Shown here piece after piece: positions 1-64,000 of a DNA stretch of 64,000 bases. Both the position numbers and the translations under genes were made by a program. The stretch covers positions 124,001-188,000 of the forward strand of contig JAPETS010000043.1 in assembly GCA_026023565.1 (NCBI GenBank), read 5' to 3'. Position 1 is the stretch's first letter. Each line of letters begins with the position of its first letter. The notes under the pieces are model-generated. The model saw only the letters and a program-made list of their open reading frames with translations. It was not told the DNA's origin and did not search any database. This DNA is from Cirrosporium novae-zelandiae (taxonomy: Eukaryota).

Positions 1-1482
1 CACCTCCGCACCGCGAGCTTGATGACCTGCTGTGGCTAGGACTAGGAGATCAAAGGCAGGCAGAGGCATAGTACGTAGCTTGACGACGTAAGGAGCATCG
101 AGAATACATCCGAGTGTCCCCGCCGCTTCATAATTCAGCTTGGTATCCTCGACCTGAGAATGAGACCCTGCTGCCATATCACAGACAATCAAACAGCATG
201 AGCCAACTAAGACACCGGTTTCCTGCCAGTTGAAAATCATCTCTCGCATGGCCGATAGATCTCGCGGCACCATATTCGTAAAGGTCTTGTACTTCTGGGC
301 TAGCCAGAGCGGTCGTGAGTAGCCCTGACCGCCGTCAACTCCAACAACCTTGATGCCCTTGGCGGCAAGGACTTGCGACATATGGCCTGGTCGGTCCCCT
401 AGAACGAGGACGTATTCATCTCTCCCAGCTTGCATTTCCTCCAATAGAGTCTTGAGTAGCTGGCCTAGATACTCTAGCTTTTCTTTGCCGACCGTGGGGC
501 GGACAAGTAGACAATCGGTGAGGTCTGGGGCGAATCCGGTGGATTCGCTGAGGTCACGTGTGTAGCCAGGGGGGACAGGAAGGGGTTCAGGAGATTTGGA
601 AGAAGTATAGATGCTAGATCTATAGGTATTAGAGCAAGATCTTTCTATCTTTATGTTAGCATCGGCGTTTTTGCTATTTTCAAGGTTGGAGCTATCCCCC
701 ATTAATTCCCCGTCAGAATCCAGAGATCCTTCTTGCATGTCCATAGCGTGTTCTTCGTCACGAGGCCCACGCTGGCTCTCTCTCATATCAATAACGGCGT
801 TGGGTAATTTTGAGGGTGTGGGAGTCAAAGTATAATCTTGAGATGGCTGCCCATCATCTTCAGACTGAGAACCTTTAAGTGATTTAGGGGATGCCGATCT
901 TATATGTGTATCATCCCCGAACTCCTTCATCCACGCATCAAAAAAGTTGTTTTCTTCGGCTCTCTTTTTTCTCCCACGCCCTCTCTGAAATGTTACAATG
1001 TTTTCGACGTTACAGAGCGAACGCAATGGCTGGTGCGGCATTTCATCTCTTGCATTACATCCTTTTATAAAGTCTTCAAGCAATCTGGCTATTGGGCCAC
1101 ATCCTATCGCGGGGACTTGAGGGTTATCACTTTTGAGAACTTCGAGGGTGAGGGGAATTTCCCATATTGACATAAGGCCTTGGAAGTATAATTTAACTTG
1201 CAAGTTGACACCGGTGGGGAATCCAAGAAGAGATTGGATGAATAGTAACGGTTCAGATGTGGTGGGAACAACAGCTGGGCCATTTGTAAATGGCAAGGTT
1301 ATATCAAGATCCTGGGCTTTATTTCCTGCTTTTATATGAGATAGCCTAGTGACATAAATAGTCGTAGTGGTTAACGAGAATTCGTAACCATTAGAGGAGT
1401 TAATTTCGACCTTGAAAGGTAAGGTCCAAAATTTACCGGCTATGTTAGAAACAATGTAGTATGCTGACACCGAAGTCTTCAT
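1..1482 (-). CDS. Intronless ORF (>=494 aa, 3' end beyond window start); unknown N-terminal region plus C-terminal RrmJ/FtsJ-fold SAM-dependent 2'-O-methyltransferase domain, possibly virus-derived
   Basis: Hand translation of the minus frame finds no stop from 1521 down to 1; first ATG is at 1482. The C-terminal part reads GKEKLEYL...YVLVLGDRPGHMSQVLAAKGIKVVGVDGG...LIVCDMAA...YVVKLR...HQARGAEV, i.e. a SAM-binding motif plus a K-D-K-E tetrad. Confidence 0.75.
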   Translation of the reverse strand, partial: MKTSVSAYYIVSNIAGKFWTLPFKVEINSSNGYEFSLTTTTIYVTRLSHIKAGNKAQDLDITLPFTNGPAVVPTTSEPLLFIQSLLGFPTGVNLQVKLYFQGLMSIWEIPLTLEVLKSDNPQVPAIGCGPIARLLEDFIKGCNARDEMPHQPLRSLCNVENIVTFQRGRGRKKRAEENNFFDAWMKEFGDDTHIRSASPKSLKGSQSEDDGQPSQDYTLTPTPSKLPNAVIDMRESQRGPRDEEHAMDMQEGSLDSDGELMGDSSNLENSKNADANIKIERSCSNTYRSSIYTSSKSPEPLPVPPGYTRDLSESTGFAPDLTDCLLVRPTVGKEKLEYLGQLLKTLLEEMQAGRDEYVLVLGDRPGHMSQVLAAKGIKVVGVDGGQGYSRPLWLAQKYKTFTNMVPRDLSAMREMIFNWQETGVLVGSCCLIVCDMAAGSHSQVEDTKLNYEAAGTLGCILDAPYVVKLRTMPLPAFDLLVLATAGHQARGAEV

Positions 1483-2379
1483 GTTGAGGACTGTGAATTT
1501 GAGGTAAGGTCTTGAAATGAGTTAAGCCTCAGTAAAGATGGAATTAATAAGGGGGACTATATTAAATCCTTATGATGTTGCTGCTTCGATCTATCAGTAT
1601 AAGCTAGGATGAGAAGAACAAGAAAAGTTCTAGTTGTTAGGATAAACACGGGGCATCTATGTGACCCAAGGTAGTCGCAACTCATGCAAATATGAAAATT
1701 CACCTCGTGCATGTGTGTTTGTAAATAAATATATTCACTTTTTCCCATGCTTTCGTTAAGGCATGTAGGCAAGAGGTGCTTGCCGACGGGTGATGGAGTG
1801 AGTTTGTTTGTCTAATTACTGTCCTTATAGCCATCCATGGAATTAGAGGTTGCTGTACCTTGGTGTCATTAATGTTTGCCTTGAGGCTCAAACAATGAAG
1901 AGTAAAATGTTTCATTCATGAGGTTATAAAACAGAATGCTATATGTATACCAAATACATTATATTGCAGGAAAACTTGAAGGAAAGGACTCCTAATTCGG
2001 AGGCGCTTCATCGGATTCTCGGTATCCCGAAGCTCCGAAGCCACTTGGGGTATTTTCAGGCCATTGTTAATCCCGACCTTCCGTGAGTCGAGGTTGGTAG
2101 GCCCGACAATAGGCCCGACAGTAGGACAAAGTAAGCCGATTACCGCTTACTTGCAGCGTTTACTCAAAAATATATAGACTTGTTAAGGATCTCTCAAGGA
2201 TTCCCCAAGGATCCCCCAAGGACTCGAATACCTCTCCATCCATGCTGTGCACGCAAAACCCCTCACAGTACGGAACAATTATGCCACCTCATTACGAACT
2301 GTATCAAGTGGCAATGGGCCATATTCCCCTACAAAATGGCAGCAAACGCTTCTTGATCTCTTGAATCAATACTCTTCAG

Positions 2380-3849
2380 ATGAATATGGAAGCACCCAAA
2401 AAGAATTTGCACATTGTGATCCTTGGAGCAGGCACAGTACTCAATGAGCCAAGAACCCCCTGCTGTCTGACTCTGGCTGCTAATAATATTTTAGACTGGC
2501 CTTCTCATCGCTCAAGGCCTCCAGAAGGTACATTGAACCCCCCATGGATAAAGTCGAAAGGTCAACTGGCCCAGAGTATAGCCCTTTTTAACTAGAAGCA
2601 GAATGAGATATCCTTCTCCGTCTATGAACGTCAAGATGAGAACACCTATAAAAATCATCCTCGTCAATGGGCCATGGGTCTTTTTTGGGGAGCGGATGAC
2701 ATACAGGCCACCCTCCCCATGAATCTGCGAAACCGATTCAACGAAATTAAAGCTGACCCTAACTATGTGCCTTCACCAGATATGTCCAATTGGTGGCCTA
2801 TGTACAATGGCAAAACGGGGGAACTGATTACGAAAATACAAGCCGGTCAGACGGGCACAGCTAGAGTAAGTCGAACAAAAATGCGAAGACTCTTCGCGGA
2901 AGGCCTGGATGTTCAATATGGCAAAAGCGCCATGGATATCAAAAATGATGGGGCAAAGGTCACCGTCTATTTTGCAGATGGTTCAACGGTAGAGGGGGAT
3001 GCGGTTGTGGGTTGTGATGGTATCCGTAGTCTAGCCAGAAACATTCTTCTTGGTCCAGAAAAAGCCATGTTGGAAATTATGCCTTGTCGGGTTGTGAATA
3101 TTGCACAAACGTACACAGCCGATCAAGCGGTATACCTTCGATATGCGCTTCACCCCATCGTCAAACTCGCAGCCGGACATCCGAGCTCACCTTCTATGTG
3201 CATTCTCAGCCTACTCGACGTTGTCGATGAATCTCAGCCCGAGACGTGGGTCTTCCAAGTCTTCTTCAGCCTTTGGGGGCCTACTGACCAACCGGCCGAT
3301 AATTCCGAGCGCCTCGCTCTCTTCAAATCCGCAGCGTCGGTATATGCTGAACCTTGGCGGTCGGCAGTGTTATGGGTCAAGGATGACACCTTCGTTCCGC
3401 CAGATGTGATTAGTTATTGGAAGGATCCTGTGAAATGGTCGAATTGGAATGGGAGGCTAACTATGGCTGGAGACAGTGCTCATCCCATGCCACCTTGTAT
3501 GTCTTTTGTTTGGGCAAAGGCAATCCCCTACATCTATCAGTCCTTTCCCTTAAGATCCCATTAACTCACCTCGGACCCAGATCGAGCCCAAGGCCTCAAT
3601 AATGCCATGCAAGACGCCGGTCACTACGTGACATCAATTGTATCCGTTTGCCAAGGCGAGCAGTCTTTAAACGAAGCCATCACCATATACGACGACGAGG
3701 TCTTTGAACGTGGTATGAAAGAGATCAAACGTTCGGCCGCAGCGGGACCAATGATGCATGATTGGAGACAGGTAAAGGACGCCCCCATAGCTAAATATGG
3801 GGTGGTGAAGATACAGGAAGTTTCCAACATCGCGCAGGCTGCGGCTTGA
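2380..3849 (+). CDS. FAD-dependent monooxygenase (salicylate hydroxylase/PHBH-like family), 3 introns
   Basis: The spliced model gives HIVILGAGTTGLLIAQGL (GxGxxG), VVGCDGIRS (DG motif) and LTMAGDSAHPMPPYRAQGLNNA (GD motif). Introns: 2437-2494, 2528-~2601 and ~3497-3580. Confidence 0.9.
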
Positions 3850-4292
3850 TCGGAGGAACGGGTGATAGTGAACATTCTCTGTAGTATTAAAGGCTTGTTG
3901 TAGGGAGGACTGGGAGACTGTAAAATTTCTTTTATGATGATTGATGTTTTGACTATTCAATGACACAAAGTTAGTTTGTTTTCCAGCACATCGCTATCCA
4001 TGGGCACATGCCTAAACTACTATCTACGTCAGTTGTAACCCGCCCACACTTGATTATAGCAGGACATGCGTTTCAAAATCCTCAGAAAGCTCTCAACATA
4101 ACCAAGAATATCGACTTTTCATTTTTAACCCAAAACCAGAACAAACCTCCCTGTAAGAAAAGAAACTCACATCATCGTGATATCGTACAGTACAGATGCA
4201 ATGATTTGATTAAAAATACAAGGGCTCCTCCGTCCACCCTACCCTGAACGCATCCAACATTCATAACCCTCTACTCCACCCATTTCAAAATT

Positions 4293-4868
4293 CTACTGCC
4301 TCCCCCCCATCTGCTGCTGATACCCCGACGGGAACTGCCGCCCCTGTCCTTGTCCCTGCCCCTGCGCCATCCTCATCGGATACTGTTGCTGCTGTGGTTG
4401 TTGTTGTTGTTGCTGCGGATATCCCATGGGCATCGGTTGTTGCTGCGGCGGGTACTGCGGATACTGTGGATACTGCTGCTGCTGTTGTGGATACCCCCCA
4501 TAAATCTGCTGCTGCTGCGGCGGATAACCAGGTTGCGGATATCCCGCTGGAATCTGTTGCTGTGGTGGGACTTGTTGACCTTGCTGCGGTTGGCCGCCCC
4601 CGAGAAGTCCTCCCACTAGGGGTTGGGTTACCCCGCCCACAAGACCGGTCACGGGTTGGGCGACTCCGTTGACTATGTTTCCGACGGGTTCGAGGAGTCC
4701 TCCGAGGAGACCTAAGAAGGGGGAATGTCAGTTGGGTGGGGGGTTGAAAAGGAGGGTGGGAGGTGAAGGTCTTGGGGGGGGGGGGGGGTTATTTAAATTG
4801 GTTTTGGATTTCTTACCTCCGCCGCCTTGACCTTTGTTTCCACCACCACCGCCTAGAAGTCCAGCCAT
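4293..4868 (-). CDS. Small Gly-rich then Gln/Pro/Tyr-rich low-complexity protein, 1 intron
   Basis: ATG at 4868 (MAGLLGGGGGNKGQGGG). A GTAAG...TTAG intron joins it to GLLGGLLEPVGNIVNGVAQPVTGLVGGVTQPLVGGLLGG followed by a Q/P/Y-rich tail. Confidence 0.7.
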
Positions 4869-6053
4869 TGTTTTATATATGGTTGAAGAAGAAGTAAATA
4901 AATAAATATATGTCAAATTAGTCTTTGGGTATTCGTGCTTGGAAGGGATTTCTTTTGTTTGTTGCTGTAAAAGTGGAAAAAGGCTGTGATGTGAAGCAAA
5001 ATTTAATCACTTTAGAGGTGTATGGATTGTTTAAAAATTGTGTATTTTGAATGAATATTGAAGAGGAAAGCAAGATAGCTAGATGGAAAAGATGGAGCAA
5101 TATAAAGTACTGTATTCTCTCCCTCCCCCCTCCTCATCCTCTTTACAGAGAGGTGATATAGGGTTACGTCAAATCAATAGGATTAGCAGAATGAATGATG
5201 GTAGAAGGTCAGTGGGGTGTTTCCATAAATTACGTCATTCGGGCGGTGGGAAGTTGATGCGCCAAACGTACAGTACATCATAGTAATCGCAGCGTTCAAG
5301 GATCAGATAAATACTTCAGTATCATGTACCTGGCATCTGGTCTTTAATTTGTTAGTCTTTGAACATCTTTGAACTCAGCAGTCTACTCGAGTAGATGATG
5401 GGTTTTCGTAAAAACCGGATTGTCATTTTTCAATAGGGATTATGCCCCCATTGGCGGATCGGTTGTTTGGGCCCCGACGGTGATGTTTTTCCGGGTTTAT
5501 TTCTTGTTTTTTGTTAATTAAAGATTACTGTGGGAGAAATAATCTTTATCCTAGAGTTGTGGCCGCATCTGCCCTTCTAGAAGGGTTACTGATGGTGGAT
5601 GAGATGGGTTTCTGGATCGAAGCTATGATGAGGTGCCTGCTAGGATTGGGGTATTTAGTCGCTAAGTATTTGTGGGGAACGAGGTAAAATGGGGTTTGAT
5701 ATACTTGGGGACACGTACCTTCGAAATTGGGTGAATCAAAGAAGCGGCTTATTAAATCGTCGGTACCCTTATTTTCTCCAAAATTGTAATGTTCTTGCGC
5801 GATTAGAAAGGAAAGTCTCATTACAACAGGATCCTTTGGCAAAGAATAGTTTGAGTCGTGTTCCAAGGCAGTTATAAAATAAATTGTGGGTGGAGAGAAT
5901 AAGCATTCGATGTCCACCTATCTTCAAATCTTCAAGTCATATCACATATCACATATCACATCTATGCAGGGTATGGACAACCTCAGCCAGGGGTGCGAGC
6001 CCCATTAGCAAATGGGAGCTCGCAATATCACCATGCAACTCTAGCCTACCATT

Positions 6054-7215
6054 TTACTCGCCAGGCAATGCCCTCATTACTCCTTCGAAAGCCACAAGAG
6101 CCATTGCGTTTGCCGGAAACGCCCTTAAAAAGCACGGCAAGAATCCCCTCCAATAGCCTCTAAATCCATTTTCTCTCCAGACCGCTCTATTTGCTTCTCT
6201 CCATGTCCGAAATTTTTTCGTTCCATCGTTCAGAGCACCCCCCAGAGGGTCTGTCATTATTCTTTGCTTTATTACATCAGATGGATAGCTCGTAATCCAG
6301 AAAATCTGTGCACTAAGGCCACCAGCCCAGAAATTTATCACAGGTTCAGACAAAGAGGTTCGTCTGCGAAAAAGTTTTGAGATTATGTCGTAGGAGCCCC
6401 ACCAGAAGAAGAAGAAAGTCCGGAATAGGAGAGTGGCTGTTAGGCCATGATATAGTCCTTGGATTCCATGAGCTGAAAGAATTCGTGAACTACAGTGAAT
6501 GGGTCCAGTGTAGAGGCGCTGGCCTTTTGCCTTGTACTGGATTTGAAGCCTGGCTTTGACATGTTCTATCGGAGCTGCCAAAAAGGAGACGGTCCATCCA
6601 GCAAATGTTCCAGCAATTGCATGACCTAGGGATGGAAGAGGAGCATTGGAAGGGTAGACGTGGGTGGAGAGAAGGCGTCGGTATTGAGTTAATGAACCAA
6701 GCATGCTTGTGGAGGTCAGCAGAGGAAGTCAGACACTTTGTTAGAGAGATATACAGTGAGTCCATCATCATCCAGCCGATAAGAGGAGGCGTTGCGCCTT
6801 TGTAAAGACCTGGAACACCCTCCTTGCGGAGGGTTTGTAGGAGGCAGTCCAAGGGGCCATTGAAGTGGGCATTTGTAGTTGTTTGAAGGCGGACCTTGAC
6901 GGTGTCAAAGCTGAAGGTGTAGAGTTAGTATTTCTCCTTAGATATAGTACACTCAAGGCAATTGAAATGCATACGGATGCCCAACTATGATAAGAGGTTA
7001 GTATAAATTGGCATTGCAAATTTCAGGGTCCAGAACTAAGATGCGTTGCAATTACCACTCAGTTTGGCAATGCCCGAGAATACACCTGCTACAAAGCCCT
7101 TGTATTTCCTTTTGTTTGCGTCTTTTGTGGGTGGATGATCGACGGTGGGGACATTGCCATTGCTAATGCGGAGGTTACTGGCGCCGTTTGGATGGCCCAC
7201 CGAAGAGGACGACAT
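6054..7215 (-). CDS. Mitochondrial carrier family protein (carnitine/acylcarnitine or Ymc1-like), 3 introns
   Basis: Three Px[DE]xx[KR] signatures (HPFDTVKVRLQ, APIEHVKARLQ, YPSDVIKQRIM), plus GLYKGATPPL and LRAFPANA. Includes a 10-nt micro-exon at 6975-6984. Confidence 0.92.
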
Positions 7216-7775
7216 GGGGCTAGCAAAGGTCCAGAAAGGGAAAGACAAGCGAATGAAGATTTTGTGTGGAAGGTTTTGGAAGCATTGAAATGTGTGGGTG
7301 TGAGTTTGATTAAATTGTTCAAAAAATATTCGTTATCAGTCAGATAATAGCTTGATAATATGAATCTCTTTAATTGGTATTTGCTCTTACATCGTACTAT
7401 GTAGAATTTGATGACCGCATAGACCGTAGATTTAGAGTCCCGATCGCGTGGAATTCTTTATCTCCGATTGACCTACTTACTTGCCTTGGTTCCTTTTTCT
7501 TTCTCCCTTGAAGCCGACGGCCGGAGAGTGATTTCACTAAGTTCCTATGTACGACGCCATATTATTAGACTATTAGACAGTGCAACCATAATGAAGACGC
7601 AATCCGCCCCTCGTTCCAGGATAATGACTACAAGACAATCTCTCTCGTCTCCTTTCACCACCTCTCTTTACTCCACTCTAAACTCTTTCTCTCTCTTTTT
7701 ATTTCAAAATGCTATTCACTCCTTGACAAATAGACTCTGCAGCTTCAGGCATCCATCATTTAAAACTCTTGAAAC

Positions 7776-8841
7776 ATGGCATCGTTGCTAAACCAATCAC
7801 CAGAAATGGTGATTGACTCTCCAAAAGGTTAGATATATCATATATGTGCTGATCTTGGGGTTCATAAGTCTCTAACTCAGTGCTAGTTTGGACCACGCTA
7901 ATCACAAACACCAAATATCTCTCCGGCCTACTCACATTAGACTATTCCTTAAAGAAGCATGGTTCCAAGTATCCATTAATTGCCCTATACACGGACCAAT
8001 TCCCCGCAGAAGGGCATGCTGTTCTCGACAGGCGTGGCATTCCGAAGAGGAAAGTCAACTACTTGCTTCCTACAGTTCATAAGGACTACAGTAACGACAC
8101 GCGGTTCTATGACTGCTGGAGCAAGTTGACACCCTTTTCATTAGTCGAGTATGACAGGGTAGTGCAATTGGATAGTGATATGTTAGTTCTAAAAAACATG
8201 GATGAACTCATGGAAATTGAACTTGATCCACCAGAACTAGGAGGGACGGGGGAGAGGGTGTTCGCTGCAGGTCATGCTTGCGCGTGCAACCCTCTCAAGA
8301 AACCACACTATCCAAAGAACTGGTATATTTCAAACGGCGCTCTTTATCTTGCAAAAGTTAGACTAAATTATGCGACAGGATACCTGAGAATTGTGCTTTC
8401 ACGACACAGCATTTAAACCCAGATGACGCCCAGCTTCACGGCCCTTCATCGACAACAGCTTTCGGAATGCCAAATGGCGGCTTGCAGGTTGTAAACCCGT
8501 CGGCAAAGACCTACAATTTGATACTCTCGCAACTGGAAAAACCTTCAAGAATAGAGAGCTATGAGTTTGCCGATCAATCCCTCCTAGGCGACACATTCTG
8601 GGGACGATGGGTAGCTCTGCCCTACATATACAATGCGCTCAAAACCTTACGATGGAAAAATGTTCACGCGCCTATTTGGAAAGACGACCAAGTGAAGAAT
8701 ATCCATTACATCCTAGCACCAAAACCCTGGGATGAAACCTTAGAAACTACTACGGATGAGTCGCATAAATGGTGGTTGGCCGTGAATCAAGAAAGATTGG
8801 AGGCGGAGAAGGAGAAGGGAATTGATGGTGACGGGTTTTGA
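7776..8841 (+). CDS. Glycosyltransferase family 8 protein, 2 introns
   Basis: VWTTLITNTKYLSGLLTL, CWSKL, EYDRVVQLDSDM (DxD), PNGGL, FADQSLL, LPYIYNALK and IHYILAPKPW are GT8 motifs. Introns at ~7828-7885 and ~8323-8378. Confidence 0.9.
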
Positions 8842-10507
8842 AGTTCCCCACACAGCGACTTGTTTAAACCAGCTTAGAACCTTGCCAACTGCCAGACAGC
8901 CTTTAGAGTAGGGCATCAAACGAAGGGGCGAGCCATGACTACCACTAGCGTTGATCCTGAGATGAAAACCAGGTATCGGTCTCTATATTGCTGGAAGATC
9001 TGTTCTATGAGCGATTCATCGTCACGGCTCGCCTTTAGCCCAAACACCCTATGCTTTTCACATCAAGCATCCGTGCCGACCTCTTTTTCGAAAGCTATGA
9101 TTTACTAAGCCAAACTTTTCGATGAAGATACTGACTAGGGTAGTCCCCAATTGCTCTCTTTTCAACTCATGCTAATGATTATCGGCTAACACTTGCTAAC
9201 ACCTTTTAGATTCACAGTGACAGGTCGGGTGACAGGACTCCATATCTTTTATCCATTATTGGCTGTGTGTTTTTAGTTAGGATTCGATTTACAGGACCAC
9301 CTCCTAATTGGTTTCCCCTGGCCGAAGGATAGGGAGGGCCTCCCCAATATCCCACCTTTTCGTTCATAAAAGATGTTGTCTCCAGTATACTATTCTTCAG
9401 AAATTAGCTTTTCAATAATCATGACTATTATCCAATGAGATAAATCTGATTGGCAAGAATTTAACTTGCCCTTTTATTTTCAATGCCAATCTTCAATTCA
9501 TCCTTCAAATTTCCCCTTAAAAAAAACCAAACCAAATTCTATTATTGGACACATAAAATGTTTATTCAGAAAAGGGTGATATCCTTAAAAAAAGAAATTA
9601 TAACTGGCAGAAAGGTAACGAAGTGTATGCATAGGCTTTACTTGGGGTCTCCTTTCGTCGACGATTGAAACTTAAAAAATCCACATGTTTCAACATTTGG
9701 TCATTTCCAAGTACTTGGCACTTCCCCACGGGGACTCCTCTTCTGATGATACACAAGCTGGGTTGTACAGATATCAACAACTTGTGGGAATAGCCCTGAA
9801 AATTCACTCTCAAGTCCATGTGACATTCATATACATATTCATCATTTGCAAAGACATGGGACAAGGTATCATTTACTTAGTCTATACTGCAAGTACAACT
9901 CAACCACCTCAACCATCTCAACAACCCTAATGGTCCTGAGTATCTAAAGGATAGGTTTCTGATTTGCTGGTGTCATTGCTTTCTGTCTGTTTAATGTTGA
10001 ATATGTTGGTGGCTTTTAAAAAAGTACCAAATCTGATTTTCCAAGACAAATAATGATTCATTCATCTCAATATTAATGGTGTTTGGCTATTAGATTTTCG
10101 TGAAAAAGCAGTACCATTCAATGAATAGATGAAGAAAAAAAGCAACGTGATGCGTTTCTTTTCTTAATTATTGCTCTGAACTGCTTGGATTCTTCAAATT
10201 GCTAGTAGGTGGCAACTTCTAGCCCCCGCCGTGCGCTGGAGGGGCGAATCGCACAACAAACCGTTGGCTAGGGTTAACGAACTATCATCTTGAGGCGCAG
10301 TGATATATCACTATAGTGAAAAGTGGTCTGTTCATATGATCATAATCTTCGTTGATGATTTTTTTTTCTTTTTTCTTTTTCCTTTTTCGGTACGACCAGT
10401 CGAATTATAAAGAGAAGCTATATCTCTAGCAAATGTCTGCCTCTGTGTTCATATCGACAGTCAAAGGAATATAGTCTACCACTTGAATATTCAATTCCAA
10501 GGACACG

Positions 10508-11671
10508 ATGCATATCCAATTAGGACTTCTCGCGGCGCTTGCTGCAACTTACGTTGCAAATGCTTCTCCAGTCGAGGTTGAACCCAGAGCTGCTCCTTTA
10601 TGCACCCAACATCCAATCATTCGCAACTCTCTCGTCAAATGTAGCACTGCTACGGATTTGTGCTCAACCGTCCTTGGCCGTGGACCCACAACTCACGTAT
10701 CCACCAAAATTACGAAAACGACGGCCCACGGGGCTAAAACGACAAGTATCTTTAAAACGACCGTAACCCATGTAGCCGGTGGTGTTAAAACAGTTACACA
10801 TACCGCTCCTAAAGTGACTATCACAAAAACGAGGTGAGTATCGTAAATATCAACAAGGACAGACACAATGTTAACAATTTCTATAGTACGGTTACAAAGG
10901 GCTGCGCCGGAGTGGCTAAAAGAGCACCGGAAGCACTTGAGGAAGCCGCCACTCCTACAACCTCTTGCGGTCTTAAACACCCCTCAAAAGATTATTTAAC
11001 CTCCGTCTGCAAATGCCTCTACGATGAGAAGACCGTTACCACAGTATCTAAAACAATCAGCGGGAAAAATTCGGTTAAAACGGTCATCGTAAAAGCTACA
11101 TCAACTACTACTAACAAGGTTAGCTGTTTCGTGATGCCTCGTCGATATCAAAAGCTAATCTGACCGGTAGGGTAAAACAACGGTTGTCACCAAAACCCCT
11201 ACTTCCACGGTAACAAAAAAGGTGACCGTAACAAGTTGCACTGCCCAGCCTTCCACAACAGTCGCCCCCCCCGTGACCACTGAGGCCAGTACAACCAGCG
11301 CCCCCCCGGCTGATATAACCTGCACAGCTGTGTCGGCTAACGGTTACACCTATAATCGGTATTTTAGCGGCACGCAACTCGAGGAAACCACTGCAAACCC
11401 TGGAAATGACAATCCCAATGAGCCTCCAATTGTAATGGAGATTTCAGGAGACATCAACTACGCCTGTACAGCCATCCAGATGTGCGCAAATACGGCCTCG
11501 AAGAACGGCGTCCTCAATGATATATATCTTTCCTTTGATATACACTTCTTCCCAGCGAGCAATACTTGGGAATGCAAACAGTACTACGATGCAAACACCA
11601 ACCCGTCCTATTTCAACCAACCAAACACACTAGTCTCAAGCGTCTACGGATTTAGCTCAAGTCTTGACTAA
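10508..11671 (+). CDS. Secreted/cell-wall Thr-rich, Cys-containing protein, 2 introns
   Basis: Signal peptide MHIQLGLLAALAATYVANA-SP, Thr/Val-rich segments, an internal KR site and a C-terminal Cys domain. Introns GTGAGT..TATAG (~10834-10887) and GTTAGC..GGTAG (~11119-11170) keep the frame. Confidence 0.8.
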
Positions 11672-12099
11672 CCCTAAGCCCGTCAGAACTACAAGCCGCA
11701 GAAGATCGATCGAGGATATGCCCTCTCTCTCTCTGTCTCTTTCTTTTTCTTTAGATTTTGAGCCTACTAATTGTGGATGGATAAGGACCTGGATGGGTAA
11801 GGACCAATCTCTTTCAGACCTTTCTCCACGCAGGTTCCCCGGTTGTTGTTTTTTTTTTCTGATAACCGGGGGGTGTGGCGGCACCAAGAGCTCGACTTCG
11901 CATGCACCTGAGCGTGGGTACTTGGGTCATTTTTTCATTCATGTGGTTTAGCTCCTAGGGGAGTCCCCTCTTGAGGTAGCTGATAGTGAACCATTTGAAC
12001 AAAACTTTTTTTTCCAAAGTAGTGAAATCCCGTCTTCTTTTAGTAATATGAGATTGGAGCATTGTTGCTTTGATTCACTGACTTCCCTCCCCCTACCCT

Positions 12100-15000
12100 C
12101 TAAAAGACTTTCCCATAATCTTGAAATAGCAAACAGATATAACTAGTCTGTCTAACGCAACACAAGCTATCAAGAAGGAGAAGAAGAAGAAAATACTTTA
12201 CCCATCCCCGTCTACATGTCTATATTAAAAATATATATATACCGATCTAGCTAAAAAAAAAAAGAAAGAAAAAAAAGAGAGAGAGAGAACCAAGGTGAAA
12301 TAATCTTATATGTTGGCATCCCCTTTTTTTTTACATATACATATAACCAACCAGAAAAATCCCTCCTTCCTTCCTTGTTAGTCAGTTAGTCGGTTTCAGT
12401 TGGTGAAGTTCTGTCTTCTACTACCACCCCCCCCTTTTTTTTCCCCCCTACTCGTTTTATGTTCGTTCCTTACTCGTTAGTCGGTCGGTCGGTCGGTTGG
12501 TTAGTCGATTAATTAAGTAAAAAAGAAGCAAGGGAGGGAGTTGTTATTATATTTTGGATTCTTGTTAACTAACTAAACTACCTAGGTGATTAAATATCAC
12601 CTTCACTTTAATTATTTTTCTACCCTATACACCTATACACCTTATACACCTTATACATAACCACCCATCAAATAACTTAAAAAAAGCTACTGAAAGGTAT
12701 ATCCTAACCAATCAACACACAAAGCCCTACTTTCGAAATCGAAAATCGTCTCTACGTTTTCTTTCTTTCTTTCTTTTTTAAGGGGGAGGGTGGGGGGCAT
12801 GTATGACCTTAAGTACCTTTATTGATAATGGATAATGGATATCTATACCCGGGGGAGGGGAGGGGGGTGGTGATAAATTTAGTCGTTGTTGTTTGTCGTT
12901 ATAGCTCTAGCTATCGGTTATCAGTATCAATATCAGTATCGGTATTTCTTCAAAGGTTTTAAGCTCAAAGGGAAGTAAAGAGGTAAGTAGTAATAAAAAC
13001 CAATCCAAATACAAGGGGTTCTTATTTCATTATTCTGATATCCCTCCCCTCCCCCTTTTTTTTCGACTTCTAGAGGATAGAAAGAAAGAATTTTTTTTTT
13101 TTTTTTTTACTTTTTATTTTTTTACTTGTTACTTCTTGCTACTTGCTATTGGTGATAATTGTGAAAAATATAAGAATGTAAGAACTGGAACTAAAAATTG
13201 GAACTAAACAGAATTGGAATTGAGATATGTGTATGATAATATGATATGCTTATCTTATAATAAAGGAGGTAGTGTAGTGTAGTGTAGTGGAGTATAGTGT
13301 AGCAATAAAATGAGGGGAGAAGGTAAAGGGGAAGTATTACACGAATAAACGATTAAACGGATATGAGTGAGATGAGTAAAAAATGAGTGGAGTTGACTTA
13401 TATATAGAGAGAACAGAGAGAAAAAGAGAGTGTGTGTGTGTTGTACCACAATACTCGCTAGAACCTTCTCCCCCTCTCCTTCCTTCACTTTCCGCCCTTT
13501 CACCCTTTAATTTTTTTTTTTTTGTTTTACAGAGAATGAATGAATGAATGAATGAATACTTTCGTTAATTCCTTAAAGAATCTCCAATCTTTCAATCACG
13601 AAAGCTTACTGTGTCGTGTTAGCAATCTAGTCTAATTTCTCCCCCCCCCTCTCTCTCTCTCCTAGTGATGCGCATATATCCATCACATTCTTTCCTCCGT
13701 TCCTTCTATGAATACCCCCCCCCGTTTTCGTTTCCCTTGGTTTTTTTTTTCATTTTTTTGATCTCTCTAGTTCCTAATCGCTAGTCCCTAGCTCTAAATA
13801 ACCTTTAAACGCTTTTAAACATATTTTACGATTCATGAGATCGAGATTTGACAGTGATGTAGATGTAGATATGGGAAGAGTTTCTTTTTTTTTTTTTTTT
13901 GAGGGGGGGGGAGGATGTATGTATGTATGGAGAAGTTCAGGATCAATGTCCAGTATAAGTGGTATAGTATCATAGTCGTACCGATTAACGTTCCTAATAA
14001 TATCCATCTTCTACCTCTTCTACCTCCCAACTCAAGGCCTCTACTCTACTCTACTCTGCCCTGCTCTGCTTTCTAAATCCCCACCCATATCCAGGTTTTC
14101 GATACCTCAATGCCAATATCAAAATTTATATTTATATTTACATCTAACCCTTTTCTTTTCTTTCCCTCCCCTTTCTTTTCCTTTCTCCTCTACAATCTAG
14201 AAAAAAAAAGTGGGGGGGGGGGGTCTTTCTTCTTCGTTTAGTATATCAATCCGTGTAGTAATCAAGTAGATATGTAGAGTTGATTTGATTTCTAGATTTT
14301 TCTTCTTTCCCCCCCTGCTTCGCCCATCCTGTCTTGTCTTTCTCCTCTTGTTCTAGGGTATTCAGTAACCCAGTCACTTTTTAATAGCTCAACATCTATC
14401 CCAACGTCTTTCCCCCTCAAATTATCCTTTTTTCCTTTTTTTCCTCTTTCCTTCTTTACTTTTTCTTTTTTTCTCGCAACATCGAACACCTTCCTAACCC
14501 TTCATTTTTTTTATATATATATCTAATCTAACTAGCTAATATAAATCAAAAAAAAAAAAAACTATCACTATCACATAAATCTGGACCTAAATATGAAATA
14601 TACAGTATTTACTTTATATGAGATTATGTATGTATATAGTCCGTTCGTTCTCTATCAGTTCGTTCGTCTTGAAGAGAAACTGAATGAATAATCCTCCACT
14701 TCCACTTCCACTTCCACTTCCCAACAACATTTTAACTTTTCCCCGACTTCATCATCATACTCCCTTCCCTCCTTCCCCTTTCCTTTTTTCCTCCCTTCTC
14801 CCTCTCTTTATGCTCTCCTCTCTCTCCACCCCCAGCATACCAGACCAACCAGACCAACCAACTAAATAAACCCCCCCCCCCATCCATCCACCTATCTCTC
14901 CCTCTCTCTCTCCTCTCCTTTCTTTTTCTTTTCTTTTCTTTTCTAACAAATATCCAAATTTAAACCAACACCAAATCCACATTTTTTTTCAACAAATAAG

Positions 15001-16200
15001 AAAAGAAAGGAAAGGGTTATATTTTCTTTTTTTTATTGTTTTCTTTTGACTGGGTTAGAGTAGGACTAGACTAGGCTAAGGGAGTGAGGATTGCATTTTT
15101 CTTTTTTTTTTTTGGTTAAGATTTTGTTGGCCGCAGATATCTCCCCGTTTTGGATTCGAATTGATTTAGTGAATAGATAGATAGATGCGATACGGATGCT
15201 ATATTATCCCTTTCTTTCTTTCTTTCTTTATACTAGAGTCCCGTATCCATTCATCTTCCCTTCTCCATCCCTCTCATCTCCCTCATCTTTTTTAAATCCT
15301 TAGCCTCTTCTTCATTTTTCATCCCCCTTCTGTAGCATCTTTCCTATTTTATTACTTTATTACGTATGTTTTAGGAGGGAAATATAAGGGGCGTTTCAGC
15401 TTGGGATGGTGGTGGTAGTAGTATTGTTATGCGCTTGTTCTATGATTTAATTAATAGGGCAACTCGATGATATGATATTTTCTGAAAAAACAGTTTATTC
15501 TAGCTCGAATAACCCCATAACATCCTACCCTCCCACCTACTACCTACTACCTACTACTTCAAAAAGTATCCAGTGCGAAACCCTTGGTCCTGAAATTATA
15601 AATAAGGTACCGTCAGTACAAGGAGCTAGAATATAGTAGCCAAGGCTATTAGATACCAACCAATTCTACTCTAAAGCCAAAGCCAAAGCCAAAAAAAACC
15701 CTAGTCTAGTCTAAATTACGGAAAATTCAAAGTAGTTTAACACAACACCATGAAAATCTATTCCGAACCACTTCGATATGAAAATTTGTATTTGGAAGGT
15801 AGATTGTTAATGATTTTTTCGTCAAGTTGGGTCTATATTCTTTGGGGGGGGGGGGGGGGGGGGGGGGGGATGGTACTGAGGGGCTTATATGGTCAGGGGT
15901 TACCCGAGAGTAGGCTATTATGATTACCTTGGAGCGCGAGAGTAGGGTATAGCTTTTAGATATATAGACAATGGATATTTCATATCCATGTGTAGAGGAA
16001 AGTAGACATGTTTAGACTGTAAATTTGAAATAAAATCATAATCGTAATGATATCGTAGAGGCGTGCCATTTGTTTATTTATTTAAAAACTTTGAATACAT
16101 ATATCCTACGCATCAATTCGGGTATTTATCCATCTATCCATCCATCCACCCATCTATGGGTCCTATATAAAAACACAACATGACATGACATGATATAATC
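12100..16200. repeat. About 4 kb AT-rich intergenic tract of short tandem repeats and homopolymers
   Basis: (GTCG)n, (GTGTA)n, (GAAT)n, (CTACT)n, (CCACTT)n, many A/T/C/G runs, and a G26 run at 15844-15869. No credible ORF. Confidence 0.85.
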
Positions 16201-16243
16201 GTATACAACAAATCCGAAGCTAAGCCCTCCCTCAAAAAGGGGT

Positions 16244-18081
16244 TCAAAGTCCCACCTTGCTCTCTCTCACATTCCCCTTTCCCTCCTCCCCAACCCCCTC
16301 CGCACAAGCCTCCTCATCATAATCCTCACTTCCATCATACGCCACACTCACTGTCGCAATTTCCGCCCCAACTTCATTCCACGTATCACTGCAGGCTGGA
16401 ATCGGCCATATCCGACAGAGACTCCAGTAAACACCTGCACTAACGATGAATCCGCAGAAGAAGTTCAGACGGTAGATATATTGTGCGCCCGAGGGGACGG
16501 GGCGGCCGATCTCTCCGACGAAGCCTACAATGTTGATCAGGATTCCAGCAATGTAGGCGGCGTAACCGCGGAAGCTGATACCGAAGGTGTAGTAATAGGG
16601 GGACGAGGGGCGGGCGTCGTAGAGGTGTTTTAGGTCCAAGTAGCCCCGACGCACCCAGTAGTAATCACAGATAAGAACCCCGGCGATGCTTGAGAGGAAT
16701 ACCGAGTACGCGGATAGGTAGGTTGTGAATTTGTTAGAGGAAGAAAGCAGGTTCCAGGGACACATTGCGAGGCCGACGGCAGCACAGATGTAGCCCCCAC
16801 GGCGAATGTTGAGAAAGCGTGGGAGCAGGGCTGTCATGTCTGTGCCGGCAGAGACGGAGTTTGCGGCAATGTTGGTGCCGAGTTGGGCGAGAGCGAAACC
16901 TAGGGCGATGACGAAAACGCCGAAGCGGTCGCCCGAGCTAGCACCGTTGTCGAGGAAGTGGCCCAGGAGTTTGAGCGGGTCCCACACCGTGGTGTTGTAG
17001 AGGACTGTGCTGGAGGAGGAGACGATCACGCCGATGAAGGAGGTTATAGCAAAGCCGATCGGGATCGTGAACAGTTGCGACCACAGAGCGTCCTTGGGTT
17101 TCCGGGCGAAGCGAGCAAAGTCCGGGTCGTTGACGATGAGGGTCGCAAAGTTAGCGATGCAGCTCATGATTCCGCTGACGATTGACCAGCCCAGTTCGCT
17201 TCCGTGCAGTGTTGTGCCTTGCTTAACGATAGGACCAATACCGTGGGCGCGTCGAATGGTCCAGATGAAGTAGGCCAAGCCGCAGCAGGGGACGATATAT
17301 GCTTTTACCGTGAAGAGGTGTCGAATTTTGTGTACGGGGAACCAGATTGCAGGGAGGGAGCAGAGCCAGAAGAGAAAGAAGGAGAGAAAGTCACGGGAGG
17401 TAGTGCCCGAGGAAGCAGAGAGTTCGTTTGGGAGCTTGTTGTATGAGGTCCAGATGCTGCGAAGCATAAGGGTTACACATTCTCCTAGAAAGAGGGGTTA
17501 GCTCGAAGAAGAAATGAGTAGGAAGAAACTAAATTACCTCCAAGCCAGGCTTGGACGCCATACCAAACGCAAGCCATGGCCGCTCGATTCAAGACCGGCC
17601 ATAAAGATCCCCATATGCCAAAGGAAGATCGAGAAACTACCGGAAAACTAATATGATAGGTAGCTCCAATTCGACCAGTGGAGCAGATGAAAACTGCAGC
17701 AATCGAATAGCCAACCCAGACGCAGATCCAAGCTTGCCACCAAGCTAGACCACCCGTGATCATAGACGAAGATATCATCCATGTGTTCTAAGACGAATTG
17801 AGTGAGATGAATTGGACGTTGGCGATGGTATGGAAACATACAATATTAAAAGAATCTGCGATCCAGAAACCAACAAAATTCCATGCACTCCATTGACGAC
17901 GTTCAGGTTCCACTAATCTCAGTTAATATGGCCAAGCTCCATCTGCGCCATTTAAGAATTTCGTACCAGGTTTCAAATCCTCATTCGTTAACATCAACTG
18001 AGCATTGGTCAATCCAGGCTCGTGGCTGACGGCCAATTTGTCCACATAATGGGCAATCCTGGATGACTTGACCCTCTCCAT
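16244..18081 (-). CDS. NCS1 family (Fur4/Dal4-like) uracil/allantoin permease, 3 introns
   Basis: [66 protein letters not shown] and MCPWNLL. Introns at 17913-17966, ~17788-17842 and ~17485-17538. Confidence 0.93.
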
Positions 18082-18258
18082 AATCGTAGCAGGTCGTGCT
18101 GAGTCGAGGACCTCGGTGTCACGCGAGTATGCTGAAGGTGACTCGGTAAGAAGGGGATCAGTTTCTCCAGGCGTGTAGGAGGATAACTGAGGTGAGCGTT
18201 TGCTCTCACAGAGAGAAGAGGAAGACGATAGTGGAGCCAGCTCTATGAGGTCGTCTTA

Positions 18259-18270
18259 TTATGGCGACAT
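18259..18270 (-). promoter_or_regulatory. Minimal uORF (Met-Ser-Pro-stop, followed by a second TAA) in frame with the NCS1 permease
   Basis: Minus strand reads AAAAACC ATG TCG CCA TAA TAA, 189 nt upstream of and in frame with the main ATG at 18081. Confidence 0.6.
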
Positions 18271-18317
18271 GGTTTTTATTAGTGAAGGGGAAAGAGTGGT
18301 ATATATATATATATATT

Positions 18318-18830
18318 AGAGATAACAGATATGCAGCCTTGTGGGACTACTATGCTAGTGATACCTGATGATATCCTAGCAAGTCTCCAGTGTCCCGTGT
18401 CCCACCTTTCCAAACGTAGACAAATGTTCAGGTCAGCTTGGGGAGGATTTTCATCAAGATCTACTCGAGTAAATGGAATGAAGAAAGTTTTGGATAAGAA
18501 AAGATGACAATATTTCCCCCCACTGGATCTTTATTGCCACCCAACTACATTTACTTTGTCGAAGAAGCACGAGGATCTGTCAGTTCGGCCATACACAGTA
18601 GACTACAATTCCCAGGTTTCATTCACCAGATATTGTCCGGGGACGCTTTGCCAAGACAAGTAATTTGCTAGGAAGAATGCGGAGTGACATTGTCCTTATC
18701 TACTATCTACTGTACAATAATGATAATAATGATTTCATTATTCTGTAAGGCCAATCAAGGCCAAGTGCCTGGCTCTTCCAGGGAATCCTTGCCGATCCTG
18801 ATAACTTAGCCAGAGATGCCTTATCTGAAG
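18318..18830. promoter_or_regulatory. Cluster of GATAA/TTATC sites upstream of the NCS1 permease (candidate AreA/NIT2 nitrogen-regulation sites)
   Basis: GATAA or TTATC near 18321, 18493, 18696, 18722, 18800 and 18821. This fits the known GATA-factor control of nucleobase/allantoin permeases. Confidence 0.45.
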
Positions 18831-19910
18831 TATTTTTTACTCCATCTCATCGAGTCAATATCTCTCGACTATCTCTAAATATCTCCCTCTAACTAACTAT
18901 TTTATTTTATTATTTCTTTTCCCGTACTTGACCAACCACCCAACCTAAGCGACTTCAGACGGTGAAACTATGAAATTAGTGAACTAGGTAACTACTCTTT
19001 AGGCCCCCTCCCCTCAAGGAATGATCAAAAAGCCATACCAAATTCAACCCAACCAGCAACCAGCAACCAGCAACCAGCAACCAATCCCCAACCAACTAAA
19101 AAAAAAACACCACCGCCAAGGCTTCTTCTAGATATAAGCAAGTTAATTAGGTCATCCGCAACAACCAAACGCCAACAAACACAAAACACCACCACCAATC
19201 AACATCCTCCAAATCAATGATCCCCAGTAAAGGCGTTGAAACATGTTTTATAATTTCATCTAGAACATAGTTACCTTGTACAAAACTTGATCACGCTGGA
19301 GATATTACATCCATCCTCCTTCTCCACATTATCTACCCCATGTTTTTTCATTTTCATCTTCATCCTCTTCTTCTTCTTCTTTCTTCCTTGCTGCGTGGCA
19401 CACATAGTTACGGTCCAAGGGAAAAAGAAGATTGAAACCGTTGATTTTCTTCACTACTAAAGAATTCGTCTTCAAAACTATTATTACATTTATTCCAGAC
19501 ACGAGGAGGTTGGGTTGGTTTGAACCCTTTTTTTTTTAGAAAAGCCACCAACACTTCGACACCGGAGTAAAGTATTGAAGGCCAGGCGAATGTGCGCACC
19601 TGCCTGATTAACATATTTCAATTCTTTTCATCCTCCATTTACAACATTATCCATCTTCATGCATTCCAACAATGTATTAAAGACGAGCGAGGGAATTATT
19701 CATACCTCCCCGTTACGAAGAAAGATAAAAATCCTATGCCAACAATAACCTCTTTTCGTCTCCTATGCGTCCCCTTTCTCTCTCTTCATGATTATATGCC
19801 CGTAATGGGAAGAAAGTAAGCTCTGTTATCCATCAGGGATCATAACCGTAACCATAAAACATAAGTTAGTCGACCTTGATCCTTCATTGTCTATCACCAT
19901 CTTGGGATCC

Positions 19911-21141
19911 TCAAAACCTCACAGCCATCATCCTTTTCGCAGTCGCTGTTGCCGTAGACGATGCTGTCACTGTCGTTGTGGCTTGATCATTGCTATTATT
20001 GTTGCCATTGTTGTTGTTGTTGCTGCTATTTTTACGCAACCCAAAATATAATCCCAAAATCAACGCAAGGATACAGATAATGGCTATCACGGTGAAAAGT
20101 AACCACCTCTTCATCTTGTTTCTATGCTTGGCGCTCGTGATCGCTGAATCCATGTGCTTGTCGGCCCCGACAAGATTGTCATTCGCATGCTCCGTCTGCA
20201 TTTCTACTTGCTTGACCTGTGGTTCTTGATATTCGACAACTTCGGCCAGGGATTGGAAGAGGGCCGCAAGATCAGCGAGAGTTTCATTGATGCGCTCGAT
20301 TTCACGGTGGCGGGCACGTACGGCGCCAAGAACAGTGCTAGCCGCTCCAGCGCGATTCGTTTTAAGCTATTGGGGATTAGAAAGAGCCACTGACGGGCGA
20401 GCGGAGGCTATGCCAGAGAAAAAAACTTACAGCGGTTTGGAAGACGCCTTCATCGCCCCAATTGGCATTTGCAGCTTCCTGAACTTCCGCGTCCGTGGCC
20501 TCCGGGTTGACAATTTTATACTGTCTAGCAATCTGTTCCTTGTACCGCTGTCGATATGCCTGCTCTTCCTGCTCGTACCCCTTCAATTGCTCCTGAAAAC
20601 TGCGCTTCAGCTGCCCTAGTTGTGTAAATTTGGTGTTCTTTTCGCTGCCATCAGGCGTCTTGTTGGCATCCGTTTCTAGCGACTTAATGCGGTTGCGAAT
20701 CTGGGTATTGTGGATTTGAGTTTGAGTGACAACATTTTCCAGTTCAGCGGATGAAGAGGCGTCAGGGTTAGAGAGCGCGCGCTGGTGTAAAGTTCCGATT
20801 TGATTGACATAGGTGCTGAGACTGTTAATGTCTTTGCGAATGTCGCTAATAGTGGCGAGGAAGTCTTGGAGTGACAGAGCAGTATGCGTTGGCTGAGAGG
20901 AATAGCCTTCTTGAGAGTACTGGGAGTATGCAGACTGTTCATGAGTCAAATCTGGTGCTTCGAGGGTTTGTCCTTGCTGTTAGAGATGTTTAGTAGCTGA
21001 ATTTATTAAGCATGGGTGATATTGGCAGGATGGATATACAGTAGTGAGCTCGTAAGGATTTTGTCCAGGTCGCGCATCCGGATTGGGCGCAGACGATGTG
21101 TAAGGATTGCCTCCATACTCTTCATACTGTCTGTAAGACAT
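19911..21141 (-). CDS. Plasma-membrane syntaxin (Sso1/Sso2-like t-SNARE), 2 introns
   Basis: MSYRQYEEYGGNPY start; Habc domain; ARQYKIVNPEATDAEV; SNARE motif VRARHREIERINETLADLAALFQ; C-terminal TM segment WLLFTVIAIICILALILGLYFGL. Confidence 0.9.
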
Positions 21142-21800
21142 GTTGGATCACCAAAAAGAAATGTGGAAGTTGAGATAGATGAGGTAGCTATTAAAGTCGG
21201 GAGCTCTGGGTATGAGGTCACACGGAGCTCCAAGGTGCCGGAAGTAGCCGCGAAAGGATATGAGGAATCAAGAATGGCAAAATAAAGATGCAGTTGACAG
21301 TAATAGGATGAGACGACTTCCTTGAATGATTTAATATTTCCAACGAGGTCAATTGATGTAAAATTTAGGGGAGGCTCACGGGAGAAATTAGGAAATTAGC
21401 CATGTCCATGAGCTGATGGCTCTTGTAAATCCTGCAGCCTTGCAACTCCGCAGCCGAGGGAAGGACCCAATGATTATCAATTGTGGCGCTGTATAGACAC
21501 CAAACACTACTCCATGAAGAGGATGGGGCAGTGCTTAAGCTTAGGACATTTCTATTACCTCGGATCAATATTTCATCACTCAGTCGTTATTGAATTATAA
21601 CATAGCCCGAATACCCTCATACGCCATTACTGTTTGTTACTTGGAATATATATATGCAAGTTAGGAAAACAAATTCCCAAAATCCTCACTTTATACCCCA
21701 ATGCGCTCATGATCAATTTCCTATATCCATGCAGTGGCCGTAACAAAGTCATGACTATTCATCATCATCAAGTCAATCCAATCCTAGCCAGAAAGAATAT

Positions 21801-22928
21801 TCATACCATGGTTTGCGGCGAATTTGGATTCAAAAGATCACTCAATGCCTTTTGACAATCCCATCGTGGCAACATCCATTTATCAGACATTCCTGAAATC
21901 TGTGACAATTTGCACGGATCCAAGTTTGCTCTGTCCTCTGCTTGATTGAGCCAGGCGTTCCACGCTGGTGACTGCGGTGTGATGTTTCCGATCTTTACCC
22001 ACGAGATAGACTTCGTGATTGCAATTGCCATCCACAAGGCCTCGGTGAATGTCTCGTTATCTGAACCACGAACGTATTCTTCTGGTACAATCTCAAACGA
22101 CGAAAGATCCCAGTGCCATTGTGCTGGTAAAGCGGCCACAATCCAGTAGCCGGCGTTGAGGATCATGTATGCGGCTGCAAAGCAAAGCTGCAATTTTAGT
22201 CTTGCGTTGGCAAGAAAAATGACGCCGCACATAAGTAGTAGTGTGGATAGCAGAGCGATCATACGATAGGTCAAAACTCCTACATCATAGATGCATTCTT
22301 CAGGAGCCCAGTATAACTCTCTGGCGACATTCTCGGAGCATTTCACGATCAAAAAATTCCCTTGTGGATATTGTATTACCACATCGCCTGGGGGCACTGC
22401 TCGCTTTGCCGTTCGCCGCGGAAGTTTAACATACCAGTGGGATCCGACGCCGACCAGGCTGGAGAGTACTGATAGGAATATTGTCGCCAGCAAAGCCATT
22501 CCGTCGTCGTAGTATGCCGAAAGGGCAATGAGTGTACAAGACATCAGGCATCCTAATACGGCCAACCAAGCTAAAGGCCCGAAATTATGTGCTTTTACAG
22601 GCAATCTCCCTTCGTGCTTTTTAATACTCATACATCGCACCGAGTATGCGGGAAACCTATCGCCATCATGTAGCAAATGGGCAATGTGATTGACAAAATC
22701 CCTCACATTTCCTGAGTAAGCTCCTACAATCTTTCCCTTTGTAGTCTCGAGGCGATCGGGTCTCTTGGTGCGTATAAAGGCTTGTGGGGCAGGTATCAGC
22801 CGAGGGAGATAAATCCATTTTGAGAGAGTGGCGATTTGAGCATTTGACTCGACGCTGCCTTCTCCTAAAATGGCAAGGAAACCGACGATATCGAGTTGGA
22901 GATTCTTAAAGTCATTTAGAAAATACAT
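21801..22928 (-). CDS. Fungal multi-pass membrane protein of unknown function (375 aa, intronless)
   Basis: Long ORF with about 4 hydrophobic segments; motifs LDIVGFLAILGE, LPRLIPAPQA and PPGDVVI look like a Pezizomycotina hypothetical family. Confidence 0.8.
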   Translation of the reverse strand: MYFLNDFKNLQLDIVGFLAILGEGSVESNAQIATLSKWIYLPRLIPAPQAFIRTKRPDRLETTKGKIVGAYSGNVRDFVNHIAHLLHDGDRFPAYSVRCMSIKKHEGRLPVKAHNFGPLAWLAVLGCLMSCTLIALSAYYDDGMALLATIFLSVLSSLVGVGSHWYVKLPRRTAKRAVPPGDVVIQYPQGNFLIVKCSENVARELYWAPEECIYDVGVLTYRMIALLSTLLLMCGVIFLANARLKLQLCFAAAYMILNAGYWIVAALPAQWHWDLSSFEIVPEEYVRGSDNETFTEALWMAIAITKSISWVKIGNITPQSPAWNAWLNQAEDRANLDPCKLSQISGMSDKWMLPRWDCQKALSDLLNPNSPQTMV

Positions 22929-23651
22929 GGTGGGAGCGTAGTCAAGGTAAGTTCGGCTAATAGTTTAAGGTGTCAAAGTCAATGAACGGGCGGCCTTGGG
23001 GGGGTTGAGTATATACGAACTGGTGAAAAAAAAGGTTGAGAAGCCAAAAGGTCTTATGCAGAAGCTGGAACATAATTAATAGGCCAGGGATCCACCACCA
23101 TAGCCCTCTGGCCTGAAAGCCTTGGCTTAGTGCCAGCCTGATGTCCATTTGTAGATCGGTGACATCAAGAGCGACACCATCGAGAATCAAATTGAAAGGT
23201 CAGCTCTGTAGAGCATACCATCTATTATCATTTGAGAGTCTCTAACTAATGCCAGGGCTCAATAGGTACTTAGTAGAAGAGTAAACTCTATAATTAAGTT
23301 ATGATCTTAGGCTCGCCATCGGGGAAACCTTTATAGATATAAAATGTTTAATTTGGTACCTCGGTATACTCCACATTCATGATTCCAAAATCCTAAATCT
23401 CATGTTTCTCAATGGTATCAAATCTAGCCTTGTCCCGAAAAGCAAAAAACAAAAACAAAAAGAGAAAGAAAAAGTCCTCCAGGCTGGTAGAATCAAAGGT
23501 TCCACAGAGACGAGGCTCAAGCTCAATAATGGTGCGAACTATAGCCTCTGTCTGCCTTTTCGCTTCTTTCACCAAACCCCACTCACCACCTAATTAATTC
23601 TCACACCACCTCTGCATTGCATGAAAGCTGTGTGTGACAGATTACTGCGCC

Positions 23652-24414
23652 TCAAGATGACCCCTCTTCAATTGTCGGCAATTTGCTATCAGAATCCAAG
23701 CCTAACACCCTTCTCAGCTCAACCACCTCAGGATGGTCTCTCGTGTTCTCCATCCGGTGGCACCATTTGATTTCTCCATCCTCGAATAAAAATTCTCCTC
23801 CAACTTGCCCAAAATCTCCTCCCTTGTTCGCGTTTCGTCCGCTTGTAATGCCTTGCCACATGCTCCGTACCACGTTATAACTGAGGGAATGCTTGATATA
23901 ATCGGGATTCTTTTGACCAAGGTTAAGGCATTTAACCATGCCTAGGTGGTCGTAGAGAGCGCGGCTTGGGTCGGCATATATTGTGAATGGGCAGGATGTC
24001 GTGGAGGTATAGAAAGGAATGAGATCTGGCTGGCCACATCCTATAATCACGATACTTGTTGGCGTAGAGAGATTATGGAGAGGCCCTGGTGATAGTGAGG
24101 TTGAGATGGTTCGGATATACTCTTGACAGTGCTACACATCATAATTATCAGTCTTCATCCAAATTGATTATTTAATATCCCACGGAAGCTTCAAGACCCT
24201 CCAAGACCCCTCCTTCGATAGCTGAGGATCGATATATGCCTACCCCACAGAAGAAATGCCGAATGAATATAACCAAAACTCGCCGATTTCCTTCATATAG
24301 ACTCTTGAAAGGCTTTGATAACCTTTCTACGGTAAGGACTGGCAGCTCCGCGACTTTCTCAATATCTTGAGGTGTTGGAAGGTTTTGCGATACTTGAAGG
24401 GGTTTGTGACCCAT
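23652..24414 (-). CDS. Peroxiredoxin-like 2 / AhpC-TSA_2 thioredoxin-fold protein, 1 intron
   Basis: VLVIFIRHFFCG|HCQEY (CxxC split by an intron at ~24133-24243), IIGCG, IYADPSRALY, QVGGEFLF and WCHRMENTRDH. Confidence 0.88.
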
Positions 24415-25737
24415 AATGGATGCTAATATTGCTAAGGAGGATAAGATCGGAGGTGGGTGTAGTTGTCGTGAATGCGACTTTTCCTGCTCAGAGGCAGTGG
24501 AGTAGCGGTAGTCTAAGGTACCTGGAAGACAAAGAAACGGATTGGTAACCAGTAAAGTCCCCCGCACAGAACCAAGAGAGAAAAATCACTAGCTAGACAA
24601 TGAAAAGTAGAGAGCTTTCAGGATGAATGACGACGGATGAAGAATAATAAGGGTGAGACCAAAAGGCTAGAATTCTAGGCACCGTCCTCGGCATCATCCT
24701 CAGCCACAATTGAGCAGTCCTGCAATCCTCATATGATACCTTTTGTGTTCCATCGTGATTATCGTATGGGATATTCACGATGTTCCCACAAACGAACAAC
24801 TTTGGGACAATGCGGGGTCAGAATCAGTACGGCTATCCGGAGTAGCTACACGGGAGGTCCATATATATTAAGACAATTATTTTGCTTCCAACTAGGGATC
24901 ATTAGTATCATTTACCCCATCATCAATATAAATAGAGACAAAGCGACCTAGTCATTTAGCCTGCCCTTTGAAAGTAGAAGTTATCTTAAAAGTAGTTCTA
25001 GGAGTGAATCGGTAAATGCTAATGCCCTGGTCAAGTTAGCACTGTCCATCGAATCTGGTAAAGCCCTGGTATGATCCTTGACTCGGAGATCTCGAGCTAG
25101 ACAGACGCTTAGGTTTGCTTGTAAGAAGAAGCTTAAATTGTATTCGGGTACCTATGGTCCGTTCTCGTTCGGTTTCACCAAACGCCCCCTTGTCATGGCA
25201 GCTCAATACTATACCAAATGCATCACTTTCACATCAACTACAACGGAAGCTCTAATTCCTTGTCTGATTAGATTAGGTCTCGAACAATTGAACTAACCGA
25301 AGTTGCATTCTGCATAAAACTGAAATAGTAGACTGTTTAAGAGCTAATGAATCGACCCTATCTTTGGTCTGGTCGCCGAAGCATACGTGAAAGCAGGGCC
25401 GGCATCTCCCTCGACAGCAAAGACATAGATAATAATCAACAATCCAATCTGACTTGTCTCCGGAGCAGCTACGGCGTACTCCTCCCCACACTCCGTACGG
25501 TCTGGTTCGAGACTTGTTCACCAGGCATATACTATGCCTGACGATGTCTTCTCGGCCGCTGATAGTTGTTGAGACCTCATTACGGAGCACTTAAGCCTTT
25601 CATTTGCATGAGGATGCTAAGGCATATTCAAAGGTCCAGGACCGCGAACGGTGTAGTGAGGCAAAGCATTGGCTGCCTATTCTTCACAAGTTTCAGTGAG
25701 CGGGATCGTTATCACCACAAACGTGAATCACATCGAA

Positions 25738-28700
25738 TCAGTCGTATCCTCCGCCAACTTGGCTGGCAAATGCAGTTGAAACACTTTGTACATCGTCATC
25801 CAAATGGATTCCTCCGTTGCGAAGGCGAGCTCCTCCGAGGCTTGAAGTACCACCGAAGACGCTTCCGGAGTCAACACCACCGTTCTTGTAATCTCCTGGA
25901 CGACCGCCAGATTCGACATAACGCTTCAAGCGGTCAGATTGACTAAGACTGGTTTGCTTGTCGACATCATGAATGCTTAGCCCTGCTAGACTGACCCCAC
26001 CCTGACCAACACCTGTCCCACCAACGATACTTCTTGTTGCATCGGATTCCGTTGCGGCCACAGACTCACCGGCCACACTCTCAGGGCCAACTTTGCCCTT
26101 GACGCCATTTGGTCGACGGCCACCAGAGAGTGTCGGCCATTGCTCACTGAATCCAGAAAACATATGCGGATATGCGGTTGATACACCTACTCCTCCTAGT
26201 GCCGAAGAGTGTACAGAAGACACATCATCAGGAATGTAGCCAACAACAGAGCCGGCATCATTATAGTCTTGGCGGTGGCCATTACGACTATTGGAAATCG
26301 ATCCAGCCATTTGAGAAGCGTGTTGATATGCCATCTGGTAGCGTTGTGGTCCACGGTAGGTTTGCTTTGGACGTGCGAATTGTAGCATAGACACCTGAAG
26401 GTTTGATAGAGGACCCTCGACCAAACAATTTCTCTCCTTGAAATGGAGGAGAAGGTAATGCCAAAGTGGGTGCTTAGCCAGGACCTTGGGATTGCCGAGA
26501 ATGACTAGACCATACTTTGCACGAGTGAGGGCGACATTGAGACGGCGAGGATCGCTCAAGAAACCAATTCCCTGGTGATCGTTTGACCTAACGCAAGAAA
26601 GAACGATAAAGTCCTTCTCTCGTCCCTGGAAGGCATCAACAGAGGCAACCTCAATCTCCTTGTAATTTTCCTTCTTGAATGTTCCGTTGGCTTGCATTGA
26701 GCTAACAACGTAGCTGCGTTGACCCTCGTAGGGAGTGATGATACCAATATCCTGGGGTAGGACACCAGCCTTGAAGAATCGGGTAATGATCTTCTCCACA
26801 TTAGAGGCTTCGGTACGGTTCAGATAAGAAGTTCCCGAGGCCGAAATTTCTTCATTTCCGAGATTTGTCCAGAACATCATGGGGGAATCCGCAACTGGCC
26901 AAGGGAAGTCTACATCACGTCGAAGTCGTTGCTGCATAGTGACGCCATTCTGCAAAGATCCCTCGTAGAACATGTTCGACGGGAATTCGGAAAGACAAGG
27001 ATGCATACGGTACTGGACATTCAAGCGGATCGGGGCACATCCAAGGATGACCAAACGTTCAAATAGAGACTGATTCAGGCCTGCCTTTGCTGCCTTTTTG
27101 TTCATGATGACAGGTCCAAGCTGTTGGTGATCACCAACAAGGACTACCTGTTTGCAGCCCAGGACAAGAGGAATCATACATTCAGGCTCAGCTGACTGGG
27201 TGGACTCGTCGATCAAAACAGTCCGGAACTTGAATTTGGACAAGCGGGGGTCACCAGCACCAACACAAGTGCAGCAAATGACATCGGCGTTGGTCAAGAT
27301 TTCTCTTTCGGCAGCACGCGTAAGCTGCTTAAACTTCTTTTCGTCTTGACTAGAGAGTTCACCCAGTTCGCCTTTCAGCTGGTTGAGTTTAACGAGTTCA
27401 ATATTGCTATCATTCATGCGGACCTGCTCATGGAGAGAGAGAAATGCAACAGGAGATTCGACATCCTCTCGAGATTTTGCCGTGACACGCACAGTCTTTA
27501 GTCCAGTTCGGTGGATACGCTCGCAAAGCTGGTCTACTGCAACGTTAGATGGAGCACAAACCAATACCTGGCCTCCATTGATCTTTGCTAAATGATAGAT
27601 GATTGTAGCAGAAGTAACTGTCTTGCCGGTTCCTGGGGGACCCTGGATCAAACTCAAAGGCTTTTGCAATACGCTCCTCACTGCACTAATTTGGCTTCCA
27701 TTGAGTTCGGGGAGGCCTGGTACGCTAAATTTCTTGGGTAATTGAGTTTTCATGGGAGCTGCAGCAACCTCGTGACCTAGAAGTCGATGGAAGATATAAC
27801 CGGAAACACTCATTTCATCAACAGCAAAGGTCTTCATGGCGAGCTGCATACGGTCGAAGGAGGTAGCTTTCCACACGTAGTCAGCACTGAAGTTGTGAGT
27901 GCAGTCTGTAGGCACGGATTTGTGATCGCCTTTCGTCCGCAATTCAATAGTCACTTCGTCGGACTGGTTGTTTGGTATCTTGATAACGTATCCAACGCCC
28001 TCCCAGTGAGGTCGGAGCTCTCCAGTATATTTGAGCCTCATTTCGTCTCCCACCGCTAGCTTAACATCTCCAAGCTCTAGTTTCGGGAGAACAAAGCTGG
28101 CCAGATGTTTATTATTCAAGCCGAGGTCCCAGCGAACCACTAAGCCATCCTGAGATTGAGATTCTTTGAGCTTTCTGTCGTAGTCTGCCTCAATCTTAAC
28201 AAGAGGTCCGAAGACATTCTGATATTGATATGCGTCGTCGTAACGTAGGAGAACTGGCGCTGGTTCGTCATCCACAGCTGATGCCTTTTCAAGATCTGCA
28301 ACCGTTGCCAAAGCATTATCTTTCCACATTTCCTCAAGCTTGGCAATCATTTGCGGGCTAAGATGTCGTGCGCGCAGCTGTTCCTGGTCGGAAGGCGCTG
28401 CTACAAGCCAATTCAAAAACGAACGATCTTCAATGAGGGGTTGCCATCGTCCAGTGTCCCAATTCATATCCTTCGAGGAGGGTGCGGAAGCGCAAGGCTG
28501 GCGGCAGAGGAGAACAACGACGGTGTCGGATTTGGCGGGAATGAAGCCGAGAAGAAAAACGTTCTTCATGCCGCAGCTGTAGCATTCCAAAACTGTATCA
28601 CCGAGGGACGATTGCGGATGAAGCTGAACTTCCTTGTGGCGAGCCCGAACAAGATGGTTGATAATGTGTGACGAGGAAGTATTACCGCGGGCACTGCAGA

Positions 28701-29091
28701 ACCATTTATTGCAAGCAAGGCATTTCACGACGCTGCTTGGGTTATGTATACCGCAATATCTGTAACGCAGAGATTTAATTGTGTGGATTTAAATAATGGG
28801 GAATATCTCGACTTACGCGCAGGCATGTGCAGGGAGCTCTTTTTCTTCCTCTGGCCTTGAAGTCTTGCCGTTCACGCCGTCAACAGCCATACTAGCCATA
28901 CTCTCCATGTCATCTTCGTCGAAATCGGCAGTATCATCTTCATCGTGGTGTCTGCGGCGCGGAAGACCTGAGGGGGGATTTGTGCGCCCGAAATCGCCAT
29001 CCAATATGCTGTCGTCATCTTCCCCGGCGTTGATAGTAGCGGCGGAATCTGACACAAGATGGTTACCGAGATGGGTGAAGGCGCCTTCCAT
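25738..29091 (-). CDS. UPF1: Nonsense-mediated decay SF1 RNA helicase Upf1/Nam7, 1 intron
   Basis: CH zinc-binding domain (HACAYCGIH...KWFC...[10 protein letters not shown]), [22 protein letters not shown] and [10 protein letters not shown]. Intron 28760-28816. Confidence 0.97.
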
Positions 29092-29728
29092 TTGGGGGAA
29101 TGATGTGCTTCCTCAGAAGCAGTCGCTGAGGAGAGGATAACCGGGCGTTCTCAATAAAGAATAAAAAAAAATGGATTTCACTGTGAAGGAAGTTGATTAG
29201 TTTACCAAACGTGGCAAAAGAGTGGTTTTTTCAGAAACCAACATCTGATAGAGATTCTGTTGGGAAGAAAGCAGTCAACCTTGTTAGATCATTTGAACAT
29301 GGGAAATCGAAACCCTCATTCCGGGGTTTCCAGGTTTCAGGTGAGTTGTAATAGGAATTGGGGGGGGGGGAGGGGGGAAAAAAGAAGAGAAAAGGTTGGT
29401 TAAGAGAAGTAAGCTGAAGAGAGAGAAAAGAGGGTTTGACGTAGTAGTTTGAGAGAACCAAAAGAGCCCTTCTTTTTTTTTTTTTTTCGTTTGTGAAGTA
29501 CTTTTTGGATGCGGCGGTTCCTGGAAATGATCCTGGTAGGCGGCTACTCTTTGGAGGTAGAGATCTAAGCCCCGCTGAATGGCTAAATGGTAAAATCCTC
29601 ATCTAAAATTTTAAGAAGAGCTTGGACCTTGAAATTTCAAAGCTTTACTTTCATCATTAGAACAACTCATTATTTGTCTCATAGTCTGTTTATTTGTCTG
29701 TCTCTTCTTAACTTTCCAATAATCCATC

Positions 29729-30678
29729 ATGATTGTAAGCATTCCATCCCATTGGTCTCACTAGTTAAATCAACTAACATGGTCCCCCCCCCCCCATAGC
29801 GACGACAAGCCCGTCAACGGCGCGACTACCTCTACCGTCGCGCCCTCACACTTCGCGATGCAGAAATCGCAGAAAAGCGCCGCAAGCTCAAGGACTCACT
29901 GGCCTCGGGCAAGCCCCTAGATCCCTCGGTCGCCAATGACAAAACTCTACGTCAAGATTACAAATACGACGAGCCCAACGACTCCACTACGGCCGAAGCC
30001 CTCGACCTCGACGACGAATACTCCCACCTTTCCGGCCTGGTAGATCCCCGCATCCTGATCACCACCTCCCGCTCCCCCTCATCCCGTCTAGGTGCTTTCG
30101 CAAAGGAAGTCCGTCTCCTGCTACCTACCTCCATCCGCCTAAATCGTGGAAACCTGATCCTTCCCACGCTCGTCTCCTCCGCGAACAGCTCCGGCCTCTC
30201 AGACATGGTTGTGCTTCACGAGCATCGTGGTACTCCCACCGCAATGACGGTGTCACATTTCCCGCACGGCCCCACCGCCTCATTCTCCCTCCATAATGTC
30301 GTGCTCCGTCACGACATCCCCAACGCCACCCGTGGAACGGTCTCTGAATCCTACCCTCACCTCATTTTCGACGGCTTCACCACACCGCTCGGAAAACGGG
30401 TCGTCAAGATCCTCAAACACCTGTTCCCACCTAGAGAATCATCAAGGAAAATCGGCAATCGAGTCGTGACCTTCAAGAACATCGAGGACAGCATTGAAGT
30501 ACGGCATCACGTGTTTGTGCGGACGGGATATCAGAGCGTGGAGCTGGCCGAAGTTGGACCCCGGATGACAATGAGACTCTTTGAAATCAGAAGTGGAACA
30601 TTGGAAAACAAGGAAGGCGACGTCGAATGGCATCTAAACCAATACACCAGAACCGCCAAAAAGAAGGACTACCTATGA
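29729..30678 (+). CDS. IMP4: U3 snoRNP Brix-domain protein Imp4, 1 intron
   Basis: [39 protein letters not shown] and [16 protein letters not shown]. Intron 29735-29799. Confidence 0.95.
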
Positions 30679-32384
30679 AAAATGAAAAAATTACAACTTT
30701 TTTTTTTACAAATGTGGAAGAGAACGAGCTAACGAAACGTAATCGCATGACTACTACACTACCGCTTCTCGCCGGATGGCAACATGCGGACCCAAACCAA
30801 ACCAAAAAAAGCTCCCCCAAAAATTATTTATACGACAACAATAGATAGTGCTGATCTCAGCGCCCATTCACCCGACCACCACCACCAACCACCCACTAAT
30901 CTAAAATCCGGAATCTTTTCCCTACTCTAGGATAAACTCATCAACTGCCGGCATGACATGGCATGGGCATATTACCTCGGAAAAAGATCGTTGTCAGAAC
31001 TCTACGCAATGCAGGTAATCATATATAAAATAAGCACAGACAGAGATCGTGCTAGCTAGGCCGGCCTGCAGGATTGGGGGAGGAGGGAGGGAGGGGCTTG
31101 TCGAATAAGATGGATAAGATGGGTATGCGGTGTGGATATGTGCACATGGGCTCATGGATAGGAAGAATTATACGAACGAACGGGTGGGAGAGAGAGACCT
31201 TTGTTTTTTTTGTTCAAAAAAAAAAAAAAAAAAAGGGATTCCTGTAAATTTAGAGGCCTACCCCCCTATCCCCCTATTCCAGAATGAATGAGTAAATATG
31301 AGTTATAGATAAATGACCAAAACAAAAACAAAACAAAACTACCAAGGATCTCAAAAAAATAGGTTTTCGAAAACAAACAACAAAATGAAGTCGTTCAAAA
31401 AGTAAATTATTATATGCACTATCTGCTCTCAACTATGATAAAAAAAACCTTTCCTTTTCATTTGCCCCCGTCCATCCCTTTCATATCCACCGAAAAAAAC
31501 CCAATCAATGCCAAATGCAAGTGTAGTAGCAGCCCCCTTTGTAAACAAAGCCAAAACGAAACCCGCTCGAAAAGACCTTTTTTCAGATAAGCCGCCCATC
31601 ATCACATTAGCAAATAAAGTAATTTGTAGTTTTTTTTTTGTCAAAGGAAGCCAGTCCCAAAACAACAACATCCAGTTTGTAAGATGGATGATGAATGAAA
31701 TTCCGGTGGACAAAAGCTCTAGGGGGGTTGGGTTGGGGTTGATGAAAAGTTTTGCAATAGTTAGAAGATAGAACAAAGATAGCCTCCCACGCTTCGTGAT
31801 GATGAAAAAACCAATGATGAGGAAAAAAAGTAATACAGTGTTGCTCCAAAATACTCCCCGACTGTCCCTTCGCTTGCATCGCTAAATAAACAAGACACAG
31901 AGAAACCGTACATGAACAGATAACTAAAGAAATAGGAGAGTGCACATGGCCATCCAAGAACATGGTCAGGTTCGTTTGTACCCATCCCGTATGGAAGGAA
32001 CCAGTGAATTAAATCGGCCCGTCGAATGGTTGTAACAAAGAAAATCTCGTTGGTTTGAGTTAGTGAAGGATGATAAGGCATCATGATAAGCCTTTAAGTC
32101 TATAAACTCCGCGGTCGAAAAAGATAAAACTTGATTGACGTGAAATGTGAACGCCGCGCTTGCTGTTTGGGGGGGTATATTATTGCAAAAACAGCAGAGC
32201 ACACCAGATTCCAATATAAACTCCGGTTCCAGCCATTCCAATTCCGTCGTATGATTTTTATGTGCATAATAATGAAACCCCTCTTTGCGCCGATGTTCCT
32301 TCTATTTTTTCGTTATATTTGAGGTCATAATCCTAGAATGTCCTAATATGGCCACTAGGACTTGGTTGTGAATTGAAATTAACC

Positions 32385-35300
32385 TCAACGCTCTTCTGGT
32401 GAGATCCGTCTCTCGTTGGATAATGTTCGTTTAATAGATTGGTTAATACGACTGAAGATACTAACTCGTTCTTCTCGTATCTCTCGAATACTATTACGGG
32501 CGATGTCACCCGATTCTGGAGCTTCCTTATGAATCTTACAAAAAAGTTTTGAAAAGATATATTGGTCTCCAGCTCCATCGAAAAGGGGTAAATGACGGTA
32601 ACCCTCTTGGAGACTGCTCAACTTCGCCGTAAATGTGGCAAGGGGAAGATTGCTGTTTGGGCTGTTATAAGATTTCCCGTCAGAAGAATTCCACACCGAC
32701 CACCGAACAAACACGAGGCCGGGATACTTAGTTTCCAAGAGTAACTTGAATCCGTCATGATAAGTTGGATCGTATCCGTTACTTTGCGCAATTCTTGTTC
32801 GTCGTCGGTGAGGAAGCCCTATACCGGACATGCCATTACGAGCGGATGCGTCCAGCCCCCCTTCTCCAGAGGCAATCCCCTTACTCTTGTCCTCTGCACT
32901 GAACATTTCGATTTCGATATATGGATTGAAGGAATCTTCTGACCACATACCTTTGGGTCGTGGAAGTTGATGGGCAGAAATAACTTCAACTGAGAATTTG
33001 ACCAGCTGCTTCTCCAACTTGAGGCGTGGGGACGGGGCTTCCCTTGAAGGGTCTTGAGAATGTCTGGGATGACGTAGTTCCTTTGGTTTAAGGACATAAC
33101 CGGTACGGTCTGTCCCAGATGCAAACATGGCGTTATTCATTTGCATACCAGTATCGTATGTTTGCCAGTTCAAGGCCACCATCTGGACTCCACGGCGCCA
33201 AAATGTATTGGGATCAAAGTTGGACGACTTCACTCGAAACCCAGAAGGATATACACGAGTCAAATAACACGTGTTATGCCATTCGAGCTGAGACTTTGTA
33301 TGTGGATCTTTGCACATTCCTTCAAAGTTCCTTTCGGCAAAAGAAAAGACATGATTATAGGTTCGGCTCTCAGCATCTTCGAAGTTTGTCCATTTTTGGC
33401 CACGGGTGTACACTCCAAGGTCTGCAAGAGACTTGATGATCTTACTCTTTTGCTTCTTTTTTCTGTCCCTCCGATTCGACACGGTGTCGCTGTCTTCCGT
33501 TGAACTACTTATGCTTGTTGATGTCATCGACCGCTTTGTAGGACCCCAAACCGGAATCGCTTGTTCGGATTGGCTGATCGTAGGAGGGCTGGAGAGTGAC
33601 AAAGTCGTTGGAATGGCAATGCCATCAGGGGGAACTGGGCGGGCGAAAGGAGAACTTGCGCTTCGTTTGCGTCCCGCAGTGGCAACATCGTTCATAAACA
33701 ACGCCTCATCAACTTCATCGGAGGATTTGACCTTGACGAGTATCCTGTATTTTATTTCTTCTGGTGAGGGCAGCGTGGTGAACTTGTTTAGGACACGTTC
33801 GAGTAGTAAGCTATCTCCGAAGGACTTCTTCATTATAGTTACCATTGCCTCTTGTTGCTCTGCGCAACAATGGACTTCTAATGAGAGTATAAGTGGATAG
33901 GAACTTGCATAGAAAGCAAATTTTCCAATGACATCAATGCAGTCTTGGAATAAAATGCTAGTGGTCATTGTATGGCCATGCGAGACGATTGGGCGGCCAT
34001 CTTGACCATCCCAACAATCAATCTCAATACAGCGACAACCATCAGAGAGGCACTTAATGTAAGCCTCGGTACTAGATTCACCAGCCACTTGCCTGCCCAT
34101 TAGATATGTATTATGAGAACTTGAGATAAAGTATTCGTTTAAAGGCCGATCCAGAGTGACCTTGTCGGGAAGCGGTAAAAGAGCGTTATTAAAGGCTGAT
34201 GTGATAAAGGCTGAGAAGCCATCAAAGTTGACATGCGGCGGAATATTGCTCATAGCTTCTTGGTGTAATTGTGATTTGGACTTGGATTTGCGAGCGAACT
34301 TATGGAAGACTGTTACCCAGTGGTCGTATTCGGCTTCCACTGGGATAGCCTGCGAGCTTCGTAAAAATTGGAAGAATTCATCCATAGAAAGGCCTTGACC
34401 ACTATTCGATACGATAGACAGATAAAGCGCTTTAATATCTTTCCGTTCTTTTAGCCGCCGAATAAAGTCTTTAAACTCATTATAATCTAGAGAGCCTCGG
34501 GCATGAGTATCAGCCTTCATGAAGTGGGCTCGAAGTATGTTTGCTGAACAATTGATATGGAGACCCTTGCATAATTTCTCCAGCTTCTCCAGGCCGAGCA
34601 ACTCCTGCTCTTCGGTGTGATGATTATCACCGAAATGCTTGCTCATTTCTTGATGCCAGTACGCTCTGAGAGCTGCTTCACAATGTCTAGAACCAGCCAC
34701 GCCAGCCATAAGTGCCATTCTATATCGCGAAACATCTTCAAGAGTCTTGGTCCATACGGCACAGGATGGTTTGGACTCTGCCAGGAGATGCATTGTTTTG
34801 GTCGACCGTCCTTTAGAGCGGTCAGGGTCAGCATACAGAATGGTGATCCATCTTTTAGCCAGTTCATCCGGTATTTGAAATTCTTCTCTGTAGTTTTTCG
34901 CCTCGTATCCAGTTCTAATCTCCATGATATCGTCGATGTAGAATTTCTTGGTTGGATTGGTTTGGTCCCAGTATACTTTGGCAGCCTGAATGTCGATCCA
35001 GAATCTCATTGATTTTTTCTTATTTTTAGTCATCTTGGTAAAGACTATTCCCCGTTGTAATTGAGCAGGTAATGTGGGAGCGACACCTCCTGCCGGTAGT
35101 GGAACGGACCGGCTCGAAGGAGCAGGAGAACTTGATAGTCCTGATATTCCCAGGGAGTCCACCTGGTCATCTTTCTCTTCTTCGTCATCTCCGAATCCAA
35201 GATCCATCACATCAAGGGGTTTTTTCCCATCGCTTCGGCTGTCGCTCCTTCTCCGTAATATTACTGGTCCAGTGCTATGGTCACGATTGTTATGGGTAGA

Positions 35301-35717
35301 GGATTGACGTCTTCGAATCCGACTTGCGGCACCCCTAGAAATTCGTCTCATCAGGTTCGGAGTCCTGCTCGCACTCACAGAATCACTTGAAGTCTGTGAA
35401 CCTGGTTGAGGACTCGGATTCGTGTAGCTAAGTGCAGGTTCTTCGAGGTCGAAAGAATTAGGGGTTGAGGTATGAGACATTCTCCCTCGAAAGGAATCTG
35501 GCGAAGAGGTGATGGAAGTCTGCACTGGGCTGGCCATGTACGAATGTGAAGTTGAGCTCCCGGCAGAGGTCGGAGCGGTGGTGGTTGAACACGTTGATGA
35601 TGAAGGAAAATGGGGCATGTTCATGGCCAAACGAGGAAAAGGAATCAAGGGGGGCGAACGTCGCGTAGCTTTGATGGTATCTGGCGTTGTCGATCGAGAT
35701 GGGTGTGTCGAAGCCAT
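32385..35717 (-). CDS. PLC1: Phosphoinositide-specific phospholipase C (PH, EF-hand, X, Y, C2 domains), intronless
   Basis: YFISSSHNTYL, CRCIEIDCWDG, LILSLEVHC, LTRVYPSG, VQMVALNWQT and GYRHLPL. Confidence 0.96.
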   Translation of the reverse strand: MASTHPSRSTTPDTIKATRRSPPLIPFPRLAMNMPHFPSSSTCSTTTAPTSAGSSTSHSYMASPVQTSITSSPDSFRGRMSHTSTPNSFDLEEPALSYTNPSPQPGSQTSSDSVSASRTPNLMRRISRGAASRIRRRQSSTHNNRDHSTGPVILRRRSDSRSDGKKPLDVMDLGFGDDEEEKDDQVDSLGISGLSSSPAPSSRSVPLPAGGVAPTLPAQLQRGIVFTKMTKNKKKSMRFWIDIQAAKVYWDQTNPTKKFYIDDIMEIRTGYEAKNYREEFQIPDELAKRWITILYADPDRSKGRSTKTMHLLAESKPSCAVWTKTLEDVSRYRMALMAGVAGSRHCEAALRAYWHQEMSKHFGDNHHTEEQELLGLEKLEKLCKGLHINCSANILRAHFMKADTHARGSLDYNEFKDFIRRLKERKDIKALYLSIVSNSGQGLSMDEFFQFLRSSQAIPVEAEYDHWVTVFHKFARKSKSKSQLHQEAMSNIPPHVNFDGFSAFITSAFNNALLPLPDKVTLDRPLNEYFISSSHNTYLMGRQVAGESSTEAYIKCLSDGCRCIEIDCWDGQDGRPIVSHGHTMTTSILFQDCIDVIGKFAFYASSYPLILSLEVHCCAEQQEAMVTIMKKSFGDSLLLERVLNKFTTLPSPEEIKYRILVKVKSSDEVDEALFMNDVATAGRKRSASSPFARPVPPDGIAIPTTLSLSSPPTISQSEQAIPVWGPTKRSMTSTSISSSTEDSDTVSNRRDRKKKQKSKIIKSLADLGVYTRGQKWTNFEDAESRTYNHVFSFAERNFEGMCKDPHTKSQLEWHNTCYLTRVYPSGFRVKSSNFDPNTFWRRGVQMVALNWQTYDTGMQMNNAMFASGTDRTGYVLKPKELRHPRHSQDPSREAPSPRLKLEKQLVKFSVEVISAHQLPRPKGMWSEDSFNPYIEIEMFSAEDKSKGIASGEGGLDASARNGMSGIGLPHRRRTRIAQSNGYDPTYHDGFKLLLETKYPGLVFVRWSVWNSSDGKSYNSPNSNLPLATFTAKLSSLQEGYRHLPLFDGAGDQYIFSKLFCKIHKEAPESGDIARNSIREIREERVSIFSRINQSIKRTLSNERRISPEER

Positions 35718-36717
35718 GGTTACAGTTAGATGGACTACACGCTTGAGTCACCAGGACTGGTATGAAATGCTGAACCACGGGTTACAGGAGTCTGTTTCTG
35801 CTTGTAGCGATTGAAGGAATGTTGTACGGCAGAAGCTTAGAATGTTTGATTGTTTTTGATGGTCGACATCTTCAAAGGGCTCTGCCAGAGAGCTTTGAAT
35901 AGCTGATCCTTCCTCGATATCTTTTTTTTTTTTTCGTATTTCACAGTCAGACCTGCTTTGCCCGCGAATTACCGGACACACAGAACAAGGTCAGCTGGAA
36001 GGCTTCAAGGCCTCAGCATGCATGTCCTATGTTCTTAGCTAGCGGTGCTATTGCTGTACTCCTCCTTTTGGTTTGTATGCACGATGGCGAAAGCGGAATG
36101 ATGGATCGGGGGATGCGACAGGGTCGAAGAAATAAGGCGACGAATGATTAGTTCGCGTGGCGCAAACAGATAAGGAACGGACGAGCACCGCGGTCAAACA
36201 ACGAGTACTCTGAGAACGAGATGATTTTGTCTGCGTCGGCAGAGAAAACCAGGTCAATTGGTATATTGTTTTTTTAAGTAGTAAAAAGGTAAAGTTGGGA
36301 AAAGGGAAGGAATTAGAAAGGTAGAAAAGGTCGTTTTTTTTTTTGGTGTGGGGGAGGTTAAGGCAGATTGATGGGCGCGGGAACTTTCTATGAAAGAAAC
36401 TTGACGGTACCTGAACTTTTTCTGCCGGTTTATTCCAAAGGCGGACATGCACTTTGACAACTGCGGTTCGTCAACGCAATCTGGCAGTATTTGGATTTTG
36501 TTTGGGGGAGGGGGAGGGGGTGTTGAGGGTACACCGAGGAAATTAATAATTACCTTAATTCAATGGAGCAGGTCAGAACAGACACAGAACCAAAACAAGA
36601 CCAAACCAAACTAAACCAACCAGACAAGATAGACAGAACACAAATCCTGAAAAAAAAATTGAAATTTTGTCTTTTTCAACTTTTGTTTCAAAACTTGACT
36701 GGTTCTTTGGGATTTCA

Positions 36718-36770
36718 CTCGGTTTCGGTCACTCGGTCACCTCGGTCACCTTGGTCACCTTGGTCACTGA
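36718..36770 (+). repeat. Minisatellite (YGGTCACCT) about 5 copies
   Basis: cggtcact cggtcacct cggtcacct tggtcacct tggtcact. Confidence 0.7.
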
Positions 36771-39700
36771 CTGGCGACTTGTTTCCCTTTGGCACCTGAT
36801 GAATAAATAAAAAAAGGGTGCCTTTATTGTCTGTATTCTTTTGTATTCGATGTATTCAATGTATTCAATGTATTCATTCAATGGGTGTCATGAAAAAAAA
36901 GCAAGATACTGGACTGGAGAGGGGGTGCGGCTGTTGTTGTTGCTTATAGCGAACTAGACAGGAACTTGACTTTATATCAAGCTATGAAGCCACATGCAAC
37001 GTTGAATAATTGACCGAAACTACAATTATAGACCTCTAGGTTCTGTTATTATTTCTGGTTTACTTGGATGGGTGCCGCTGTGTTGGCTGAGTCTTTCACC
37101 AACCACTACCAGCAACAGTGTCTGGCTCCATACTACAATCCTAATAAGATCCTAATTGCGAGATTGCGCTGGGTGCCTTACCATCACCAATTATCTTGTG
37201 GGGAAACCTCTGTGACGGCTCGCTCAGATGGAAAGATTCTTCACTGGGAAACCTATGATATTGAGCTCATGAACTGATTCGTTTTGGCAAGAATTCAAGG
37301 GATCGCTGCGCAGCCGCTGGGTTTACTAGGTTACCTAGGACTTTCCTGGGAGGAGGCTTTTTTGGAGAAAAGGACAAGAAACGGCCAAGTGCTCGGAATA
37401 AGGAAGGGTACCTAAAGATACAAGGGGGGATCCTACCCAAGGAGCTTTCTGGAAATAATGCTTTTCTCCTTCCGCAAAGACCTTGTACCCAACCTGTACC
37501 TAACCTGTACCTAACCTTGTACCGAGTAAACTCAAAGAAATCCAATCCATGCTGAAAATGTTGTTCTCGTGTTACTTTTGTAATGCACAATTTATTTCAA
37601 TTTTTCAATCTTTTAATCTCATTCATTGTTTGGAAACACTCCTTGCCTCAGATCCTCTTTTTTTCTCTTTTTCTTCTTTTTTCTTCTTTTTTTCCCGAAG
37701 ACAATAATGGAAAAAGGATTATAGAATAATAACATGTTTTGACTCATTAATTACAGCCTTTTTTTCTTCAATTTCAGTTATTGACCATTAGTTTCTCTAG
37801 CCACGTCCCCCCCATTACGTAGATGCCAGTCGTTACCCTTTCGTCGCCTTTTAATCGGTCAGTCACAGTGACGATGATGAGGATAGATGGGGAAATCCAA
37901 TAATTCTCATTAATGCCAACTACCTTTTTAATTCGCCCTCACACTTTCGTACTCGTATGTATCCCCCGTTACGTTCCATTCAATGAGATGCTTGGAAGAC
38001 TTTTCTGGCGAAAGTTATTTGTCGGCCTAGGATTCCAGCCCAGGATGGCCAAGCTTGGCTTTTTTCTCTCCCTGGTCCACCGTTGAGATATGATGATACC
38101 ACTGCTTTCAACTTTCCCACCTTTCCCTCTCTGCTAACTTTGGCTTGCGTTGAGGGGAAGCCGGCTGTGACCTCCAGTCTTTCCTGTTGGCCTAAAGTCT
38201 GAAAAAGATCACAGCCTCTTCCGCATTTTATGGATCCATGAGGAGATTGGAACAAAGGAAAATCAACAGCCAGTTAATTACTTGGGTTCAGTTATTACCA
38301 AAGTACAAATTGTAGGTACTGTGCAGTACAATGTAATCATTATTTTACGCATTAGACATTGTTGGTCTGTAATTAAATACCTAGGCCATACGATGATGAG
38401 TGTACGTTTAGTATATTATACGCAACAGGGGTTTGTTTCACGGTTAATTGAACCGGGCAAATCTCTACCAATACCAACGGACAATAATGCCCATAAACTG
38501 CAAAAGAGCCCCCCTTCTCAGGCTCTCTGAGGCATTCTGCCCCCTCAGGTTGATCATTTTCTAGGGAAAGAATACCTAGAGTAGTACTAAAGTGATCTAC
38601 CTTTTGGACATTTGGAAGTGCGTACGTGCATTTTAGGAGTCATGAAGGTAAGTAAAAAGAGGAACTGAGAGGGGGGGGGGTATCAGGCGCTGATCTCATC
38701 TTACACTGGTTTGAACCTTGAATTTGTGAACTCTTTGACTTCCTGGCTCTTAGCTCCATTTCTTAGCTTTCCGGTTCCGGGTGTTCAATTCATGCTTTGG
38801 CTTTAACTGACTGACGTGAAGGGTTGTGGCCGTGTGGCTGTAGTCTATGTAAAAAATAGTTCTCAAACTGGCAACCCCCCCCCCCCCCTCTCTCTCTCTC
38901 TCCCTCTCTCTCAGATACTTCCCCTGACAAAATTCTTAGCCGAAGAAACTTGAACCGACTTAAAACGGGAGAGAGTAATTTGAACCGGGGTTCATTACCG
39001 CAGAGAGTGATTTTGTCTTGTGAGGAGGTCATTTGATCAATGACTTCTAAATTGATTCCTTCAGTAAAAAAGAAAGATGGAAGATCAATGGAAGCGCTGG
39101 TTTCAATGTCAGAAGTTGGTCAACAAAAACCATTTGTTTGTGCCAGTCATTGGCAAGATGCAATCACGGGAACTACTAAAAGTTGAAGGATACGGTGTGA
39201 GCATTATTTGGCGGCTCTTGAAGTCTCATTTACTGGTCGATTACAAATTACGGGTAATTACCAAAATTTACGAACGGACGCCTCGTCAAGGCATCCACGG
39301 CGGCCACGGTGCAACAATCAATAGTTGATGGAGGTTCCGGGAGGTTCCTTTGGGTGTATACTTAGGTGTTCTAACCCGAAAGTTAGGGGGTTGTTTGGGG
39401 GGGGGGGGTGCAGATTACTTGAGAAAAGGTCGGTGACGTTATTACCCTCGCGGGCGGTGAGAGATGGTGAAGGCGGATTGGAATCTAATTCATTATTACC
39501 TTCTGCCCAACCAGACTTTCGGGCTCCCTCGTGGAAACATTCTCGAAAACTCACAAACCAGATTATCCCGGCAGCCTTTCCCATTACTATCCCATACTAC
39601 TTTTCTTCCCATCCTTCTCCCCCAGCTTGATGATCCCAGCTTTGATTATTCCTTGCAAGCGTATCCTTTTGAATCAATCAATCCACCCAGTCATCATCAG

Positions 39701-42700
39701 TCCGTTGCATAGCCTCTTCCCAAACCCCCATTCTAACTTTCATCATCCCACAGCCGGCCCGAACAAAAGAAAAGAAAAAAAAAAGAGGTTGCCGTGGGTT
39801 GCCAGATGGAAATAAAATGTTATTGAAAAATAAGCGAATTTCCAGCTTCACAAACCACAAACTCCACAAGCTTCAGAACAAGATGCAGCAGAAATGCGTC
39901 AAATGCATCGGAGACCCCTCTCAAGCCGAACTTCCAGCTCCACCGTTGAAGCCACTGAAAGCAGACACCGAGCGCACAACATGCCAGGTAACACAAGATT
40001 AAATCAGTCGCACACACCCCTCGATCAGACCTGAAGCAGGAAATAGAAACTGTGTTACTCGTACACTGGTGTCACAGCCTAACGTGGCTTGCACGACAAA
40101 AGACGACGACGATGAAAAATTTTCCGATGTAGCTGAGGAAGGATGAAAAGATGATTGTCCAATTGCATTGTCCCACCTTCATTTCCCCGTCTTCACTCAA
40201 CACAGCATTTCATAATGCAGTATCAGAACAGAGTTCATACAGCCCCATCCCTCTCATCCATCTCATCCTTAATCGAAGTTTGGCGGGGAATGCGCAAATC
40301 CGTGGAGCTAGCCGTGACAGAAATAAAAAATAAATAAAAAAACAACACACATACATAGCAGCCTCTCTCTATTTGCTCTGATCTGATTGACTGACGTTCT
40401 TCGGTGCTACACAATCTCTTCTCCAAGTCTCCACCTTGCAATCTCTTACGGTGAGCATTACCCCTTCAAAACTCTGATTTGATGCTGAACCTCTTTATTT
40501 CCCTGAAGCAATATCCGCTTTTGTAGTTAATTAATGTTTCTAGGTTCAATCTCGAGTCTCTTTCAACCCATTCTCTGATCAAATCCTCGTCTCTTGGCTT
40601 TGATTTGAATTTTGCAGTCATGAGAAATCGCAACCGCTACTGTGTGGAACTAATTGTAATCCCATCTACTTTAGTAATTGATGTTTGGAGGTTCAGTTTC
40701 GCTTGCCAATTACAATCGTGAAGTTGGTAGGGATCCACCAGGGGCGGAGTGACCTACAGTAAGTACCTACCATGCATGATCCCGAGAAGCAAGCTCGGAC
40801 ACCTGCGCCAAAATCAAGGTGTTAGATCCTCAACGATGCCTTTTTCTTGATGCATCCTTGGTATCAAATCGGGCCGGGGCCAACTCTCTAGATTTGGGAA
40901 TCTTTGGATTGGGTATGAATTTTTTTCTTCATAGCAATCCACCAGAATCGTCCTTTCGGCGGAATCCGAGCGAAACTTTATGGAAAGCCGTGACGATTCA
41001 AAATAATGCCCTCGAGCCGATATCATTATGTCACTCAGTTTTCTCGGTACGGGTCATTAACCTATGAGACCTTTTTACCAGAAGAAATCTATTCACGCAC
41101 CTCTCATGTCGAATAATTCCTTTTGACATTACCAAGCTGTTGCTTCTATTTTTTTCGTCTCCCTTGGCTGAGAGTGAACCAACGCAGCATGTGAACGTCC
41201 CAGAGATTGTTTCAAATTATCCGGAGACCAATGACAGAAGGAATGAATCAATCCTGATGCCCATCAAATTGGTTTCTCATCCTTCCTTCAGGATAGCTGC
41301 TGAGTGCAAGGCTTACAACTTTCGAGAACATTGCTCTGATCTTGTCCAGGGGCCCGTTCAGATATTCGCCCCAACGGTTTCGCGCAGATCACCAATTCGT
41401 ACACCTCCCGTTATCTAACATTTGGTTCAGAATTAGGGCGCGATCTGACGATTTTCGGACCGATCTAAACAAATAAATCCCGAATCTTATTTCTAGGATG
41501 ACTCGATGCATCGAGTCGGATGCATATTTGCAGGACTATGAGGACACAGCGGCTGGTTCCAAGGGTCGTTGACTCACAGGCTATACCGCTCCGGAAACAT
41601 GATGTGGATTCTACGTTGATAGTATATCTATGCGTGAATGGCCTGACAATGCAGTGTCCCTTTCTAGCGTTAAGCGTTCTTGTCCGAGTCTCGCACAATA
41701 CAACAACTCCGAATCAAACATTGGGTACCGATTCGGAAGAGCCTGAAAATACGCCATAACCTTCAATGGGTAAATAAGGGTGTTACGATCTACGGGTGTG
41801 ATAAGATAAGTGATAATAATTTCTGATTTCTTCTGGCCTTGACTAGACTAGGGCTACCTTTAAGCGGTGGCCTGCAACAAGAACTAAATTAGCCATGATG
41901 ACCGGACTAAGTGTTGATACCTATATATAAACCAGCGGTGTCCAACAAATATGTCTAATTTTGTAATGATCTTCGATCCATCGTCGCAACAGCATAGAAA
42001 GCCTTGAGATTATATAATTAGAAGTTCAGCGTTACTGCATACAGGCTGGTAAAAACAGGCACCTGTCATTCAGGGCCAGCAACGCCTCTATACATTCTCA
42101 TACCCCCTTGGAACTTTTTGAACCCTTGGAATATAATTGCCTCATATTTTAATAAAGCAAAAGAGAATATTAATCAATCATACGAGCTATATACAGTTAC
42201 ATAAAACTATACCAAAGAAGCTAGCTGAGAAAATGAATGAAGAGCACAAACCGTTTTTGGGGGCCTCAGGCTCAGGAGACATTTTTGCCGAATCCTCGAC
42301 TTGCATTTGAAGCTCCAGCCTCCAACCCCACCGCTCAATACTCCTTGCCTCGATTAATGCAGATTCGAGTTTCAGGAGTACAAACCCTGTAATAAAGTGG
42401 ATGTCTATATCGGTTTGTCCTAAGATTGTGATAGATTAATTGCGACTTACTTTATAGTAGAGATCCGATGCTGCAAGTCATTTAGCTTTTCTGGCCTGCT
42501 ACAATGGGGTACTGCAAGTCATGAGCCAAATGGGGTTGTTTGTTTCAAAGCCTCAGAATAAGGATTACGTGGAGAGCTGGGGTAGGTCTTCTTCCTTTAT
42601 ATATTCGAAACGAACATGGACACGGGCCAGGAGTTCGATCTAGAAGCTTTTTGTGAAGAATTCACATTTGTTTCGACATCTAAAGTGTATTGTTGTCGAC

Positions 42701-43310
42701 GTTTTGTAAAGATAGGGGTCAGTGAACTCCTACAATGGTTAGCGGAGAACCTTTTTTTTTTTTTTTTTTTTCAATCCACCATCCTTCAATATCTACCTTG
42801 TATGACACTACCTGAAGTTGTGGTAAGTAAATTAAAATGGCTAGAGGATCTAGACTCACTTACAGTTTGCTCCAATGATTGACCTTTTACCGAGTTTGTT
42901 TCTTATGGAGAAAATTATATACAAAGTACTGCACTTGTAATTTCCAAAAACCCTACATACCAGATATCGTCTTTCTTCTATTGCTTTCCAGTCATGTTCT
43001 GTACAACAACAATCTCGTTGAATATGAAAATGTCGCCTTAAAGTTGTAAGATGTAGCAATTTCCATCAGTTTCAATACTCATTAGAGAAATTTCATACAG
43101 TACTGGCTCAGCGTTGGCAAATCGGTCATGTCACGTCACATGTGTAATGTTTTCATCCTTTCCATTCTTCTCACTCAGCTCACGTCTCAGCTCTATGTTG
43201 AAACAATTGCCTAAATTCCTCTTCCTCTCCAATCGAATAATCATACCATCTTCAATTCCAGTAAAACCCTTTGTTACTGTTTGAATACCTTTCTTTACAT
43301 AGGAAGCACT

Positions 43311-45491
43311 ATGAATTGGACTGGGGGCCGTTTGCAAAGACATTCTCGCGGTAAGAAAGACGGCAATTCTATAGCTGCTATTCAAAAACGACACTTTGTT
43401 CAAGTACGACAACGCCAGCAGCATAGCCAACAAAATCGATCTCCCATCAAGCTATCGATCTTTAATAATAAAATGATATATCCTGGTAAGATTGATAGTG
43501 CAGATCAATCGGAGAGTGAGCCTCGAAGCTACCCGCAGAGTAGAAATGCCAATTTGGGAGAGCAGATGAAAATGGAGCAGTTTGAGAATATTGCTGCTGT
43601 TGCGAAGAGACTCGGTAGCACGAAACGCTCCCGTTTGAAATCTTCAGAGAGATTAGCCTCCAACAACTTCTCAAGTCAGATCCCAATGCCTCTTAGTCCA
43701 ATGCCAAAATCATCAGATTTCGAAGACCTTAAACAAAAACTACTCAAGAGGCGTGACTGGGTAGGGACAGCCATCACTCATCCTCTTCGCAGGAACCTAT
43801 CCACAGCAAAGGATGCCGAAAGAGTCGCAAAGCGTCGGAAAGTCACAAAAGAAGACCAACTTCGACAGACTGCACCAGTACCTCTGATAAAATCCCCGCT
43901 ATCTCGATCCAGAAACTTAGGAGTCTACCAACCTGAAGACCCTAGCATTCGAATTGGGCGATCACTGCATGGGAGTCGTACATCCGAGGGCCATGCTACT
44001 ACTAAGCACTCTTCTCCATCGAGAAGCCTTCGATCTGATTCAATGTTGCTGGATAATTTTGAGATATCTAGCCAGCGACCCGACTTCCAACGAAATTACG
44101 GTAATCCTGGACTGGGGAATGATGTGATGGTAACCCCTTACCAGGGTTATTGGAGGAGGAACAGTCGAGATGGGCTTATATACGGACAGCAGGTGCATTG
44201 GCCTGAAAAGCATGACTATTTCGGCAGACTTACTTTGCCGTTGACTCCAATCGTGCCAGCGACATCAGACTATGGTACTGGCAAGAGACAATACCATGAG
44301 TCCCTTAACGGAAAGCAGCCGAATGCTCTAAAGCAGTATAACCAACCAGGAGAAAACCTTACCTCTTTAGATCCATCGCCATTCTCGACTCGATATGCAC
44401 AATATCCACAAATACACCGAAAGAGTTCGCTAGCTCAGTCTTTCGATAATCAGCAATCAGAAATCCCTGAACCCTCTAACGACGAATTTTCCAGCCACCC
44501 TCCACCCACGAGTCCCCTAGTGCATTCAACTAGGTGTGCAGAGGGCCTGCCAATGCACCAACCAATCTCGTCTGATCGGGTTTTGAAGAGACAGATCCCT
44601 AATTTCATAGATCGCTTGGAGTTGGCTCATAGCGAAAGTTCCGAGATGCATTCGCACAGTCCCCTGTCTTATGACGAGGAGATCATGTCATCCATAAGAA
44701 GAAGCCAATCTACGATAAACACGAACACTGCTGCAGTAAGCCCATATCGACGTTCAGTGGTCCCCCGCATAGTCCGCGATGAGGACCAGGCGTGGAGAAA
44801 CTTTCTTTTTGGAGACGAGACGGAAGCAGAAGAGACAGGGAAATTCAGTCTGCCGGACTTGAGAGGACATCCGAAGGAGTATCAGTCGATATTCAATGAC
44901 ATTGGCAAAACCTCGATGTACAGCGAGGCTTCGCCGAGGACATCAATAGGGTCGTGTGCGCAGGAAATGATAGTATCATCAGGGAAAACTAAAGACGCTA
45001 TGTGCAACACAAATGATTCCGCGTATAGGCTGGATAGCATCCTAGGAGAAAGTACAGAGTTTTCGTCAACTGAGGTTGATACTGCAGCAGCAGTTGGTGG
45101 TCCAACCATCTCTGAGGATAGTATTGCCTCCTTTCCAAATACGGCATCATTGAGTCGGATCATCCCCTGGAACAAGCACACGCCCTTCAATCCTATGACA
45201 CCGAATATCAACCATCCCGTTCAAGTCAGCACCAATGGGATTTATTCCACAAGTCCGCTAACCCCCAAGACTCTCCCTCATCTTTTGATGTCATCTCAAG
45301 CCCCTACGCGTACAGCAACAAGTCATAAGACATTGTCCAGCAAGCCAATACCGTATGGTTCCGAATATTGCAGACGTGACATTCGACCAGGGGAGAGACG
45401 TTCTTTTCGCATTGGCCAGAATTTAGCAAGGAACTTGGCAAAGAACAAAACCACGGAGGTTGAGGATATTAAAGATGATTGGTCTATATAA
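43311..45491 (+). CDS. Largely disordered 726-aa protein with conserved N-terminal MNWTGG motif (candidate HEIP1/REDIC1-like meiotic crossover factor)
   Basis: Intronless ORF beginning MNWTGGRLQRHSR...IQKRHFVQVR; internal LKQKLLKRRDWVG and DQAWRNFL motifs. Confidence 0.75.
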   Translation: MNWTGGRLQRHSRGKKDGNSIAAIQKRHFVQVRQRQQHSQQNRSPIKLSIFNNKMIYPGKIDSADQSESEPRSYPQSRNANLGEQMKMEQFENIAAVAKRLGSTKRSRLKSSERLASNNFSSQIPMPLSPMPKSSDFEDLKQKLLKRRDWVGTAITHPLRRNLSTAKDAERVAKRRKVTKEDQLRQTAPVPLIKSPLSRSRNLGVYQPEDPSIRIGRSLHGSRTSEGHATTKHSSPSRSLRSDSMLLDNFEISSQRPDFQRNYGNPGLGNDVMVTPYQGYWRRNSRDGLIYGQQVHWPEKHDYFGRLTLPLTPIVPATSDYGTGKRQYHESLNGKQPNALKQYNQPGENLTSLDPSPFSTRYAQYPQIHRKSSLAQSFDNQQSEIPEPSNDEFSSHPPPTSPLVHSTRCAEGLPMHQPISSDRVLKRQIPNFIDRLELAHSESSEMHSHSPLSYDEEIMSSIRRSQSTINTNTAAVSPYRRSVVPRIVRDEDQAWRNFLFGDETEAEETGKFSLPDLRGHPKEYQSIFNDIGKTSMYSEASPRTSIGSCAQEMIVSSGKTKDAMCNTNDSAYRLDSILGESTEFSSTEVDTAAAVGGPTISEDSIASFPNTASLSRIIPWNKHTPFNPMTPNINHPVQVSTNGIYSTSPLTPKTLPHLLMSSQAPTRTATSHKTLSSKPIPYGSEYCRRDIRPGERRSFRIGQNLARNLAKNKTTEVEDIKDDWSI

Positions 45492-45594
45492 ATAACTATT
45501 CCATTACATATATTGGCAAGTGAAAAGATAATCTGATTCGGTACTAAAGATGTGTAATATGAGCCAATTTTGAAGCGATTGCTGATAGGGATCT

Positions 45595-46548
45595 TTATTC
45601 TAGCCTATGTATCTCGAACCGCATAGTTCTAACATCTGGATCATGCAATAATTTATCTTTTCCAGCAACTTTCCCCCAATCTTGGGGTGAACCTAGCTTT
45701 ACGTTAACCTGTAGTTTCGCCCCAGTCTTCCTGGCAATTTCAGTCCACATCCTCTGGAAGCTTTTGTTGTTATGCATAAATACTATACCCTTAGGACTGT
45801 CCTTGAGTGCCAGCTCTTGCTCGTTCGTATTCGCCATATGTCTCCCAAGAACAAGTGAGCCAGCTTTCGGTTTCAAGATTCGCACCATCCTTATACCAAG
45901 AGCAACTTGATCGTCCCATCCAAAAAGATGGAGGAAACTTGCAGCATGTATGATATCGATCTTCCCCTCTAGCTCTTTCAGTGGCACCGACTCCTCGTCT
46001 AATGCATCGGCAGCAAAGAAATGTGCCTTCAAGGTGTCCCTGTCTTGGAACAGTTCATACCCCAAATCAAGGTATTCATGTATCAGGTCGGTACCCGAAA
46101 GGCTGTCAGGTTGGGCTCCATCCATGACGAGGCTACGGATATCTTGGCCGAAGCAGCATCCCATATCTAGGAATGTATCGCCAGACTGCAAGCGCCTGAT
46201 GATGGTTGGGTATAGTGGAGCCCGAGAAATAGAGAGGTCAAGAAAGCGAAAGCGGCCGATGCATGGATAGGGGAATATTTGCCATGCTTTTGCTCGCTGT
46301 TTATCGTGTATTACATTAAATGGTCAGCGGTGAGATGGGATTGATGGTACGAATGTACCATTTCCACATGAAGAAGCACGTACGATAGCATGAATATGAG
46401 GAACCACTTGCTCTGGGGGGATTCCACTATATTGTTCCAGTATCCTTCTAGCAGGCGTAATGTCATCTATGATGTCTTTATTGTAAAATTGAGCAGTGCT
46501 CTGCCGGGCCTGGTTTTCAGGATTCCTCTGCTCATGAATTGATGCCAT
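45595..46548 (-). CDS. SAM-dependent methyltransferase (fungal AusD/GedG-like family), 1 intron
   Basis: LEQYSGIP, AWQIFPYPCIGRFRFLDL, FLDMGCCFGQDIR and IIHAASFLHLF. Intron 46297-46383. Confidence 0.9.
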
Positions 46549-47395
46549 AGCTGCTTGTGTTTGTTATTCTCAAATATGCTCCAGAGCAGAGGTAAGAAAG
46601 TGCTCGGGTATATAATACCGTTTTGTTGTTGCCTAAGCTAGGTTTGTTTACTGGATGTATAGTACCTTCTGTGTATGATTGTAATTAAAATATACAGAGC
46701 AAAACACTTCGGACAAGGGAGGATATTTAATATTGTTTCCTTGCCCCCAAGGTGGTATGAAGTTATTATGAGATGTCGCTATTATAAGACTTCCCCATCT
46801 ATTGCCATGACTTGGTCAAGAATTGTGGAGTTGTGTTGTGCTACTTGCAGCTAGCTACCTAGGTAATCAATTAGTTAACCGAAAATCAATGAAACCGATC
46901 ATTATTTCCGACGCCAATGAACAATTTGACAACACTTGCATTTCATCATAACTAATTCATTTCCTAATTTCATCCACCCTTCATCCAATTCAGTTTCTGA
47001 TATTCCATTACTTCATGTCCTATCAATGACTGTAGATCATTTAATGCCCTTTCCTCTCTGGGACTGGAAGAAGACCTTAATCGGGTGTCCAACACACGAC
47101 CTGAACCCTAGAATGCACCTCTGCTAATTAGGCCCTTTTCACTTCATTAAATCGTCCATCATGATGCAAAGACTGATGCAAAGACTGTCGAATTTCTCAT
47201 CAGAAAAACAATCATGTCATGCATGAGATGACTTTCAAATCATCTCATGACCCATCCTTTGTTCTCTGGACGAAAGACACATCGCGTTGCTAATCATTGA
47301 GCATGGTCCCCAAGATAGAGAATTAGGCTGCATTGTCATTAATTTTGAAGTCCGTCATTCATTCCTACAGGTCCTTTGGCTATTCTGATGGTCAT

Positions 47396-49336
47396 TCAGC
47401 TTTTCGCAATCGCATCGAGCACCGTGTCGCGATAGCTGGTGGCTGTTCGCTCCCAATTATATTGGTTGAGTACCCACTGCTGACCATCGTCTCGCAGTTT
47501 GAGCCATGCAGTAGGGTTGGCGGCCAAACTGTATAAGGCTTCTCCAATAGCTGCAGGGCTTCTTGGATCCACCAACAATGCATAGACGTGGCCATTGCAC
47601 CGTAGGCTCTCGCTGGGTCCACCATTCCGAGTGACGACAGCGGGCAATCCGCTTGCCATAGCCTCCAAAGGCATAAGCCCAAAAGGCTCGAAATCCGCTG
47701 CCAAACAGAAAATACCCTGCTTGGTGCGTCCTAAATGACGATATACAGCCGCAAGCTCATCTTGCCGATTTTCTAGCCCAGGCACGATGAAGCATTCGTC
47801 TTGCATTCGGCTAGACACCAGAAGTTTTTTGATTGAACGAGCCAGGGCTAGCTCGGCGCCTGTGAAACTGACTTCGGGGTTACGGAAGGCATTTTTACCA
47901 CCTTTTAGGAGGAAGAGAAGATTGGCGCTACACCGCAAGCGCGAGTTCTGAGCGAAGGCACGTACAATATTGATATGATTCTTTTTAGCATCTAGACGAC
48001 CAGCTGCAACGACTATAGGCAGATGACGCCGTGCTGGCGGGATATCTTGGATGATGGCAGTATTGAGAACTGCTACAGTAGCGGCTTCGTTAGAAGCACG
48101 TTGATAGACCCCGAACACATCTAGGTTTATACCTGGAGGAATTGTTGTGAAACGGTCGATGTCTTCAATGCTGATAGCACCCAAATAAAGTGGATGGCCG
48201 TATTGAGTTTCTCGTTCAGCGTGGGTGCTGGTGACGATGTGAGCGGCCATGGACATGCTCCAGCGTTCTGCATTGATGCGTTGATCAAAATTGAAAGGAC
48301 GAAAGTCTTTATTTTCGATGAGCAACCCATCAATTTTCTGAGCCCCTAAGCTGTGTCCTTGGAAAATCCCGAACGGCAAACCGCACGTGTCCCTAAGGCG
48401 TGCCGCCGCGAGGCCCCCATCGGCATAATTCCCGATTGTGGCGTGCGGAAACTGCCCCTCACATTCATAAAGGACTCTTATATTATGAGCCCAGCCATTA
48501 AGGTGTGGCCACAAATCTTCCTTACGCAGGAACTCCCGAGGCCCAGCCGGAATGCGTAGGATTCTTACACGCCCAGCAATTTCGCCATCCGGGAGGACTA
48601 CACCGTCTGATAAGATTTCTTCCGGAATATCGAACTGCTGCCATCGTGGATGAGTAAAACGACGAGTGACAATATCTACATTTACCTTCAATCTACCTAA
48701 GGCCTGGGCTAATTCGCGTACATACACAAGCTGGCCACCGAAGTCAGCATGCTCGCCAAAACCTGTGTTTGCTGCATCGAAATTCCCCTGCGGGTTCAGG
48801 AAAGCGAGGTGCAGCCGAGAACGGCGCACGAGAGATATCGTCCCTGCACTCTCAAGGTTTACCAAGCTGGCGGAATCGTTAGACCGGGTAAGCGCAGGAC
48901 GATCGATCTTTGACAGCAATCCCTGGAAATTCTCAGGAAGCGGTGACAGGCCACAGAACATCGCCATGGCAGTGGCCGGTCGCATTATGTTGATTTTGAA
49001 ATCATAACATAATTTCACCACACGAAGCATAGCGGCTGGTGAATTTAGAGCCCACACATCAGTACGAGAGGTCTGCGGCCCTTTGGTATTGTAGTAGTGC
49101 TTCCCCGCCAGTGCAAATGCAACTGCGGCGGTAAAACGGTCTATGTCAGGGAACCTCTGCTTGTCGTAAACGGTTTCCACTATATTATGAACGGCTGTTA
49201 GTGAAAGCTCGACAATTGGAAGGTTGATGCTGCCAAGCTCCAGCCCCCCTCCTACCACCACGTCTGGAGGGGCATTGAATGTTATTTTGACAACTTTCTT
49301 TGTTGACACCTGACGGAGACTGGAGAGATTTATCAA
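47396..49336 (-). CDS. Bacterial-type sucrose-phosphate synthase-like glycosyltransferase (GT4) with an extra N-terminal domain of about 170 aa; true start uncertain
   Basis: LAFLNPQGNFD, EHADFGGQLVYVRELA, VDIVTRR, LRKEDLWPHL, GHSLGAQK, RINAER, QYGHPLY, IPPG, RLDAKKN, EPFGLMPLEAMASGLPAVVTRNGGP and YNWERTA. These match the Halothermothrix-type SPS motif series. No introns. Confidence 0.88.
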   Translation of the reverse strand: MINLSSLRQVSTKKVVKITFNAPPDVVVGGGLELGSINLPIVELSLTAVHNIVETVYDKQRFPDIDRFTAAVAFALAGKHYYNTKGPQTSRTDVWALNSPAAMLRVVKLCYDFKINIMRPATAMAMFCGLSPLPENFQGLLSKIDRPALTRSNDSASLVNLESAGTISLVRRSRLHLAFLNPQGNFDAANTGFGEHADFGGQLVYVRELAQALGRLKVNVDIVTRRFTHPRWQQFDIPEEILSDGVVLPDGEIAGRVRILRIPAGPREFLRKEDLWPHLNGWAHNIRVLYECEGQFPHATIGNYADGGLAAARLRDTCGLPFGIFQGHSLGAQKIDGLLIENKDFRPFNFDQRINAERWSMSMAAHIVTSTHAERETQYGHPLYLGAISIEDIDRFTTIPPGINLDVFGVYQRASNEAATVAVLNTAIIQDIPPARRHLPIVVAAGRLDAKKNHINIVRAFAQNSRLRCSANLLFLLKGGKNAFRNPEVSFTGAELALARSIKKLLVSSRMQDECFIVPGLENRQDELAAVYRHLGRTKQGIFCLAADFEPFGLMPLEAMASGLPAVVTRNGGPSESLRCNGHVYALLVDPRSPAAIGEALYSLAANPTAWLKLRDDGQQWVLNQYNWERTATSYRDTVLDAIAKS

Positions 49337-50799
49337 CTAACTGGATACTTCTTTAATTCAGCTCCTTGGGGTGTACTAGAGAGCCAAAGGGTTGACAACA
49401 AAGGCGAAGTTAATATGACAAATAGGGGGGTTTATCTTTTCAATGGAGGCTTAATTGAAGGCAACGATATAACAAATGAGAATTCCCACTTGGAATTATG
49501 GAAAAGTGAGGTTTATGGAATAGAAGAACATGAGCCATGTTCACGGAAGGGGATAGGGGAGAGAAAAGGAAGCGGAAATGGCTGAGGCTTCATCGTCATG
49601 GCAAACAAGGAGTGCAAGTGAATAGATTGATGAAGCCGTTGTGATGATGTTGGCAAACATTGCCGTCAAGGTAGTGAATTTGCTGCCAATTACCTTGGAC
49701 TCGTTTTCGAAGAGACGGGTATTAGCATGATAAAGAAATGAATAAGTAACAACGAGGTGAATATGCCCTATTCTGGATTCGAGGACCCGATATTTGAAAG
49801 CTATGGTAACCTATAACAGGATTGCGATAGGGATTTTGAACACTAAAGTTTCAATATTCAGGGCAATGTTTGCTGTAGGTCTATAGCGGTGTGCTTTGAA
49901 TTTTTTGAAATTAGAAACTGCGAACGGAATCACACACTTATATGCAAAACTAACTAACAAATAAAGGTATGTTGGATCGAGGGAAACGCCTTCACAGGGG
50001 AAAGATACCGCTGCAACGTCTTCTGGAGAGTATAACGAATGAAAACGCAGTCCCTATTGGCCTTATCTTTGCTAACGGAGTCTACACCAACGTCAAGTGG
50101 GTTACACTTGAACATGGCTATGGCTACTGTGTTAACGAACGTGTCCTACCTCCTCATATCGGGATTCTTGCATGACGTGACTTCATCGTTATTAGGAATG
50201 TTTTGAATCTCAAGCTTCAGATCTAACATTGTGACTATGGAACGGGAGATTTAACTACATGGAAAGATATAGAGATTAAATATGATCGACCTCTTTTATT
50301 TTTACTAGAAGAAAAAGCAAAGAAGACGTCGATAACACCTCTAAGCTCTAAGACAATGGGCTCGATAAGGGAAACAACGGAATAGACATGCTGACACGCA
50401 GACACACAGACGCAGAAGAAGCATGGATATGCACAGGGGTTTTGAGATTTTCGGAACCGTTTTTATGGTGCTATTACTAATTTTTTAATCCAGAATTTCC
50501 GACAGACTGGAACATAAATTAAACCCTTGAATCCTTCCTTCCCTTCCGGCCTTTTCTTTCCCTAAGTCATAAAAATAGGCTACCTGAACTACGCTACTGC
50601 CATCCGCCGTCCGATGAGCTTGGGATAGCAGAGCTCCAGATAGAAGAAAAAAAATCGCTCGCTTGCTCGATCTTTCCCTCAAATTCTTTTTCTTTCTTCC
50701 GCACCGGCTATCTATGTCAATTGACCTCTATCCACCATAACCCGAAGGTGACATACAGACAATAAAATGAATCATCATCATGTCAATTGATCAATTAGT

Positions 50800-53580
50800 C
50801 AAATTGGTCAAACTGGGGCAGATTAACCAAAATCCCAAATCATTTAACTACCGATCGAACCCTTTCCTCATTCACCCGGAATATAGATCCGTAAACATCC
50901 CTGCAATAATCATCAAATAAACCATTAATACGAATATGGATTAGGAGCGTTCGTTAATTGAGGGAATTAAGGGACTGGAAGGAGGGAAGAATTAGGCGGG
51001 GATGGGAGTATTTTTTTGTTTGTACTGTACTTTCTGTCCTTCTAGTTTTTTTACTAGGTAGGCATCAATAACAGCACAATCTAACATAATTTCCTCTTAC
51101 TATAGCAATACTACTGCAGAGGGCTGATTAGGAAATTAAAAGGATGGAGCAATTAGGCGGGGGGAGTCTTTTTTTTGTTTGTTCTTTCTGCCTCTGCTTC
51201 TGCTTCTGCTTTTTTTTACTAGGTATATCAATAATAACAGCACAATTCAATCCAACCTGGATGCTTTTCCCTCTTAACTCTAGCAAATATATCACAGCCA
51301 GCTACCATACCATAACTGACTGACTGGGTGGGCATAATATCCATATATAATATTTACCCCCATTTTTATCTCGTCCTCATCCTCATCCCACCATATACCA
51401 TGAATGAAAAGGAAAAGGGAAAGGGAAAGGGAAAGGGAAAGGGAGAGTAATCATATTTCTATTGTATTGCCCCCCCCCCCCCCCCCTTTCCAATCCACTC
51501 ATCCACCCATATATAATAAATAACGGGGGACGCCAATTCTATCAAAAAAAAAACGGAAACGAAATGAAAGAAGTGAGTTGGGTGAGTGAGCGAGTGAGTG
51601 AGTAAATGAATTAATAAATAAATAGATATGTCCTCTTTTTTTTTTGAGGGAGAGGGAGAGGGGGAGAGAGATAGTATGAATGCTATGCTATGATATTTAT
51701 TATTTCATTTTTATCCTCATCGAGTCCTACTATTAGGAAAGGAGAGGGGGAGGGGAGGAGAGAGGAGGGAAGGGAAGGTAAGGAGAGGAATTTTATACTA
51801 CCTATATTATCTGCCCTATAGATATACCATATGACAACTTACAGCTTACAACCCCCCCCTCCCCAACTCCCCTTCCTTTCCCTTCCCTTCCCTTCCTTTC
51901 CCTTCCCTTCCCTTCCCTTCCCTTCCCTTCCCTTCCCTTCCTTTCCCTTCCCTTCCCTTCCCTTCCTTTCCCTTCCCTCCCTAGTAAACCAAATATTTTT
52001 TTCTTCTTTTTTTTCTTCTTCTTCTTCTCAATACCATCCATACCACCATTATCATAACTAAACCCCCCTTCCCCCCACTCCCCCTCCCATAACTATTTTT
52101 ATTAGATACAGTAGAAGGGATTAGTAGAGAAAGAGACAACAACGAAATTATTTTTTAATAATGATAATGACAAATAACGTCCCTACATATATATTATAAT
52201 AACCCCTTGCTATTATTTATATAATATTTCTATACTATACACAAACCCCCCCTATATATAAACCACCAAAGGAATTTATTTTATTTTATTGTATCTTCTT
52301 AATACTAATTAATAAATATCATTTTATTTTTATATCTATAACCACCACCGCCAGCTACCCTCCTCTCTCTCTCCCATGATCATTCCTATAACTATTCTTT
52401 CTAGATAGTGTTAGATAAGAGGGGAAAAAAAGAATAAGGAGGGCTAATAGAAATAAATCTTTCTTCATTTGGATGGATGGGTAGGGTAAGGTAAAAGGGG
52501 GATGTGGGATGGGATTGATAGTGTTGGATGGGACGGGATGGGATGGGATGTGGGATATATATGACCTACCTACCTACCTAGCTTAGTTACGATATACTAT
52601 ACTGTACTGTACTGTACTGTACTGTTATAAACATATATCAAAAATGAAAACTAAACTCAAATGAAGGAAGGAAGGAAATGAAATAAATACCCATACTATT
52701 ACCATACCATACGTACCACATATATATATTCCCCCCCCTCCCCCTCCCCCTTCCCCTTCCCCTTCCTTCTTCTTTATCTCCCCACTCTCTCCCTATTCAT
52801 TCCCATTCCCGTTCCCGTTCTCTATATTCACGCTCACGTTTTACATTTTACTTTAATTTTTTTTATTTTGAAATGTTAAAAAGGAAAAGAAGTGGTTGAG
52901 GTTGTGGCTGGGTATGGATATGAAGATTGGAGATAGACAAAGGGAGAGAGGAGGGATGGGGGGGTGGACAATGGAAAGGTGAGGAAGGTGAGGAAAGGGG
53001 AGGGGATAAGAAGAAAGGGAAAGGAGAAAGGAAGGGAAGAGAGAAGGGGGGAAGGAAGGTGAAGAAGGGAAGATTTCATACATTCATGATTATGATTATA
53101 ATCAATCATGCCATGAGACAGCACACCCATTACCCATACCCCCTTACACGCACACACACATAAACACAATCATCCCGTTAGAAGACAAACAGAACAAGCA
53201 CAACACTCTTACCTAACCAAGCTAAGCTAAGCTAAAAGGGGGGACGTGGAATACCCAGTTGTTAGGATATATAACCTAGGCTATACCGTAACACACCTAC
53301 CTACCTACCTACCTACCTACCCTCATTGATGTTAATTTCCTTCTAATATCTTTGAATTTCTAATTCATAATTTTTTTTTTAGATTGTTTATTTATGAATC
53401 GTGATTGTGAAAAAAAGAAAGAAAAGAAAGATCTAATTACCAGATGAACCTAATAACGAAATCGAAAAATCAAATAATCCCTTTTTTTTTGTTTTGAAAG
53501 TTTACAAATAAACACGTTTTATTTTCTTCAGCTTCTCCCTCATATACACACACTTCACCCATCCACCCACCCTCATCCTC
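50800..53580. repeat. Second low-complexity intergenic tract (microsatellites, polypurine/polypyrimidine runs)
   Basis: (GGGAAA)n, (CCCTT)n at ~51870-51980, (TACTG)n, (CCTA)n, (GGGAT)n and C/A/T homopolymers. Confidence 0.85.
50950..51290 (+). repeat. Diverged tandem duplication of a unit of about 165 bp
   Basis: Both copies share aattaggcgggg...ttttttgtttgt...ttttttactaggta...atcaata..acagcacaat...ctctta..tagcaa. Confidence 0.7.
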
Positions 53581-53588
53581 ACTCCCAC

Positions 53589-56500
53589 CTAAAACCCACT
53601 CCCATTCTCCTTACCCCCACCCCTACCACCACCACCACCCCACCCCCCCTCCCCCCTCCACTCCTCCCAAACCCGTCTAAAAACCGCCCTCTCCTCACCC
53701 CGGAAATCTGCATTCACGGCCCTCACACCCTGATACCCCACGCAATTTAACACCGCATACAGACCCGGCAGGAGTGCCTGGTTCGTTTCTGCTGGGAGCG
53801 GGGTTTGGAGACGTAGGATGCAGTAGGTGGGGAGGAGGTATTGCATTCCTTCGGTGCCGGCGTGGGATTTTGCGAGGGTTATTGGGTTAGTTAGGTTGTT
53901 TGGTGTGGTGGTTGTGGAGGGGGTGGTGAGGGTTTGGGGTTTGGGGTGGTGGTGGGGGTGAGGTGTTACGGATGAGGGGGTTGGGTCGCAGATAGAGGTT
54001 AGGAGGGTGGAGAATTGGGTTGCGTGGGCTGGGGTGAGAGTTGGGGTTTTGGATTTGGTTTTGATGTTGTTATTACTATTCCCGTTTTCTCTGGGTGCTC
54101 GTTTCTTTTTTAGGAGAATCCACCGTGGGAGCGAGGATTTGGTGCTGTTTCTTCCTCCCGGGCTTGCACCTTCGAATAGACATTTCATTAGCCCCTGTAG
54201 CGCGGGAACGACTAGATGAAGCCGGCCTTCAATCTCCCGTCGGTGGCGTGTCGATATTGCGGCGAGGAGTTGGCAGAGACGCGAGTATATGCCTTCGGTA
54301 TGTTTGGAGGAGGAGGGATTCAGTGAGGCTTCCGGGGATGTCATTTTCACGATTGCGGAAAGTGTAGTGTTGATGTTGGGTTGGGTTGTGGCCCAACGCT
54401 TTTCGATTAAGAGGTAGGTTAGCATGTCGGCTATGACGATGAAACGCGGGATGTTGGTTATTTCATGGGTTAATAGGTCGAGTAGATGGAAGTAGCATTC
54501 TGAGAGGGAGGTTCGAAGCAGAGCGCGGTCGGCTAGGGAGTGCGGTTCGGTGATGGAGTGGAGGACGGAGAAGAGAGCTGGGAGACCCGTGGCGGAATGA
54601 GGGTTTGAGCAGGCCGATTCGAGTTTGTGAAGGATGGTAGAGATTTCGGTGGGGGAATCGTTTTGGACGAGGGCCTTGAAGCGACGGAGGAGGGAAGCTT
54701 GTTCGTCGCGTGTGTGGATCGGGTTTTGGAGCTCGTTTAAGAGAGAGTCTATTTGGGATGGCTTGTCTGTATCAGATCCTTGGACTATGAAATTCAATTC
54801 TTGGAGTAAGGCTAGGGCTTTGTTGATATAAGGCTCTTTTAGATTGGGAGTATCTAGTGCTTGCTGGCGGTGTACTGTGTTTATGAGGCTAGTAATGTCC
54901 TTACTAATGGAAAGAAGACGTTCTTTTTCAGGACACCGGATGAGTTCCTTGAGGATAACCTGCAGATCAAGTCGACTGGTGGGATCCTCGATCCAGGTCC
55001 CAGGGACAGCCAGCTTATGAAGATCTGAAACCAAAACGTTCCAATATTCAACATCTATGTGAGATTTAATTGTGGAATCATGGAGGTCAATATCGTGTTT
55101 CTGAAAGGTATAAACGACAGAGCCACATAAAACACGCCTCGCACATTGACCAAGAAATGAACCTGTCTCTGTCATGGAACAAAAAACAATAGCTTTGATC
55201 TGGCTGAGATATTGCGAGCTACGTGGTTGATCTTTCGTTATGATTAGATGAGATAGTGTCAGCTCGGCAAGTCTCTGGTATATTCCCACAGATGACATGT
55301 TAGGAAGGTCTTTCAGGCTATCAGCAATCGCCAAGAGAACATTTGCTTCAACTGAGATCTTTGCAGATGCGTTGGGTACCTCCATAAGTTTGCACATCAA
55401 GCTTAACCTCGTATTAGTTTTTTTAGGAGACTCTGTAGTTCCTTTGGACATTGATGTACTATGGATGAGAGTTTCACCAACGAGATCAAGTATCCTTTCC
55501 CTTTGGGATCGTTGCAATGTTTCAAGCGGGACTGCTGACAATGCTAACTCCAGGTAGATATCATCTGGACTAGACTTTTTGAACTGGTCTATATGGGCTT
55601 GTAACATTTCTTTGAACAAAGTTTTGTCTTCCTGAAGTGCAGCACACCCGAGGAAGGCATCCCAAAACAATGGTGGCATTTCTGGATCTCGGGGGTTTTC
55701 TGGTGCTAGTTGATCGCGGAATGATAAATGAGTATAGATGTTGGCTAGATGACAGAGTGGTCCGAAGAACTGTTGACGCTTATCTGAAGAAGCGTATAGG
55801 AATACTTGCGGAAATCGGAGAGTCATAGATATTAACCCGGCACTTAGTTCTGATACTGTTCTCAAGTTTTGTCGTTTTCCATCCCATGTACAAGGCCACG
55901 TTTGCATTCCGTGATGTCTTATTTTATCCCCATTTTTGTTATCAAGCGAATCGGTAATTCCGTTAACATATTTGGCCACATTCTGTACCGATTGATCCAT
56001 AATTTCTGAGAACCTTTCGGCGACCTTTTTTGCTTTCTCCCTAGGCTGTTCATCTGGTCTCAAATTGATGCATAATGCAAAAAGGTAGAAAGCTTCATAG
56101 ACCTCAATACATCTAGAAGCTAGACAATCGGCACTTTCGTCATATATCATGTTGGCTTCTTTTATGACTTTCTTCAAAGAACGGAATAGCTTCGACAGAG
56201 ATTCGATAGGTGTATCTTGAAGTAGTCGAGGAAAGTTTTCGTATATTACTCTTAACAAGCGCAAGAATCGCCATCGGAATGTTGACTTTTGCATTGCAAA
56301 ATTAGAAAGAATATCATCACTCAACGCTTTGATCCGAAGAATGACATCCTCTTCGACATTCCCCCAGAACTGGCTTCTAAGGACTAGCCCTTCCAGAATG
56401 ACAGAAACAGAGGCAGCCCTTGCATCATCGGGGTTACCTTGCATGCCCTGAAAATTCGTCATTGAGGCTTTTAAGATAGATATTTCCTGAGCTGTTGATG

Positions 56501-58354
56501 AAGTCGAGACAACTTCGGGATTGCTAAACGCAATAAGTATATCCTCATCCTCCCATATGGAGAACTCTCGATTTCCTATAGGCCTATATGGATCCAGAAA
56601 AATAAACAGTTGCTCTTTCCAATAACCAGTGAATCTGGTTAGATCTCTGGCTTTAGAAAAGGCATTCATCAATGGGATCATGATTCTTGAACGGAGAAAG
56701 TCAGACGGCTCAGCGATATTTATCTTCTTGAATAATTGGTCGAGTAACTCTTTTGTGGTTTTCGGAAGTTCTTCAGGTGCTTCTTTTCCTAATCTATTCC
56801 ACACACTTTCACTTGGACCAACAAATACACTCGAGTCCAGACCGAGGATCTCAGCAAGAAGATCCCAGGCTGGTTCCTCAATCCTCCAGAGACCGCAGAA
56901 TCTGGCGGCAATATCCGCCAGCAAGCCAGTGCTAAGGGTAACCCTTCTCTTGAGGCTCATGTTGAGTAGTTTTTGAAGAATCTTCCTATGTTCGGATTCC
57001 AACACTTGGTCATTTCTTTTGAAATCTAGTCCGGAGATCTCTAGGAGAGCGCAAAGAAGAGTCTCGAGCCAGGGATCCTCCTTCAACTGCCGAGTGGGAT
57101 TATCCCGCCGCGTAATCTTAAGAGTTATATCATACATTATTGTTAGGGGTAGAATTAGCGGAGAAGGCGTACGCCTTGAAACTTCTAAAGACGTATTGGC
57201 TGTAGATGTCGGCTCATTGGATATGTTTGCATTCGAATCTTTCTGGATCTGCGTTTTCAAAGTAGGAAATGGGGTAACAGATGTAATAGTGGCAATCGTT
57301 TCCAGCGTGGCGGTCTTAAGACCGGATTCGAAAAAGCTGGTTCTAAGTGGGAGAATGACATGACGAGCTAGCAGACTTTGCAAGGGCTTAACCAAGGTCG
57401 CGGTTGGCTTTGCGTCTGGTATTACCTTCGGGAGATATTTGTTTTTACAGGTCCATAATAGCCATAAAATAGGCCTTAAGCAGTGCGCCGAAAAGGCATC
57501 GTTACTGACCTTATTCAGCGGGTCATCACTATTGGTGGATCGATTAACCCATATCTGTAAAAGTGCAACAAAGTCATTAATAATGAAATTCTTAGAATCA
57601 TGTTCTTCAGATGCTGGAAGGGCTAGAATGTTATCTGCTAGAGTCGACGCATGACCAAGTATTCTAGCGGCTACTTCAGGAGACGCACGAAGAACAGCTT
57701 TCATGTGCTGCTGGGCCGGGTTCAGTTCTTCAATATCATTTCCTATTAACTCTCGAATCTCATCTAGAATGCGTAAAACGCATACTGGTAGACGGACTGA
57801 AGAAAATAAGGCGATATAAGAATCTGAGTCTCGAGGTATGTTTGTAAGAGGCGTCTGGCTATTGATGATAATGTTTGGTTTAACAAATTTGTCCCCTACT
57901 TTCCAGTCTTGAATCAATTCGACAGCTTCTTCAAGTGCCTTGTCCACAATATCGATGAACTTATGTTCTTGTAGAGCGCTTGCTGCAGGCCGCAAAGGAA
58001 TTCGCTTTATCAACTTTTGGAGGAGTAGCCATGCTCCTGGTGTACATCTTGGAGTCTTTCCTTGAGACACATGAAGTTCTTTTAATAACCATTTTAGGAC
58101 TGCTTCCTCTTTCGCCGGGAAGGGGGATCTGAAATCTGGATCAAATCCTTGATCTACAAGTGTCGCTAGGCGGTTTGGGTCCAGGCCTATGATGGCAACA
58201 GCATCGATCAAACGATTTGCGAATGGTACTTGCTGGTCAGTTAATGATCGCAAGCGTTCCTGTAAATTTGGCGCAGGATGCCCCTAAGATATCAAGTTAG
58301 TATCTGGTATAAATGGGTCCAAAAAACGTAACATACCTCAATAATTGGTGCCAT
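53589..58354 (-). CDS. URB2: Nucleolar pre-ribosomal protein Urb2/Npa2, 1 intron
   Basis: N-terminal EAVLKWLLKEL..WLLL; C-terminal Urb2-like domain RHRREIEGRLHLVVPALQGLMKCLF...LLPGLYAVL...VNADF...RAVFRRVW. First exon MAPIIE, intron 58284-58336. Confidence 0.8.
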
Positions 58355-58650
58355 GACATACTACCAGTTTTGCAGTTCGCGAACTTTTTTTTCAAAGGGC
58401 TTCCCCGGGAGCTTGGTGGTAGCAAAGGTCCGCGCCATATGATTGGCCGATGATGTCAAAGCCCTGATGTCTGGCCAAGTCCGCTCCGCAAATCTGACCT
58501 CCAAACAAATAGTTGACGAGCTCCAGCTCAGAACAACCCCATTGAATTCTCCACTCTATTATAAATTACTTAAGGTTTGCCATATATGGTCAAAATAGTG
58601 ATTTTTATTTCATCCACGCTGATATTTAGCACAACCCAGAGCCAAATACA

Positions 58651-59130
58651 ATGACTGACGCATCGTCAAATTCTCCACCCTCGTCACGGCCCAATAAGCC
58701 AGTGAGTGAGGCTCTTCTCAATGAAAAGGTAGGCTTTTTCTGACTGCATATATACTCGGATATCTGTTCATTTCTATCGTCAACCTGTTACCATGATTCC
58801 ACTCCTTAGGCCAAGAAGCTCCCCCCACGACCACCATGCTGATTGCCATTGCTTATAGTGGGACCGAGCTATATCTTCCTTACTAATTCGATCGTCCTTG
58901 GGACTCTCCTTCGGCGTCGTGTTTTCCGTCCTTCTGTTCAAACGACGAGCTTGGCCTGTGTGGCTCGGTCTTGGATTCGGTGCCGGAAGAGCATGGGAAG
59001 AAGCGGATGGTATGGATTCTACAACTAATATACGCATTTTTGTTCTTACTTACCGTTGAGAATAGCATCTTTTAGACGGGGCGATAAAGAACCACTCGGA
59101 AAGGAAGGGCTGAGAATGGTTAGGTCATGA
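58651..59130 (+). CDS. MIC10: MICOS complex subunit Mic10, 2 introns
   Basis: Spliced product reads PVSEALLNEK|WDRAISSLLIRSSLGLSFGVVFSVLLFKRRAWPVWLGLGFGAGRAWEEAD|ASFR (GxGxGxG motif, KRR loop). Absent from the ORF track. Confidence 0.93.
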
Positions 59131-60075
59131 AACACATACAAAGATCCGATGGACCCGGGGGAATTGGAGAGGATTGTTCAGAAGATAACAATTTATCTGG
59201 AATGAGGAATACTACCACCACTTTCCCAAGTCGAGTCAATCCCTGACAATACACGGTGCCTGTATAGTGCTGGAATGCGATTTTCACTCTAAGAGGGAAT
59301 GATTACTGTTCTTCAAAGCCCTGGTATTACTATTACAAAATATAACGCCAAAGAGCAAGCAGTTTTCACAATAGAATTTCAAATTATTCACATGAATCGA
59401 TTTAATTTCCTAAGATTTCCTTTTCGCATTTGAGACCTATCAACCGAAAGAAACTAGTTCAGAGAACAAGCCTCAATAGAAAACCTGTTTCCTGATCACC
59501 GCTCATATCAGACACAACAGATTCTTTCTTCATACTCCCCTCCATCATCCGGGTATAGAGTTCGAACCACACGCAAAGCACCGCCGCTGAAGAAAAGAAA
59601 TAAGCCACAGCCGAATCCAATCACTGGTACTAGAATTTGAGAAGGGGAAATATCCACAATCAGGCTCTGTCGTGAAGATCAACAGCAACAGAGCGTGGAG
59701 ACCAGAGAAGGAATGGGTGTGAACATGGATGGAGATCGTGTCATTCTTATTCTAAGGGCGCCATTTCTTCTTTGAGAACCGAATATTCGCCATTAGAGAG
59801 TGAGAAAATATGTAAGGGAAAACATAAGCTTGTAAAGACAGTAACATGGGTGACAATAACTAATCATGAAAATGGCAAGCCAAGGTATTAGAAACCTGCA
59901 CACTGCCAGAGATAGTTTCGTCATGAGGAGTCATAATTGATATTAAGGAATGAAATGAGCTTCGGACAAAAGCGTCTAATAGACTGGATCCAGATGGTCA
60001 ACTAAGAAGTGCCAGTCAAAGGAACCATACTCCATGTCATTTATTCGACGATTGTGAGGGAAGTCGCTGCCATTT

Positions 60076-61752
60076 CTAGAACATCGAGCTCTTTCGCTTT
60101 TCTGCACGTGAGACCGCGCGGGTGAGGACCAGCTTCGGGGTGTTGCGCCTCTCAGACACGGGTAGCTTTGGATCGTCAATCTTGATTTCCAAGAGTTTGC
60201 CTCCAACATTTGTACCTTCGTCACTGCTCATACTCGTTGCCGTGAACTGACTATCGACGGAGCTTCTTTCCTTGGATCGCGCCTTACGCTCGGATCCAAT
60301 AGCACCACTGATGGATCCGCGGAGGCTGCTAATGCTAGCTTCACTTGAGAGGCGAGCGCTTCCAAGGCTTTCATTATCAGGGAAGGCAAGTTCGACTTCG
60401 CTCGCTGGTGTGGTGCTAGCACTGCCAGCATCACCACTATGAGCACCACTACGTCGCTCCTTGCCAGCGCGGACTAAATTATGCACTGCGCGACGCCTCT
60501 GACGAGTAGCGAAGTTCTTGCTACCTTCGTGCTTCGTAGTAGGTTTGGCGATCAATTCATCTAGGGATGGTGGTCCACGGGGTTGACGAAGTGGATGCTC
60601 ACCAGCTCGAGCCTGGCCTGGTCCAAAGGTTCCGGTTAGGGGAGTTTGGGGATACCCCGCTGACTTGACTGGTAGTGGCCTAGCATTGTCGAAGTCCGTA
60701 TTAATGGCAAAGGAAAGACTCTTCTTGTGTCGTTGACTGAAAGAATTCGTCGGAGGGGAGACACGTTCATTAACATGAGGAGGCGATGGGCTGGTTTTTG
60801 GAGACGAATTACGGCTGTAAGCATGCACAGGAGAAACAGTAGCTTCGTGGGGAGGTGGGGTGATTTGAGCATGAAAGGTTGGAGTAGGGGGTGGAGGAGA
60901 GTGACTCAAATTTGGATACATTGATTCCTCGGTTTGAGCGGGCGTAGGATTCTGCACGGCATTATCCACAACATAAGTGAGCTGGCCCGTTAGAGGATTG
61001 TACACAGTATACAATCCAGGTTGTCCAGGAACTGCTTGTACGATTGGCTGCAACTGATTATGCATTTGCTGATTGGACATAAAATTTTGTGCAGCCTGTG
61101 ATTGGTAATATGCTTGCCGGCCACCACCACCATATCCATTATTCGAATTCATATCCAAGCCATGAAATTGCTGGGCAGCCGCGGTAACATTGATGAGCTG
61201 CTGCTGCAGGCGCTGTTGCTGCTGAGCAAGATAAAGATTGGTAGCAACAAGCTCGGCCATCAAATTTGGGTCAACGTGTTCCTCGCCAACTTCATCGTTG
61301 ATTTGAATGGCTGGAGGTGCAAGCACCTGTTCCGGCAGGGAATATAGCTGTCCATACCCATTCATCTCCATCTGGTTGTTGTTGGAGTGTGAGAAGCCCG
61401 TGCCCATAGCAGTCTGAGGCATTACATTGCCTGAACGATAGTTTCCTTGACTGTTATAGTTATTTTCCATTCCATAGGACTGGCCTTGGTGAGAGAATGA
61501 AGTTGATGGCTGATGCGCAGATTTAGGAGCAGTCCTCAAGCCCGCAAGCATATGAGAACGGCTTGTGCGTGGCGTAGGAATCATATTTGCCTGCTGAGTT
61601 TCATCGATTGTAGATATTTTGGGAGGAGCAACACCAAGACGCTTGATATGAGCACCTTTACCACGAGAGCCAAAACCAGAACCAGGAACGCCTAGACCGT
61701 TGTTATTGAAAGAGGTATTGTATGTCATTTGAGCAAGACCGCCAGCGTCCAT
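60076..61752 (-). CDS. Fungal hypothetical protein (Gln/Asn/Ser-rich, short coiled coil)
   Basis: Intronless 558-aa ORF with motif-like blocks PRTSRSHMLAGLRTAPK, LAQQQQRLQQQL, TFGPGQARAGEHPLRQPRGPP and HEGSKNFATRQRRRA. Confidence 0.85.
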   Translation of the reverse strand: MDAGGLAQMTYNTSFNNNGLGVPGSGFGSRGKGAHIKRLGVAPPKISTIDETQQANMIPTPRTSRSHMLAGLRTAPKSAHQPSTSFSHQGQSYGMENNYNSQGNYRSGNVMPQTAMGTGFSHSNNNQMEMNGYGQLYSLPEQVLAPPAIQINDEVGEEHVDPNLMAELVATNLYLAQQQQRLQQQLINVTAAAQQFHGLDMNSNNGYGGGGRQAYYQSQAAQNFMSNQQMHNQLQPIVQAVPGQPGLYTVYNPLTGQLTYVVDNAVQNPTPAQTEESMYPNLSHSPPPPTPTFHAQITPPPHEATVSPVHAYSRNSSPKTSPSPPHVNERVSPPTNSFSQRHKKSLSFAINTDFDNARPLPVKSAGYPQTPLTGTFGPGQARAGEHPLRQPRGPPSLDELIAKPTTKHEGSKNFATRQRRRAVHNLVRAGKERRSGAHSGDAGSASTTPASEVELAFPDNESLGSARLSSEASISSLRGSISGAIGSERKARSKERSSVDSQFTATSMSSDEGTNVGGKLLEIKIDDPKLPVSERRNTPKLVLTRAVSRAEKRKSSMF

Positions 61753-64000
61753 ACTCAAGTTGATTATTGGTGAAATAGATGCAGAGAATATGATGTTAGG
61801 TCAAGTTCAGTTTTTGTTTCAGGGACGGAAGAGATTAGCTAGTGCAGTGGCGTGCTCGTGAGATCTACCGGATTGCAAACTTCGGAATCCCAGGAACTAT
61901 CCAAATCTCAGTTCTCCGATGGATATTACAATCTAACGGATGGAATTGACCATACCAATGCACCACCAAGAAGAATCTGTTGTAGTTTAGGTCGTTCTTA
62001 GAAGCGAAGGTTGAAGTCAAAGCAGACAAAGGCGACCCGACACCAAACACGAGGAAGGAACTTTTGGGGATAGCACGGGCTGCCTAAGGTATAGAAAGTA
62101 ATGGGTTAGCGAAATCCAAGGAAAGGAGGTCAAGAGATGAGGCGTAAGAACCCTTAAATATTCGGAGTTCATTTATCTATCACTTACAGAAGTTGGATGC
62201 TGGTCCGGTCCACACGTAGGAGTGAATCTAGCATAAGCGAGCGCGGCCAACAAACCCAAGCAATATATTAAGACGCGTTTTTTTTTTAAAATATGATAAT
62301 CCTAAATGACTGACAATAGGGTGTGTGATAGTAGTGTGTGATTTTGAATTAGGAGAATTGAGAAAGTTCGTTCGTTCTGTAAGAGTAGGGCTCTGAGAGG
62401 GGGGGGGGAGGTTGAGGTTGCCTCTGCACGATTGAGGATGAAGTAGAAGCAGAGAGAGCGAGAGAGAGAACACAGCGGCAAAGGCAAGACAAGGTAAGGG
62501 GGGCTAGTTTGGAGCTGTTTCACCACACAAGTCGCAAGTCGTAAGTTCCGAAAGCGAGATCCGCCACACCTTTCTCTTCTTTTACCAATGCACAAACGAA
62601 CAAAGTCGACGAAAATATAGGAGTGACGAAGTATAAGGGAAGGGAAAGACAATAGGAAGATCGGAGGAAAGAGTAACTAAGAGTAAGAGGTGGGAGGGTA
62701 TTATTTTTTTTTTAGTAGAGGGGAGAAAATATTAATTATGAATCAATCTACTAAGACAACCCAATAGTGGTGGAGTGTGGAGTATGCAGAGAGAGAGAGA
62801 GAGAGGAAGGGAATAATACGGATGGCGAGAGTGGGAGAAATGGAAAGCCAACCAGCCTATTGTCTCTAGTTATTGGCTTCATTGGCTTTATTGGCTCCAG
62901 TGACCAACTAGAGTTTTGGGGCCTGACTTGAATTGGCCTCTAAGAGAACTCAGGAGACTTCGAGCTTGGCAAATTTTGGATTTGGCTCAAAAGAAACCCT
63001 GGTCTTCCTGGTCTTCCTGGTCCTTTGGGGAGAGCGTCGTGGGCGTCTCGGGCTTCTTCTCTTCTTTGGAGGGGGCGCGGGGGGGGCAAGGGAAATGCTT
63101 CGGCTCAACTTTTTTAGTTCTAGGGCTCCGTAGGCTCTAAAAGGGCCAAAAAAAGGCACCAAGGGCTCCTAAGGGGACCTTCATCCTACTTACTTCTTAC
63201 TCGAGGGCTTGCCGCCTGATTCAAAATGTCTACCAAATACCAACGCCTTTTACTTCCCAGCATCTTCAGTAAAATTCCGATTCTTACCTAGCCACCTAGC
63301 CCAGCATCTCTGACCAGAAACTTCAATTAGCTGCATTGATGCCGAACTTGAGAAACATCTCCTCTCTATTATCTGATTGGTTCGTTACAACCTCACTTCA
63401 CCACACTGGTCCCTTAATAGCCCACATACCCAGGTACCGCATTCTTACATCGTTAAGCTTAGTCAACCGGCCATTAAATCAATAGATTATTCGTCCTCTC
63501 TGAAAACCAATGTTTCTCACCGCTGTCAATGATACATTCAAGATTCGATCCAAGATACATGGCTACTGATAAACGTAGGGCTGGTCTTTGCGTTAAAATA
63601 TGCGTTGACAGTAATTTCTGACAGTTGGCCTTTGGAAATTTATGGATCTGTTCTAAACTTTACAAGTGCTTCAAGTGGTCCCACGAAAAGCCAAAGGAGG
63701 AATTACACGGATATACTGTGTAGTCCATGCTGAAATTGCCATATGGATGGTTATGTTTCTCATCATGCTACTTAATACTCGAGTCCAAGAGAAGACCAGC
63801 CAAATGGTTGATACAAAACGCCCATCAGCGTGCAAGATTCTACGTCAGCATTTTAAGGTCATGAGGAAACTTCCATGCAAACCAGCCATTCCTGATCCCA
63901 AGTTGGGCTCGCATTCACAAAACAGTGACGGAGCAAATGATCACCAAACCCATCGTGGCATTTCATTGTTGTGTCTGCTATAGCTACATTGCAAGCAGTA

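Follow-up and report, generated by a model that had tools for sequence, protein, structure and literature searches.

A Halothermothrix-type sucrose-phosphate synthase homologue of probable bacterial ancestry in the fungus Cirrosporium novae-zelandiae

De novo sucrose synthesis is not known outside plants and algae, the cyanobacteria and certain further bacteria. A locus of the ascomycete Cirrosporium novae-zelandiae raises the question of whether a fungus also encodes an enzyme of this pathway, and of where such a gene would have come from. The locus lies within a stretch of 64,000 nucleotides (contig JAPETS010000043.1; hereafter the window, whose numbering is used throughout), in which a preliminary description, made from the letters alone, had noticed a bacterial-type sucrose-phosphate synthase (SPS)-like gene and proposed its horizontal acquisition. 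The comparisons presented here suggest that the gene product is a retaining GT-B glycosyltransferase belonging to the Halothermothrix orenii type of SPS.

The gene occupies a stop-to-stop open frame of 646 codons on the minus strand (47396..49336, the end coordinate 47396 taking in the stop codon). From the first in-frame ATG, at 49030, the frame encodes a protein of 544 residues (P0001; 47396..49030, minus strand), and a sequence scan found no in-frame ATG between 49336 and 49031. The GT4/GT-B catalytic domain of H. orenii SPS type, delimited by the match to the crystal structure 2r60, Pfam, the predicted model and Foldseek, spans residues 73–544 of P0001 (47399..48814, minus strand), and the protein ends four residues past the region aligned to it. 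The domain is without intron, as first described, being a single open frame that aligns to 2r60 over its length. The interval originally assigned to the gene, 47396–48815, coincides exactly with this domain (residue 73 starts at 48814), but the gene is longer, and coding continues 5′ of both that interval and the first ATG.

This additional coding sequence contains a conserved N-terminal extension, whose conserved part (48944..49192, minus strand) spans the ATG at 49030, a codon that aligns to a leucine in the relative. The extension is conserved in a second organism: residues 51–133 of P0122 match it with 54% identity (tblastn, E 5e-25), and blastp gives 56% identity over 81 residues (E 5e-24). 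The public gene model, an automatic prediction, places a putative exon 1 with a start ATG at 50150..50229 and a putative 830-nt GT..AG intron at 49320..50149, both on the minus strand; joining 50229..50150 to 49319..47396 yields exactly the 667-residue database protein P0002. Since the conserved extension requires an upstream exon, the gene probably has a 5′ intron, although 830 nt seems long for an ascomycete. This database protein carries a C. novae-zelandiae metagenome-assembled genome (MAG) label, class Xylobotryomycetes.

No Pfam family matched the extension, and AlphaFold2 models it with a pLDDT of about 32–61, below 50 over most of its length. An EPBD-like domain was considered for this region; the Atlas feature match to sucrose-synthase EPBD fragments (0.79) and the structural TM score (at most 0.40) both fall under the tools' thresholds, and in view of these scores and the low pLDDT the idea was dropped. 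The extension could be an ascomycete N-terminal domain of no known family, serving as a eukaryote-specific regulatory or targeting module.

The catalytic domain shows a strong overall similarity to H. orenii SPS, in line with the preliminary reading of an H. orenii-type homologue in a fungal chromosome with eukaryotic flanks. The structure 2r60 is the best sequence match in the protein data bank (phmmer, E 4.8e-105, residues 73–538) and thus the best solved relative, and the Pfam families Glycos_transf_1, Glyco_trans_4_4 and GT-B_Sucrose_synth all score over their cut-offs. In the AlphaFold2 model, the glycosyltransferase domain (residues 190–667 of P0002) has a pLDDT mostly above 90, and 2r60 is again the top hit of a Foldseek search (E 1.9e-46, TM score of 0.80 by target length, 41% identity). 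Model, Foldseek and phmmer agree on a GT-B fold of two Rossmann domains closest to 2r60. The score against the NCBIfam model TIGR02472 (213 bits, cut-off 576) lies below the equivalog threshold, which is also missed by eight of the eight other H. orenii-type proteins tested, those of Halanaerobiales included (213–326 bits); H. orenii-type proteins in general thus fall outside this model. No mannosylfructose-phosphate synthase model is among the NCBIfam matches of the protein. Two related families were rejected. Sucrose synthase is disfavoured by the absence of SUS_N and EPBD domains (Pfam, E up to 1) and by a TIGR02470 score of 97 bits (cut-off 810), and the two-domain SPS of plants and cyanobacteria by the absence of a C-terminal SPP-like domain (PF05116 without match).

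All six motifs listed in the preliminary description are found in P0001. FLNPQGNFD (residues 77–85) and FGGQLVYV (residues 97–104) delimit a segment (48719..48802, minus strand) with the acceptor-side glycine loop G98-G99-Q100, which is invariant in alignment A1. The other motifs, all encoded on the minus strand, are GNYADGG (residues 200–206; 48413..48433), GHSLG (residues 225–229; 48344..48358), RLDAKKN (residues 345–351; 47978..47998) and the E-x7-E motif EPFGLMPLE (residues 448–456; 47663..47689). Their roles can be read from the SPS of Thermosynechococcus elongatus (TeSPS), which is active by assay and for which PMC7264703 names H158, E331, P332, L335, E339, R249, R253, R105 and R178 as key residues. 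By the 6kih alignment (chain numbering +3) and the invariant columns of A1, these correspond, in order, to H226, E448, P449, L452, E456, R345, K349, K170 and R251 of P0001. H226 is thus the catalytic histidine of GHSLG, while R345 and K349 (with K350) form the NDP-phosphate-binding site of RLDAKKN. Alanine mutants of the catalytic histidine and of the first glutamate of E-x7-E are inactive in TeSPS (PMC7264703); in A1, neither H226 nor E448 varies. The phosphate-binding basic residues are kept, two of the four as lysine rather than arginine, and conservation extends to every glucose-, phosphate- or ribose-contacting residue of TeSPS.

Asn201 of GNYADGG stands where 19 of the 19 other rows of A1 have histidine, a replacement that the preliminary description took as a possible sign of altered activity. 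That suggestion finds no support, as the aligned residue is also asparagine in TeSPS (6kih) and in both solved sucrose synthases (4rbn and 3s27). Two insertions, of one residue before GHSLG and of two in VPGLxNxQ, are present in A1 in all six clade members aligned (P0001, P0003, P0004, P0007, P0080 and P0060) and in none of the 14 others.

Comparison with the stand-alone bacterial GT4 enzyme of H. orenii (2r60, 2r66 and 2r68) shows the same GT-B fold, catalytic-domain length and motif series. Both proteins have the G-G-Q loop, Tyr202, His226, Ser227, Lys232 (numbering of P0001), RLDxKKN and E-x7-E; in the H. orenii enzyme the G-G-Q loop and the Tyr, Ser and Lys residues reportedly bind fructose-6-phosphate. 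The Cirrosporium protein differs in having at least about 170 extra N-terminal residues, no C-terminal tail, the one- and two-residue insertions, a shorter loop after GAQK and Asn for His at position 201, as well as a eukaryotic host and no fructokinase or HAD phosphatase neighbours. TeSPS and the other plant/cyanobacterial SPS (TIGR02472, TIGR02468) share the chemistry, the catalytic and phosphate-binding residues and an asparagine at the Asn201 site, but TeSPS belongs to a distant clade outside the H. orenii-type group (E 2.5e-12 with the single sequence; 24% identity in Foldseek). Sucrose synthases (4rbn, 3s27) share GNYxDG as well as the GT-B core; neither of their SUS_N and EPBD domains was detected in the Cirrosporium protein.

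Members of the family are overwhelmingly bacterial, and the database matches place the gene outside any widespread fungal family: fungal names occur on only 5 of the best 120 of 2193, namely the Cirrosporium record itself, two Mycena, Favolaschia and Entomortierella. Among the matches listed, the closest is a metagenome protein (58–62% identity), followed by the Mycena and Favolaschia proteins (about 51–52%), while bacterial homologues reach at most 47–49%. In a maximum-likelihood tree of 58 rows, rooted on other SPS types and with Halanaerobacter and Halanaerobium standing in for the absent H. orenii, the protein falls inside a 52-row ingroup (support 100/100) that includes the Halanaerobiales SPS. 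It pairs with P0005 (100/99), and the pair groups with P0007, Favolaschia and two Mycena (99/80) in a 14-row clade (100/98), which is joined by the red alga Cyanidium (99/97) and nested among sequences of Spirochaetota, Fidelibacterota, Bacteroidota, Calditrichota and Chloroflexota. An AU test does not reject placement of the protein and P0005 beside a Myxococcaceae protein (p 0.131, delta lnL 8.7), so the branch order within the 14-row clade is soft. A metagenome scan with P0002 alone found no relative; a scan with alignment A2 found 46 loci of 31–48% identity, none of which is the P0122 contig.

The sister proteins of Mycena sanguinolenta, M. olivaceomarginata and Favolaschia claudopus (P0003, P0012 and P0004) have the same indels (48–52% identity), and their genes lie on chromosomal contigs of fungi, between 179 kb and 1.3 Mb in length. 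They differ from the Cirrosporium protein in coming from Basidiomycota, in having about 25 residues before the glycosyltransferase domain, without the ascomycete N-terminal extension, and in keeping the histidine of HYxDGG. Automatic annotation names them ‘sucrose-phosphate synthase' or ‘glycosyltransferase family 1'. The 14-row clade also holds SPS-SPP fusions of 42–45% identity (Entomortierella parvispora P0080, ‘Pseudomonadota MAG' P0151, metagenome P0309/L081 and P0156), which, unlike the Cirrosporium protein, have a C-terminal S6PP domain; that of P0080 contains DVDYT and GDSGND, which we take to be HAD catalytic motifs. The contig of L081 is dense and intron-free, and the genes next to L081 encode a sugar transporter and CysRS, so the fusion proteins may come from bacteria; the fungal label of P0080 is putative.

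The nesting of this clade among bacterial homologues makes bacterial ancestry well supported, and that part of the horizontal-transfer proposal stands. A recent, private transfer from a bacterium to this fungus is not indicated, given that the nearest relatives listed are not bacterial and that the Mycenaceae sequences are sisters (99/80). A few other fungi have the gene as well, which suggests that it was acquired long ago and retained in a patchy manner: a gene of bacterial origin, probably not newly acquired, in a small clade with Mycenaceae, environmental sequences, a Myxococcaceae bacterium and SPS-SPP fusions. An independent acquisition may nevertheless have taken place, since the AU test leaves room for a position beside the Myxococcaceae protein. 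Less probable, though still deserving some weight, is vertical inheritance, in which an ancestor shared by Ascomycota and Basidiomycota already had the gene and almost every lineage lost it, with no transfer into the Cirrosporium lineage needed. Besides the sister grouping and the host-like base composition throughout, the identity of 51–52%, which seems ordinary for Ascomycota–Basidiomycota orthologues by a general estimate, counts for this scenario. It would, however, demand very many losses, judging from the few fungal names among the best 120 matches, below which weaker fungal homologues may lie, and fungus-to-fungus transfer or two bacterial acquisitions explain the same data equally.

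The catalytic and phosphate-binding residues are all kept, and we therefore consider, with moderate confidence, that the enzyme most likely synthesises sucrose-6-phosphate; its substrates and product are inferred rather than observed, as is any physiological role, whether in osmoprotection or in symbiosis. The enzyme would convert NDP-glucose and fructose-6-phosphate into sucrose-6F-phosphate and NDP, with His226 and Glu448 holding the glucosyl 6-OH and 3-OH, K170, R251, R345 and K349 binding the phosphates and E456 the ribose, and a phosphatase would then free sucrose. No SPP-like sequence was found in the window (tblastn of five SPP sequences, best E 0.37), and a word-based search of shorter database proteins with the SPP domain of P0080 gave four matches, the sole name among them a generic HAD-hydrolase label; neither search demonstrates absence. 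Related proteins are linked to a sugar-phosphate product by their fusions and neighbours. An S6PP domain is fused in P0080, P0151 and P0156 of the 14-row clade (P0309 and P0151 were the only hits when longer proteins were searched for SPS-SPP fusions), an S6PP-domain ORF lies about 1.8 kb downstream of the glycosyltransferase gene at the Myxococcaceae locus, and in Halanaerobacter PfkB lies upstream of it, with two HAD/S6PP-like genes on the downstream side. Overall, PfkB or S6PP adjoins the glycosyltransferase gene in four of the seven bacterial loci inspected, for which 21 of 64 ORFs were scanned (those flanking the gene plus a few one gene further).

A different specificity with the same fold and chemistry is unlikely. 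Here another NDP-sugar and sugar phosphate, for instance GDP-mannose and fructose-6-phosphate as in mannosylfructose-phosphate synthase, would yield a disaccharide phosphate other than that of sucrose. Such a change could accommodate the identity of only 41% to H. orenii SPS, the sole biochemically characterised member of the clade, as well as the score under the equivalog cut-off, the clade-specific indels near the catalytic histidine and in the B domain, and the private N-terminal extension. It sits poorly with the conservation of all TeSPS residues contacting glucose, phosphates or ribose, and with the S6PP-family phosphatases fused to or beside clade members. Among the papers listed by a literature search on mannosylfructose-phosphate synthase, no title or abstract contained the term.

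That the gene is a relic, acquired and no longer expressed or catalytic, is improbable. In its favour, the main ORF has no true start codon and its 5′ exon is putative, no SPP was detected by the searches above, and P0122, the closest relative, is missing about 120 residues covering NPQGNFD and GGQLVYV, and with them the acceptor loop, which may mean that decay has set in somewhere in this lineage. Against this, the 646-codon frame is free of stops, the catalytic residues are all intact and the N-terminal extension is about as conserved as the catalytic domain.

If the enzyme with sucrose-6-phosphate as product is active, some fungi possess the step that commits sugars to sucrose, although fungi are not credited with this pathway. 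That would bear on compatible-solute and desiccation biology, and also on how fungi associated with plants or algae exchange carbon with them; Mycena species reportedly enter roots. The broader proposition, that sucrose or sucrose-6-phosphate is made de novo in a few scattered fungi, among them a Xylobotryomycetes ascomycete and mushrooms of the Mycenaceae, through an SPS of bacterial ancestry, to which the ascomycete form adds a conserved N-terminal domain, is tentative and somewhat doubtful. A literature search found no study of SPS in fungi. Public databases already include the gene, with automatically assigned ‘sucrose-phosphate synthase' names; its value is that of a testable lead rather than a demonstrated trait. 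The Myxococcaceae offer a plausible bacterial relative with the same rare indels.

The gene resides in the nuclear genome of an ascomycete. Its host-like base composition (GC 0.509 and GC3 0.493, compared with 0.46–0.50 and 0.44–0.48 in six neighbouring genes), the lack of the bacterial C-terminal tail, the conserved N-terminal extension and the probable 5′ intron would be marks of long residence, and the composition, new extension and probable intron would make it a clean case of a metabolic gene of bacterial origin that eukaryotes have domesticated. Linkage to the fungal flanks was confirmed by a 12,570-nt Logan contig from the same sample and run, built with a different assembler, which covers 43000–51398 with no differences at a depth of 353.8, compared with 352 for the Urb2-bearing contig. 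This run, the only one listed as containing the stretch, is a DNA run and may be that of the source sample; no RNA run was among those listed. An assembly chimera or a bacterial contaminant joined to a fungal contig, suggested by the metagenome-assembled label of the record, is very improbable in the face of this second contig, although its reads come from the same sample, of the host-like composition and of the fungal identity of the closest relatives among the matches listed. Profile matches in the window confirm the eukaryotic neighbourhood, including the URB2 and methyltransferase genes recognised initially: UPF1 (25738–28788), Brix (29800–30678), PI-PLC X+Y (32385–35747), the methyltransferase (45595–46323) and Urb2 (53589–58283), together with Mito_carr and syntaxin. 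Mito_carr and Glyco_transf_8 each extend over two adjacent frames carrying consecutive profile segments, as expected from introns.

On the minus strand, an open frame read from its first ATG (47396..49030; 544 codons) encodes P0001, a putative sucrose-phosphate synthase (SPS) that matches the Pfam families Glycos_transf_1 and Glyco_trans_4_4 and the sucrose-synthase-type GT-B domain. Its top solved relative by sequence is the SPS of Halothermothrix orenii (2r60; E 4.8e-105, aa 73–538), the sucrose synthases 4rbn and 3s27 and the Thermosynechococcus elongatus SPS (TeSPS, 6kih) being far weaker. Consistent with this, Foldseek ranks 2r60 first (E 1.9e-46, TM 0.80 by target length, 41% identity) when searched with an AlphaFold2 model built from a 44-row alignment, in which pLDDT is mostly >90 over the glycosyltransferase (GT) domain, and the evidence from sequence and predicted structure agrees on the family. 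The six motifs named in the preliminary description all lie where it placed them, and its interval, 47396–48815, equals the catalytic domain exactly (aa 73 starts at 48814), but the whole gene extends further.

Upstream of the ATG the frame stays open for 102 further codons, up to 49336, with zero in-frame ATG. P0122, a JGI metagenome protein in the 90% cluster of the closest relative, P0005, aligns with the translated frame 49192–48944 (54–56% identity, E about 5e-24 to 5e-25), spanning the ATG at 49030, whose Met pairs with Leu. As this N-terminal extension is conserved roughly as strongly as the catalytic domain (58–62% identity there), it is coding, and because the frame has no ATG 5′ of 49030, an upstream exon is needed. 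The SPS gene is longer than first described and probably contains an intron. The public 667-aa model of the locus, an automatic prediction, places a putative exon 1 at 50229..50150, a putative 830-nt GT..AG intron at 50149..49320 and a putative exon 2 starting at 49319, all on the minus strand; joining its exons regenerates the 667-aa protein exactly. An intron of 830 nt appears long for an ascomycete. For the extension, no Pfam family and, in an Atlas search, no convincing relative was found, and its pLDDT is low (about 32–61). P0122 and the query share the extension and are 58–62% identical. P0122 also lacks ~120 residues spanning NPQGNFD, DFGGQLVYV and FLRKE within one continuous ORF, for which reason this copy may be decaying or repurposed.

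Among the best 120 of 2193 database matches at E <= 1e-20, fungal names stand on five, the Cirrosporium record itself included (the others are Mycena sanguinolenta, M. olivaceomarginata, Favolaschia claudopus and Entomortierella parvispora), bacterial names on ten, and the remainder have no species name. Of 601 candidate stretches from a scan of prokaryotes at one genome per species, 530 were relatives; the top 80 (39–47% identity) come mostly from Chloroflexota, Nostocales, Rubrobacter and Halanaerobiales and include a single Myxococcaceae locus. Automatic annotation has already given the name ‘sucrose-phosphate synthase' to the proteins of Mycena, Favolaschia and Entomortierella. Full-text literature searches on SPS in fungi, Mycena or Mortierella listed no study of fungal SPS, a looser search listed no paper naming the enzyme, and the passages of PMC10891331 are generic EC mapping. 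The enzyme type is already known, the lineage-specific N-terminal extension being the sole structural novelty of the query.

A maximum-likelihood tree (58 rows, 458 columns, LG+C20+F+G4 PMSF) was computed after 24 rows, mostly distant outgroups, near-duplicates and one long branch, had been dropped from a first tree of 82. The query pairs with P0005 (100/99), and this pair groups with P0007, Favolaschia and the two Mycena proteins (99/80). A 14-row clade (100/98) adds the group of Entomortierella, P0151, P0113 and P0156, the Myxococcaceae protein, P0154 and P0179/P0180. This clade, together with the red-algal sequence that joins it next, is nested among sequences of Spirochaetota, Fidelibacterota, Bacteroidota, Calditrichota and Chloroflexota. 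Two shared indels in a 20-sequence alignment, one extra residue before GHSLG and two in VPGLxNxQ, occur in 6/6 clade members of that alignment, among them the Myxococcaceae protein, and in 0/14 others, in agreement with the tree. Branch order inside the clade is not firm, because an AU test does not reject a sister relationship between the query–P0005 pair and the Myxococcaceae protein (p 0.131). The red-algal sequence, sister to the clade (99/97), is an H. orenii-type homologue from Cyanidium caldarium (P0306) and looks like a further case of the bacterial type in a eukaryote.

That the clade descends from bacteria is well supported. The proposal of a bacterial-type, horizontally derived gene holds to that extent, but three routes into the ascomycete are conceivable: vertical descent from an early Dikarya ancestor followed by many losses, transfer between fungi, and independent acquisitions from related bacteria. 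Assignment of the Entomortierella group to the fungi is uncertain as well. Three clade members, P0080 (E. parvispora), P0151 and P0156, carry a fused S6PP domain, that of the SPS phosphatase partner (SPP); P0151 is labelled as a Pseudomonadota MAG, and P0080 is 67% identical to P0151 and 70% to P0309 over ~900 residues. A dense, intron-free metagenome contig encodes a P0309-like SPS–SPP fusion of 1076 aa (L081:4302-7532), 70% identical to the E. parvispora protein, with genes for an MFS sugar transporter and a 491-aa CysRS next to it. Either this fusion belongs to bacteria, which would cast doubt on the fungal label, or it was transferred recently.

According to PMC7264703, TeSPS His158 and Glu331 bind the 6-OH and 3-OH of glucose, and replacing either by alanine abolishes activity; Pro332 and Leu335 give the site its shape, Glu339 binds ribose, and Arg105, Arg178, Arg249 and Arg253 bind phosphates. 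Profile alignment to chain 6kih_A (chain numbering +3) maps these, in the same order, to P0001 H226, E448, P449, L452, E456, K170, R251, R345 and K349; all nine positions are conserved, most of them invariant across the 20-sequence alignment. The query also retains 2r60-numbered Gly33/Gln35, Tyr128, His151, Ser152 and Lys157, which, as reportedly described by Chua et al. 2008, bind fructose-6-phosphate. GNYADGG had been taken as a hint of altered activity. At its Asn position 19/19 other rows of the alignment, of H. orenii type, have His; TeSPS, however, likewise has Asn, as do the two sucrose synthases of solved structure (4rbn, 3s27), which removes the force of that hint. The query scores 213 bits against TIGR02472, below the cut-off of 576; since 8/8 other H. 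orenii-type proteins tested also fall short (213–326 bits), that model does not cover the clade.

PfkB or S6PP was found near the GT gene in four of the seven bacterial loci inspected, a scan covering 21/64 ORFs, namely those beside the GT gene and a few one gene further out. An S6PP-domain ORF lies ~1.8 kb downstream in the Myxococcaceae locus; in Halanaerobacter the GT gene is preceded by a PfkB kinase gene and followed by two HAD/S6PP-like genes; and PfkB adjoins the GT gene in Halanaerobium and Rubrobacter. This context, together with the S6PP domains fused in P0080, P0151 and P0156, supports a sugar-phosphate product. The genome paper on H. orenii (PMC2626281) states that the SPS of that organism was cloned and characterised, with sucrose proposed as a compatible solute. 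No SPP was found in the 64-kb window or by a limited database search. Sucrose-6-phosphate is the fairly probable product of the query; a different donor or acceptor seems unlikely. In Rubrobacter, the H. orenii-type gene comes after another PfkB gene and adjoins a gene for a second SPS-like GT that carries a fused PfkB kinase (L013:4496-6961, 821 aa). One metagenome contig (GC 0.66) carries two tandem H. orenii-type copies (L096:230-1585 and 1731-2795).

C. novae-zelandiae is an ascomycete of the class Xylobotryomycetes, and the identical public protein, ‘MAG: hypothetical protein [Cirrosporium novae-zelandiae]', lies on a 233-kb contig. Stop-to-stop ORFs of the window match eukaryote-type families: Urb2/Npa2, PI-PLC X and Y, UPF1, Brix, mitochondrial carrier, syntaxin/SNARE, cytosine/purine permease and methyltransferase. 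Both the Mito_carr match and the Glyco_transf_8 match are divided between two adjacent frames with consecutive profile segments, the pattern introns would give. Window GC is 0.36–0.50 throughout, with no compositional island, and the SPS-like gene (GC 0.509, GC3 0.493) compares with 0.46–0.50 and 0.44–0.48 in six neighbouring genes; the gene has been in the ascomycete lineage long enough for compositional amelioration and remodelling. Only one public run contains the stretch; from it Logan independently assembled a 12,570-nt contig that matches 43000–51398 with 0 differences at depth 353.8, against 352 for the contig with Urb2. The Logan contigs break between 51.4 and 53.6 kb, at simple repeats. 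The gene indeed sits among fungal genes and not on a bacterial contig, and given the flanks, the composition and a bridging contig at matching depth, contamination or chimerism is very unlikely, although the bridging reads come from what may be the source sample and not from an independent one.

Several other features of the window were observed. A simple-repeat tract at 51100–52100 (translations GKGKGK, RERERE and PFPFPF) coincides with the Logan breaks and a depth drop. An AT-rich stretch (12001–16000; GC 0.36–0.38), in which GC skew and AT skew are both strongly negative at 14–16 kb, lies directly upstream of the cytosine/purine permease gene. Immediately 3′ of the methyltransferase–SPS pair lies a 758-codon open frame (43215–45491, plus strand), rich in Ser, Pro and Gln and matching no Pfam family.
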